Source: Squalus acanthias (lineage: Eukaryota). From it: a stretch of DNA of 64,000 bases. The stretch lies in contig CM059432.1 of NCBI GenBank assembly GCA_030390025.1, forward strand, positions 42,224,001-42,288,000, in the 5' to 3' direction. The notes below the pieces were generated by a model that had not been told where the DNA came from, did not search any database, and saw only the letters and a program-made list of their open reading frames with translations. Below are positions 1 through 64,000 of this stretch, in pieces. Made by a program: the position numbers and the translations under genes. Each line of letters starts with the position of its first letter. The stretch's first letter is position 1.

Positions 1-366
1 TGGTGGGAGTGCCTATAGCAGGAGCAGTTGTGCAATGGGAGTGGAATATGTTGCGCTGTCTCAGGAAGACAGCACCCTCGGTGCCCCTTCAACCAATACC
101 AGAGAGCCAGCTGGGCCGCAATGCTCCAGCATTTGCCAAGTTGCAACAGTCTGCAGCCAGGCTTACTGACCACAAGCATCTCAAGAGCCTTTGTCTGAGC
201 CACAGCAGCCTTCCACCCCGCAAACTGAAGCCACTGGGGGAGATCCTCATCGGAATAGTAGAGCAGGTAAGAAAGCACTTAAGAAAGGCACTCTGGATTC
301 ATACCTGGGTGATAATTAATTTGCAGGCATTAGTGTAAGCCAGTAAAATGATAAATGATAAATCTG

Positions 367-977
367 CTGTACATGGACCATGTACAGCAGGCACCTCAAA
401 GCACTGGAGAGGTACCACCAATGCTGCCTCCACAAGATCCTGCAAATCCATTGGCAGGATAGGCGTACCAACGTCAGTGTTCTCGCTCAGGCCAACATCC
501 CCAGCATCGAAGCTTTGACCACGCTCAATCAGCTCCGATGGACGGGTCACATTGTCCGCATGCCCGATACGAGACTCCCAAAACAAGTGCTCTACTCGGA
601 GCTCTGACACGACAAGAGAGCCCCAGGTGGGCAGAGGAAACGCTTCAAGGACACCCTCCAAGCCTCCTTGAAAAAGTGCAACATCCCCACTGACACCTGG
701 GAATCCCTGGCCCAAAAGTGGAGGAGAAGCATCCGGGAAGGTGCCGAACACCTCGAGTATCTTCGCCGGGAGCAAGCGGAAGCCAAGCACAAGCAGCGCA
801 AGGAGCGCTCGTCAACCCAAGCACCCCACCCACCTGCCCCTTCATCCACCGTCTGCCACACCTGTGACAGAGACTGTAGGTCCCGCATTGGACTCATCAG
901 TCACCTGAGAAATCATTTTTAATGTGGAAGCAAGTCATCCTCGGTTCCGAGGGACTGCCTCAGAAGAAGAAGAAGAA
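367..977 (+). mobile_element. RTE-clade LINE 3' fragment (5'-truncated, in-frame stop)
   Basis: ORFs 380-607 (HWQDRRTNVSVL, QLRWTGHIVRMPDTRLPKQVLYSEL) and 668-922 (C2H2-like CHTCDRDCRSRIGLISH) match the RTE/BovB-type C-terminus. The fragment ends in an (AAG)n tail at ~962-977. Confidence 0.85.
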
Positions 978-1648
978 ATCTTTGTGTGCTGTAGGACATG
1001 CAGAATTAAACCTCGCTCCGTCCAACAGGTTATAGAGTTCGGACTTGAGACTTATGAGAAATTACACGAGACACACGGGTTCTGATTTTAACCTTTTATT
1101 GTTCCAAAGACAGATTCAAAACCCCAACCACTATTCGAGCAGTACACCAATAATGTTACAAGAAATCATACATACAACCACTCACAGATGATCAGTCCAG
1201 CATTGATTGTAGGCTACTTACTTTCGACTGCAGCTCTTCGTCTTTCGACTGCAGCGCTTTGAGTTGGGTTGACCAGCCAGGCCCCTCCTTCTGACTGCAA
1301 TGCCGATATTTTTAGTCACTGGTTTTTTTATACAGTTTTCCTTGCCTTTTTCAGTAAATCAATCATTCAGAGATTGTGAGATGTTCCTTTAATGTTCGAC
1401 CTAAGTTGTTTGAGCTGTCAAACTTTCACACTCACACATCCTGTGTGGTTATCCGTTAGTTGCCTTTATCAAAGCCCAAAATTATTCATTCACTCATAAA
1501 AGTTTACAAAAGCGGCAGAAAACCACTTGGTCACATTTCACATATTACGTTGCATCCTGTATTTCAGAACTTCAAAGGTTTGACTCCTCCCCTTCAGCCA
1601 CCAAAAGTCATTCTACAACTTTGTGGCCTGTTTTGTTGTAGACACAAA

Positions 1649-2387
1649 GGGCTGGATTTTCATTGACCCGTGGAGGTGGGTTTGGAGGCGTGTGGGAGGT
1701 TAAAATTGCGAAAACTGGTGGGCGGGCACAAGCCCGCCTCCATCCCGCCTCCACGCAATTTTCATTAAATCGTGTCTGCTGGTCCCGACTCTGTCCCGCC
1801 TCTAAGAGGCGGGATAGGCTGTTAAGGCCCTTAACAAGCACTAAATTGCCTCTATAATACCATTTTGAAAGGCCTTTGTGATTTTAACCCTTTTTCTACG
1901 TGAAGCACGCCTGTTCTGAACCACGAATGTGAAACCTGGCGGGCGGACATTTGGTTGGCTGGCTGGCTGGCTGGCTGGCTGGATGACATATCTGGGAGTG
2001 GTGGTGGATGGGAGACATATCTGGGAGTGGTGGTGGATGGGAGACATATCTGGGAGTGGTGGTGGATGGGAGACATATCTGGGAGTGGTGGTGCAAAAAT
2101 ATCTGGGAGCAGACTTAGGGCTGCTGCTGCTCATTTTGCATCGACGTCCTCTCACAGCAAAGGCCAGGCAGTCTTTGCAGACCTTCAATGCAGCAGCAAT
2201 GATGACATCATCAGAGGCGACTTTCAGACTGAAAACACTAATTGGGTCATGGGTTCCCACATGCTGGAACTCAATTGCCCAATTAGGTAAAAATCGCATC
2301 AATCTCCCACATCCAATTGCAGTCGGGTGGATAACATGAAAAGTGGATGACACGACCCCAACCCGCCCCAGTATTAAAATCCAGCCC
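1649..2387. mobile_element. Non-autonomous Harbinger-type MITE, copy 1
   Basis: Perfect 12-bp TIRs GGGCTGGATTTT/AAAATCCAGCCC with a 3-bp AAA TSD (1646-1648, 2388-2390). Both ends closely match a reverse-complement copy at 53849-54574. Confidence 0.85.
1952..2093 (+). repeat. (GGCT)n microsatellite followed by a 29-bp minisatellite (~3.7 units) inside the MITE
   Basis: Unit GACATATCTGGGAGTGGTGGTGGATGGGA starts at 1985, 2014 and 2043, with a partial unit at 2072. Confidence 0.9.
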
Positions 2388-2682
2388 AAAGTCTGCAAAT
2401 CTAAGGGGGTTTGTTTATCTCTGTTGTCTATGACTACCCCCTGCAGTCACAACCATTTGTTCTGTCGATATCTACTATCTGATACCTAGCTCTTGAAATA
2501 TCTCCATCACAAAGCAGCTTCCAAATACAACAGTTCCTTTTGAAAGCACATTTGCTCCCAAATGTTTGCTGCCTTTTAGCAAAGCACATTCCATGACCAC
2601 TTATCAGTGAAAGACAGTCTGTCACAACTTTATTTGAGAAGTCGCACAACACCAGGTTATAGTCCAACAGATTTATTTAATT

Positions 2683-2721
2683 TTACAAGCTTTCGGAGCG
2701 GTTCGCTCCTTCCTCAGGTAA
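2683..2721 (-). ncRNA. Minimal hammerhead ribozyme (inverted copy, PLE family 1)
   Basis: Exact reverse complement of 4767-4805. Confidence 0.83.
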
Positions 2722-2951
2722 GTTAGCAGTGAGAGAATCTCCCAGAATTCACAATTTAAACACAGACAAAATCTATTCAAATCTTTCCCCACATCAAAGA
2801 CACACTAAGAGCACAGCCAAGACAATGAGATGTGTCCCAGGGGGTCCAATGTGTCAAACCACCTGCTGGCTGCATATCCTGTCAATTTGTGTTGGTTCTT
2901 GTGTTAGTCTTTTAAAAAAAAACACCTGGGAAGACCGGCCATGATGTCAAG

Positions 2952-3671
2952 TCACGTTCTGTATCGTGACATGAACCCGATATCGCGATTGAGGCCATCC
3001 TCATGAGTGCGGAACTTGGCTATCAGTTTCTGCTCTATGATTTTGCGCTGTCGTGTATCCCGAAGGCCGCCTTGGAGAACGCTTACCCGCAGATCCGAGG
3101 CTGAATGCCCCTGGCTGCTGAAGTGTTCCCCGACTGGGAGGCAACCCTCCTGCCTGGCGATTGTTGCGCGGTGTCCGTTCATACGTTGTCTCAGTGTCTG
3201 CATGGTCTCGCCGATGTACCATGCTCTGGAGCATCCTTTACTGCAACGTATCAGGTAGACAACGTTGGCCGAGTCACATGAGTATGTACCGTGTACCTGG
3301 TGGGTAGTGTCCTCACGTGTGATGATGGTATCTGTGTCCATGATTTGGCATGTCTTGCAGAGGTTGCCGTGGCAGGGTTGTGTGGTGTCTTGGTTGCTGT
3401 TCTCCTGAAAGATGGGTAATCTGCTGCGAACGATGGTACTTTTGAGGTTAGGCGGCTGCTTGAAGGCGAGTAGTGGAGGCGTGGGGATGGCCTTAGCAAG
3501 GTGTTTGTCGTCCTCGATGACATGTTGAAGGCTGCGAAGAACATGGCGTAGTTTTTCCGCTCCGGGGAAGTACTGGACGACGTAGGGTACTCTGTTGGTT
3601 GTGTCCCGTGTTCGTCTTCTGAGGAGGTCTATGCGGTTTTTCGCTGTGGCCCGTCGGAACTGTCGATCGAC
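2952..3671 (-). pseudogene. Inverted duplicate of the PLE GIY-YIG coding region
   Basis: ORF 2952-3698(-) is nearly identical to the C-terminal ~240 aa of the + strand ORF. Confidence 0.88.
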
Positions 3672-4533
3672 ACACCCTAACCACGTTAAAGAAGCCATCC
3701 CCTATGGACAAGCCCTGCGAATACACAGGATCTGCTCAGACGAGGAGGAACGCGATGGACACCTACGGACACTGAAAGACGCCCTCGTAAGAACGGGATA
3801 TGACGCTCGACTCGTCGATCGACAGTTCCGACGGGCCACAGCGAAAAACCGCATAGACCTCCTCAGAAGACGAACACGGGACACAACCAACAGAGTACCC
3901 TACGTCGTCCAGTACTTCCCCGGAGCGGAAAAACTACGCCATGTTCTTCGCAGCCTTCAACATGTCATCGATGACGACGAACACCTTGCTAAGGCCATCC
4001 CCACGCCTCCACTACTCGCCTTCAAGCAGCCGCCTAACCTCAAAAGTACCATCGTTCGCAGCAGATTACCCATTTTTCAGGAGAACAGCAACCAAGACAC
4101 CACACAACCCTGCCACGGCAACCTCTGCAAGACATGCCAAATCATGGACACAGATACCATCATCACACGTGAGGACACTACCCACCAGGTACACGGTACA
4201 TACTCATGTGACTCGGCCAACGTTGTCTACCTGATACGTTGCAGTAAAGGATGCTCCAGAGCATGGTACATCGGCGAGACCATGCAGACACTGAGACAAC
4301 GTATGAACGGACACCGCGCAACAATCGCCAGGCAGGAGGGTTGCCTCCCAGTCGGGGAACACTTCAGCAGCCAGGGGCATTCAGCCTCGGATCTGCGGGT
4401 AAGCGTTCTCCAAGGCGGCCTTCGGGATACACGACAGCGCAAAATCATAGAGCAGAAACTGATAGCCAAGTTCCGCACTCATGAGGATGGCCTCAATCGC
4501 GATATCGGGTTCATGTCACGATACAGAACGTGA
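3672..4533 (+). CDS. PLE family 1 ORF C-terminal part: RT thumb/linker plus GIY-YIG endonuclease (5'-truncated)
   Basis: Motifs IPYGQALRIHRICS, CHGNLCKTC and NVVYLIRC...WYIGETMQTLRQRMNGH...EQKLI...GLN. The first ~25 aa of the listed ORF 3595-4533 come from the inverted arm and are not genuine. Confidence 0.88.
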
Positions 4534-4766
4534 CTTGACATCATGGCCGGTCTTCCCAGGTGGTTTTTTTTAAAAAAAGACTAACACAAGAACCAACACA
4601 AATTGACAGGATATGCAGCCAGCAGGTGGTTTGACACGTTGGACCCCCTGGGACACATCTCATTGTCTTGGCTGTGCTCTTAGTGTGTCTTTGATGTGGG
4701 GAAAGATTTGAATAGATTTTGTCTGTGTTTAAATTGTGAATTCTGGGAGATTCTCTCACTGCTAAC

Positions 4767-4805
4767 TTACCTGAGGAAGGAGCGAACCGCTCCGAAAGCT
4801 TGTAA
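4767..4805 (+). ncRNA. Minimal hammerhead ribozyme (PLE family 1)
   Basis: UUAC-CUGAGGA-A-GGAGCG(AAC)CGCUCC-GAAAGCUU-GUAA. It has the CUGAnGA and GAAA core, stem I UUAC/GUAA, a stem II, and palindromic AAGCUU as stem III. Confidence 0.85.
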
Positions 4806-5131
4806 AATTAAATAAATCTGTTGGACTATAACCTGGTGTTGTGCGACTTCTCATTTTTGTCCACCCCAGTCCAACGCCGGCATCTCCACATCATGACAAC
4901 TTTATTTCACTTCGAAAAAACCTTTTGGGCTTGCAAAGCATTTTAATATATACCAAAATTAGGGTCTGTGTATACTTGCGGAGCAGTGTGTTCCTATAAT
5001 TGCTGGTGACCCTGCAATGTCAGGTGATATGAATATCAATGTTAGTCTTTGGGCGGAAGTACTTTATTGGAGGGTGGGAGGACTGGGACAGATGTTGGAC
5101 ATGACTATTAATGCAGGGGAGCAGAGCGTGT

Positions 5132-5353
5132 TCAGCTGAAACGCTCTTTAATGAGCTGGTGCTGAAGAGCTCTGGCTCCAGGCAGGCGCTGGAGGCCTCC
5201 TGCTTCCTCACCATCCTCAATGTCATTAGTGTCATCTCCCTCATCTTGCTGAAGGCCCTTGTCCAGTGATGGCTCTATGTGTTGGCACTATTGCAAAATT
5301 ATGCAGCATACAGCAAACCGCTATCATACAGGACACTATTTCTGGGCAGTATT
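5132..5353 (-). pseudogene. Decayed Harbinger transposase C-terminal fragment
   Basis: Manual minus-strand translation gives YCPEIVSCMIAVCCMLHNFA, then an acidic tract, then ARALQHQLIKERFS*. This parallels QYSPEQVSNFVVVCCMLHNMA...ARAVRQRLIASRF* in the intact transposase. Confidence 0.7.
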
Positions 5354-5496
5354 TTCTGATGGTGGATGCAGTGTGGTAGTTGGGTGGGGATGGAGTAGCA
5401 AATGATCACAGGCTGTATTTTTAGGTGGCAGGGGTTGGGCACTGATGAGGGGAGTGATCAAGCTAGGTAATCGGTTAGGAAGTTACAGAAAAGAAC

Positions 5497-5834
5497 GTGA
5501 GTTCAAAATCCCACCACGGCAGCCAGGGAATTTAAATTCAGTTAATTAAAAAAAAAATCTGGAATAAAAAGCTAGCGTCAGTAATGATGACCATGAAACT
5601 ACCGGATTGTTGTAAAAACCCATTTGGCTCACTAATGTCCTTTAGGGAAGGAAATCTGCCATCCTTACCCAGTCTGGCCTATATGTGACTGCAGACCCAC
5701 AACAATGTTGTTGACTCTTAACTGCCCTCTGAAATGGTGGCTCACCACCACCTTCTCAAGGGTAATTAGGGATGGGCAATAAATGCTGGCCTTGCCAGCG
5801 ATGCACACATCCCATGAACAAATAAAAAGAAAAA
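5497..5834 (+). mobile_element. SINE (5'-truncated) sharing the head and tail of the LINE at 44701-47948
   Basis: B-box-like GAGTTCAAAATCC, body GGAAGGAAATCTGCC...GACTCTTAACTGCCCTCTG, and tail GGGATGGGCAATAAATGCTGGCC. Confidence 0.85.
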
Positions 5835-6825
5835 TTGGCGGGGTGGTGGGGGTGGGTGCGGATGGTTCCAAGGTGTGGTAGGAAATCTGGTCCTAGCTAC
5901 AGGTTTGTTTTAGGGTGGCAGGTCAAAGGCAGGTGCGGGAGCTGTCCAGGCAAGGATGCAGGCTGACTTTCACATTGTGAATGGGGTGTGGAGAGGAATC
6001 CAGCTGGAGCACAAGGCAAACAGGAAACCAACCTGAAGGGGGAGGAGCTGTAATGGGTTTGTGTAATATTTGTTTCCCCAGCCTTATATTACATGATTTT
6101 GCTTATGCCATGCTCTGTCTTCGCATATTCCAGTACTGCTTCTTCTCCTAGCCCAGCATACTCTCTCTTCCTGTACATTTACTGCTTCTGAATATGCACT
6201 TGCTCCCATTGCTTTCACTAGCTATTTCCAATTCTGCCACTTTTTGACACTTTGTATGCTACCCTTGACCTCACTGCCCTCTTATCTCTGCTCTTCCTGA
6301 TTCTGCTCCCACCTCTACTTCTCTTCTTATTTGCCCCATTGTGTCACTATCATGACTTTTACCATTTGTTCACTCCCATCGTATCTCAACAGTTTGACCT
6401 TCCACTTCCCACCAGCCCTTAATCGCCTTCATCCTGCCATGCACTTCAGGTCCCTGTGAGACCCCTCACTTACCGTGCATCCCCTGACCCCTCTACATGA
6501 CCCTCATCCCATCACCTCAAATCCCTAACCTCCATTTACTCCATTATGCTCTATGCTCCAATTATGTGTTCTATATCAACATGACTTCAAAACCGGCTTC
6601 CCTCTGTTTGTTGTAAGGTACTTGCTGCACCATATGCCCATCTAGCCTCTGTACCTTGATCTGTACCTTGTTCCTGGGTCACCTGTCCTACGCCTTACAG
6701 CTATTTGTTTACTCCATTTTCTCAAATTCCAATGATTGCCATATCTCCTCATCTCACTCTGTCCTATCTGTTCTCCAGTGTAACCTAACCCACCATCTTT
6801 ACTGCTCAGGCCTCTATGTGCATTT

Positions 6826-7136
6826 CCAGATTTTTAAAACTGAATTTAAAAAACAATCTGGAAATAAAAACCTGGTATCAGTAAAAGTGACAATAAAGCT
6901 GTTGAATTGTCATTAAAAACCCAACTAGTTCACTCATTTCTTTAGGAAAGGAAACCTGTCGTCCTTACCCGGTCTGGCTTATTTGTGAGTCCAGTTCCAC
7001 ACCAATGTAATTGACTCATAACTGCCCTCCAAAGAAGCCTAGCAAGTCCAACACCAACTTCTTAGCGCAACCAGGGATAGCCAATAAATGCTGTCCTTGC
7101 CAGTGATGCGCACATGTTGAGAATTAACTTTTATAA
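6826..7136 (+). mobile_element. Diverged copy of the same SINE
   Basis: Body GGAAAGGAAACCTGTCGTCCTTACCCGGTCTGG and tail CAATAAATGCTGTCCTTGCCAG. Confidence 0.75.
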
Positions 7137-7334
7137 AACCTCACGCATATGCATTTTTCTATCTATCTATATTTTTATATCATACAGATAGATAGATACA
7201 TGAGGGGTAATTTTGACTGGATGATAGTGTAAGTCATTTCCTAGACATAAAAATCAGGAGAGATGTATAACGAGTAGCTGAATCAATATCGTTCGTTTTA
7301 CGCTATCACCCAAAGTCAAACTTACTAAATGGTT

Positions 7335-7530
7335 ATGCCCCATTTAGAATGCTGTGTCCAGTTTTGTTCCTCTCACATGGTGGGTGATATGAAGGCCCTG
7401 GAAAAGGTTCAGAGGAGGGCGCCAAAGAATGATCTCTAGTTTAAAACAACTTAGTTATCACGAGGCTTAGAGAACTGGGTCTTTTTACTCTAGAAAAGCA
7501 TAGACAAGGGGATTTGATTGAGCTTGCTGC
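7335..7530 (+). mobile_element. Old CR1 LINE ORF2 fragment
   Basis: Translates in part as LECCVQF...KALEKVQRRA, the CR1 C-terminal motif. Confidence 0.55.
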
Positions 7531-10500
7531 TCATTTTTAAAGGAGGCCTGATTATGAAAATGGTTCGGGCCTGTGCTGAGTTACATTGGGCTGGTGTTGG
7601 GCTTGTACTGCCCACCAAGGCTTCTCCCCTCCACCCCCCCACCACCCCCCCCCCACTCCACGATGAATGATTCACATCAAAATCGCCCGACTAAGTTTAT
7701 AAAATTACATTTTTCTTTGGACATTGGTACTCTCCAATATCAAGCAAACACAAATCACAAAAAAATCCTAAGTTCTTCATCGTAATAGAATAATTTTATG
7801 AAAAGTATAGGGTTTTCTCCCTAGTGACAGAAGTGTAGAGGGTTTGTGTTGCTTTTAGCAGTGAAGGCAGGACTGATCAGTAAATTGTGGAAACAACTTC
7901 TTGTATCTTTTATAAACAAAATTCCTGCATGTATTTGCTGCAGCAGCTGTCAACATTTTCTTCATCCCACCCCCTTCAATAACAAGAATCCCCATAGCCC
8001 TGATTATTAATAATATCTCACATCTACAAAATCTCCACAGAAAGCATTTATGGGTTAAATTTTATTTACGTTGCTTCTGTTTTCATTAAGTGCCGCCTTA
8101 ACTGCCAGAGGCTAAATCTAATTTATTCAGCACCACAAAGTTTGGTGCACCAAATTAACACAGATAAAATTATTTACATGTATCTATGTTGTGCTTTATA
8201 GTGGCACCAGAATTATAAGATTGTCAGAGATGATTTATCATCACACAGAACAGGGCTTTTAAAGAGTATTTACTCCCAAAGTAAAAAAATTATATTATTA
8301 AATATATCAAAATGGCACTAACATTATTGAAACATCTTGCCTTTTCTACTTTGTAATTTTCTCTGCTTCTTTCCTGGAAAAAGGGTTCCTTAGTCTTTAC
8401 CAAGTCAATTCTGTGTTTTTTAAAATCTTGAACAACTCATTTACATGAATTGAAAACAATTGTGATCAATGTTAATAAATATCAGTTAACGTTTCCACTA
8501 ACCTGACCAATATCACTGCTTAAATAGACAATATCCCTTTGATCAATATTATTGTCATGGATGTAAAAATAAACGTAAACAACAATTTTTTGGGGTGCGG
8601 GTTGGTGAGAATTTATTCAGTCTTGTCATTAAGCTTAAGGCTTTAGAAATACAAGTAACAAAGATTGCAATTTAAAAAATTTATATTTCCTTAAGTAATT
8701 GAAATCACTGTAAGTCACTGCTTCGTAGCACTGGGGCTGATGTTGTAAAAGAAACAAATAAAATCGTCATAATATTTCTGAAGGACAAAGATGTAATTAA
8801 TTTATTAAAATAATCTTTTGAAATAACTATAGGTGACCTAGGAGTTTTTAACATGGAGGCAAATTGCCTCTTATTGTTTTGTTGTACTCAGATGTTATAT
8901 TTAAATCTGTGTTTTTGATAATTCATAAATCCTGCCGTATACCACAGAGACATCATTACTGCATTGCAGTGGGACACAGCTTTCCCGAGGAAGCTAGGAT
9001 GTAAAGATCAAAGGTGGTAGTTTGGGGCTAAAATATAGGTTGCCATCAGCAATAATAATGTGAAATGCAGGGTCAGTGAGCTGGAGTTATTGAAAGACAG
9101 GGCGGAGATAGGCTTGGCCATATGGTGAATGCCAAAACCAGGGCAGAACTGTCATGGCTAAGCAAGCTCATAATGCAGGTGAAAGGAAATTGTGATGAAG
9201 GAAAAACATGCATCCTGCCATGAAGAAATGAGGACAGAGGCTGAGGGCAACACACTGCCCGCTGACTGACACTTGCACTGATAAGACGGAACATCAGAAG
9301 TTGTTCTTTGGCAATGCAAACTTGATTAGGGCAGATAGGCCCCCATCAGGCCTATTCACTGGCAGATGAACATGAAGGTTTCTCGGATCCAGCATGCCTG
9401 ACTGCAGCATCGCAGCCTCTCTGTCACTATCCTGACAAAATAAGAACGTGATTAGTAATTCGGCATTAGGCAACTGGAGCATCTTTCGTACTGAAGGCGA
9501 TTTTGATAAAAAGAGAAAGTCATGACATTGTAGATTAATTGGGACATCTGGGTAAATGTGCAGGAAAATAATTTTTATAAAGGAATAATCGAGAATTCCA
9601 GTAAAAATGAAAAGAACCTTGACTGTTAAAGAAGAATTGAAATTCTTAGCTCTTGTAAAAGGCTGTCTACTGGAAATACTAACCTGTCTTTTCTCTGTTC
9701 AGATGCTGACAGATCTGTTGTATAGTTTCAGCATATCCTGATTTTATTTCAGATTTGCCACATTTGCAGTTTTTCTTTTATCTCAAAATCATTGTTTGTT
9801 GTACAGTAAATTATCATTGCCCAATGTATATCATAATTGTTTTTATCTTAAAGAATGAGCCACATTTCTATCACTCCCTGCCCCCATTTTTATTATATAT
9901 TTTCCCTCTCCCTTTGTAGTTCCAATCCATGGCCAATGCTGCTCTTGAGCTAGGAAGTGCATAAAAGTAACTGAACCTCTGGTTTTTCTTTACCTTCTAT
10001 GTCAAATGATGTCAGAGGCAAAATATTCTTCTTTTGTTGTCCTAATTCCTTCGCTGCTTTCCATGATAAATGCAATGCAGTAGCCCCTGGAAGGAATACT
10101 TTTCTCTCTGAGAGTGTTATAATGAATTCAAATATTTAAGTTACATGTCAGCCATTTTATGGGAGTCTATTGTTTAAGATTAGATGCATAGTGCATTCAG
10201 GTCGTGAAATCATTCAGAAATTCAAAAATCATGCTCCGCGCCTTTGTTTTATGGCTTTGTGTCTTCACAGTGGACTGGAGTCCATGCAGTGGAAATTCTC
10301 ATGTATTTGATTTAGTAGAAAACTATCACTAGAAAAGGAAAAAAACACAGCTAGCTTATTGTCCTTATTCCTGCCATCTCTAGCATGAAATTGGTAAGCG
10401 TTTCAAAACGTTGGTGACATGTCTTGCACAGATCAGCATGCCAACTCCAACAACGTTAATAATGTTGAGCACTTTTAGGCTATCTCCCTCTCTGAAACGA

Positions 10501-11044
10501 TGACCATCCACCTTTAAAATACTTATATATCTTTGCGATATTTGGAAGATTCCAAGTTGCTGTCATATATATCACTTGGACCTTATTGCTCCCCAGTGAT
10601 CCACTGGATTTTTCACCAGATTAAAAAATGGTATTTGTGCTTGTGCTGCAGTTTCTGTGATTATTTTCTGATTTGTATTCATTGATATGGTCAAGGAATG
10701 TGACACTTCAACTACCCATTTTACTTCACTGAGGTTACTATGACACAGTTTTAAGTCACTAGTCACTTGAGTTGACTAGTATTACATCTACCGCTTGCAT
10801 CTGTAACATGTCTTTACATTCCTGACTGCCCTCAAAGGTAACTGATACTCTGCTCATCTCGCACCCTGTAAAATGAACCACCGGCACATGTAAGATGGTG
10901 CAGAAGCATATCTCTCTCATACACCCTCCCATTCAGCCCTGGCGAGGTGAAATAGAAATAGCGACCAAGATCAGAAGGGGCAAAAAGGTGAAATCGAGGA
11001 GAAGCTGTTTCATTACAAGGCCATCTTTTGTAGTTTAAATCGAT

Positions 11045-11550
11045 TTATCAACAAATCATCTATGTATGTAACATCTTGCTGTCACACATCTATCATATAT
11101 CTATCAAAGTATACCCAGTATGTATCTATCATTCATCTTTCTGTCTATTATATATCTATTAAACTACATAGAAATCTATCATAGATAATATTATTCATAT
11201 GTCCATCTATCTATCTGTCATACAGCTATCTCTATCATTTGTCTTTCTCTTCATAGAGCTATCAAACTACCTGTCTATCTGTTGATCTATTCATCTGTAT
11301 ATAGTTATATCTATCATTCTAAACCTCTGTTTATCGATATAGATTCAGATATAGATCGATAGCTAGAGAGATAGAAAAATAGATTGATTGATCGATCCTG
11401 TATCCATCCATATCTATCCATCTATATCTGTATCTATTCATCTGTGTATATCTGTCTGCCCACATCTATATTTATCTATATCATTATCAAACTGCCTGTA
11501 TATCTTATTTGTCTATCTATCTATATCTATCCATCTGCGAATCTGTCTAG
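11045..11550. repeat. Degenerate (TCTA/TAGA)n low-complexity tract
   Basis: Repeated ATCT/TCTA units throughout. Confidence 0.85.
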
Positions 11551-11582
11551 TTTTTCTGCAGTATTCTGAAGAAAAGAACATT

Positions 11583-12139
11583 GGGGTAGATTCTCGTCTA
11601 GGCCTCTGTCCGGACCCAGATTCTGAACCGAGAGGCCCAAGGATCACCAGGAATTGGTCCTCGGACCTCATCTACATATTAGTGGTGAGCTGCTGGTGCC
11701 TCCACAGGCAGCTCGCCCAACTGGAGAAATCAATTTTGGGTCACCTACCTCCATTGACAGCAGGCCTTGGGTAAGTCTCGGAAGGGGGGCTGGTTGTGCG
11801 CTACGGGTGGGGGGGGATGCGGGTGACTGTGGAGTCGGGGGAGCATTCCTCTCCTGGCTCCACAGGAAGGTTTTTTTCTTGGTGCCTGCTGAAGAATTCT
11901 GAGTGGGGCACGCCTGATGCCAGCAAGGGGTCTTTCAACAGGCATTAGGCCCTCAATTACATATGCAAGGGGCCTAACGCCTATTTTAGGAGGCCATCTG
12001 AGACGCATAAACAATGGGCCTGATGGATTTAGCAGTGGGCCGAATGCCTGCACGGATTGGGCGCAGGCCGCCCCCCTGCTAAATTGGTCAGCGCAGCACC
12101 CATTTGTTGCCCGACAAATTGCTGACCAATTTCTACCCC
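11583..12139. mobile_element. Harbinger-type MITE
   Basis: Termini GGGGTAGA...TCTACCCC resemble the autonomous element's TIR. GC-rich interior; flanks are ATT and GTT. Confidence 0.6.
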
Positions 12140-14028
12140 GTTGAAAATAAAACTAATGCTTTGATAAAAGATTCTGTAGCAGCAGATCTAGAATACTTAA
12201 GCAGGTGTGTGAAGGAAGTTCAAAGCTGGGTGCCGATTGTTGCTATGAGCTGTGGAATGTACTAGGTTAAAAGCCCATGAAGTGGCGACAGAAGAATGTT
12301 AAAAAAACCTTGTTTTGTGAAACAAGATGGATTAAGGATGAAATGAAATAAGGCACCAGCGTGGCTTTCTATTCAATCAAACCAGACAGAATAGATCTCC
12401 CACTAACAGCACAATGCATCAGTGAACGAACAGCAGCTGAAATGCTGGGGAGAGAGCCAAGTGATAGGCTTGTTTACTGGGTTCATGTGCAACACTCAAT
12501 ATTAGTAAATCACATTATAATTCTGTTTATATTAATTATCCAACAAAGACATTCAACTGAGCACAAGCCTGATTTTAGAACTTCCAGTCTCACAAAAGCA
12601 ATCCTGTGTTGCCGACAAAAGCAACTCCGTATCTTTCATTTCTGTCACGGCAAGGCTTCATTTATCACTCACTGCTAAAAAGAAAAAAAACATGAATGCT
12701 GGAGATCAGGAACAGAAACAAAATCAGGTGGAAATAGATAGCAGAACTGATGGAGAGTTCCATCTAAAATGTTGACCTATCTTTTCTTTCAGATGTTGAT
12801 TGACCTACTGTGTGTTTCCAGCACTTTCTGTTCCTCTATATTTTTTTCACACCAGTATTCTCCATCCCTCTTCTGCATTTCTGATTGCCTGCTGAAGTGT
12901 GGCTCTATGGGCCCAAATTACCCTCTGGCACCTCACCAATCAGCCATTATTCTTATGCGAGTGTCGAGGGGAGATGCAGGTGTGGGGGGGGGGGGGGGGG
13001 CGGGGAGGCGGGTGGTCAATAGAGTTGGGGAGCTCTCCTTTATAGTCAAGTCTGATCCTGTCTTCACTTGACTTCCACACATATGCATTTCCAGCAGGAT
13101 AACTGAATAGCAGTCAGGAGTGGGAATGTTGGTGGTTGTCTTTCCCTAGACTAGGCACCGAGGCCAATAGCAGAACCCCAATCACTACTGCGCCTGAGAT
13201 CAGCTAATTCAGCAAATAAACCCGTTCAAACTTCGGCCAGCTACTCGCTGATTAAACTCAGTAAGCCACCTCTTTTCTGTTTTAATTTTAGATTTCCAAT
13301 GTTAGCAGTTTTTTCTTTTTATCACCATGTTGTTAGATTGAAATACCCTCATGCAGGATATTGTTCTGGTTCACTAATTCTTTGTACAGTCTGTTCATTG
13401 CCTCGTGTTTTAAGACAAATATAAAGGCATGCTGGAAGTTGGTGAGATGGGTCATGTTGAGAGACCTGAATAGCAAGAGATCGATGCGTCTAAAAGACGT
13501 CGATGAAACTTTAGAGCATTAAAAGTTGTTTCTTTTCCAAATTTTGAGTTTAACAAATTCTATTGCTGAAAGTAGAAGTGGCCCAGTCTTTGAATTTACC
13601 ATTGTGCCCAGTGCATTTGTGTGGAGGAGCAGCCAATATGGGTCTGATCTAGCAGCAGTGCATTCTTATGCTGTAAAGGGACCAATGATAATCTGGGAAA
13701 TATTACCACTTTAGTTGTTTATAATGAGTTGCAGTGCCTTAATCCAAACTCAATAGCTGAATCAATTTATACTGCTGGGCAATTTTAAGATGGATTTTTT
13801 TTTTATTCGCTCCAGTGCTAATACTAATCCTGTATGAATACTTCATATTCGAATATTATATGTGCTAATGTCAGCATATCAGTCCAGTGATGTAAGATTG
13901 TTGGTTATAGTAACAATGGGGAGTCATTCCAGGAGTGAACCCAGCATCAGTTTACCCGGCACTCCTTACGAATCAGTCCCTGCATGAAACCTGCTGCCTC
14001 AAGTAGGCTAATTTTATGCCAGAAGTCA

Positions 14029-14200
14029 AATACTGCGGATGCTGGAAATCTGAAATTAAAAAAAAGAAAATGCTGGAAACGCTCAGCAGGTCAGACAGCA
14101 TCTGTGGAGAGGTAAACAGAGTTACGTTTCAGGTCAATGGCCTTTCTGAAAGATCATCAACCTGAAATGTAAATTCTGTTTCTCTCTCCACAGACCTGCT
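14029..14200. mobile_element. PLE family 2 3'-end fold-back remnant, older and diverged
   Basis: The family 2 3' sequence inverts at the hammerhead (…GGCCTTTC|TGAAAGATC…). Confidence 0.7.
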
Positions 14201-14309
14201 GGGGTCGATCTTGAATTTGTGTGACAGTGTAAAACTGGTGATAGCAAATTGGCAGCTCGTTTTACACCACTCCCGTATTACGCTATTGCACAAAGTCAAG
14301 GTCTACCCC
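14201..14309. mobile_element. ~110-bp Harbinger-type mini-MITE (related copy at ~7203-7326)
   Basis: Imperfect TIRs of ~30 bp: GGGGTCGATCTTGA… and …TCAAGGTCTACCCC. Confidence 0.55.
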
Positions 14310-16751
14310 ACTGAATGTTTCCAGCATTTTATAACTTTATGCCAGGACTGATTTGGAGAACAGAAAGTGTGTAGAACACTTTCTACACTACCAACTGGAA
14401 ATTGGATTTCGGCAAGTGCAGGGTCTGTTCCATGCTCCAGATTACTGATAGAAACAAGGTAATGCAGTGAAGCTGCACACGTGAACACTGCAACTCACCA
14501 TTAGCCAGTGTAGGCTCAGTGTAATTAAGAATTAATTAAGAATGTTATAGCTTTTGTTCATCATAATATACAAATGAGGGTGTACAGAAGGAAGCAAAGG
14601 GAAGCACCTTGTACTGTTCTTCTTTCAATACCCTTCAGGTTCATCCCACCAGCTGTCCTGATTTTGACCATCCAGTTCATTTGTTTCTGTTCCTTCTGTA
14701 CTTTTACTGGTTTTGAAGATAATGCTCGAATACGCATATCCAGCAATTCAAGTGTATGTAAGCAGCGAAGGTTGTGAATAAAGCTGGAGGAGACACCAGA
14801 ATGTCCTGCAAGTCTGTCTTTACTGAGCTTTAAGTCTGAAGGGCAGATATGCCCCCTAAAAAACTGAAAAGGACAAATTGCTAAAACTTCTGGAAAACCT
14901 GCTGAAACTTGAAAAATAATATTTTCTGGCTTTGAAAACGAGCCCTGTCATATAAAACCTGAGCCCAAATAAATGTATTACCTTAAAATGAATAATATAT
15001 TAATGGCTGCTTGGTCAGCCTGCCTATTAATCTAAATAAGCAATAAATTTGCCATTCAAAATGTTTTTTAAAAATCCTTAATTTCCCTAAAAAGCATCTG
15101 ATGGGTTGCGAGTCTTAAAAGATTCCCAGAAATGCACTTCTTTAAAGTTGTGGTGTATTGTTTTTCATGTTTCATGTTTTCATATTTCATGTTGCAGTTA
15201 TGCTGCTCATCTAGCATTGACAAAAAGGGATTTTAATTGCTTTGCACTGATACAAGATTTACAGCGTAACTGCAAGTCAATCCTGTCGCATTCACATCTA
15301 TTCTGTGTTTTTGTAGCAAGACGATCTGGAAGAGGTGAGGTTGGAGCTTCCTCTCCCAGCGCTGACCGGGTGCAATATGGGTGCACCGCACCAGATGTGC
15401 GCTGCACGTTGATCTCAGATACAGAGCCTGAACTTCCTATCAGCCATAATTTAAATATTAGGAGGGTGCACTAAGAGAAGAGGAAGTCTAGGCGTATCCT
15501 GGCTCTGGGATCGTTAAAAGGGCAAGCACAGTTTAAAAGCACATAGGAGAGCCAGACGAATATTTTTTTTTACTGATAATGGGGCAGGATTATTATCTAG
15601 AAGTTATGAAGCATAGTAAGCTTTTAAAATAATTTATGAGTTCTAGATGCTGTAAATTGCTTGTCGTGGGTCTTTATGTTTATTTAAAGGTTCCGTCCCA
15701 AGTGGATGAGTTTCTGCTGCTGTGCCCTGGCTGGGATGGAGCAGCACCTTGAACCAGAAGTCCCGATGCCACTACAGCTGACTTGGATGGAGCAGCTCAG
15801 AGGGTGGTCCCATTGTGTCAAGCAGTAGGTGGAGGAACAGGGAAAGCCAGTGCAGGTATGCAGAATGTTGGTGCAGGAATAGGAGGAGGGTGCCGGCTTG
15901 ACTGTGAGACTTCTTTCTTTATTTCAGGTGGCATGGAGCAGTTATACAATCGGGAGAAGGGAGGAGTTTCCTCCTCCGTGGTAGGGAAACAGGTGTTTGT
16001 GTCTCAGGAATGACTTCAGCAGCTGTCAAGTGGACTTGCTGTTGCCTCAGAGTAAGTCATATTGAAAAAGGGCAGGTGGCACAGTACTAACTACAGGCTC
16101 CATCATTGAGTGTAAAATACTAACAACATCCTACAACAAATTAAAAGAAGCAGCAAAACATTTTTTATTCAGAAAGCCACAAAGTGCCTAAATGGCAGCT
16201 CTGGAATCAGTAGCGCCAGGATTTCTGGAAGCAGTTTGCCCCTGAACTGCACCTGGTACTGTTAGAGGAATTGTGAGTGTAAATGTCTCTGACATTCATT
16301 TATGTGAAGTTTACATTCTTGAACCCCCTTCAGGCACAGTCAGGTGCAGACACTAGAAAACCATTGAGTAAGTTTGTGTGCAGTGTTTCTTCGCTCAGGC
16401 CTGGAGTGAAAATGACATTTGGGCCCTGATTACATCATCAGAGCATAATTTGCATATTTTAAGAAGGACCCTGCTGCCTTCTGGCGGTTTTTCCTGTATG
16501 CCTACTAAAAACTGCAAGTTTAAATGGCATCCCGTAGGAAGCAAGCGAAATCGGAGGGGAGAAGTCACTGCCCCAATTTTAATTGCCCACCTGCCTGGTT
16601 TCACCAGGCGGGCAGGGTTAAAACTGAGCTCAGAGTCTCAGTTGAAGCAAGTGAAGATCAGAAAATCAGGCATGGAAATCAGTGTAAAATAACAACAGAA
16701 AACGCTGGAAAAACTCAGCAGGCCAGGCAGCATCCGTGGAGAGAGAAAGAG

Positions 16752-16788
16752 AGTTAACGTTTCAGGTCGATGACCTTTCATCAGAACT
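16752..16788 (-). ncRNA. Minimal hammerhead ribozyme (PLE family 2)
   Basis: AGUU-CUGAUGA-A-AGGUC(AUC)GACCU-GAAACGUU-AACU, with palindromic stem III AACGUU. Confidence 0.85.
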
Positions 16789-17068
16789 GTGAAGAGCCGG
16801 AAATCAAATAGATTTAAGGCCAGAGTAAAGCTGGGAAAAGGGGGAGGGGATAAAAGAACAAAGGGGGAGATGAAGAGACATTAAGAGACATTAAGAGATA
16901 TGCAAGGCTAGAGGTGGTGTTAATGTGACAGATTAAGGCTGAAAGAAGTGTGAAATCCACTGGCAGAATGAAGGACAGCTGCCAGCTTCTAGGAGGAAAA
17001 AAAAGGTGGGGGGGGGGGGCAAATAAAAGGGTGGAAAAAATAAAATATAAATGTGATTGGAGCTGAGG

Positions 17069-18505
17069 TTATGATCTAAAATTGTTGAACTCGATATTGA
17101 GTCCAGAGGGCTGTAGCGTGCCTAAACGAAAGATGAGGTGCTGTTCCTCGAGCTTACGCTGCGCTTCCGTGGAACAGTGTAATAGGCCGAGGACGGTGAG
17201 GTCAGAGTGGGAGTGAAGCGGTGAATTAAAGTGACAGGCCACCGGGAGCTCGGGGTCCCCCTTACGGACTGAACGGAGGTGTTCCGCAAAGCGGTCACCC
17301 AATCTGCGTTTGGTCTCCCCAATGTAGAGGAGACCACATCGTGAGCAGCGAATACAGTATACTAAATTGCAGGAAGTACAAGTAAATCGCTGTTTCACCT
17401 GGAAGGGGTGTTTGGGGCCCTGGACAGTGGGAAGAGGGGAGGTGTAAGGGCATGTGTAGCATCTCCTGCGCGTGCACGGGAAGGTGCCGGGCGAAGGGGA
17501 AGGGGTGCTGGGGGTGGTAGAGGAGTGGACTAGGGTGTCGCGGAGGGAGCGGTCCCTGCGGAATGCTGAAAGGGGAGGTGAGGGGAAGATGTGTTTGGTG
17601 GTGGGATCACGCTGGAGGTGGTGGAAATGGCGGAGGATGATCCGTTGAATGTGGAGGCTGGTGGGGTGAAAGGTGAGGACAAGGGGAACTCTATCGTGGT
17701 TCTGGGAGGGAGGGGCAGGGGTGAGGGCAGAAGTGCGGGAGATAGAACGGACACGGTCGAGGGCCGTGTCGACCACGGTAGAGGGGAATCCTCGGTTGAG
17801 GAAAAAGGAAGACATGTCGGAAGCACTGGTATGGAAGGTGGCATCATCAGAGCAGATGCGGCGGAGACGGAGAAACTGGGAGAATGGAATAGAGTCCTTA
17901 CAGGAGGCGGGGTGGGAGGAAGTGTAGTCCAGGTAGCTGTGGGAGTCGGTGGGCTTGTAGTGAATGTTAGTCAATAACCTATCCCCAGAGATGGAGATGG
18001 AGAAGTCGAGGAAGGGAAGGGAAGAGTCGGAGATGGACCATGTGAAGGTGAGGGAAGGGTGGAAATTGGAAGCATAGTGAATGAAATGTTCTAGTTCAGG
18101 GCAAGAGCAGGAGACGGCACCGATACAGTCATCAATGTACCGGAAAAAGAGGTGAGGGAGGGGACCCGAGTAGGACTGGAACAAAGAGTGTTCCACATAT
18201 CCCACGAAAAGGCAGGCATAGCTAGGACCCATGCGGGTACCCATAGCAACACCTTTAATTTGGAGGAAATGGGTAGAGTCAAAGGAGAAGTTGTTCAATG
18301 TGAGAACAAGTTCAGCCAGGCGGAGGAGGGTGGTGGTGGATGGGGACTGGTTGGGCCTCTGTTCAAGGAAGAAGCGGAGCGCCCTCAGGCCATCCTGGTG
18401 GGGAATGGAGGTGTAGAGGGATTGTACGTCCATAGTGAAGAGGAGACGGTTGGGGCCGGGAAACTGGAAACTGTTAAAATGGCGGAGGGCATCGGAAGAG
18501 TCGCG
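17069..18505 (-). CDS. PLE family 2 reverse transcriptase plus GIY-YIG endonuclease (5'-truncated, no stops)
   Basis: Motifs DVQSLYTSI, QIKGVAMGTRMGPSYA, RYIDD, LPFLD and LVYCIRC…LYIGET…EQHLI…GLN. The frame stays open upstream of the listed ATG to the TSD. Confidence 0.92.
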   Translation of the reverse strand, partial: RDSSDALRHFNSFQFPGPNRLLFTMDVQSLYTSIPHQDGLRALRFFLEQRPNQSPSTTTLLRLAELVLTLNNFSFDSTHFLQIKGVAMGTRMGPSYACLFVGYVEHSLFQSYSGPLPHLFFRYIDDCIGAVSCSCPELEHFIHYASNFHPSLTFTWSISDSSLPFLDFSISISGDRLLTNIHYKPTDSHSYLDYTSSHPASCKDSIPFSQFLRLRRICSDDATFHTSASDMSSFFLNRGFPSTVVDTALDRVRSISRTSALTPAPPSQNHDRVPLVLTFHPTSLHIQRIILRHFHHLQRDPTTKHIFPSPPLSAFRRDRSLRDTLVHSSTTPSTPSPSPGTFPCTRRRCYTCPYTSPLPTVQGPKHPFQVKQRFTCTSCNLVYCIRCSRCGLLYIGETKRRLGDRFAEHLRSVRKGDPELPVACHFNSPLHSHSDLTVLGLLHCSTEAQRKLEEQHLIFRLGTLQPSGLNIEFNNFRS

Positions 18506-19067
18506 GAATCAGTGTGTCTGATTCATGGTGATCCCAGGTTTATGGCCATTAAAATAATTGGCTGCATGATCAAAAGCACAGTGATTTGGATGTATCGACT
18601 TCACCATCATTTTCGATCTGTACTTCCGTAGAAAAAAACCTCCATGCCAATAGCAGAGTCCCACTATTATGGGGCTTAAACGCCCTGTGCTGCTACTCCA
18701 CAGTAATATTTATACTTTATCTTTGTGCTTTTCTTTAAGTTGTGCCACTCCTTCTAGATCTCCAGCAGGTTCTCTGCATCATTCAGAGAACATTCTCTCT
18801 GTCAGTGACACATACTTCACATCTTCTGTGATTTTTTGCAAATGTCCTCCTCCACCAAAAAATGTCATCACATTGTTCCATTATCGAGTTTATCAGCACT
18901 TACAGGGCTTTGACATTAAGTTGGCTTTTCTCATTTGTTAATCAGTCATTTACACCATAAATTGTGCACTTCACAGCTGGATTAACAAACTTTTCAACAT
19001 TTATACTGGTTGAGTGGCTTGTTAACTGTCACTACTGCAGGTGCTTTGAGAATAGCACTTATTTTTC

Positions 19068-19588
19068 CAAAAAGAAAATACTGCAGATGCTGGAAATCTG
19101 AAATAAAAACAGAAAATGCTGGAGATACTCAGCTGGTCAGGCAGCATCTGTGGAGAGAGAAACAGAGTTAACATTTCAGGTCAATGACCTTTCGTCAGAA
19201 CTGGAAAAAAGCAGGAAATGGAACAGATTTTTAAGCAAGTGCAGGGGCTGGGAAATGGGGGAGGGGATGAAAGAACAAAAGGGAAGGTCTGTGATAGGAT
19301 AGAAGGCAGGAGAAGTTAAGAGACATTAAGAGATATTCAAGGCAAAAGGAGATGGTAATGGGACAGGTTAAGAAACAAAGGATGGCTCTAGATGAAATGT
19401 GAATTGCGCTGGCAGAATGAAAGACAGTTGCCATGTGGGAGAGAAGAAAAAAAGACACAGACAAAAAGTGTGGATGAAAAATATATATATGATAGGGGCC
19501 GAGGTTATGATCTGAAATTGTTGAACTCTATGTTGAGTCCAGAAGGCTGTAAAGTGCCTAATCGAAAGATGAGGTGCTGTTCCTCGAG
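19068..19588 (-). mobile_element. PLE family 2 subfamily 3' fragment, with hammerhead at 19166-19202
   Basis: TSD CTTATTTTTC at 19058-19067 and 19589-19598. Contains the ORF end (EEQHLIFRLGTLQPSGLNIEFNNFRS) and the CUGACGA…GAAA core. Confidence 0.85.
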
Positions 19589-19762
19589 CTTATTTTTCGT
19601 TGCTTTTAATAAAATTGCACGTTATACATTTCAAAGCCATAAATTAGTGCAATTTTCTTAGCAGTTGATGAATTCAGGAGAAAGCATACACTTCTCGTAT
19701 TTTTTGTGAGAAGAGGAATGTGAGGTCATGGTTACTAAAGATCTGTGCCAAAGTCAGGTATG

Positions 19763-19963
19763 ATGCGGAGATGCCGGTGTTGGACTGGGGTGGACAAAAG
19801 TGAGAAGTCGCACAACACCAGGTTATAGTCCAACAGTTTTATTTGAAATCACAAGCTTTCGGAGCTGCTGCCCCTTCACCTGACGAAGGGGCAGCAGCTC
19901 CGAAAGCTTGTGATTTCAAATAAAACTGTTGGACTATAACCTGGTGTTGTGCGACTTCTCACT
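19763..19963. mobile_element. PLE family 1 mini fold-back element
   Basis: Perfect 79-bp arms (19799-19877 and 19885-19963) with a 7-nt loop. TSD AAAGTCAGGTATG at 19750-19762 and 19964-19976. Confidence 0.9.
19876..19913 (+). ncRNA. Minimal hammerhead ribozyme (PLE family 1 variant)
   Basis: UCAC-CUGACGA-A-GGGGC(AGCA)GCUCC-GAAAGCUU-GUGA. Confidence 0.82.
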
Positions 19964-21422
19964 AAAGTCAGGTATGTAATTTATACATCCACTAGGTGGA
20001 GCTCTATGATGGTACTAGTGTGCATGGGTATGAGGAACACTGAAGTGGACAGTCCATTACTAGGAGATAATACAGATGATTTTATATTAACTCGTAATGT
20101 TAAACATTCGGATTATTTAAGGAAAAACTCCTGCCTTTTATACGTTCAACAAGATTACTGTGAAAGTTTAAAACTCCTGATTGCTTTAAAAAAAATATTC
20201 TGCTTGTGGTTTATGAGAAAACTATCACTGGTTTACATAGGAAGGAATAAGTTAAAATCTGTTTTTATTGCTTAAGATTCTGAGATTTTTGACAGTGTTT
20301 TTGAGACTGCACTTCAAGCGGTACCATTACGCTGCAAGTGAATCGCCCAGAGCTACACAATTTAATATTTCAGTTTAAGACACCACTACGTCAAACACAG
20401 TATTGTATAATTTGTCCAGTTGGCCATACCAATTTATTGTTACATAATGGCTTAGTGAACTTAGGTATTGTCTGCTTCTGTGTAAATAATGAAATAAGAT
20501 CTGAACCTTCTGTTTATACGTTACACACGGCAAATTTAATTTTAAAAATGTTTCAAGTTGAAATTTTGCACTGGCCTGTTTGATGTTATAGTGCATTTTG
20601 CAACTCAGCTGATCATGCCTTTCCATGCACAGTTTCAAATACTTGCAGTTGAGCATCAAAATTTGTTCTTGCCACTTAATTTAATAAAAAAACAGCAGCA
20701 AAATAAGTTGAATTATTTGTTTCTGGCTTACACGAGAGCATGGTCTGTAGTGGCACAGAACATGAGCCCAACATGCCACAAGATGGTCATATCCACATTT
20801 AGATGACCCTCACGCTGCTTCTTACACCACTGTTGAAGAACAATTGAGTACGGTTATGGAAATCCCAGAAGGACATTCAGGAAGAAAAAAGGAAAGAAAC
20901 TAAAGAGTCTGAAAATCCAGCAGCACACTGGGAGCAAAGAGTGAAAGATTGGGGATAGGGCAGGAGACATCAAGAGCTACGTGGAAGCTAACAGCAGATG
21001 AGGAGAGTAGGGATGGAGTTGGTAGATTGGAAGTCAGGTTGGAGTTGGCAGTAGGATATGAGTCTTCGCCAGGAGTTGGCAGATTGAGTTGGGAGTTAGC
21101 CTGGAGGTGGAAGATTAAAGGTTGGTCTAGAAGGAGTGCAGGTTTCCATGACCTGCTAACAGAAAATTTAAAATTCCGGATGCACAATTCGATTCCGTGA
21201 TTCTGTCCATTTTCCCAAATATCTGTTTAAATTTCCAAGCTTTCAACCCTATTCCAGCAAGGAACCTGAAACAGTCAGACTTCTAAGGTCGCATTCCAGG
21301 ATTCCAACACTGGGTTAAAAGAGTCGATGTGGATAACTAATGTGCAGTTATTAAATCCTGCTCTTCGATGTTTTTTGAATGCTTTGTGAATATGGCAGAT
21401 TTTCAGAACTTAGCAATTGTTG

Positions 21423-21457
21423 CAGTGCTACCTAGTGGTAGAGCATCAATACTGCAG
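21423..21457 (-). promoter_or_regulatory. Candidate CTCF site (core plus upstream motif)
   Basis: Minus strand reads CTGCAGTATTGATGCTCTACCACTAGGTAGCACTG. This gives a core CCACTAGGTAGCAC (consensus CCASYAGRKGGC, 1 mismatch) and an upstream TGCAGT module at typical spacing. Confidence 0.4.
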
Positions 21458-23382
21458 CAGCCGATGTACATATGTTAATTATAGCGACATGGTGTCCTGG
21501 GTGTCCAGTTCGGGCACGTTTGATCTTTTTTATGGTGTCTAATTGGAATCTTCAATCTGATGCTTGGACATAAGACTAAGGTGTTCAGACAGCCAATTTA
21601 CTTCTGAGACAATTATCTGAAAAAAAATCTCATTAAATTGCAATCTTTCTGACAGTGAAGATATATTGATTAGAAATTGTTAACATTTTAATTTTGTGCA
21701 CAAATGCCTTAGTATAATAGTTAAAATAAAACTTAATGAATACATTTCAGATAATGCATATCCAGGAGTATGTTGCTGGGTTAGTAAAGCATTAAGGAGT
21801 TCAGAACACTCTAACATTCAATAGTAGATTATCAATATCATCTAAGCCCCAAAGATGTGTCACTACTTGTAAATATGTTTTTTTTCCATATGATATATAA
21901 GCAAAGTCAGCAGCTAGTTCCCTAATGGCAAGCACCAGTGACTATACCATGTGACTCATACTGCAGTACTATTATACCATGTGACTTACACTGCAGTGAT
22001 GGGGCTTTTATTTTACTGACTGTTATAGGGAAATAACAGAACTTATATATCTTGCATTATTATTTTCTATGTCATTGCTTGTGTGTTATGACGCAAATGA
22101 ATGCATATTATGTTGACTGTACTCAATAGAAGGGACTTGATGCACGCACTCAACTTTCAATTGATGCTTCCCCGTCCAGCAATATTGATTGATATTGGAT
22201 TCTTAGCCTCTTAATAAATTCACTGTTGTTTTCAGGCACATACTTAGCCTTTGAGAACTGAAATGGCATTGTCATTGCCTGTACATGCATTTGATTTTTT
22301 ATCTAACCTCCTTGTAAAAATTATATTCTGAAAATTCTTGATAATGAATATTGGAGAAATGGATATTTCTTCAGTCAAAATATCTGTCTAACCTTTTGAG
22401 TGCTGAGAGTCTTTGATAACTTTCAAAGTGCACACATCTTTTAATTAAACACCTGCAAAGCATTTAATTGATGAATGATATAAATTAAAAAATTAGGTAG
22501 TTGTTGGGCATGATCAGACATTTCCTAATTCATAGAATCTTTAAAATAAACAATAAGATTTTATTTTCATAAGTAACTCTGTTATCTAAAGACTGTTTCT
22601 ACCAAGGCAGCAGAGTAACATGGAACATTACAAACCCAATGCATGGCACTGAGAGTGGTAGAATATAGATAGTTGCACGCATGGCACTTCCCGGTTCTCA
22701 GCCATGCCATCGAGGTAAGATGCACCTTACCAGCCAGCCATGCAAATCTCCTGGGAGAGGCAAAAAAAACCCAGAGAAAAACCCTAGGCTCATTTGAGAA
22801 ATTCCTCTCCAACCCCAAAGGTGATCAATCAAGTTCCAGGACACCACAAAGATTGGGATATGCATCCTCCAATGCCCCACCTACCTTCTATAGGCAGTTA
22901 TGTCAGCCACACTCAAAAACATTTTTGAATGTTTGCAGTGATTCTGCACTCGCTGCACAAGCTAGTAACTTGTTCCATAGGTCAACAATTCTCTGTGAAA
23001 AGAAATGCCTCCTGACATCTAACTGAGTTCTATACTTACGTAACTTATACTCATGTCCACTGGTGCTCCTTAAACGATCAAATAGCCTATCCACATTGAC
23101 CGAATCTAATCCTTGCAATATTTGAAAGACCATAGTCAAATCTCCTTGAAGTCTACACTTTTCTAGAGTAAAAGTTCTCTAAGCCTATCATGGTAACTAA
23201 GGGCTTTTAAAGTAGATATCAATTTCTCCTCTGAACCTTTTCCAGGGTCTATATAAAACCTATCATGTGAGGAGACCAAAATTGGACACATTGTAAATGA
23301 GGCCTGACCAAGGTTTCATACAAAGTTAGTATAATAGTTCTTGTTTTGTATTTAATCTTCCTCACAAAACATCCTAGCACTC

Positions 23383-23498
23383 CATTTCCTGCTTGTTTCC
23401 AGTTCTGACGAAAGGTCTTCGACCTGAAACGTTAACTCTGTTTCTCTCTCCGTGGATGCTGCCTGGTCTGCTGAGTTTTTTCAGCGTTTTCTGTTGTT
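23383..23498 (+). mobile_element. 116-bp PLE family 2 insertion carrying a hammerhead at 23401-23437
   Basis: TSD ATCCTAGCACTC at 23371-23382 and 23499-23510. Hammerhead AGUU-CUGACGA-A-AGGUC(UUC)GACCU-GAAACGUU-AACU. Confidence 0.88.
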
Positions 23499-23937
23499 AT
23501 CCTAGCACTCTATTTGCTTTTGCAATAGCTGTGTGGTTGTGAACCTTCAGAAATTCATGTACTATAACACCTGGGTCTTTCTGCCGCTCAACAGCCATAG
23601 GTTTGTAACCTTGCATGTTGTACACATGCTAGGCGTTAGCCTCATCTATTTGCATAACATTACATTTATCAAATATTAAATGACATCTGCCAGATGTGGG
23701 ACCATTCCCCCATTGCATCTTGATCTGCTTGTAATCTATTTTTCTCATCTAAGGTCCCAACACCTGCACACGTCTATATCATCACAAACCTATAGACAGG
23801 GCCCCAATATCTTCATCCAGATCATTGATAAAGACGGTGAAAGGGAACGGCCCAGACACCAATCCACATGAGTAAGCTGTCCCCATGCAGAACCACCACC
23901 ATTGATAACAACCTTCTGCCTTGTATTCTTCTTTCTT

Positions 23938-24325
23938 ATAGAAACAGAGAACATAGAAAAATAAGAGCAAGAGTAGGCCATTCGGCCCTTCGAGCCTGCT
24001 CCGCCATTCAATATGATCATGGCTGATCCTCTATCTCAATACCATATTCCTGCTTTCTCCCCATACCCCTTGACGCCTTTTGCGTCTAGAAATCTATCTA
24101 TCTCCTTCTTAAATATATTCAGTGACTTGGCCTCCACAGCCTTCTGTGGTAGAGAATTCCACAGGTTCACCACCCTCTGAGTGAAGAAATTTCTCCTCAT
24201 CTCAGTCCTAAATGTCCTACCCCGTATCCTGAGACTGTGACCCCTCGTTCTAGAGCCCCCAGCCAGGGGAAACATCCTCCCTGCATCCAGTCTGTCTAGC
24301 CCTGTCAGAATTTTATACGTTTCAA
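23938..24325 (-). mobile_element. Young CR1 3' fragment
   Basis: Translation ETYKILTGLDRLDAGRMFP…RNFFTQRVVNLWNSLP, followed by a (TTCTATGT)-like tail. Confidence 0.85.
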
Positions 24326-24511
24326 TTAAGAAACCTATTGTGTGGCACTTTGTGAAAGGCTTTTTTAAAATATCAATCAGGCTACCTAAGTCCACCAACC
24401 TAGAAGCTTCCTCAAAAAATTCAACTAGCTTGGTGAGACATGACCTACTTTTCAGAATCTATGTTGAGACTCTCTAATAACCCTTTCTCTGTCAAGGTGG
24501 CAATACATTAT

Positions 24512-25280
24512 GGGGGAGAAATTCATTATAGCCCCTTTTGGGGCACTAAAACTTCGGAAGTGGAAAAATTATCACCAGGCGCTAATGATGAGAGGCTCCC
24601 GCGAAATTCAGTTGTACCGCTCGAAGAGGGAAGTGGCGCGCTAAATCAAGCGCTACCACTTCCCTTAGAGCGCTAAAGGGAGTGAGGGGGCGGTATCGCA
24701 GAGCGCTGATCAATGTTCCGTGCAGCGCTGCCGGATTCGCAGGCTCCTTCCCTCCCTTAAAGGGAAGGGCCAATGCTCACAGCAGTTAAAGGTAAGGCTG
24801 GGGATGGGTCGGTGACGGCACCTGTGATCCGCGAGGAGCAGCCCCAAGCACGCTAAGAGAGTGCACGGCTGATCAATCGCGCCAATGAAATTTTTTTTAA
24901 AAACAGCACAAAGGGGTGAGAAAAATGTTTTGGCCAACCTGACCACCAATCCCTTTAATTACCGCTCCCCAAGTGGCCGGCCGAGGTCACAACACCTCCT
25001 GCAGCTGCCGTTGCTGACGCCCGACGAAGCTGCAGGGGCTGGAAGCGAATTTAGGTTCCGGGGCGGTAACGGGGCATTGTGCGCCGGATGGCGTCGCGAT
25101 CTCCTGGGCGCAGGAGATCGAGGTGGTAAGTTTTACCATTGGCGCTACCCCCCCCCCCCCCCCCCATTGAATTTTGCGGGAGTTGTTTCTTTCGTCGCGC
25201 CCGGTCGGTAAGTTGTTAGCGCCCCATTAGCGCCCCCGGAGGCGATAATGATGGGCGCAAAGGAGGCCAATTTCTAGCCC
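24512..25280. mobile_element. GC-rich Harbinger MITE related to the autonomous element
   Basis: Termini GGGGGAGAAATT…AATTTCTAGCCC. GCGCTAA/TTAGCGC subterminal repeats are shared with 55982-60127. Confidence 0.7.
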
Positions 25281-25582
25281 AGAATCTCTAATGAGCCCAT
25301 CTAGCAACTAGTCTATTACTGAAGTCAAGCTAATGGGTCTGTAATTACCTGTGTCTAACTTCCTGCCCCTTTAAAATATGGGCACCACGTGGCCCTCTCC
25401 CTAGTCCTTGGGAACAATCCCAGACCCTAGTGAGCTGTTAAATATATGAGCATGGGGCTTGCAGAGCATAGCTCTTATGGGTTGTGATGTTGAAAAACAA
25501 AAGAAAAGTGTGATGGAAGAGAATATGTTTTTAAAAAAGAATCTTTTCACTAAATTTATACATATTAATCACTTATTAATCG

Positions 25583-26125
25583 AAACATAGAAACAGGAGT
25601 AGACCACCCCAGTCCCTCGAGCCTGTTCCATCATTCAATTAGATCACGGTGGATTTGTACCTAAACTCCTTTTACCATATCCCTTGATACCCTTACCGAA
25701 CAAATCCTTATCGATCTCAGTATTGAAAATTTCAGTGGACCCAGCATCCACAGCCCTTTGGGCAAGAGGGTTCCAGATTTCCATGATCCTTTATGTGAAA
25801 ACGTGCTTCCTGATTTCACTCCTAAATAGCCTAGCTCTAATTTTAAGATTGGGCTCCCTTGTTCTGGATTCCCCATCAGAGGAAATAGTTTCTCTCTATC
25901 TATCCTATTGATTGCTTTTATCATTTTAAATACCTCAATCCGATGATCCCTCAACCTGTAAACTCAAGGAAATACAATCAAAGTTTATGCACCCTGTCCT
26001 CATAATTTAACCCTTTAAGCCTCAGCATCATTCTGGTGAATCTGCGCTGAACCCTCTCCTAGGCCAATATATCTTTCCTGAGGCGCAGTGCCCAAATCTG
26101 AATGTATTACTCCAGATGGAGGCAT
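25583..26125 (-). mobile_element. CR1 3' fragment
   Basis: Translation IEVFKMIKAINRIDREKLFPL, followed by a CR1-type 3' UTR. Confidence 0.8.
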
Positions 26126-26734
26126 AGCTTCCTCCTCTTCTGTCTCCCTTTCCAAGTTTCTTTCTAGCCGCTTCGAGATGTCCCTTACCCTGTTACACAT
26201 AGATATTGTAGTGAATTTTCCTGTCATCTGCTGTTAAACATAACCTGGTAATATTCTATTTTAGGTCCTACATTATATAATCAGTAGTCATGTCATATGG
26301 ATAACTTTCGTCCTTGAAAAGCTTCAGCATCAAACAAACGAACCACATCACATTGTCAACAAAACTAATTTTAAAAGGTAGAACATTATCAGAAATATAT
26401 ATGCATTTTATATACACGTATGTGAATATATCAATGATAACAGTTGCTGCTAAAGTGGTCTGGCTTTGCTTTCTCATTTTATGGTGTCTTTTGAACTTCT
26501 CAATTAGCTGACAGCTTTGAAATTCTCTTAGAAGCGTCTATCTGATACTCCGAGCCATACAAGAATTGTTTCTTTCTTTAAAGGTCAAAAAGATTCTGCT
26601 ATTAACTTTAATGCAGAAACAGGAAAGTCTGTCTCTGGGTAGGAAGGACAGGTGTTTTTCTGCTTGTGGTTTGTGAATTTGCAGGATCTTTATGTTGACA
26701 GTCTCTGTGTAGCTTTGGGGGGAATTTTGTGGGG

Positions 26735-27197
26735 GGTCAGCGGGCGCTGACGACATCCCTGCTTGTGTCCTCCTGTGCAATGTGCAACCAGGCTGTGTTG
26801 GTCTCCTGGGGAGGTCTCTTCCGCCCATGGGAAGGGAAGAGGACCTCCCTGCGTGCTGTGACTCCCGCCATAAGCATATGGAGGGAGTCATGGGAGAGCC
26901 TGGGTGCAGCCCTGCACCTCTGTGCAGTGATTGTCAGTGTTTGCAGCCCCTCAATGCTGTAGAACACTGACAGCAGAACTGTCAAAATCAATTTGTACAT
27001 GGTCCCTTTAAGGAAACCAGCTGATGACGTGTCATCAAATAATGTCATCAAATGACGTCATCAGACCCGCTTCCTTCAATTGGCCGGCAAATGTGCTGGG
27101 CAGGTTTAACAAACCCAATCAGGGGAAAATCATTTTGGACAGAAGGCTGGAGCCGGCAGTGAGGCCGGGACCCGCCGAGGTTGGTAAAATCCAGCCC
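26735..27197 (-). mobile_element. Harbinger family B end with partial Myb/SANT exon 1
   Basis: TIR AAAATCCAGCCC ends at 27197. Translation AAPRLSHDSLHML…REVLFP…AWLHIA. Confidence 0.8.
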
Positions 27198-27520
27198 ATT
27201 GTTTGATTTGCTATTTGAAATGTCTTTTGCAAATGTAAACTTGTCAATTAAAATGCCATTGACATTCTCAGGGATTTCCAGAGGCCCCAGCACCACTGCT
27301 TGTTTTCCTGATAATCTTTGGTGGATTTTATTTTGAAGAGTAAACGGGAGACAAGGCACCAGTTCATGCAAATTGTAACATGCAGACACCAATTTAACGG
27401 AGGGAACCTTTGGCTTAGTGGTAGCATTCTGAGTCAGTAAGGTGTAGGGTTCGATCCCCCCTCCAGATGGGCCCGTCGCATGGAGGCCGGAACTCCAGCT
27501 CTGAATTCTAGGTTGACATC

Positions 27521-27932
27521 CAACAACAACAACAACAACGTGTATTTATATAGCACCTTTAATGTAGTAAAATGTCCCAAGGCACTGCACAGGAGCGTTA
27601 TAAGACAAAAAATTTGACACCGAGCCACATAAGGATAAATTAGGGCAGGTGACCAAAAGCTTGGTCAAAGAGGTAGGTTTTAAGGAGCGTCTTAAAGAAG
27701 GAAAGAGAGGTAGAGAGGCGGAGAGGTTTTAGGCAGGGAATTCCAGAGTATAGGGCCTAGGCAACAGAAGGCACAGACACCAATGGTTGAGCGATTAAAA
27801 TCAGGGATGCTCAAGAGGGCAGAATTAGAGGAGTGCAGATATCTCGGGGGGTTGTGGGGCTGAAGGAGATTACAGAGATAGGGAGGGGCGAGGCCATGGA
27901 GGGATTTGAAAACAAGGATAAGAATTTTGAAA
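27521..27932 (-). mobile_element. L2-clade LINE 3' fragment
   Basis: (TTG)n tail on the minus strand; near-identical to 28941-29375. Confidence 0.75.
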
Positions 27933-28184
27933 TCCAGCAGGATACCCGTGTGCGATGGATGCTCCCTTCATCGTATGGAGTTGTGGGAGCCCATAAAACT
28001 CTCCCGCTGTATAGGACTAGCCACCCTATTGGCTGCGATAAAGATCATCATGGAAGGAGAGTCCACGTCACGGCCAGTCAGACTGCGAACCCTTACACAA
28101 TTTCACACTATTCCCCCCAAGGGAAGAGTGCAAAGATATGAAACAACAACCAATATAATTGCAATGGTGTGTTAACCCTTCAAA

Positions 28185-28270
28185 AATGAGAAGTCGCACA
28201 ACACCAGGTTATAGTCCAACAGTTTTATTTGACATTACGAGCTTTCGGAGCGCTGCTCCTTCGTCAGGTA
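28185..28270 (-). mobile_element. 86-bp PLE family 1 insertion consisting mainly of a hammerhead (28235-28271)
   Basis: TSD AACCCTTCAAA at 28174-28184 and 28271-28281. Hammerhead UUAC-CUGACGA-A-GGAGC(AGC)GCUCC-GAAAGCUC-GUAA. Confidence 0.85.
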
Positions 28271-28940
28271 AACCCTTCAAAGACTGAAAGGGAAGAACTC
28301 TCCAGATAGCTCAATGGGCAAACACACTGAACCATACAGACCAGGAAATTGTCATTGTCATTATCAATGCCTGATCTGTGTTGAATTAGTGGATCACAGC
28401 CAGGGCAATGGTGATAGGAGTGCTGCAATTGGCTTCAGTGACCCCCTTGATTTGCCCAGAGATGCTGAAACTAATCACTATGCAGTGATTCCTGCTGAAA
28501 ATGTGTAGACATTGGGTGAGAACAGAATATGGCTAATCTGTGATGCATCTGTAGTTGAATAGCCGGTCTAGGTTCAGAAATAAAGAATGGCCACTTGGTT
28601 AGGATACTAGGATTGTCAGTCCAAGTACAGTGTCATCACAGCAAGAATCTGTGAGAAGAGGGGAAAAAAATAAAAAGAAAGTACTTCGGAAGTTATTTTT
28701 CCTCTAACATTGCATGGCAGTGAGCCCACTAAAACTAAAACTCAGTGCCATTATGCCAGTCGTAGAAAGTGCAATTCCTTGCCGTCTGGCACTAAAAGTT
28801 ATTCTGCAGTACAAAGCAGTCTTGTGCTGTCAGGTTAATACTCGTGTCCTGATCTAAACTTGTTTCCTGTGTGGCGGAGATACGTCTGTACATCCCAGGG
28901 AGGAAATGATCAAGAAACGCTCTAAAATGAGACAGAGCGA

Positions 28941-29375
28941 AACAACAACAACAACAACTTGTGTTTACATAGCACCTTTAACGTAGTAAAACGTCCCAAG
29001 GCGCTTCACAGGTGTGTTATAAGACAAATATTTGACACCGAGCCGCATAAGGAGAAATTAGGGCAGATGACCAAAAGCTTGGTCAAAGACGTACTTTTTA
29101 AGGAGCATCTTAAAGGAGGAGAGGTTTGGGGAGGGAATTCCAGAGCACGGCCACCAATGGTTGAGCGATTATAATCAGGGATGCTCAAGAGGGCAGAATT
29201 AGAGGAGCGCAGATATCTCAGGGGGTGTGGGGCTGAAGGATATTACAGAGATAGGGAGGGGTGAGGCCAAGGAGGGATTTGAAAACAAGGATGAGAATTT
29301 TAAAATCGAGGCGTTGTTTAACCGGGAGCCAATGTAGGTCAGCGAGCACAGGGATGATGGGCGAACGGGACTTGA
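28941..29375 (-). mobile_element. L2-clade LINE 3' fragment
   Basis: Manual translation gives PIIPVLADLHWLPVKQRLDFKILIL, the L2 hallmark, followed by a (TTG)n tail. Confidence 0.8.
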
Positions 29376-30336
29376 TGCAGCACTGAAGTCATTGACAATC
29401 CCAGACACATTGCTGTCAGAGTGTGTAAGATGAAATAGTTTTAAACAATTAAGGATAAATAGCCTTGTGACATTGTTACACAGAAGCTGAACTCAACTGA
29501 AGGCCACCCTCTACACAATGCAGTTTCTGGTAGTGCACTACTTCTAACCCTGCCCCCACCATAATAGCAGAAATCAAACAAGGTCACTAATGGACAGGGA
29601 ATATGAGCAGTTTTCATGTTGTTAAACACACTTATAAGTACATTATTAATGTAAGAAAATCTAGCTCATATGTAATACGGAGCACTGTAAAATAAAGTGA
29701 GAGAAATGTACAGAATCATCAAACATTACTTAACTCACTATATTTTTGTAATAAATAAACAAAAAAGACATTAAAAAATCTTTTAATATTTTTGATTTTG
29801 GTGAAACATTGCTAATGCAGGCTTTAAAGGGTCAATATAGAGCACAACCTGACTGCACGTTCAATGGTTACCAAGGTTACTCTCGTGCAGCCCTTAGGCT
29901 GAGCTGAAGCTGGAGTAGAAGCTCTGCGCCTGGGGTGCGTAGAGATATCTAGACATCCACCGCTTCTATAAACCAGAACCAAAGAAAATAAGCAAACCAT
30001 TTTGAAATTAATGGGAAGCTAATATATATTAAACTATAGGAAAAAATATTAAGTCTTACCCCAGCCTGGTCCACATTTGGCCTCATCAGACTCATTTAGT
30101 TGCATTTATCTAAATTTGGAATTTGGCTGGTTTAGTTACTAAATGAAGTGGCAGCACGTGCTTTCAGAAAGCCAGAAGAATCTGTGGGGATGCTATTTTC
30201 TGCATTCTGTCAGAATACTATGTGATCTGTACACATGCTGGAGTCAGTGACCTGATTAAAGTTTTATTTCATGGACAGCATCTACAGTTGGAGAAAAAAT
30301 TGAAAGGGTGTTTAAGCAAAGTACATAATAAATATT

Positions 30337-30970
30337 GGCCTAAAGTTTTCTATTACGTTGCCCACCACTAGCCCATATTGAAAAATTGCGGATGCACTGC
30401 TGATTTTCCAGTACGTGCTGGTGGCAGGCGGATGGGATTCCTCCCCATTGGCATGTTGAAAAATTTGGGCCATACTGTATGTATTTTGTAAACTCTGTGG
30501 CTTAGAAATTGGTTCACGCCAGCCTGCGGTCCCTATGCCGGAAGTTGGAACAGATAGGCCTAAGGGAGAGGGCGATTGGGAGGGGGCCGAGTGGGGGTGA
30601 GAAATGGTCTTTGGCACTGCAGTGGAGCCAGGAGGAGCACTCCTGCACCTCTCGGCACCACATTCATGTAAGTATTTTTTTTAAACCTACCGTTTTAGTG
30701 GCCAGTACTGGCTGCGTTCAGGGCAGCCCAACTTTTAAAAAAAAGGGGCCTCAAACAGATATTAGGCCCCCTATTTGCATATACAAAGATCCCAACGCTT
30801 GTTTCTGGCCTGGGCCCTGGAAGCCTCTTTTTCTGCCTGTACCAATATGGCCGGTGGCTCACTTCCAGCGCGTAATGACCACACGTGCCCTCCCTGCCAT
30901 ATTGATTGGATGCATAAGAGTCCTTTTTTGCGCCTGAAAAATGGGCACAGCGCCATCAAATTCCTAGGCC
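30337..30970. mobile_element. Harbinger-type MITE, internally similar to 11583-12139
   Basis: Termini GGCCTA…TAGGCC and a shared ATTAGGCCC…CATAT block. Confidence 0.45.
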
Positions 30971-33344
30971 AATGTTCATGGCGGTAACTATGCTGGCATT
31001 GTGAGGGGGACTCTACACAATTTTATCCTGTTTCGAGGAGTAAGCCTCATTTGGCAGCGGGCAGGGGGTTGGAAATCCAGGTGTAGGCCTAATGCCATTG
31101 TATTGTGGTGCACCTGATTTTCTAATAGGTGATTTGGAAGATGATAAAACGAGGCCATGCTGTCGACATACATGGGTTTCATTGCATTATCAAATTGATG
31201 TGAAAAAAAGCTCCCACAATGCCGATAGCTTTAACCTTGTTCATATAAACTGGGTGCATGGTATTCCTGGGATATGGCCTGTTCAGGTAGGTTACTTACA
31301 CCTACATTTTTGTCTCCAGCTTAAATAAAGATGTGTAGTTTTTAGACGTGTAATTTCTGTTGATGGCAGAGGAGCAGCAGCTGTCAGCATCAAAAATAAT
31401 GGTGCTGCCACATATCTCTGCTGTATCATTGTGAACAACTGGTCCACTTTTCTGCCGCCATCATATCTTCCTCTTTAATGGAGAGCTGCAGCTCTGAGAG
31501 GTGCTGCTTTACTGAATTTTCCACTCACTGACGTACTGTGCTACAGGCCATGTTTGCTGAGCAAGATTTTCATGTACCGGTAGCCTATTCACAATTAAAG
31601 GGAACGACTCCTATCGGAAAATTAGTTGGTGCGTTCCCTGAGTTGCCAGTGCAGGTGCCCCTGCGACATGGAGGCTGAAACCCATTTTTACTGTTATTGG
31701 AAAACCAGAGCTATGGTATCTGAGTACTGGCATTCATGAGTGCAGAGGTTGAAGGTCTGTACTTGTGTATCTCATTTCCTGGAAAGTCTGTATCTAGTAT
31801 ATTTCATGATGGCCTAGTGGCAGACCACCTATTGTGGAAGGACCTAGTGTGCCCAGTCCCAGTAGGGTGTGATGGAGGGAGACTATATGCATTTGACTTT
31901 TCAGTGGTCTGATGTCAGTTTGGGGGTAGTGTTGGCATCAGATTTCCTCATCTCTATTGCCGATATGTTTCAAGTCCCTAGTGTTGCAATAAGGCCGTTC
32001 CTGCTTACGTACCTTCATATTTAATACTTGAGTTTCAAATCCAAGTTTGACACAAATGCAGAGTCAGAACATATAAGAATGCTCATCTCTACTGGTTTAT
32101 TTTTTAAAAATTGTTTCCCTGTGTTTTATGACCCAGACATGACTGTTTTATTTTCCTATAAAGGAAAGTAAAATAAACTGCTGTATAAAAGAAGATGAGT
32201 ATCTCTTGATAAGACTGAGACATATACTTATGGAAATGCTTTTGTGTGGACGGAACTGACACTTTCAAGTGTGTATGGGGGATTATCCATCGACTTTGGA
32301 TAAGACTTCATTTGTTGGCATAGTGACACTGTTAAAAAAAACACTACTGCTTATCTATTTAAAATGATACATTGAAGGAGAGGCCAGCTGGGACACCAGC
32401 AGTTTTTTCCAACACACGGCAAGTGCTATACTTGCTACTGCTTCAGTATTTTTTATCCAAGTCTCTCAATGTGAAATCACCAGATAATAGCAATCATCTG
32501 CTCTGATCTATTGTATATCGAGAAGGAAAGCATTTCACTGGCCATTTCACCTGTGGTTCTTATGTTTCCAGATCCTTGGCAAAGTTTTCCAGTGAATCGT
32601 GTATATTTTCTTTCTATATTTTAAGATATCAATGCACTGTTTTAGAACTCTTCTTGCATTGTTAAGGTTTAAAAACGTAGAGATGTCAGAATGCAGTCAG
32701 ACCATTCAGCCCATCTGTTCTGTTTCATCATCCAGGTCTTGTTTGAGCACTCAATCTGGCCACTTTTCATTGGTGCCACATCCATATAGCGCTACTCTCT
32801 GTTGATTCAGAAATTGAGCCGGATCCTTATTGAAAAATGTAACAACTAAACTGCACTGGGTGGCAGTCTATTCCACAAGCTGATGACTTAAAGCCTGAAG
32901 ATGTTGCAAGGGGGAAGAAATTGGTCTTCGGTCTAGCTTCCTTAATCTTTCTTTGCAGCTCAACAATCTCAAACGTGGAATTTCAAACTTATTCGAAATC
33001 TGAAGTTTGCTCAGACCTTGCTCTTGTATTTTGTCTTGTGTACCAGTGAGAAAAGAAACATAGCAAGAATCAAACAGTCAAGAAGCAAACAGTTAAGCTA
33101 GTTTTTTTAAATGAGCCCACAGAGTTACACATATTCTTTGTGTATCACACATTCTGTCTTGTCTGAGTTCTAAAATCCTTGCCACTGTTAATGAGCTAGT
33201 AATGGGACACTAGAACACACCTCCTGCCTCTTGTAAATAATGGACTTTCCTTATTTTCCTTCTGCACCTGTACATCAGGCAAAACTTCCTATAAAAAATT
33301 TATTCTGTACAATCAGAATCTCTGAAGCTATCTATTTGACAAAA

Positions 33345-33610
33345 GCACCAGTGGGGCGATGAGGAGATTTTTTTTCTCACGCAGCTTGTTGTTATGATCT
33401 GGAATGCACTGCCTGAAAGGATGGTGGAAGTAGATTCAATGGTAACTTTTAAAAGGGAATTGAATAAATACTTGAAAAAGATAAAAAATGCAGGGCTATG
33501 GAGAAAGAGTAGGGGAGTCGGACCAATTAGATAGCTCTTTCAAAGAGCTGGCACAGGCACGCTGGATGAATGGCCTCCTTCTGTGCTGATTGATTCTATG
33601 CTTCTATGAT
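33345..33610 (+). mobile_element. CR1 3' fragment
   Basis: IWNALPERMVE motif and a GATTCTAT tail. Confidence 0.75.
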
Positions 33611-34450
33611 TTCCTCTCTGTCTCCTGCCTGAATTGCTAAAAAAAATTCTGCTGCCTAATCTGAATTAAAAGAACAATAGCCCATACACTCAGGAAAGAT
33701 ATGATGTGGCATTGTAGAGTTGCTGGGCTATGTACAGCTCCTAAAGTAGCCTCAAGTTGTTCTGAGCTATCTCGCCGCCAGACCCGATGATTAGTGAATA
33801 AGTACAGAAATAGAAGGATAGAGCAGATGAAAGCATGGCTGGAGAGATGGTGCAGGAGGGAGGGCTTTGGATTCCTGAGGCATTGAGACCGGTTTTGGGG
33901 GAGGCGGGATCTGTACAAGCCGGACGGGTTGCACCTCAACAGGGCCGGGACCAATATCCTCATGGGGAGGTTTGCTAGTACCGTTGGGGAGGGTTTAAAC
34001 TAGCTTGGTAGGGGAATGGGAACCTGAGCGTGGATTCAGAAGGGAGAGAAGCAAAGCTGGAAATGGAAGGCAGAAAATTGGTAAGTAAGTTTGGAAGGCA
34101 GAGGAAACAAAGGCTAGAAAATAAACAACAAAGGGGTTTGGCAGTGCTTAATGGTATATACTTCAATGCAAGGAGTCTAGTGAATAAGGCAGGTGAGCTG
34201 AGGGCACAGATAGACACATGGAAGTATGATTTCATAGCTATTACTGAAACATGGCTGAAAGAAGGGCAGGAATGGCAGTTCAACATTCCTGGTTACAGGG
34301 TTTTCAGACGAGATAGAGAGGGGGATAAAAAAAGGATGGGGGAGTCGCAATATTGGTTAAAGAAACAATTACAACTGTGAAGAGGGATGATATGTTAGAA
34401 AGATCATTAAAAGAGAACATATGGGTTGAACTGAAAATAGGGGAAATCAC

Positions 34451-34548
34451 GAAGGGTCATCGACCTGAAACGTTAACTCTGTTTCTCTCTCCACAGATGC
34501 AGCCTGACCTGCTGAGTATTTCCAGCATTTTCTGTTTTTATTTTATAT
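34451..34548 (+). mobile_element. PLE family 2 3' stub truncated inside the hammerhead
   Basis: TSD TAGGGGAAATCAC at 34438-34450 and 34549-34561. Confidence 0.85.
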
Positions 34549-34937
34549 TAGGGGAAATCACATTGCTGGAATGTACTATAGACCCCCAAATGGTCAGAGG
34601 GAGATAGTAGACCAAATATGTAGGCAAATTTCTGAGAAGTGCTAAAACAATAGGGCAATAATAGTTGGCGATTTCAACTACCCTAATATTAACTGGGATA
34701 GAATCAGTGTAAAAGGTATAGAGGGTGCAGAATTCTTAAAATGCATTCAGGAGAACTTTTTTAGCCAGTACATAGCAAGCCCAACAGGACAGGGGGCAGT
34801 TCTGGACTTAGTTTTAGGGAATGAAGCTGGGCAGGTGGAAGGGGTATCAGTAGGAGAGCAATTTGGTGGTAGTGATCATAATTCAGTTAGATTTAGCATA
34901 GTTATGGAAAAGGACAAAGATAGACCAGGAGTAAAAG

Positions 34938-35276
34938 GAGTAGAAGCTGGCAGCTGTCCTTCATTCTGCCAGTGGATTTCACACTTCTTTCAGCCTTAAT
35001 CTGTCACATTAACACCACCTCTAGCCTTGCATATCTCTTAATGTCTCTTAATGTCTCTTCATCTCCCCCTTTGTTCTTTTATCCCCTCCCCCTTTTCCCA
35101 GCTTTACTCTGGCCTTAAATCTATTTGATTTCCGGCTCTTCACAGTTCTGACGAAAGGTCATCGACCTGAAACGTTAACTCTCTTTCTCTCTCCACGGAT
35201 GCTGCCTGGCCTGCTGAGTTTTTCCAGAGTTTTCTGTTGTTATTTCAGATTTCCAGCATCCGCAGTATTTTGCTAT
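34938..35276 (+). mobile_element. PLE family 2 3' fragment, with hammerhead at 35144-35180
   Basis: TSD AGTAAAAG at 34930-34937 and 35277-35284. Most of it is a near-identical reverse complement of ~16688-16993. Confidence 0.88.
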
Positions 35277-35856
35277 AGTAAAAGTTCTCCATTGGGGAAA
35301 GGCCAATTTTACTAAGCTGGGATGTGATTTAGCAAAAGTGGACTGGAAACAGCTACTTGAAGGTAAATCAGTGTCAGAGCAGTGGGAGGCATTCAAGGAG
35401 GAGATAGTGAGGGTTTGGAGCAATTAGGTTCCCACAAAGAAAAAGGGTGGGACTCCCAAATCTAGAGCCTCCTGGATGTCAAGGGGCATACAGGGTCGGA
35501 TAAGGTAAAAAAAGGAAGCATATGTCAGATACCAAGAGCTAAATACTGCAGAAAGCCTAGAGGAGTATAGAAACTGCAGGGGTGAAATTAAAAAGGAAAT
35601 TAGGAAAGCAAAGAGAGGGCGTGAAAAAATATTGGCAAACAAAATCGAGGAAAACCCAAAGATGTTTTATAAATACATAAAGAGCAAGAGGATAACTAAA
35701 GAAAGAGTGGGGCCTATTAGAGACCAAAAAGGTAACCTGTGTGTGGAGGCAGAAGATGTGAGTATGGTTCTTAATGAATACTTTGCGTCTGTTTTCACAA
35801 AACAGAGGGATGATGCAGATATTGTAGTTAAGGAGGACGAGTGTGAAATATTAGAT

Positions 35857-38615
35857 GACCTGCCATCTATTCCATCAGCATGGGTGCCGTTTATACTGTC
35901 TCACCTTGGTCCTCAGAATTTGACCACGATGAGCCCCAACACTAGCAGCACCAGGCACACCAGCAGCACCAGGCACAGAAGCAGCACCAACAACAACACC
36001 ACCAACCTTCTCCGCAACCACCTGCTGCTGCACAGGACAGAGGGCATCAGCACCCAAGCACATTGCTACCCGGGAGGCCAGGGATGGCCTCATCATGGCC
36101 AGATTTACTTAACTTTACACTGTACATCCATATGGCTGCCACATGCTGCGGCAGTATGGCATCACCCCACAGCAACCACCATAAAGGATCCCTACAATAA
36201 CCAAACCATTCCTTTCATACTGATCACCATTGCTGGAGGTATCGTTCTGTCTCACCAAGCCACTTCCAAAGGTGCAACTCATTAAGCCACTTCCAAAGGG
36301 GCACACAAATGTGTCCAAGATGGAAAGTGGTGGAAATAAAGATTTTAATGGTTGGCAATACATTCATAGAAACTTGCCATTGACATTGACTATAACACCC
36401 AAGCGGCTACCCTTGTGAATCTACTTGTGTGTCATCTTTCTCTTCCGTGTGCTTCTATGAGGTGCTACCCCTGTGGCTTCAGCAGAGGTAGAGGCAGCCT
36501 GCTCACTTCCCTGCTGTGACTGCTTAGACACTCTTGGCGGACGTCCTCTGGGTTTTGGAGCCTGTGATGGCCCTGCCAAAGTCTGCTCCTCCTGCAACTG
36601 TGCAGGGGCAGACTCGGCCATCGCGATCCGAGAAGCCATCTGGGGCTCTAACTGAGGGGGTGGCAATGGGGGAAAAGTGTAAGCGCTTTGAGAGGAGCCC
36701 ACACTTCCCTCTCCCCTCTCACCGTCAACCCTCTCATGGGCCACCCGTACTTCCCTGTTAGCAATGAGCTGAAGAGCACCTTGCTGCATATCAGTGGGGC
36801 CATGAGGACCCACGGCTACGCTGGCATCCCTCCTAGACAGGAGGTCTATGAGCCTCTGCCATCTATGCTCCATAGATAGCCATCTATTCTCCATGGATAA
36901 CCATCTATTCTCCATAGCTAGCATATGCTCCTGTGAGTGGCGCATTAGCTGCTCCATGCAGGTGGCCATCTTATCCGTGGAGGAGCCTACAGTCGCCATC
37001 GCCTGCGACACGGTGGTGCTGATGTTGGAGATGGACTCCTCCATTCTCTGAACATTTGCAGAGATCACGCTTGCAAAACCTGTCAGAGCCTCCTGCACCT
37101 CTTGCTGCACCTCCAGGATCGCCCTCTTTCTGGATGGCCCCTGAGGCTCAGCGTCTGCATGCAGCTGGGCAAAGTTGGGAGCACCTGCGCCCTCCGACGA
37201 GGAGTCTCCACTGCTGTCCCTGTCTCCACCATCTGCTCTTGCTCACTTGTGACTTGTGACGGACCCGATGACAACACTACTCTATCTCGCGTTGGACCCA
37301 CCGAGGTGTGCGTTTCTGCGCTGGTGCTGGGTGCGCTTCTGTCTGGTGATGCTGCACCCTCAGAGGCTGGAGGTTCCTCTGAGGAGTCGTCTTGCTCTTC
37401 CTCCTGGACAGTGGGGGGGGGTGGGTGGGGGGGGGGGGGTGCTCTTGATGGACCAGTGGGAGAGTAAGGAGATGAGTTAGATATGTCATATGAAGAATGG
37501 GTGCACATACCATTATGCACATGTTGACTATTCAGTGGCTGATGACATCAGTCTCCATATGAGTGACTGATGTATGCCATGTAGCTGTAAGATTTATTTA
37601 ATTCTGTCACCAGGATGCTGAGATGTCCCCAACTCTCCGTCTCCCACCTCCAGCTGCTCAGCCACTCCTGAGACTTACAACGCAGCCTCCTCTGCTGTTG
37701 TGAGGATGGCAAATGATGGAGGCCCACCTCCAGTTCTCTTCCTATCCCTCTTATTGTGCGCTTTCTTCTCCTGCGAGGAGGGAAAGAAGTGAAGGTTGAG
37801 TGAGAATCTCTTTAGAGGGAGACTATGATGGATTGGAGTGGCAATGCTAAGTGGGCTCCTTGCGTGTTGTTAGTTGGTATGATTGCATTAGGATGAGGCT
37901 GAGTGTGAGGGGTGGCTAGTGAGATGGGGATGTGATAATTTAGATAGAGAGAGAGGGATGGGTGGATGTGCAAGGTAAGTTGGTGTGAGTAAGGATGTGC
38001 AGGAGTAGGGTTGGGAAGGCAGAGTGATGGGGATGCGGTGACAGGCACAGCAGGATGAAGTTGAGTGTGGCTTTGTACTCACATTTCCAGATCTAATGAG
38101 ATCATTGAAACGTTTCCGGCACTGCTCCCAGGTCCTCCTGACCACATCCCTGCTGTTGACCTCCTCTGCAATCTGGAGCCAGGCTCTTTTTGTCTCCCGG
38201 GGAGGTCTCTTCCACCCATTGGAAGGGAAGAGGACCTCCTTGCGTGCTCTGATTCCCTCCACAAGATTATGGAGGAGTCATCGGAGAACCTGGGTGCAGC
38301 CCTCTGCCTCTGTGCAGCCATCTCTCCAACTGTTTGGAGCAATGAAAACCTCCAGTATGCTGCCTGCACTCTCCTAGATGAACCTTCAAATGCAATGTCG
38401 CCATGGCTCCTTTAAATATCCCGGCTGAAAACGTGTCATGGATGACATCATCAGACCTGCACCATTTAATTGGGCTAGGTAACGCGCAGGGCGGGCTTAA
38501 TAGGCCCCATTATCGCAAAGTCATTTTCCGCAGCGGGATGGAAGCAGCAACGGGGTCGCGGCCCACCACGCCGTCCGCCTGCACCCGCCCCGCCCAGGTA
38601 AAGAAAATTCCAGCC
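35857..38615 (-). mobile_element. Harbinger family B non-autonomous element (Myb gene retained, transposase internally deleted, one end missing)
   Basis: TIR AAAATTCCAGCC ends at 38615. The element interrupts CR1 ORF2, and its ends are homologous to 62697-64000. Confidence 0.82.
36421..38321 (-). pseudogene. Harbinger Myb/SANT-like DNA-binding gene, 3 exons (38321-38083, 37770-37611, ~37454-36421), disabled
   Basis: Motif KRAWLQIAEEVN…RTWEQCRKRFNDL; exon 2 reads EKKAHNKRDRKRTGGG. There is a frameshift in exon 1, a TAA in exon 2 and a frameshift in exon 3. Confidence 0.78.
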
Positions 38616-40188
38616 AGTGAGAGAGGAAATATTAAGGGATGTAACATCTTTGAAAGTAGCTAAGTCACTAGGCCAAGATGAAATGTATCCCAGGCTGTTA
38701 AGAGAAGCAAGGGAGGAAATAGTGGAGGCTCTGACAAGCATTTTCCAGCTGTGGTGCCAGAGGACTGGAGGACTGCTAATGTTGTACCATTGTTTGAAAA
38801 GAGAGAAAGGGACAGATCAAGTAATTATAGGCCTGTTGGCCTAACCTCGGTGGTGGGCAAATTATTGGAATAAATTCTGAGGAACAGTATTAATTGTCAT
38901 TTAGAAAGGCACAGATTAATCAAGGACAGTCAGCGTTGATTTGTTAAGGAAAGGTCATGTCTGACTAACTTGAATTTTTTGAGGAGGTAACAAGGAGGGT
39001 TGATGATGGTAGCGCGTTTGATGTAGTCTGCATGGATTTTAGCAAAGCTTTTGACAAGGCCCCATATGGCAGACTGGTCAGAAAAGTAAAAGCCCATGGG
39101 ATCCAACGGAAAAAGTGGCAAGTTGGATCCAAAATTGGTTCAATGGCAGGAAACAAAGGGTCAACAGGTGTTTTTGTGACTGGAAGGCTCTTGATAGTGG
39201 GGTTCCGCAGGGCTCCGTACTAGGTCCCTTGCTTTTTGTGATATATATCAATGCTTTAGACTTTAATGATTAAGAAGTTTGCAGATGATACAAAAATTGG
39301 CCGTGTGGTTGATAGTGAGGAAGAAAACTGTAAACTGCAGGAATATATCACCAATGGACTGGTGAGGTGGGCAGAAAAGTGGCAAATCCAATTCAATCTG
39401 GAGAAGTGTGTATTTGGGGAGGGCTAACAAGGCAAGGGAATACACAATAAATGGTAGGATACTAAGAAGTGTAGAGGAACAGCGGGACCTTGGCGTGCAT
39501 GTCTACAGATTCCTGAAGGTAGCAGGATAAGGTGGTTAAGAATACGGGATACTTTCCTTTATTAGCCGAGGCATAGAATATAAAAGCAGGGAGGTTAAAC
39601 TTGAACTGTATAAAACACTAGTTAGGCCACAGCTAGAGTACCGCGTACAGTTCTGGTCACCACATTACAGGAAAGATGTGATTGCACTAGAGAGGGTACG
39701 GAGGAGATTTACGAGGATGTTGCCAGGACAGGAGAATTTTAGCTATGGGGAAAGATTGGATAGGCTGGGGTTGTTTTCTTTGGAACGGAGAAGGTTGAGA
39801 GGAGACTTAATTGAGGTGTATAAAATTATATGAGGGGCCTAGATAGAGTGGATAGGAAGGAATTATTTCCCTTAGCAGAGAGGTCAATAACCAGGGGCCA
39901 TAGATTTAAAGTAATTGGTAAAAGGATTAGAAGGGATTTGAGGAGAACTTTTTCACCCAGGAGGGTGGTGGGGGTCTGGGACTCACTGCCTGAAAGGGTG
40001 GTAGAGGCAGAAACCCTCATTGCATTTAAAAAGTACTTGGATAAGCACTTCAAGTGCTGTAACCTACAGGGCTACGGACTAAGAGCTGGAAAGTGGGATT
40101 AGGCTGGATAACTCTTTTTCAGCCGGCACAAACATGATGGGCCAAATGGCCTCCTTCTGTGCCGTAAATTTCTATGATTCTGTGGGGA

Positions 40189-40885
40189 GGGGGGGAAATT
40201 GGGTTGCTTTGCGCCTCTCGTTAGTGCCCCCGGGGGACACTAACAAGGGGCGCAAAGTGCCTAGCGCCCGGGCAGGGCGCCGCTAACACCTCCCGCGAAA
40301 TTCAGCGGGAGGTTAGCGGCGGCGGTAGTGCCCTGCGGTGCTGCACCTCCGGCGATGACGACATCGCCGTGCGCAGCGCCTCACTCGCGCCCTGGCCGCA
40401 AACTTCGACTGCGCCCCCCTGACCTATCGCCAGACGATAGGTCCGACAGGGTCAGGGTGGCATTTTTGCAGCTGCGGTGGCGGTATTTAAAGGGTCAGTT
40501 GTCGAGCGGCCATTTTTTTTTCTGGCCGTCTGTCAGCACCTGCCCCCTTCCCCTCTTTCATTCGGGGTGCCGGCCGCGATCGCTCAGCCCGGCACTCCTC
40601 TGGAGTGCCGGGCTGTTTCCCGGCACCCTGCTCCCCGGTGGTCCAGCAGGACCCCGATGCGCACAGCGCTAGGCCCCTCCCCTTTAATTGGGGGGGGGGA
40701 GGCCTGCAATTGCACGTAGCGCCGCAATATTCAGTGGTAGCGCTCCAGGAAGGAGGGGGAGCGCTTCCAGTAGTGACCCGCCTCCTGCTCGGGGTGCTAC
40801 CACTGAATTTATGGCGCTGGGGTGCTAAAATTAGCACCCCGGCAAAGTTAGCGCCCCAAAGGGGCCGCCACCGAATTTTTCCCCC
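40189..40885. mobile_element. GC-rich Harbinger MITE inserted in the CR1 tail
   Basis: Termini GGGGGGGAAATT…AATTTTTCCCCC, with GCGC-rich subterminal repeats. Confidence 0.72.
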
Positions 40886-41649
40886 TAAGATTCTAAGAAC
40901 AGAAGGCTAGAACAAAACCAGTGTCAGGAAGGCAACAATAAAATAATTTTGATGATAATGAAAAATATGCCAATAATTTCAAAAATTCAAAACTCACAGC
41001 TTTCCATCAAAATTAAAATTCGCACAATTTTCTAAGTGGTTCGTAATCCCTTTTAAAACGTATAGTATATTAATCCCTATTTATCTTGGAACAACAGATT
41101 TCAGAGATGCGGATACAAGTATGAGCTGGCAAAATCTCCCCGATGGACTGGCACACCTCCCTGAAATCACCAGCTTAACTCCCTGATGCGATCTATTAAA
41201 AGTTGGAAGGTATGTTATTCCCACTGATATTAGAACATGATGAAAGAGATGAGTCACCATTCCCTGGAATAGGTTTCTCTGGGGTTTATTTATGTAGTCC
41301 TTCAATGTATGTTTGCATAGACCAGTTACATTAACACAATAACACACACAAAATGGATGGATTGAAGAACTTAAAATTGGCTGGGTAGGCAGGGATTGTG
41401 ATACAGACAACCTAATTAGAATTTAGTTATATATTTAGCTCAAAATTTTAAATGTTTCAATGGCATGTTACATCGGGCAGAGTGTATAACGTGCGGCCAA
41501 TCCAGTGCCACCAGTTTTACGCCCCGCTGAAGTTGAATGTTCCCCCCTCCATTTATTTACTATTATTAAGAAACCAAGGTGGCAGTTCAAAGTTCAAAGT
41601 GCAGCCACCATCAAAATTCCAAAAAATAAAGAGATTAAGTGAATCAGGC

Positions 41650-42080
41650 AGTAGTGTAGGCTTGGCTCAGTCTTAGCTCATGCCTCTGAGTCAGAAGGTT
41701 TTGGGTTGTAAGCCCAGTCCATGACTTAAGCACACAATCTAGGCTGACACTGAGGGCTTTCGACAGCGTCAGAGATGTCTTTTGGATAAGACGTAAAACT
41801 GAGGTTTTCTGTCTACTCAGCTGGATGTAAAAGATTCCATGGCACTATTTGAAGTACAGCAGAGGAGGTCTGGCCAAAATGTATCCCTCAACCAGCATCA
41901 CCAAAACAGATAACTGGCTATTGATCTCATTTGCTATCAGACTTTGCTCTGTACAAACTGGCTGTCTCATTTGCCTACATAACAACAGTGACTACATTTT
42001 AAAAGTAATTAATTGGCTGTGAAACACTTTGGGACATCCTGATGATGTGAAACGTGCTATATAAATGCATATTCTTTCTT
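41650..42080 (+). mobile_element. tRNA-headed SINE with a Deu-domain-like core
   Basis: Core GATGTAAAAGATTCCATGGCACTATTT…CTGGCCAAAATGTATCCCTC and an L2-like tail GCTATATAAATGCA. Confidence 0.6.
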
Positions 42081-42477
42081 AGTGATTACCTAATGCCCAA
42101 AATCAAAGGGAAAGTGAACAATATACATAATCCTGCCTGAGAGTACTAAGTGTACTATTGATAAGTTTTCCAACTTATACAATCTTGAACAAGCACACAT
42201 TTCCATAAAGAAGCAAAAATTATCTCATAAAATTCTCAAATGACAAAATGAAGGGGAGAGCAGTTCGCCATGATTGACCTGGACAACAGCCAATTCAGAG
42301 AAGTCTTATGTCTGCAGTGATTCAGGGAATGCAGAAAGCTGATATGCTGTGGGATGAAATGTAAAGTGCTTTGACGACCTGCAACACTCTGGGGACTAAG
42401 CAGCCTTTATATGGCTGCAGATACATCCTGCGCTCTCTGCTATTCATAACTGACCTTTCGAACGGAAGTTCCTTGAC

Positions 42478-42817
42478 AGCTGGGGCGCATCCCTTTAAGC
42501 AGCGCCCCACCAGCTGCTTGCCGCCAGCCGGCTGGTTCACACCTCCACTCCCTGGCGCTGTCGGCGCGAGGCGGTAAGGCAGGGGGCGCTACTGAAGTTT
42601 GCAAATCAGGCGCCCAGCGAGTGTTGCACACTCGCTGACGTCACGATCTGCATGGTGAAAGGGACCGAGCTGCTAACTGTTATCGCCGGCGCTACGGGGC
42701 CGGCGAATTTGCCGTGCGGCGCGGGATTCGCCCCGCCATGGCGCTGCTGCCTGAGCGCCCCGTTAGTGCCCCCGCCAGGCACTAACTGGGGGCGCTGGAC
42801 TACTGAATTTCGCCCCC
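42478..42817 (+). mobile_element. Harbinger family A right-end fragment
   Basis: GCGGTAAGGCAGGGGGCGC and TGACGTCAC are shared with 59882-59960. Ends GAATTTCGCCCCC. Confidence 0.7.
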
Positions 42818-43639
42818 CTTATTTCCTGTTTTCAAAGGAACTCACATTTTTGTCACAATTTTGTATCAACTATTTCCATTATAAACTCCTATGTCTACAA
42901 TTATAATGGAAACTTCCTGTGTAAACTTGTCACGTTGTAATTTCAATCCTCCACTGTAGTGTCTCAGTTTTGTGTTTCCCAGCTCCTCAGCCTGTAATGC
43001 AAATAAACTCCTATGCTTCTACAATCTCGACTCCTCTGCTTCCCAAATTACTCTGTTTTGCTGTTTAACTATAAATAATAACACAAAGTCTAATCCCGCT
43101 TCACTTGGAGGCTACATTTGGTCTAGGTTCCTCATGTGGTACCATGGGACATTGACTAATAATTCAAATTTATCTTCCGTCCAAGTTTAAATCATTTGGG
43201 AAAACAAATCGTAATAGCCTTCAACTTTCCTACTGAAAAATTAAATCCATTATCAATAAACAATCTTTGCTTTGCTCTCTAAGGGCTCGAAATTACATTG
43301 CAGATGTGCTGCTGTGCAAGGGGATTTTACACAGTGCGCTTTACACCACTGGTGCATTTCGCTTGTGAGTGTAAGATCTTACCATCATCGATTGACCTCA
43401 CATAAATATAACTAGCTAGTTAACAGTGAGTCTAGTTGATTTCTCACTTATAAACTTTAAGGAAACTTATATATTTTTTTGCCAGAATCATTATTATAAT
43501 ATTCATGAATTTTTGTTGATTATGTTTGTGGACTTGAGACCTTCCTGGGACTGCTGCTTTTAATGAATGAAGTGTTCTGAAGGGTTATACATTGAAATTA
43601 CTGGAGCATCCTGGCTATTATAGATGTATAGCTATATTA

Positions 43640-44700
43640 TGATCAGACATTAAAGTCTTTGGATGAGTTTGTCTTGCAGCTGGCTCCCAACAGCTGTCTG
43701 TGACCTTGCTGTGTCCTCATCAGGTATGATTCCTTCTCTCTCGGGGGGTTCAGCTTGTGACTCAGTCTCCTCAGCAATCTCACTTTCCAGGCCTTTTTGA
43801 AGAGTGGAATTGTGGAGAACATAACAGGCCACCACAATTTGCATGACAATATCGGGAGCATACTGCAGGGAGCCCTCGGATCTATCTAGGCATATGAATT
43901 TTCCCTTCAGCATGCCAATGATCTGTTCAATTTTGATCCAACTGCAGACACGAGCCTTATTGTAGCCTTCCTCTGCTTCATTGATGTTGCTGCTTGATGG
44001 TTTTAGAAGCCGCAGTAGTCTTGGATACCCCTTGTTTCCAAGAAGCCAGCCGGGCACCTTGCCCTTGATTCTAAAAGAGTGTCGTGACAGAGGAGTGCCA
44101 CAGGATGAATGAATGAATCATGGCAGCTCTCTGTATACTGGGCATTGATGTGCAGAAAGCTATGCCTGTTGTCACATTAATTGGACACTAAGGGAGTGAA
44201 ATCCCTTTTCGTTCATATAATGGTGTGTGTTGACAGTAGGGGCTTGCATGGCCACATAAATGCAATATATAGCTCAAAGCACTCATGGAAACCTTGCAAT
44301 CTAATCAAAATTAATGGCCTGCTCAGCCATTTCTCTTGGTACAGCATCAAATGTAATGAACTGAGATGCCCTAGCAAATAGGGCATTAATTATCTACCTT
44401 GTGCAAGAAAGGACAGCAAATTGACTGACCAGGCAGAAGTCACCTGATACTCCTTGGAATGATCCAGTGGCCAACAAAGTAAATGCTGTTGTGACTTTCT
44501 GAGCCACAGCAAGTGCTGCCCTGGTTCTTGATGAAGTTTGCAGATCTCCCCATAGGATGGAACATAACTCTTCTAGGCTTTCTGAACTATAGCTTCTTTA
44601 TGCATAACTCCAGGCATATATTTAAATAAGATCTTTTGTGCCTCTACACGCGGGCGGCTGGGTATCTGCTGGAAGGGCTAGATCTCGTGCTGTGCTGCAC
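43640..44700 (-). pseudogene. Old Harbinger transposase pseudogene (TIR-like GGGCTCGAAATT at 43283, preceded by TAA)
   Basis: Motifs WLLGNKGY…IEQIIGMLKGKF…LQYAP…ACYVLHN, with KVTTAFTLLATGSFQ upstream. The N-terminal part is interrupted by the LINE. Confidence 0.8.
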
Positions 44701-47700
44701 GGGAACGGTAGTATAGTGGTAATGTCACTGGGCTAATAATCCAGCAGGCCTAGACTAATGATCCAAAGAGGTGAGTTCAAATCCCACCGTGGCAGCTGGG
44801 GAATTTAAATTCAGTTAATTAAATAAATCGTGAATAAAAAGCTAGTATCAGTAATGGTAACCATGAAAATATCGGATTGATGTAAAAACCCATCTGGTTC
44901 ACTAATGTCCTTTAGGGAAGGAAATCTGCCATCCTTACCTGGTCTGGCCTATATGTGACTCCAGACCCGCAGCACTGTGGTTGACTCTTAATTGCCCTCT
45001 GAAATGGCCAGCAAGCCACTCAATTGTAACAAACCACTTCGAAACACAATAATAAGAATGAAACCGGATGGACCACCTGGCATCGACCTTGGCACTGGCA
45101 ACAGCACACCCTGCCCAGTCGACCCTGCAACGACCTCCTCACCAACATCTGGGGACTTGTCCCACAGACTAGTCAAGCAACAGCCTGAGATAGTCATTCT
45201 CACAGAATCATACCTTTAAGCCAATGTCCCAAACTCCTCCATCACCATCTCTGGGTATGTCCTGTCCCAGCGGCAGGACAGACCTACCAGGGGTGGTGGC
45301 ACAGTGGTATACAGTCAGGAAGGAGTGGCCCTGGGAGTCCTCAAAATTGAATCCGGATCCCATGAAGTCTCATGGCTTCAGATCAAGCATGGGCAAGGAA
45401 ACCTCCTGCTGATTACCACCTACTGCCCTCCCTCAGCTGATGAATCAGTACTCCTCCATGTTGAACACCACTTGGAACAAGCACTGAGAGTAGCAAGGGC
45501 ACAGAATATACTCTGGGTGGGGGACTTCGATTTCCATCACCAAGAGTGGCTCGGTAGCACCACTGTTGACTGAGTCCTGAAGGGCATAGCTGCCAGTCTG
45601 GGCCTGTGACAGGTGGTGAGAGAACCAACACGAGGGAAAAACCTACTTGACCTTGTCGTCACCGATGTATCTGTCCATGACAGTATTGGTAGCAGTGAAC
45701 ACCGCACAGTCATTGTGGAGACGAAGTCCCGTCTTCACACTGAGGACACCCTCCATCATGTTGTGTGGCACTACCACCGTGCTAAATGGGATAGATTCAG
45801 AACAGATCTAGCAGCTCAAAACTGGGCATCCATGAGGCGCTGTGGGCCATCAGCAGCAGCAGAATTGTATTCCACCACAATCTGTAACCTCATAGCTTGG
45901 CAAATCCCTGACTCTACCATTACCATCAAGCCAGGGGACCAACCCTGGTTCAATAAGGAGTGTAGAAGAGCATGCTAGGAGCAGCACCAGGCGTACCTAA
46001 AAATGAGGTGGGAAGCTGCAACACAGGACTACATGCATGCTAAAAAGCGGAAGCAGCATGCTATAGACAGGGCTAAGCGATCCCACAATCAACGGATCAG
46101 ATCAGATCAAAGCTCTGCAGTCCTGCCACATCCAGTCGTGAATGGTGGTGGACCATTAATCAACTAACGGGAGGAGGAGGCTCCATGAATATTCCCATCC
46201 TCAATGATGGTGGAGCCCAGCAGGCGAGTGCAAAAGACAAGGCTGAAGCATTTGCAACCATCTTCAGCCAGAAGTGCCGAGTGGATGATCCATATCGGCC
46301 TACTCCTGAGGTCCCCACCATCACAGAAGCCAGTCTTCAGCCAACTCGATTCACTCCATGTGATATCACGAAACGGCTAAGCGCACTGGATACAGCAAAG
46401 GCTATGGGTGATGACAACATTCCAGCTGTCGTGCTGAAGACTTGTGCTCCAGAACTAGCCGCGCCTCTAGCCAAGCTGTTCCAGTACAGCTACAACACTG
46501 GCATCTATCCGACAATGTGGAAAACTGCCCAGGTATGTCCTGTCCACAAAAAGCAGGACAAATCCAATCCGGCCAATTACCGCCCCATCAGTCTACTCTC
46601 AATCATCAGCAAAGTGATGGAAGGTGTTGTCGACAGTGCTATCAAGTGGCACTTACTCACCAATAACCTGCTCACTGATGCCCAGTTTGGGTTCCGCCAA
46701 GACCACTCAGCTCCTGACCTCATTACAGCCTTGGTCCAAACATGGACAAAGGAGCTGAATTGGTGAGGTGAGAGTGATTACCCTTGACATCAAGGCAGCA
46801 TTTGACCGAGTGTGGCATGAAGGAGCCCTAGTAAAACTGAAGTCAATGGGAATCGGGGGGAAAACTTTTCACTGGCTGGAGTCATACCTAGCACAAAGGA
46901 AGATGGTTGTGGTGATTGAATGCCAATCATCACAGCCCCAGGACATCGCTGCAGGAGTTCCTCAGGGCAGTGTCCCAGGCCCAACCATCTTCAGCTGCTT
47001 CATCAATGACCTTCCCTCCAATATAAGGTCAGAAATAGGGATGTTCGTTGATGACTGCACAGTGTTCAGTATCATTCACAACTCCTCAGATAATGAAGCA
47101 GTCCATGCCCGCATGCAACAAGACCTGGATGACGTTCAGGTTTGGGCTGATAAGTGGCAAGTAACATTCGCGCCACAGAAGTGGCAGGCAATGACTATCT
47201 CTAACAAGCGAGAGTCTAACCACCGCCCCTTGACATTCAATGGCATTACCATCGCCGAATCCCACACCATCAACATCCTGGGGGTCACCATTGACCAGAA
47301 ACTTAACTGGACCAGTCACATAAATACTGTGGCAACAAGAGCAGGTCAGAGGCTAGGTATTCTGTGGCGAGTGTCTCACCTCCTGACTCCCCAAAGCCTT
47401 TTTACCATCTACAAGGCACAAGTAAGGAGTGTGATGGAATACTCTCTACTTACCTAGATGAGTGCAGCTCCAACAACACTCAAGAAGCTCAACACCATAC
47501 AGGACAAAGCAGCCCGTTTGATTGGCACCCCATCTACCACCTTAAAAATTCACTCCCTCCACCACTGGCGTACCGTGGCTGCAGTGTGTACCATCTACAA
47601 GATACACTGCAGCAACTCGCCAAGGCTTCTTCGGCAGTACCTCCCAAACCCGCGACCGCTTCCACCTAGAAGGACAAGGGCAGCAGGCACATGGGAACAC

Positions 47701-47948
47701 CACCACCTCCAAGTTTCCCTCCAAGTCACACACCATCCTGACTTAGAAGTATATCGCCAATCCTTCATCGTTGCTGGGTCAAAATCCTGGAACTCCTTAC
47801 CTAACAGCATTGTGGGAGTACCTTCACCACACGGACTGCAGCGGTTCAAGAAGGCGGCTCACCACCACCTTCTCGAGGGCAGCTAGGGATGGGCAATAAA
47901 TGCTGGCCTTGCCAGCAACGTCCACATCCCATAAATGAATTTTTAAAA
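44701..47948 (+). mobile_element. CR1-group non-LTR retrotransposon (APE plus RT, decayed) with a tRNA-derived 5' head and no visible ORF1
   Basis: APE motifs IVILTES, WVGDF and NLLDL. RT motifs YRPISLLS, QFGFR, LDIKAAFDRVWH, GVPQGSV and FVDD. A-box at 44709-44719 and B-box at 44773-44783. Confidence 0.88.
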
Positions 47949-48621
47949 GGTGTTATTGTTGAAGTTACATCAGAACTAGAAGGTTTATTTTTCAGAGGGT
48001 CTGTTGTAAGTGTCTGTTTTTTTATTAGTTGAAATAATCCTTTAAAGCTGGCATACATGTGTGAACCATGTGTACCATACCATAATAACTAATCCAATGC
48101 AGCTCAAAAACTGTAGCTTTGTGCCATTTCTATTACAGCCTCAGTAGACTGAAATGATTGCCTGGATGCAAACTGTTTAATTGCTGGAAAATGTCAGACT
48201 TTGTTTGTCTTCAGGAGACAATGAACATCAACCAGTCTGAACTGAATGTAAACACATTTCATTTTTCTGAAAAATAAATAGTTACGTGTCTAGGAGCTGT
48301 TGTGGATATAAAACGGACATTAATCTTGTCAGTGAAGAACGTTTCATCTAACAGAGCTGTGCATTACCAATGGATAGGGGTACACACATAATCCAATCCA
48401 GAAAAACAGAAACATTTATTCAACCAAGCATAGAGTTGGAATGCATTTAATAAATTCCATCCCATTCATTCCCACTAAATTCTTGATTCAAGTGTGACGT
48501 TTTAGCACCCAGTCGTGTTTCTGACATATCCATTTTTTATTAACATTCACCTCATTAAATATATTCATCCCACTGCCAAAGTCCACCTTGAGATTGAAGG
48601 AGGTTTTGTATACAATACAGA

Positions 48622-49178
48622 GCATCATAGAATCATAGAATAGTACAACACAGAAGGAGGACATTTGGCCCATCGAGTCTGTGCCAGCTCTTTCAAAAAG
48701 CAATCCAGTCACTGACCCATCCCTGCTCTTTCCTCATATCTCTGCTATTTTTCTCCTTCAAGTATTTATCCAATTCCCTTTTGAAGGCTACTATTGAATC
48801 TGTATCCACCACTCTATCAGGCACTGCATTCCAAATCCTAAAGTTTTTCCTCATGTCGCCTCTGGTTCTTTTGTCAATCACCTTAAATCTGTGCCCTCTG
48901 GTTACTGACCCTTCAGCCATTGGAAACTGTTTCTCTTTATTTACTCTATCTAAACCCTTCATGATTATCAACACCTCTATCATATCTCTTCCTAGCCTTC
49001 TCTGCTCTAAGGAGAACAACCCCAGCTTCTCCAGTCTGTCCACGTAACTGTAATCCCTTAACCCTGGAACCATTCTAGTTAATCTCTTCTGTACCCTCTC
49101 CAAAGCCTTCACGTCCTTCCTAAAATGCGGTGCCCAGAATTGGACGCAATACTCCAGCTGGGGCCGAACTAGTGTTTG
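48622..49178 (-). mobile_element. CR1 3' fragment
   Basis: Translation KALERVQKRLTRMVPGL…LEKLGLFSLE, followed by a GATTCTAT tail. Confidence 0.88.
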
Positions 49179-51761
49179 TAATAGTGCTGTTAAAAATGAT
49201 TGAGTAAATATGGTGTGGTTGGAATAAAAGAATTAGCAAATTACCTATTTTCATCTGAAGTTTATAAAGAACCTAGACTTGATGCTGGCCCGAAGGTAAA
49301 AATTCTTGACAGTCTAGCTATGCATTTACCAGAATGAAACTGCTCCGAGCTCTATCCAGTGATGACTAGATTCTTACTTTCCAACAATTTTCTCAATCTG
49401 GAACTTTGTGTGTAGCAGGAACGTGCTGCACAATTCAGAGGGCAGTTAATTAGCAATAAAATTGCGGTATGTTCAATGAATTGTGGCAGACTTTGGAAAT
49501 GATTTAAAAGTTTTCAATAGCTGTTAGGAATGCCGTTTTACCCCATGTTCATGGTAGATATGTTTTGTGATAAGGCATCGCAGTTATTTGCCCATACTGC
49601 TGGATAGGGCCTTATTTCCAATGATCTTAGATGATTTGCATGAAAATAATCATGGCTTTTTTCAGCAATGTCATTTCTTTTTCTCCCATGGTTTTATGAT
49701 TTAACTACGAGAGACAAATATGGAAGTGGAATAATGAGCTTTATTGTGGGGGGAAATTGTTCAGAGCATATACTTAAGATCTCCATATTCTTCCTATCAC
49801 TTGAAGTATTTCATATGTGGTCTGACTGTCTAGTGGTACAATTAAGTCTGCTGTAAATGACACTGATATGGCTGAGCATGTCCTCTGGTAAAGGATGACT
49901 TGTGAATCATATGGATAGTGAAGAAAGTGGATGATGTTCTTGATTAATGACAGTTCAGAGGGGCCCCATCTCTGATCTAATTATAATTATTTTAAACAAA
50001 ATTCCATCTGTAAAAAAATTCAGAAGATTTGTGTTTAGTAATAACTAAACAAACAAAGCAGTGTATGTGAAAATAAAAAGAAAAGCCACAATTGCTGAAA
50101 TATTGTAACAAATATAATGCTGGTCAGGCAACATCTATACAAGTATTGTTGAAGACCTTTATCTTTTATAACAATAATGTACAACCTTATTATACCAGAG
50201 ACTATAATTGGAATAGAAAGGACAGTCTACTGTTTCTATGTGAATCATTTTATTTTTGAAAATTATTTCTATGTTACAGTAAGCAGCTCTTCCAATGGCT
50301 TAGTAACTAAGCAATTTGATACTGAACTATACAGGGCACGCAGCTCCAATGTTCAACTTAGTGGTGGAAGTCACAATTAACCTCAGCACCCCTGGGCAAG
50401 GGAGATGAAAGATGCAGCCTGAGTGGGTCCTGCTTACTGTCAAAGTGCAAGTGTGGCCATTGGGGAAAGACAGGATCAGGCTGAAATGGAATATCTTCCA
50501 TGATCAAATGACCTGCCAACGCTTATTGTCTAAGATTACACATGAAGAATGGGCAATTGGACAAGGTACTGGAGGGCAACCAGTGCCTCTATAACTGTAC
50601 AGGAGCAACAATCAGTGCCTTCAGAAGAAATTTGGGGAAAAAAATAATTTAAATACTACGGTAACTATACTCACAACTCTGCTTCCAAGCACACAGGCAT
50701 CACTGCTTGGGTGAGTCTGAATCTCGGAGACTAGCCTGACAGTGACAGGTAGTGAAAAATGGATGATGCATCTTTATAGGAAGTGATTGTATCATATTAT
50801 TATACCACTGTTCTTTTCAAGTGTGGCAGACTGCAACGGGTACAGACTGTGAGGAAAGATAAAAATGTGAGAAAGACACATCTTTACCCAGAGAATCAGT
50901 GTTACAGGTGGTGTGTAATACAGTGGGCTACAGCAGAGGTTACTATTCACAGAACGAACTGCTGCCACCAACATAAATCATCTCTTCTCAGCCTCGGAAT
51001 GAGTAATTGTGCCCCAGAGACCAATTTTCTGTAGAAAGTGCCCCACAAATCCTCAGCAATCCCCTGAGATACTCATTGTCATCGTATTGACTGCGTTTTA
51101 TTTATTCGCTATTTGAACAGGCCAGGGGACCGCCAGGATAGTCCAATAAAATGGATCGTACCTAATTGACAAGTGCTGAGAAAACCTGAATAGCTGTGGT
51201 CTCGGTGTGAAGCACTGAAAGTGACAAAAATAGGAACAGTCCATGTGAAGCCGTTTACTGAAGAAACTCTATTGTTTTGCATTAAACCTTAACCATTGTG
51301 TTCTTCAGCGGCATTTCGCACTAAAATTGACAATAGCTTTTTCACCTTGTGAACTGTTGCTCTTGCAGGAACACTTTTCACTTCAGTATTCCATAATTGT
51401 CTTCATTAATATATTCACACTGGTATTTTTAGAATAGACTATATTTGCCAGACAACTAATATTCTGATGGATTCTAGTTTCTCAGTAAGGAACAAACCCC
51501 ACAGAGAACAGATAGACTACAGGAAGCTATAGATGTAGCCAAACAAAATGACAGCATTTTTAAGTTGCTTTAAGCTATTTACTGGGTTTCATAATAATTA
51601 AAAGAAAGGACTGAAAAGGAGTACATGCTTTTCACATGTATAAATATATCTGTAATATGTTTAAAGTCTTGTATCTAGTGTGCACATCCTATTGTATCAC
51701 CTTTGCCACCACACTTTGTTGATTGGTTCAAAGTAAAACAGTAGCAAATCTGAACTGAATA

Positions 51762-52161
51762 GGTGAGAATGTATGGATAAAATGTAAGTAAAATATACTA
51801 TGTATAAAATTAAAAGGGACATAATCGTAAAAATTAAAGCGGGGCCATTTGGGAGTGAAATCAAGCACTTCTTCATAGAAAGGGTAGTAGAAATCTGGAA
51901 CTCGGTATCACAAAAGACTGAGATCGATAGAATTTTGTTAGGTAAGGATATCAAGGGATATGAATCAAAGACGGGGAAATGGGGTTGAGGTACAGATCAG
52001 GCCTGATCTGATTGAATGGCAGAACATTCTCAAGGGGCTAAATGATCTACCCCTGTCCCTCTGTTCTTATAAAATGGCTGGAAAATTACCAGTGAGAAAC
52101 TACGATAGAATTATATATATAAATTTTGAATGACCAGCAAGGAGATCCTAGCAATAACAAT
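51762..52161 (+). repeat. Segment (CR1 3' piece plus non-repeat flanks) duplicated in inverted orientation at 62259-62696
   Basis: The reverse-complement match extends beyond the CR1 piece on both sides. Confidence 0.88.
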
Positions 52162-52260
52162 AAAGAATTAAAAAAGAAAAAAATAAGGTGAACCAATCCA
52201 TTCATTCAAAATACTTTAAAATAAATCAAATGCCATATTATCTAGTAATTGAAATATATC

Positions 52261-53135
52261 GGCCGTGATTTTGCAAATGGATGAGGCTTGGGAGCGGGTC
52301 AGCTGGTTTCCGGGTTCCAATCCCGCCCCCAGCTGCATCCGGACCATGGACGTGATTTTCCCTTGGTTGACCTTGTTAAGCCCGCCCTGCAGGCTTGCCG
52401 GCCAATTAAGAGGAAGCCGGTCAGATGACGTCATTTGATGACGCGTCATCTGCCGGTTTTCTTAAAGGGACCATGCACAATTTTTTTTGACAGCTCTTTT
52501 CTCAGTGTTTGACAGCATTGAGGTGCTGCAAACACTGACGATCACTGTACAAAGGTGAGCTCTTGCACCCAGGCTCTCCAGTGACTTCCTCCTTAGGCTA
52601 GAACAGATGGCAGCTGCAGGTGAGGTTACAGAAGTGATCTGTCACTGGTGAAAGAGGTTCTCCCAATGAGGTGGGACTAGACATACAATTCAAAACTTGT
52701 TACCTACAGAAAAGTGTAAATGCATTAAAAATGATTTTCCCAACATTTTCTTATCTCTGAGACTCACCAGTGCACCATTGGATCCTTCACACCACTTCTG
52801 CAGCTGTCATCAATGCAGAAACATTACAGCAGACTCACAACACGCTACACTTACCTGGCGTGGTGTCCGGACATCGGGAAACCCGAGGCAGTAGTGGCAA
52901 AATTGAAAAAGAGCCCGTTAACAAGTATCAAGTACCTGTTAACAGGCAGGTAAGTGGCTATAATCCTCTTCCTGCCACTAGGTGTCGGGTCCATGCGCAA
53001 GTCGGAGACCCGACACTTGGAAAGATTGATTGGAGGCGGGTTGACAGCGGGTTTCCTACCCGCTGTCAATCTTTGCGATTTTGACAGCGGTCCCGCCTCC
53101 AAACCCGCCCTCTGACTGCCGGCTAAATCCAGCCC
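52261..53135 (+). mobile_element. Harbinger family B internally deleted MITE
   Basis: Termini GGCCGTGATTTT…TAAATCCAGCCC. The left part matches 62697-63030, and an internal block matches 63935-64000. Confidence 0.72.
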
Positions 53136-53249
53136 GATCATGTCCAAAATAAGATTTAAAATAAAATAAAAACATAAATGATTATATATTTCACAATAAC
53201 AGGATTAAATATACCCACTGACTTGTCTTTTGTACATTTTAATACCTTG

Positions 53250-54096
53250 GATGATCATAATTTAACATTTTAAGCCCCGGTATCATTCTGCACTGCACCT
53301 CCTCCATGGCCAATATATCTTTCCTGAGGTGTGGTGTCCAAAACTGAATGTAGTACTCCAGTTGGGGTCTGACCAAGCCTCTATACAACTGAAGCATAAC
53401 TTCCTCCACTTTGTATTCCAGCTCCTTTGAGATAAAGGCCAACATTTCATTAACCTTTTCGATTACCTTTTGTACCTGTCTACTGACTTTTAATGATTTG
53501 TGTACTTGGACTCCCAAATCACTTTGCTCTGCTGCTGTTCCTTATTTCTCACCATTTAGAAAATACCCTGATTTATCTTTCTGGATGACCTCACACTTGC
53601 CCGCATTGAACTCCGTTTGCCATAGTTTTACCCACTCACTTAACCTATCTATGTCCCTTTGGAACTTCCTGCTCCCATCTGCACAACTTACTATCCCTCC
53701 TAAATTAGTGTCATCTGCAAGCTTGGATATGCAACTCTCTATTCCTTCATCCAAGTCATTAATAAATATGGTGAAAAGTTTAGGCCACAGAACAGATCTC
53801 TGGGGAACACCAATTATCACATCCCACCAATCAGCGTACCTACCCTTTGGGCTGGATTTTGATACTGGGGCGGGTTGGGGTCGTGTTATCCACTTTTCGT
53901 GTTATCCACCCGACTGCAATTGGATGTGGGAGATTGATGCGATTTTCACCTAATTGGGCAATTGAGTTCCAGCATGTGGGAACCCATGACCAATTAGTGT
54001 TTTCAGTCTGAAAGTCGCCTCTGATGATGTCATCATTGCTGCTGCATTGAAAGTCTGCCTGGCCTTTGCTGTGAGAGGACCTGGATGCAAAATGAG

Positions 54097-54152
<56 letters not shown>

Positions 54153-54670
54153 TTGCTGTGAGAGGACCTGAAGGCAAAATGAGCAGCAGCAGCCCTACAT
54201 CTGCTCCCAGATATTTTTCCTGCTACTACTCCGTTGTAATAGTGGACCTGCACCTCATAGTCAGCTTTTCAAATGTGTTACCGCCAGGTTTCACAATCAT
54301 GGTTCAGAACAGGCGTGCTTCACGTAGAACAAGGGTTAAAATCACAAAGGCCTTTCAAAATAGCATTATAGAGCCAATTTAGTGCTTGTTAAGGGCCTTA
54401 ACAGCCTATCCCGCCTCTTAAAGGCGGGACAGAGTCGGGACCAGCAGACACGATTTAATGAAAATTGCGTGGAGGCGGGATGGAGGCGGACTTGTGCCTG
54501 CCCGCCCGCTTTTACAATTTTAACCCCCCACACGCCTCCAAACCCGCCTCCACACGTCAATGAAAATCCAGCCCTTTATCTCCACTCTCTGTCTCCTACA
54601 TCCAAACCAATTGGTAACCCAAGTCAAAAGGCTACCTCCAATTACGTGTGTTCTCATTTTTGCTAATATT
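53250..54670 (-). mobile_element. CR1 RT fragment split by MITE copy 2
   Basis: Motifs GVPQRSVL…INDL…KLADDT and LVRPQLEY…FW. Confidence 0.8.
53849..54574. mobile_element. Harbinger-type MITE, copy 2
   Basis: Perfect 12-bp TIRs, TTT TSD (53846-53848 and 54575-54577), and an internal (GA)n tract at ~54100-54151. Confidence 0.87.
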
Positions 54671-54996
54671 AATTGTGCCTATTAGGTGTCTGGAGCTCAC
54701 CATCTCAATGTTAATGCGTCCCAAGGCTCATTATTGGATGTGCCTCAGGCTAATCCATTCAGGCACAGTGATCATTCCCCAAGCCCCTGGTATGCCCAAA
54801 AATGGGCACGCTTGAACTTATAGGCCCAAGTGTCCTTGAAGACTAGCGATAGCCCTTGCAGCATACAATGTGAGTTGACAGAGTAGTTTTGAATAAATAA
54901 TATGCTTGAGTGTTTGCAGAGAAAGAATATGAGAGGTAAGTAGATGAGTGAAAGCTGCCTGAGTAGTAGTGGATGTGTATTGAGTGCCTAGGCTTA

Positions 54997-55200
54997 CTTT
55001 AGCCACCCTTGTAAGGTCATTGAGCCACTTCCAGCACTGTGTGGTAGTTCTTGGGGTGGTAGAGGTTGCACTGACTGCTTCTGCCACCTCCTTTCATACA
55101 GCCTGCACCACCCTCTTCTGGAGCTTCCTACCCTCAGTGCCCAATAATTTTACTCTTCTGGCCCTGATCTCTGCCAAAAGGGCCTCCAGAGATGCATCCA
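54997..55200 (-). pseudogene. Decayed Harbinger Myb/SANT exon 1, interrupted by a SINE
   Basis: Translation DASLEALLAEI…EVAEAVSA…RTTTQCWKWLNDLTRVAK, followed by a GTAAG donor. Confidence 0.7.
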
Positions 55201-55205
55201 AGAAT

Positions 55206-55621
55206 GGTAGCATAGTGGTTATGTTACTGGACTAGTAATCCAGAGGCCTGGACTGATGATCCGAAGACATGAGTTCATAATCCCACCATGGCAGCTGGGG
55301 AATTTAAATTCAGTTAATTAAATAAATCTGGAATAAAAAAGCTAGTATCAGTAATGGTGACCATGAAACTATCGGATTGTCATAAAAATCCATCTGGTTC
55401 ACTATTGTCCTTTAGGGAAGGAAATCTGCCGTCCTTACCTGGTCTGGCCTATATGTGACTCCAGACCCACAGCAATGTGGTTGACTCTTAACTGCTCTCT
55501 GAAATGGCCGAACAAGCCATTCAGTTGTCTCAGCATCACCTTCTCAAGGGCAGTTAGGGATAGGCAATAAATGCTGGCCTTGCCAGCGACGCCCACATCT
55601 CATGAATGAATTTTAAAAAAA
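55206..55621 (+). mobile_element. Full-length tRNA-derived SINE (head and tail of the 44701 LINE)
   Basis: A-box TAGCATAGTGG, anticodon arm CTGGA-CTAGTAA-TCCAG, B-box-like GAGTTCATAATCC, and the LINE 3' tail. Confidence 0.88.
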
Positions 55622-56338
55622 TCTGGAAGCCTTTCCAGCTGCAAGACACTCCCGAGGACACTCTGAGGCTGCAGCTGCTTCAGGATTTCTTGCAGCAAAA
55701 TGATGTTGCTCTTTAACTGATTGTTGCCTTTTAAAGGCTGCACCAGAACTGAATTTCCGTCCCTCCCAGTGGTGGTAAACCCATTAGGTTACCAAATCTT
55801 CCCTCCATATCAATTGCAGTGGATTAGAGGTAGATTTACATTGGTGGATTGTATTCCCACTAATTTGCCAATGGATTGGAAATCCAGTTTGTGGTGTCGA
55901 TAGGGGCATGATGCGGAGATGCCGGTGTTGGACTGGGGTAGACAAAATTGAGAGGTCGCACAACACCAGGTTATAGTCCAAGGGGTAGAAATTAGGTCGC
56001 GCCCCATTTGGGGCGCAAATATCGTCCGGACGCAAATATTAGCGCCTGGCGCTAATTATCGGCACTGACAGGAAACTTCACTTTTACCGCCCCGGGAGGT
56101 GAGTGGAGCGCTAAAGCAGGCGCTGCACACCTGTCTTAAGGCGCAAAGGCCAAGGAGTGAGGCGCTAACTCAGCGCGCGAGCGCAGCGCAGCTGCTGCCA
56201 GTTAGCGAGGGAACACAGACACACTGGCGCCGGACACTTCTTAAAGCGGGGGGGGCCACTTGCTCCCCAGCCACACCCTGCTCATTGCAGCCTTGAATCT
56301 CAGCCTGGAGAGACCTGTAATCCATTTTGCTGCCAAGC

Positions 56339-58161
56339 ATGGAGAGGGTGAGAGAACGCGCTCATCGCTTCACTGAGCGGGCCTTGGATGCTCTGGTTGA
56401 CGCAGTGGAGCGCAGACGATGTATGCTGTTCCCTGAGAGTGGCAGGAGGCCTTTGCCACGCGAGTTCAGAAGAGTGTGGAGGGAGGTGGCTCAGAGCGTC
56501 TCCTCCAGGAGCATGGTGCCCAGGACCCATACTCAATGCCGCAAAAAGTTCAACGACCTCACTCGGGTCGTCAGGGTGAGTGGCTTTTTCTCAATACCTC
56601 TCCATCCCTCCATCTCAACCTCACTCTATGGCCAGAGGGTCTTAAAACCCCAATGCACAACACTCATCCAACACCTATGGCCCTTTCATCAAACACACAC
56701 ACACATTCCACACTTTGCATACAGTAAGGGCTATTCACCTATGGGAGGCACATCAGGCAAGACCATGGCTGTATATTGTAAGGGCTATTCACCTATGGGA
56801 GGCACATCAGGCAAGACCATGGCTGTATATTTACTCAGATGCTGTCCTTTTTCTTGCAGGCTAAGCTGGCTCATAATAGGAGACAGCAGCAACGGACAGG
56901 TGGAGGGCGGCTTCAGCTGCAACCCCTCAGTGATCTGGAGGAGCGCGTCCACAGGATTGTGGCAAGCCGGGTGATCGGTCCCGTCGCCACTGGAGACGCC
57001 GACCCCGTTGTGGACAGCAATGGTAAGGTCATCACCTTTTTGTCCTCTGTCCTTCCACTTGTCCCTCACAATACCAGCCTTTGACACTTTCAATCCAACT
57101 TGCTAACTCGCTGCACTTATTCCTCCCTTACTGCCACCCTGTCCTCACGCTAAAGCCACTCTTGTACCTCCCTGCTTTCAGATGGTGATTCACCAGCTGA
57201 GGAGACGGGCCCTGAAGCTGCCACTGGGAGTGATGCTGCAGCTGAGGAGGAAGAGGAAGCCAGAGCATCAGTGCCACCCTCTCCCGAGGAAGCCCATGCC
57301 CACACTGGGAACACGCCTTCCCCGGAGGGGAGCAGGGGGGAAGGGGCTGATGATGGTGAAGCTCCAGGACCCAGCGGGCTGCAGCAACGCCATGGGGGGG
57401 GTAGGGAAGAACGGGGGCCTTCTCCCCAGAGGGAGAGTATGCCAGACACTCCTACTGCAATGGACGCAGAGGAGGAGCGGCTGATTGCAGAAATGAACAC
57501 CCAGGCGGTGGGCATGCACACTGAGCTCATGGGTGCAGTGGGAAGGGTGCCCGATTGCATCGAGTCACTGGCAAGGAGTGTGGAGCACTTCGCTGTAGCA
57601 CAGGCGGATGCCACACTAACGCTTAGTGCTGCAATTCAGTCACTGGCTGCCGTGATCCCACCTCTGACTGCTCTCATACAGACTCAGATGGAGGCCACGC
57701 GAGCACAGACTGCTGCCAACCTCGATGGTTCGTGCACATGTCCCCGGGGCTGTCACCGCGCCGCAGCAGGCCAGCAATCTGTTCTCCGGCAAATTGCTCC
57801 GGATGCTGAAGTGCTGCCCCGTGGGAGTGCCAGTGTGTCGGGCGAGCAGGGAGTTGCTGGCCTCTCTCACGATGACAGCATTCCTGCTGCCAACACTGTC
57901 ACTTCTCCACTGCACTTGCCACCGCCTGTAGGACAGACTGCTGCCGCCCATGCAGAGTTGGTGCAGTCTGCAGCCGGGCCCTCCAGGCCCAGAAGTGATC
58001 GAGGCCGTCCTTCAGGGGCATCTGCAGTGTCAGGGTCTGACGAGCAGCAGCCTTCCACCAGCCTTGCTGCAGCCACTGAGGTCCCATTACGGAGGAGCAG
58101 TAGGGTTAGAAGGGGGGAAGTGCGCAAGGGAAGGAGATCACCCTCGAAGGGCAAAAAGTAG
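56339..58161 (+). CDS. Harbinger Myb/SANT-like DNA-binding protein; exons 56339-56575, 56860-57022, 57182-58161 (459 aa predicted)
   Basis: Motif RFTERALDALV…VWREVA…RTHTQCRKKFNDL. GT-AG introns (phase 0 and phase 1) join into one stop-free frame, with exon 2 AKLAHNRRQQQRTGGG and a basic C-terminus. Confidence 0.85.
56724..56831 (+). repeat. Perfect 54-bp tandem duplication in Myb intron 1
   Basis: GTAAGGGCTATTCACC…GCTGTATATT occurs at 56724 and 56778. Confidence 0.9.
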
Positions 58162-58455
58162 GAGGTGTGACAAAATGCTAGTCATTTTTTTATTAAAGGC
58201 CGAGGTTCATGGTCCAACTTTTGTTTAGTGTTTTGGACATTATCTCCAGGTTGTGAGAACCAGTTATGTTATTGACTGTTTTTTTGTGTTTATTTCTATG
58301 AGTTTGTCATGAGGAATTGACACACACAGAGTTTGTAAAATAAATAAGTTTCTGTATTCAAAATATACATGGCTGGTGGTTGGAATTATTGGTGCCTTGG
58401 CCGGCTTAGGGGTTGCGTGCTGGGTTGATTAGTGTTTGTAGCAATGGCAGGGGCC

Positions 58456-59616
58456 CTAGAAGCGGCTTGCTATTAGTCGTTGACGGACGGCCCTTGCAGT
58501 TTGACCATTGTGGGCCGCCCTCCTGCCTTGGTGCTGCTGATGATCATCGTCCTCGTCCTCTTCCTCCTCTTCCTCCTCCTCCTCTGGTGGTGCTACAAGG
58601 CCTGGTGGCATTGGCTGGGTCCTGAGGATTGCCATGTTGTGCAACATGCAGCACACGACTACGAAGTTCGAAACTTGCTCAGGCGAGTACTGCAGGGCTC
58701 CTCCGGAATGGTCCAGACAGCGGAACCGTTGTTTCAGCACGCCGATTGTGCGCTCAATAATGTTCCTGGTTGCTTGATGGCTTTCATTGTACCGCAGCTC
58801 AGCAGGGGTGTTTGGCGTATGGAGCGGTGTCATCAGCCAGGTGCTCAATGCGTACCCCTTGTCCCCCAGAAGCCAACCAACTGTCTGATGCGGTGCCTCG
58901 AAAACTTCTGCCACAGTAGGCTGGCGCAGGATGAAAGCATCGTGGCAGCTGCCCGGATAGTGGGCATTGACAGCGAGTATCACCTGTCTGTGGTCACAGA
59001 CCAACTGAACATTCAAGGAATGGAACCCCTTTCTGTTCCTGAATTCCTCTGCATTCTCTCGCGGAGCACGCAAAGCCACATGCGTGCAGTCAATGGCGCC
59101 CTGCACCATGGGGAAGCCCGCTACCCTCGCAAAGCCCAAAGCACGGTCACGCTGCTTGTCTGGGGTCATAGGGAAAGAGATGAAGTCTCGTCTCCTTCTG
59201 AAGAGGGCATTGGTGACCTGCCGGATGCAGCGATGCACCGCAAACTGGGAGATATTGGCGAGGTCCCCAACAGCAGCTTGGAATGAGCCAGTGGCGTAGA
59301 AGTTCAAAGCCACTGTGACCTTCACTGCCACCGACAGAGACGTCCTGGACCTCAGCTGAGGCTGCAGATCTGGCTGCAGCAGGTGGCAGAGCTCAGTGAC
59401 CACCTCCTTGCTGAATCGCAGCCTTCGCAAACACAGCTCCTCGGACATATGGATGTAGGAGAGCTGTTCACGATATACCCTGGGAGGGTAAGCTCTCCTG
59501 TACATGCGCCTGATGGCCCTCCTCCGTCTGGCCATCATTGCCACTCTCTGTCTGCGTCTTGGTATCCTCCGATTCAGCTGGAGCAGGACGACGCCCCCAA
59601 TCATTGCAGCCCCCAT
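58456..59616 (-). CDS. Harbinger DDE transposase (HARBI1-like family), 386 aa from the first ATG, intact
   Basis: Catalytic motifs GAIDCTH, LLGDKGY and IIERTIGVLKQRF, plus NRKGFHSLNVQ and CCMLHN. Confidence 0.93.
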   Translation of the reverse strand: MGAAMIGGVVLLQLNRRIPRRRQRVAMMARRRRAIRRMYRRAYPPRVYREQLSYIHMSEELCLRRLRFSKEVVTELCHLLQPDLQPQLRSRTSLSVAVKVTVALNFYATGSFQAAVGDLANISQFAVHRCIRQVTNALFRRRRDFISFPMTPDKQRDRALGFARVAGFPMVQGAIDCTHVALRAPRENAEEFRNRKGFHSLNVQLVCDHRQVILAVNAHYPGSCHDAFILRQPTVAEVFEAPHQTVGWLLGDKGYALSTWLMTPLHTPNTPAELRYNESHQATRNIIERTIGVLKQRFRCLDHSGGALQYSPEQVSNFVVVCCMLHNMAILRTQPMPPGLVAPPEEEEEEEEEDEDDDHQQHQGRRAAHNGQTARAVRQRLIASRF

Positions 59617-61990
59617 ATTCTCTTTGCCAGAAAAGTAATGAGGTACAGCAACTAAAGTAGCAACAAAGTTAGGATGAATAGGCAAAACTACCTCACAAAG
59701 CGTTGAGTCAATGTAGAAGTCTCTCTCTCTCTCTCTCCGAATCTCTCTCTCTCTCTCAGAACGAGTGGTGCATAAATGTCGACCACAGAAAAAGACAGGA
59801 AGAGGCCCCCTTTAAATAGCGCCCCCCCCAGCCCCACACCGATTGATAGCGTTCCAGTCTTCCGGTCGTTGGAAGCGCCAGGCGGTAAGGCAGGGGGCGC
59901 CACTCAATTTCCGCTCCGGGGTGCCCCAAGGGCGTTGCACCATGGAATGACGTCACAATCTGCGCGCGCAGGTGGTCGCAGCGGTAAGTTTTAGCGCCGC
60001 CGCACAATCTCAAGTTAAGTTCTCGAGCGGCGCAAACATTGCTGCGCCCGGGCGTTAGCGGCTTAACGCCCCATTAGCGCCCTCTTAAGGCGCTAACGGG
60101 AGGCGCAACCAAGTGAATTTTTACCCCCAACAGTTTTATTTGAAATCACAAGCTTTCGGAGCTTACTACTCCTTCACCCGACGAAGGAGTAGTAAGCTCC
60201 GAAAGCTTGTGATTTCAAATAAAACTGTTGGACTATAACCTGGTGTTGTGCGACTTCTCAATTTTGGAAATCCAGGCCAGGGAATCTCACCCTCAAAAAT
60301 CCCCAAAATGGATTAATAGGGAGAAAAGTCTACCAGGACAAATCTGCTATTGATTACATAATAAAGCCTGATGCCTTAATTTCAAATTCATGTATCTTTT
60401 GCCCAGGCTATTACTTGGCCTACCTTGAAATGTCTAAGCTATAATAAGGATAGATGTATACTGTCACCAATGTCCTATAAATTATTTAACAAGATTTTTT
60501 TTAAATCCTTGTTTCTTCTTTTTTAACTACAGACTGCAATGCTTCTGCACAACCCAGGTAACTGGAACTTACTAATTGGTCAATTTTATGCTTATGAAAC
60601 CAACTTGAAATTGACAAACACATCATTGAAAATGAGAAGCTGCAGTTTTGATTACTGCCAGGTACTGATTTTCTCTTGTAGCATCAAACTGTTTTTATAG
60701 ATTTATTGCAGACAGAAGCTATTACTATATTAGTTTTCACTTTCAGCGCCCATCATATTTAGTGCATGTACTATAAATCGTAACGCAGCAGAAAGCTGTG
60801 GCTGCAAGGTAGCACTACAAATCACTGAGTAGATGACTGATCTATGATGATCTGTCCAGGAATGTCAATGATACCAGTGGATAAGGTGTAATGGAGACCT
60901 CCAAGTGCTGCTTAAAGGCTTAGGGGATTCTTTCTGTGTATGTTTTCATCAAGGTGAGCTATAGTAATCTTGGAGCATTCAAATGTTTTCCCACTTGATA
61001 TCCATCAATAGTGTCAAGGCCTCCTCAGTCATGTCTGGCATAGTCCAGTGTATTAGAATCAATGCCAAACTGAAGGATAAACCAGAAGTGGACTAAGTTT
61101 TACCTGATTTCAAATGTATTCGCAAAACAATAAGGTCTGGCCCTGTTTGGACTACTATGCATTAAAAGGTAACTGTCTCTGTTTCAAAATTAAATAAATA
61201 TGGGGATGATTTTCTCCTGATATGTCAGTGGTGCAGATGGATCGGAAAGTTTGGGAAGAGTTGTTACCCTGAAAGGGCACCCGGAAGCACACTACGAGGT
61301 ATTTTCAGCACTTGCTGTGAGGTAAGTCAGGAGGCTCATAATTTAAGTGTATGCAGGCCTCAAAAAGGGGGCAAAAAACAAGGCGTTCCTCAACATATTT
61401 TCCATGGTTTGCTCTCTAATTGTGATGCGATCACTAAAAGCTAATTTTACACAGGCACATTTGGCAATTCACTTCCTGGTGCTTCCCTTAAAGCTCTGTT
61501 TAGCTGCATTGGGTGAGAGTGTGAAGTATTTACTTCTTTGGCTTTTTGGTTTGCTTTTGGTGAATTTAGTTTGATTCATTTTTTTGGAGCTATTTTTGAA
61601 GTGTTTTAATTTCTTCTCTTTATCTACCATTGAAGGGAGTTTTGCTCTCAATTCAAACACTCTAAACTGGTAGATGGGCATTCCTCTGGGAATTCCTCAC
61701 CCTCGGGGAGCTTGATTATACATAGTTGCATGTTCAGCTTTGGCCTTGTGCAGGGAACCAGCTTAATGGGACATATGAAAAATCTGGTCAGCAGATCAAG
61801 TTTAGAGGATGTGTGCACTTAAAGTTAAGCAGCTGCATCTGGGAATAAATAGCGTTTTTAAAAGGTTCGCAGTGTGCACAGATGTAAAATAATTCCTTTG
61901 CGCAGCTATCGTGGTTCTCAACACCTTATTGTAAATTTCTCTTCTGTTACAGCACTTGCTGTCTGAGACCATCACCACAATTTGTATACA

Positions 61991-62086
61991 AAAGCAAAAT
62001 ACTGTGGATGCTGGAAATCTGAAATAAAACAGAAAATGCTGGAAATACTCAGCAGGTCAGGCAGCATCTGTGGATAGAGAAACAGA
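61991..62086 (-). mobile_element. PLE family 2 3' stub, cut by a Harbinger end
   Basis: Matches 19075-19166. Confidence 0.8.
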
Positions 62087-62258
62087 GGCCGGGATTTTAC
62101 TTACCTGGGCGGGTCCGGTACGGGCCATGTCAGTGGCGGGTCGCGGCCCCCCTGCTGGCTCCATCCCGCTGGCCAAAATGAACTTCTGTTGATAGGGCTT
62201 GTTAAGCCCACCGAGTGCGTTCCCCGGTCCAATTAGAGGAAGCTGGTCTGGTGACGTC
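62087..62258 (+). mobile_element. Harbinger family B left-end fragment
   Basis: TIR GGCCGGGATTTT; homologous to 62697-62870. Confidence 0.78.
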
Positions 62259-62696
62259 ATTGTTATTGCTAGGTTCTCCTTGCTGGTTAATCAAAATTTA
62301 TATATATATATAAATCTTTCGTAGTTTCTCACTGGTAATTTTCCAGCCATTTTATAAGAACAGAGGGACAGGGGTAGATCATTCAGCCCCTTGAGAATGT
62401 TCTGCCATTCAATCAGATTATGGCTGATCTGTACCTCAACCCCATTTCCCCGTCTTTGATCCATATCCCTTGATATCCTTACCTAACAAAATTCTATCGA
62501 TCTCAGTCTTGAAAGTTTTAATTAACCCAGCATCCACAGCCTTTTGGGATACCGAGTTCCAGATTTCTACTACCCTTTCTATGAAGAAGCGCTTGATTTC
62601 ACTCCTAAATGGCCCTGATTTAATTTTAAGTTTATGTCCCTTTTTATTTTATATATATAGTATATTTTACTTACATTTGATCCATACATTCTCACC
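62259..62696 (-). repeat. Inverted duplicate of 51762-52161
   Basis: Reverse-complement match. This copy retains ~33 bp of CR1 sequence that is deleted in the other copy. Confidence 0.88.
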
Positions 62697-64000
62697 GGCC
62701 GCGATTTTACTAACCTCGGCGGGTCCGTGGCGGGCGACATCGGTGACAGGACCCGACCCCGCTGCTGTCTCCATCCCGGCCTCTGAAATGAATTTCCTTT
62801 GATTGGACTTGTTAAGCCCGCCCAATGCGTTTCCAGGCCAATTAGAGGAAGCCGGTCTGGTGACCTCATTTGATGATGCGCCATCAGCCGGTTTCCTTAA
62901 AGGGACCATGCACAAATTTAGTTTGACATTTGTGCTGTCAGTGTTCTACAGCATTGAGGTGCTGCAAACACTGACAATGACTGCACAGAGGTGCAGGGCT
63001 ACACCCAGGCTCTCCCATGACTTCCTCCATATGTGGGAGTCACAGGACGCAGGGAGGTCCTCTTCCCTTCCCATGGGCAGAGGAGACCTCCCTAGGAGAT
63101 CAACACAGCCTGGTTGCACATTGCAGAGAAGTGCACAAGCAGGGATGTCGTCAGGAGGAGCTGGGTGCAGTGCCACAAACGTTTCAATGATCTCAGTAGA
63201 TCACGAAATGTTACTGCAAAGCCACACTCAACCTCATCCTGTTGTGCCTCTCATCACATCCCCATCACTTTGCCTTTCCCACCCTACTCCTGCACATCCT
63301 TACTCACACCAATTTACCTTGGACCTCCACCCATCCCTCTCTCTCTCTATCTACATTATCACTTCCCCATCTCATTAGCCACCCCTCACACTCACCCTCA
63401 TCCTAGTGCAATCATACCAACTAACAACATACAAGGGTAGCCATTTGAGTGTTTTATCCAATGTTTATGTAAAGTTTGTATTAATGTGCTGTTAAACATT
63501 GAAATATTTATTTTCAACACTTTCCGTGGATAGATTTGTGTGCACCTTTGGAAGTGGCTTAGTGAGTTGTAGTGAATGGTGAGACAGAACGGCATCCCCT
63601 GCAATGGTGATGAGTGTGAAAGGAATGGGTTGGATATTGTAGGGATGCTTTATGGTGTTGGTGTGGGGTGGTGCCAACCTGGTGCATCATGTGGCAGCCA
63701 GGGTGTACAGCGTCAAGTGAAGTAAATCTGGCCATGATGAGGCCATCCCTGGCCTCCAGGGCAGCAATGTGCTTGGGTGCTGATGCCCTCTGTTCTGTGC
63801 AGCATCAGGTGATTGTGGAGAAGGTTGATGTTGTTATTGGTGCTGCTGGTGTGCCTGGTACTGCTGGTGTTGGGGCTCATCGTGGTCCAATTCTGAGGAC
63901 CAAGGTGAGACTGTATAAATGGCACCCATGTTGATGGAATAGATGGCAGGTGAAGTACAGATGACAGAAGTGATCTGTCAATGGTGAGAGAGGTAATGAG
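62697..64000 (+). mobile_element. Harbinger family B deletion derivative (Myb exon 1 plus transposase stub), runs off the window
   Basis: TIR GGCCGCGATTTT and motif RRSWVQCHKRFNDL. Segment 63440-63950 matches 35857-36420 in reverse. Confidence 0.82.

What the first reader, a model, noticed from the sequence alone, without database searches (positions are those of the whole stretch)
44701..47948. LINE with a tRNA-derived Pol III head, and SINEs that join its two ends
Seen: the first ~320 bp of this APE-RT element carry an A-box, a B-box and the same body as the SINEs at 5497, 6826 and 55206. Those SINEs then jump straight to the LINE's last ~90 bp. APE-coding sequence begins ~430 bp in, leaving no room for an ORF1. 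Known: SINEs usually borrow only the 3' tail of a partner LINE, and LINEs normally use internal Pol II promoters. Inference: this is either an autonomous single-ORF LINE family that starts with a tRNA head and whose internal deletions are the SINEs, or a one-off SINE/LINE chimera.
Basis: partly seen in the sequence, partly recalled or inferred. Interest (0 to 1): 0.7.

Follow-up and report, generated by a model that had tools for sequence, protein, structure and literature searches.

The report
Shark Zenon LINE with tRNA head
An abundant jumping gene of sharks and rays that encodes its own copying enzymes begins with the tRNA-like promoter module normally seen only on short non-coding SINEs, and local SINEs look like its two ends joined together, hinting (not yet proving) that it may be copied by the polymerase that makes tRNAs.

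Summary
Observation confirmed, with a correction: only the SINE at 55202 has the A box. The element is not a one-off chimera. It is a decayed full-length copy of the elasmobranch Zenon family (CR1 group; no ORF1, poly-A tail; PMC13343379). All 7 of 7 published shark and ray Zenon consensuses start with this head, body and linker; 0 of 3 hagfish/coelacanth ones do. That paper's main text never mentions tRNA or Pol III. Contigs from four runs cover the linker far above flank level. The SINEs join the two ends at four different joints, like Zenon-derived Persaeus of moths, which lacks a tRNA head (PMC6740152). The sense strand is poor in T runs (2 runs of T≥4 in 3.2 kb, both apparently private), as a Pol III template would need. 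That signal vanishes under dinucleotide shuffling, and C runs are also scarce. Known: the family, the single ORF, deletion derivatives. Apparently unremarked: a fixed tRNA head on an autonomous LINE. Pol III transcription is inferred only. The scan noted the same element at two other loci of this genome.

The parts
44701..44794 (+). tRNA-derived head; A-box-like motif 44709-44719, B-box-like motif 44775-44783
   Evidence: ARAGORN 44702-44794; motif scan; first base coincides with the first base of SquAca_Zenon-1 (read by eye)
44795..45027 (+). Body shared with the SINEs; rest of the 5' UTR
   Evidence: BLASTN and alignments to 3 SINE copies; present in 7 of 7 elasmobranch Zenon consensuses
45028..45134 (+). 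LINE-only linker, absent from the SINEs; holds an ATG at 45058 that is out of frame with APE in the family
   Evidence: Multi-copy depth in 4 runs; frames; HypSab and SquAca-3 consensuses read by eye
45135..47886 (+). Single APE-RT reading frame, broken in this copy by stops and indels
   Evidence: Pfam PF14529 and PF00078; collinear with 940-980 aa relatives P0015, P0019, P0027; stops at 45217, 45976, 47455 and 5 extra nt at 46095 not shared by most or many contigs
47853..47948 (+). 3' tail shared with the SINEs: last codons of the ORF, 3' UTR with a stem-loop, A-rich end
   Evidence: fold z -2.0, 9 of 200 shuffles as stable; poly-A loose ends behind 47940 in runs X1, X7, X13
55202..55625 (+). 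Complete SINE: head + body + tail, joint 45027/47858
5490..5830 (+). 5'-truncated SINE copy (B box, no A box), joint 45007/47853
6833..7130 (+). Older, 5'-truncated SINE copy (no boxes), joint 45018/47860

Best explanation
Shown: this is a full-length, decayed copy of the shark/ray Zenon LINE, whose normal 5' end is a tRNA-derived A/B-box head followed by a ~330 bp UTR and a single APE-RT frame. Inferred step 1: an ancestral elasmobranch Zenon gained the head by template switching onto a tRNA-derived RNA, and the fusion was fixed before sharks and rays split. Inferred step 2: the head is the working internal promoter, so Pol III makes the 3.3 kb RNA, which is why the sense strand avoids T runs. 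Inferred step 3: the protein binds the 3' stem-loop and copies the RNA by target-primed reverse transcription (established for stringent LINEs; recalled). Inferred step 4: when RT jumps from the tail region to the end of the body, the product keeps promoter and tail and is a ready-made SINE; this happened several times. How the ORF is translated is unresolved: no in-frame AUG was found, so frameshifting from the upstream AUG frame or cap-independent, non-AUG initiation is needed. Confidence by step: family structure about 0.97; SINEs as deletion derivatives about 0.7; Pol III transcription of the full-length RNA about 0.45.
For: 7 of 7 elasmobranch Zenon consensuses (5 species, shark and stingray) start with the head; 0 of 3 hagfish/coelacanth ones do (first 400 nt only, by eye). 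A-box-like motif in 7 of 7, B-box-like motif intact in 6 of 7 (by eye). The window copy differs from SquAca_Zenon-1 at about 25 substitutions and 3 indels in 400 nt (by eye). Linker bin depth 392,423 / 84,657 / 35,782 / 1,902 against left flank 67 / 20 / 15 / 0 in runs X1, X7, X13, X17; depth rises toward the 3' end, as 5' truncation gives. Heterodontus P0005 keeps 18 residues between the head-end peptide and the linker peptide, as the family does; P0163 runs from linker into APE. Four different SINE joints: three in the window and about 45009/47876 in 4 of 4 runs. Head and tail of each SINE are about equally diverged from the LINE (91/88.5, 89.7/88, 80.4/74.7%). The two younger SINE bodies are of the Squalus type, not the Carcharodon/Rhincodon/Scyliorhinus type (by eye). 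T>=4 runs: 2 in 3235 nt (0.62/kb) against 4.4-7.9/kb in 6 of 6 other LINE fragments of the window; T>=3 runs 12 against 24 expected, P about 0.003. One run is broken in most contigs (47402, 47403); the other overlaps a Phe codon that is Leu in 2 of 2 related gene models covering it. By eye, 0 of 7 elasmobranch Zenon 5' ends hold T>=4, against 3 of 3 other Zenons and 11 of 13 Carcharodon CR1 rows seen.
Against: No transcript start, cap or polymerase data: all runs were contigs. T>=4 depletion alone is not significant in this copy (P 0.10-0.11 mononucleotide, 0.56 dinucleotide shuffle); T>=3 depletion disappears under dinucleotide shuffles (P 0.17); C>=4 runs are depleted too (6 against 13, P 0.007), so the effect may be general composition. 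Control LINE fragments are older and richer in T, so not matched. No contig listed in table 8 bridges head to APE (32 of about 736,000 pieces shown), and depth at 45039 is 8-10 times lower than at 45131 in all four runs. Contig depth is no copy number. HypSab's B box is degenerate. The head of this copy does not fold better than shuffles (z +1.2). Uncapped Pol III RNAs are normally not translated (recalled).
Confidence: 0.5

Rival explanations
1. Same fixed structure, but the full-length RNA is made by Pol II (from the body or from host read-through). The A/B boxes persist because the head is exchanged with active SINEs or has a structural role in the RNA.
For: LINEs are generally Pol II products (PMC5786205 passage); a long ORF needs translation; T-run signal is weak under dinucleotide control.
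Against: Boxes kept at the exact 5' end in 7 consensuses across sharks and a ray; low T-run density over the coding part, which SINEs do not share.
Confidence: 0.33
2. SINE first: an independent tRNA SINE with a Zenon tail donated head and body to the LINE, and today's SINEs descend from that SINE, not from deletions of the LINE. This changes the direction of origin and is compatible with either promoter model.
For: SINE module exchange by template switching is common; Zenon tails are borrowed by bivalve SINEs; the copy at 6833 is an older type (80%); 3' joints cluster at 47853-47860 in 3 of 3 window copies.
Against: At least four joints, short shared letters at two of them, and SINE bodies that track the local LINE type fit repeated deletion, as shown for Persaeus.
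Confidence: 0.3
3. One-off SINE/LINE chimera at this locus.
For: Single small-RNA/LINE chimeras are common in mammals (PMC13174262); no listed contig bridges the whole junction.
Against: 7 of 7 published consensuses built from other genomes have the same junction; a second locus in Heterodontus.
Confidence: 0.02
4. [quoted passage not shown]
For: The junction lies at the end of the SINE body.
Against: No second SINE tail within 1.5 kb downstream (best local score 22 against 166 for self) and no target-site duplication of 6 nt or more.
Confidence: 0.02

Closest known systems
Elasmobranch Zenon LINEs (SquAca_Zenon-1/-2/-3, CarCar, RhiTyp, ScyCan, HypSab Zenon-1; Stuart et al. 2026, PMC13343379; CR1-Zenon-like in whale shark, bioRxiv 10.1101/443036)
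   Same: Same 5' 400 nt, same start base, similar length (3314 characters against 3248 bp), no ORF1, APE-RT, poly-A tail.
   Different: Nothing structural. The paper's main text has 0 hits for tRNA, Pol III or polymerase III and 1 for SINE, in a reference title; the head and the SINE link are not discussed there.
Persaeus SIDEs derived from Zenon in Lepidoptera (PMC6740152)
   Same: Repeated internal deletion of a Zenon, joining the 5' end to the end of the ORF plus 3' UTR, variable breakpoints, microhomologies.
   Different: Persaeus has no tRNA homology and no Pol III promoter; here the parent LINE itself carries one, so derivatives are SINEs at birth.
Bipartite RTE/Vingi/Ingi-derived SINEs (Kojima 2018, PMC5786205; Kojima 2020, PMC7245038)
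   Same: SINE = small-RNA head + LINE 5' UTR + LINE 3' end.
   Different: There the head is added to a non-autonomous bipartite derivative and the autonomous LINE has none; here the head is on the autonomous element, of the CR1/Zenon group.
SacSINE1 (DeuSINE of Squalus; PMC5499810, PMC2746220) and HE1 (V-SINE with HER1 tail)
   Same: tRNA-derived shark SINEs with LINE-derived tails.
   Different: SacSINE1 is 463 bp with a tail matched to L2-2_CM; these SINEs are about 420 bp with a Zenon tail. No sequence was available to compare; recall of the Deu and V domains suggests neither matches.
Small-RNA/L1 chimeras (U6-, 5S-, tRNA-L1; PMC13174262)
   Same: Template switching puts a small RNA at a LINE 5' end.
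   Different: Those are scattered single insertions, tRNA mostly half-length and antisense; this one is sense, whole and fixed in a large family.

Membership tests
Elasmobranch Zenon (CR1 group) | No ORF1; single APE+RT frame | tested here: met
   APE starts about 434 bp from the 5' end; Pfam APE and RT; collinear with 940-980 aa relatives
Elasmobranch Zenon (CR1 group) | Poly-A tail (unique among CR1-group elements per PMC13343379) | tested here: met
   A-rich loose ends behind 47940 in 3 of 4 runs (766, 1067, 870 records); SINE copies end A-rich
Elasmobranch Zenon (CR1 group) | Sequence identity to published consensus | tested here: met
   First 400 nt about 93% alike to SquAca_Zenon-1, counted by eye; the rest of each consensus was cut from view
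Elasmobranch Zenon (CR1 group) | RT groups with Zenon in a tree | not tested
   No named Zenon RT sequences were held; nearest named protein relatives are shark gene models and an amphioxus protein
tRNA-derived SINE (SINE2), copy 55202 | tRNA-like head with A and B boxes, LINE-derived tail, no ORF | tested here: met
   A-box motif at 55208; B box present with one inserted base; tail equals LINE end
tRNA-derived SINE (SINE2), copy 55202 | Transcribed by Pol III | not testable with these tools
   Only contigs available
SIDE / bipartite internal-deletion derivative | Both ends collinear with the LINE, nothing foreign between, several breakpoints | tested here: met
   3 of 3 window copies and a fourth joint in 4 of 4 runs
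SIDE / bipartite internal-deletion derivative | Derivatives nest within the local LINE lineage in a tree | tested here: inconclusive
   Younger SINE bodies are Squalus-type by eye; no tree built
SacSINE1 / DeuSINE | Deu domain and L2-type tail, 463 bp | not testable with these tools
   No sequence found in supplements searched; original paper not held; length and tail differ, so not filed here
Pol III-transcribed autonomous LINE (proposed) | No T>=4 terminator on the sense strand | tested here: inconclusive
   2 runs in this copy, both apparently private; significance depends on the null model; full consensuses not visible

The most novel reading that the evidence does not exclude
The shark/ray Zenon is an autonomous, protein-coding retrotransposon transcribed in full by RNA polymerase III from a captured tRNA promoter, purged of oligo-T terminators over 3.2 kb and translated without a cap or in-frame AUG; every internal deletion of it is a finished SINE, giving a direct one-step route from LINE to SINE.
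Probability: 0.4. Interest if true: 0.85.

Novelty: new variant of a known kind. Interest (0 to 1): 0.62.

Why it matters
SINE bodies are of unexplained origin, and the published model adds a small-RNA head to an already deleted LINE (PMC5786205). Here the head sits on the autonomous LINE across sharks and a ray, so SINEs can arise by deletion alone. If Pol III makes the full RNA, it would be a natural long protein-coding Pol III transcript, which makes cap-independent translation and terminator avoidance directly testable. It also means repeat annotation in sharks will split one element into a SINE plus a 5'-truncated LINE and miscount both.

Tried and rejected
No whole genome was held, so copies with head and APE contiguous could not be counted in the assembly. 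Collection scans for DNA loci found nothing: metagenomes by protein (307 pattern matches, 0 confirmed) and by motif, viral contigs, prokaryote genomes; these collections are not expected to hold shark DNA. Earlier-findings search by sequence was empty. My first reading, that the SINE is SacSINE1 with a Deu domain and the LINE an L2, was dropped: no sequence to test it, size and tail differ, and the LINE matches Zenon. Folding of head and body gave no signal (z +1.2, +0.6). ARAGORN's Ile(aat) call rests on a letter that differs in the consensus, so the tRNA type is not assigned; the long variable arm suggests a Ser/Leu type (recalled). A read-through start (AUG, one codon, UAG at 45004) stays in frame with APE in 3 consensuses by eye but meets a second stop in the Squalus type, so rejected as general. 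Run X17 (RNA is only a guess) was not used as evidence of transcription. The region 19020-19680 was read as a possible second SINE family and is not one. Claim that the head is unremarked rests on ten paper searches; Repbase, Dfam, SINEBase entries, Ogiwara 1999 and Nishihara 2006 could not be seen and may record it.

Full report
Observation. The window is from a shark: the closest named proteins are from Heptranchias and Heterodontus. No assembly was held. The SINE at 55202-55528 matches 44703-45027 and continues without a gap into a match to 47858-47948. Two more copies (5490, 6833) do the same but are 5'-truncated: one lacks the A box, one lacks both boxes. ARAGORN finds one tRNA-like gene in 64 kb, at 44702-44794; Rfam scores it below threshold (16.4 bits, E 1.6), as expected for a decayed, derived head. 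Pfam finds the endonuclease and RT domains, and the APE start motif lies about 434-450 bp from the 5' end. There is no target-site duplication of 6 nt or more and no second SINE tail downstream.

Family or one-off. Three lines show a family. First, contigs of 4 runs (of 24 listed; four differently coded organisms) laid on 44556-48095 give depth in the LINE-only linker bin of 392,423, 84,657, 35,782 and 1,902 against 67, 20, 15 and 0 in the left flank, rising toward the 3' end, with poly-A loose ends. Depth of contigs is no copy number, depth at 45039 is 8-10 times lower than at 45131, and none of the 32 pieces listed bridges head to APE, so this line alone is not decisive. Second, a Heterodontus gene model (P0005) carries the translated head end and the linker at the family's spacing, then APE; its Ig-domain part is not in this window, so it is another locus. 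P0163 reads from linker into APE. Third and decisive, Supplementary Table 2 of Stuart et al. 2026 (PMC13343379) lists 10 Zenon consensuses that my searches for -1 to -5 names found; only the first 400 nt of each are visible. All 7 from sharks and a stingray begin with the A/B-box head, body and linker; the 3 from hagfish and coelacanth do not. SquAca_Zenon-1 starts at the same base as 44701 and is about 93% alike over 400 nt by my count by eye. Table S3 gives intact/total copies of 0/2313, 1/1419, 3/612, 0/59, 0/396 and 1/294; one cell is mangled to a date that reads as 6/3750 (inference).

What is known. That paper states that Zenon elements lack ORF1 and have a poly-A tail, and that elasmobranch Zenons were not in repeat repositories. 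Its main text has no hit for tRNA, Pol III or polymerase III. The whale-shark preprint names CR1-Zenon-like LINEs once, without structure. Zenon in Lepidoptera repeatedly gave internally deleted Persaeus elements, which lack any tRNA or Pol III promoter (PMC6740152). Kojima 2018 found LINE 5' parts in SINE bodies for RTE and Vingi, with the head added after deletion. Bivalve SINEs borrow Zenon tails. So the single ORF and the deletion derivatives are known; the fixed tRNA head on the autonomous element was not found in print in ten searches. Repbase, Dfam and two original SINE papers were not visible (Ogiwara 1999 not tried) and may record it.

Origin of the SINEs. The three window copies have three joints (45027/47858, 45007/47853, 45018/47860) and a fourth near 45009/47876 stands in 4 of 4 runs (10, 5, 7 and 1 contigs). 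Two joints show short shared letters. Head and tail of each copy are about equally diverged from the LINE, and the two younger bodies are of the Squalus type rather than the type seen in three other sharks (by eye). This favours repeated deletion from the headed LINE (about 0.7), though a SINE that donated its head is not excluded. I first took the SINE for SacSINE1; that could not be tested and length and tail differ, so I do not file it there.

Promoter. A Pol III template must lack runs of four or more T on the sense strand (established; recalled). The element has 2 such runs in 3235 nt (0.62/kb), against 4.4-7.9/kb in 6 of 6 other LINE fragments and 6.4-6.9/kb in the window. One run is broken in most contigs; the other covers a Phe codon that is Leu in 2 of 2 related gene models. 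T>=3 runs are 12 against 24 expected (P about 0.003); with amino acids fixed they are 10 against 22.9 (0 of 2000) or 16.2 (P 0.03), and a frame with no T>=4 run would arise with P 0.007-0.025. Against this: T>=4 alone is not significant (P 0.10-0.56), T>=3 is not under dinucleotide shuffles (P 0.17), C>=4 runs are also scarce (P 0.007), and the controls are older and richer in T. The evidence is suggestive only. Translation is unresolved: the APE frame has no AUG between its upstream stop and the start motif in this copy, and the conserved AUG at 45058 is in another frame in the HypSab consensus (by eye). In this copy a 20-nt loss, seen against SquAca_Zenon-3, happens to fuse the two frames.

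What I saw of each paper. PMC13343379: outline, passages, section 15, supplement searches and part 9. PMC5499810: parts 1-3 of 6; supplements not available. Passages only: PMC4824008 (supplement search 44, one file not searched), PMC2746220, PMC7245038 (supplement search 51), PMC5786205, PMC3747384, PMC10468316, PMC11481361, 10.1101/443036 (75), PMC7140322, PMC6740152, PMC13174262. PMC5804259: supplement search only.

Earlier scan notes. Two notes on other loci of this genome describe the same element. I saw them after reaching the Zenon reading; they are not counted as support.

Verdict. A real, conserved feature of a known LINE family: new variant of a known kind. Interest 0.62; 0.85 if Pol III transcription of the full-length RNA is shown (probability about 0.4).

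Noticed in passing
window 2635-4853: Two arms of about 1040 bp, 99% complementary, 142 nt apart. The middle reads like the end of a Penelope-type RT (recalled), so probably a young inverted Penelope-like insertion; short matches to its ends recur at 19757-19968, 28181-28272, 55905-55981 and 60127-60266.
   Followed up: partly
window 44745-44772 and published Zenon heads: The stem between A and B boxes differs between Squalus-type and Carcharodon-type heads by two apparently compensatory base-pair changes (by eye), hinting at selection on the RNA fold of the head.
   Followed up: no
window 44960-45000 and 47775-47830: The end of the body and a stretch just upstream of the LINE tail align weakly with each other; if real, this likeness could guide the RT jump that makes the SINEs. 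Not tested against chance.
   Followed up: no
window 34156-40054 (+), 48626-49211 (-), 53230-53910 (-), 22912-26115 (-): Other, older RT-bearing LINE fragments, 24-37% identical to this RT where they align; used only as controls.
   Followed up: partly
P0005, P0008, P0009, P0011, P0012, P0100: Several shark gene models (Ig/TCR-like V locus, aldo-keto reductase, CWC25, storkhead-box, zinc finger) include pieces of this LINE as exons; probably annotation errors, exonisation not excluded.
   Followed up: no
window 1947-2120: Tandem array of a 29-nt unit, about 5 copies, inside a repeat that also occurs inverted near 53845-54585.
   Followed up: no
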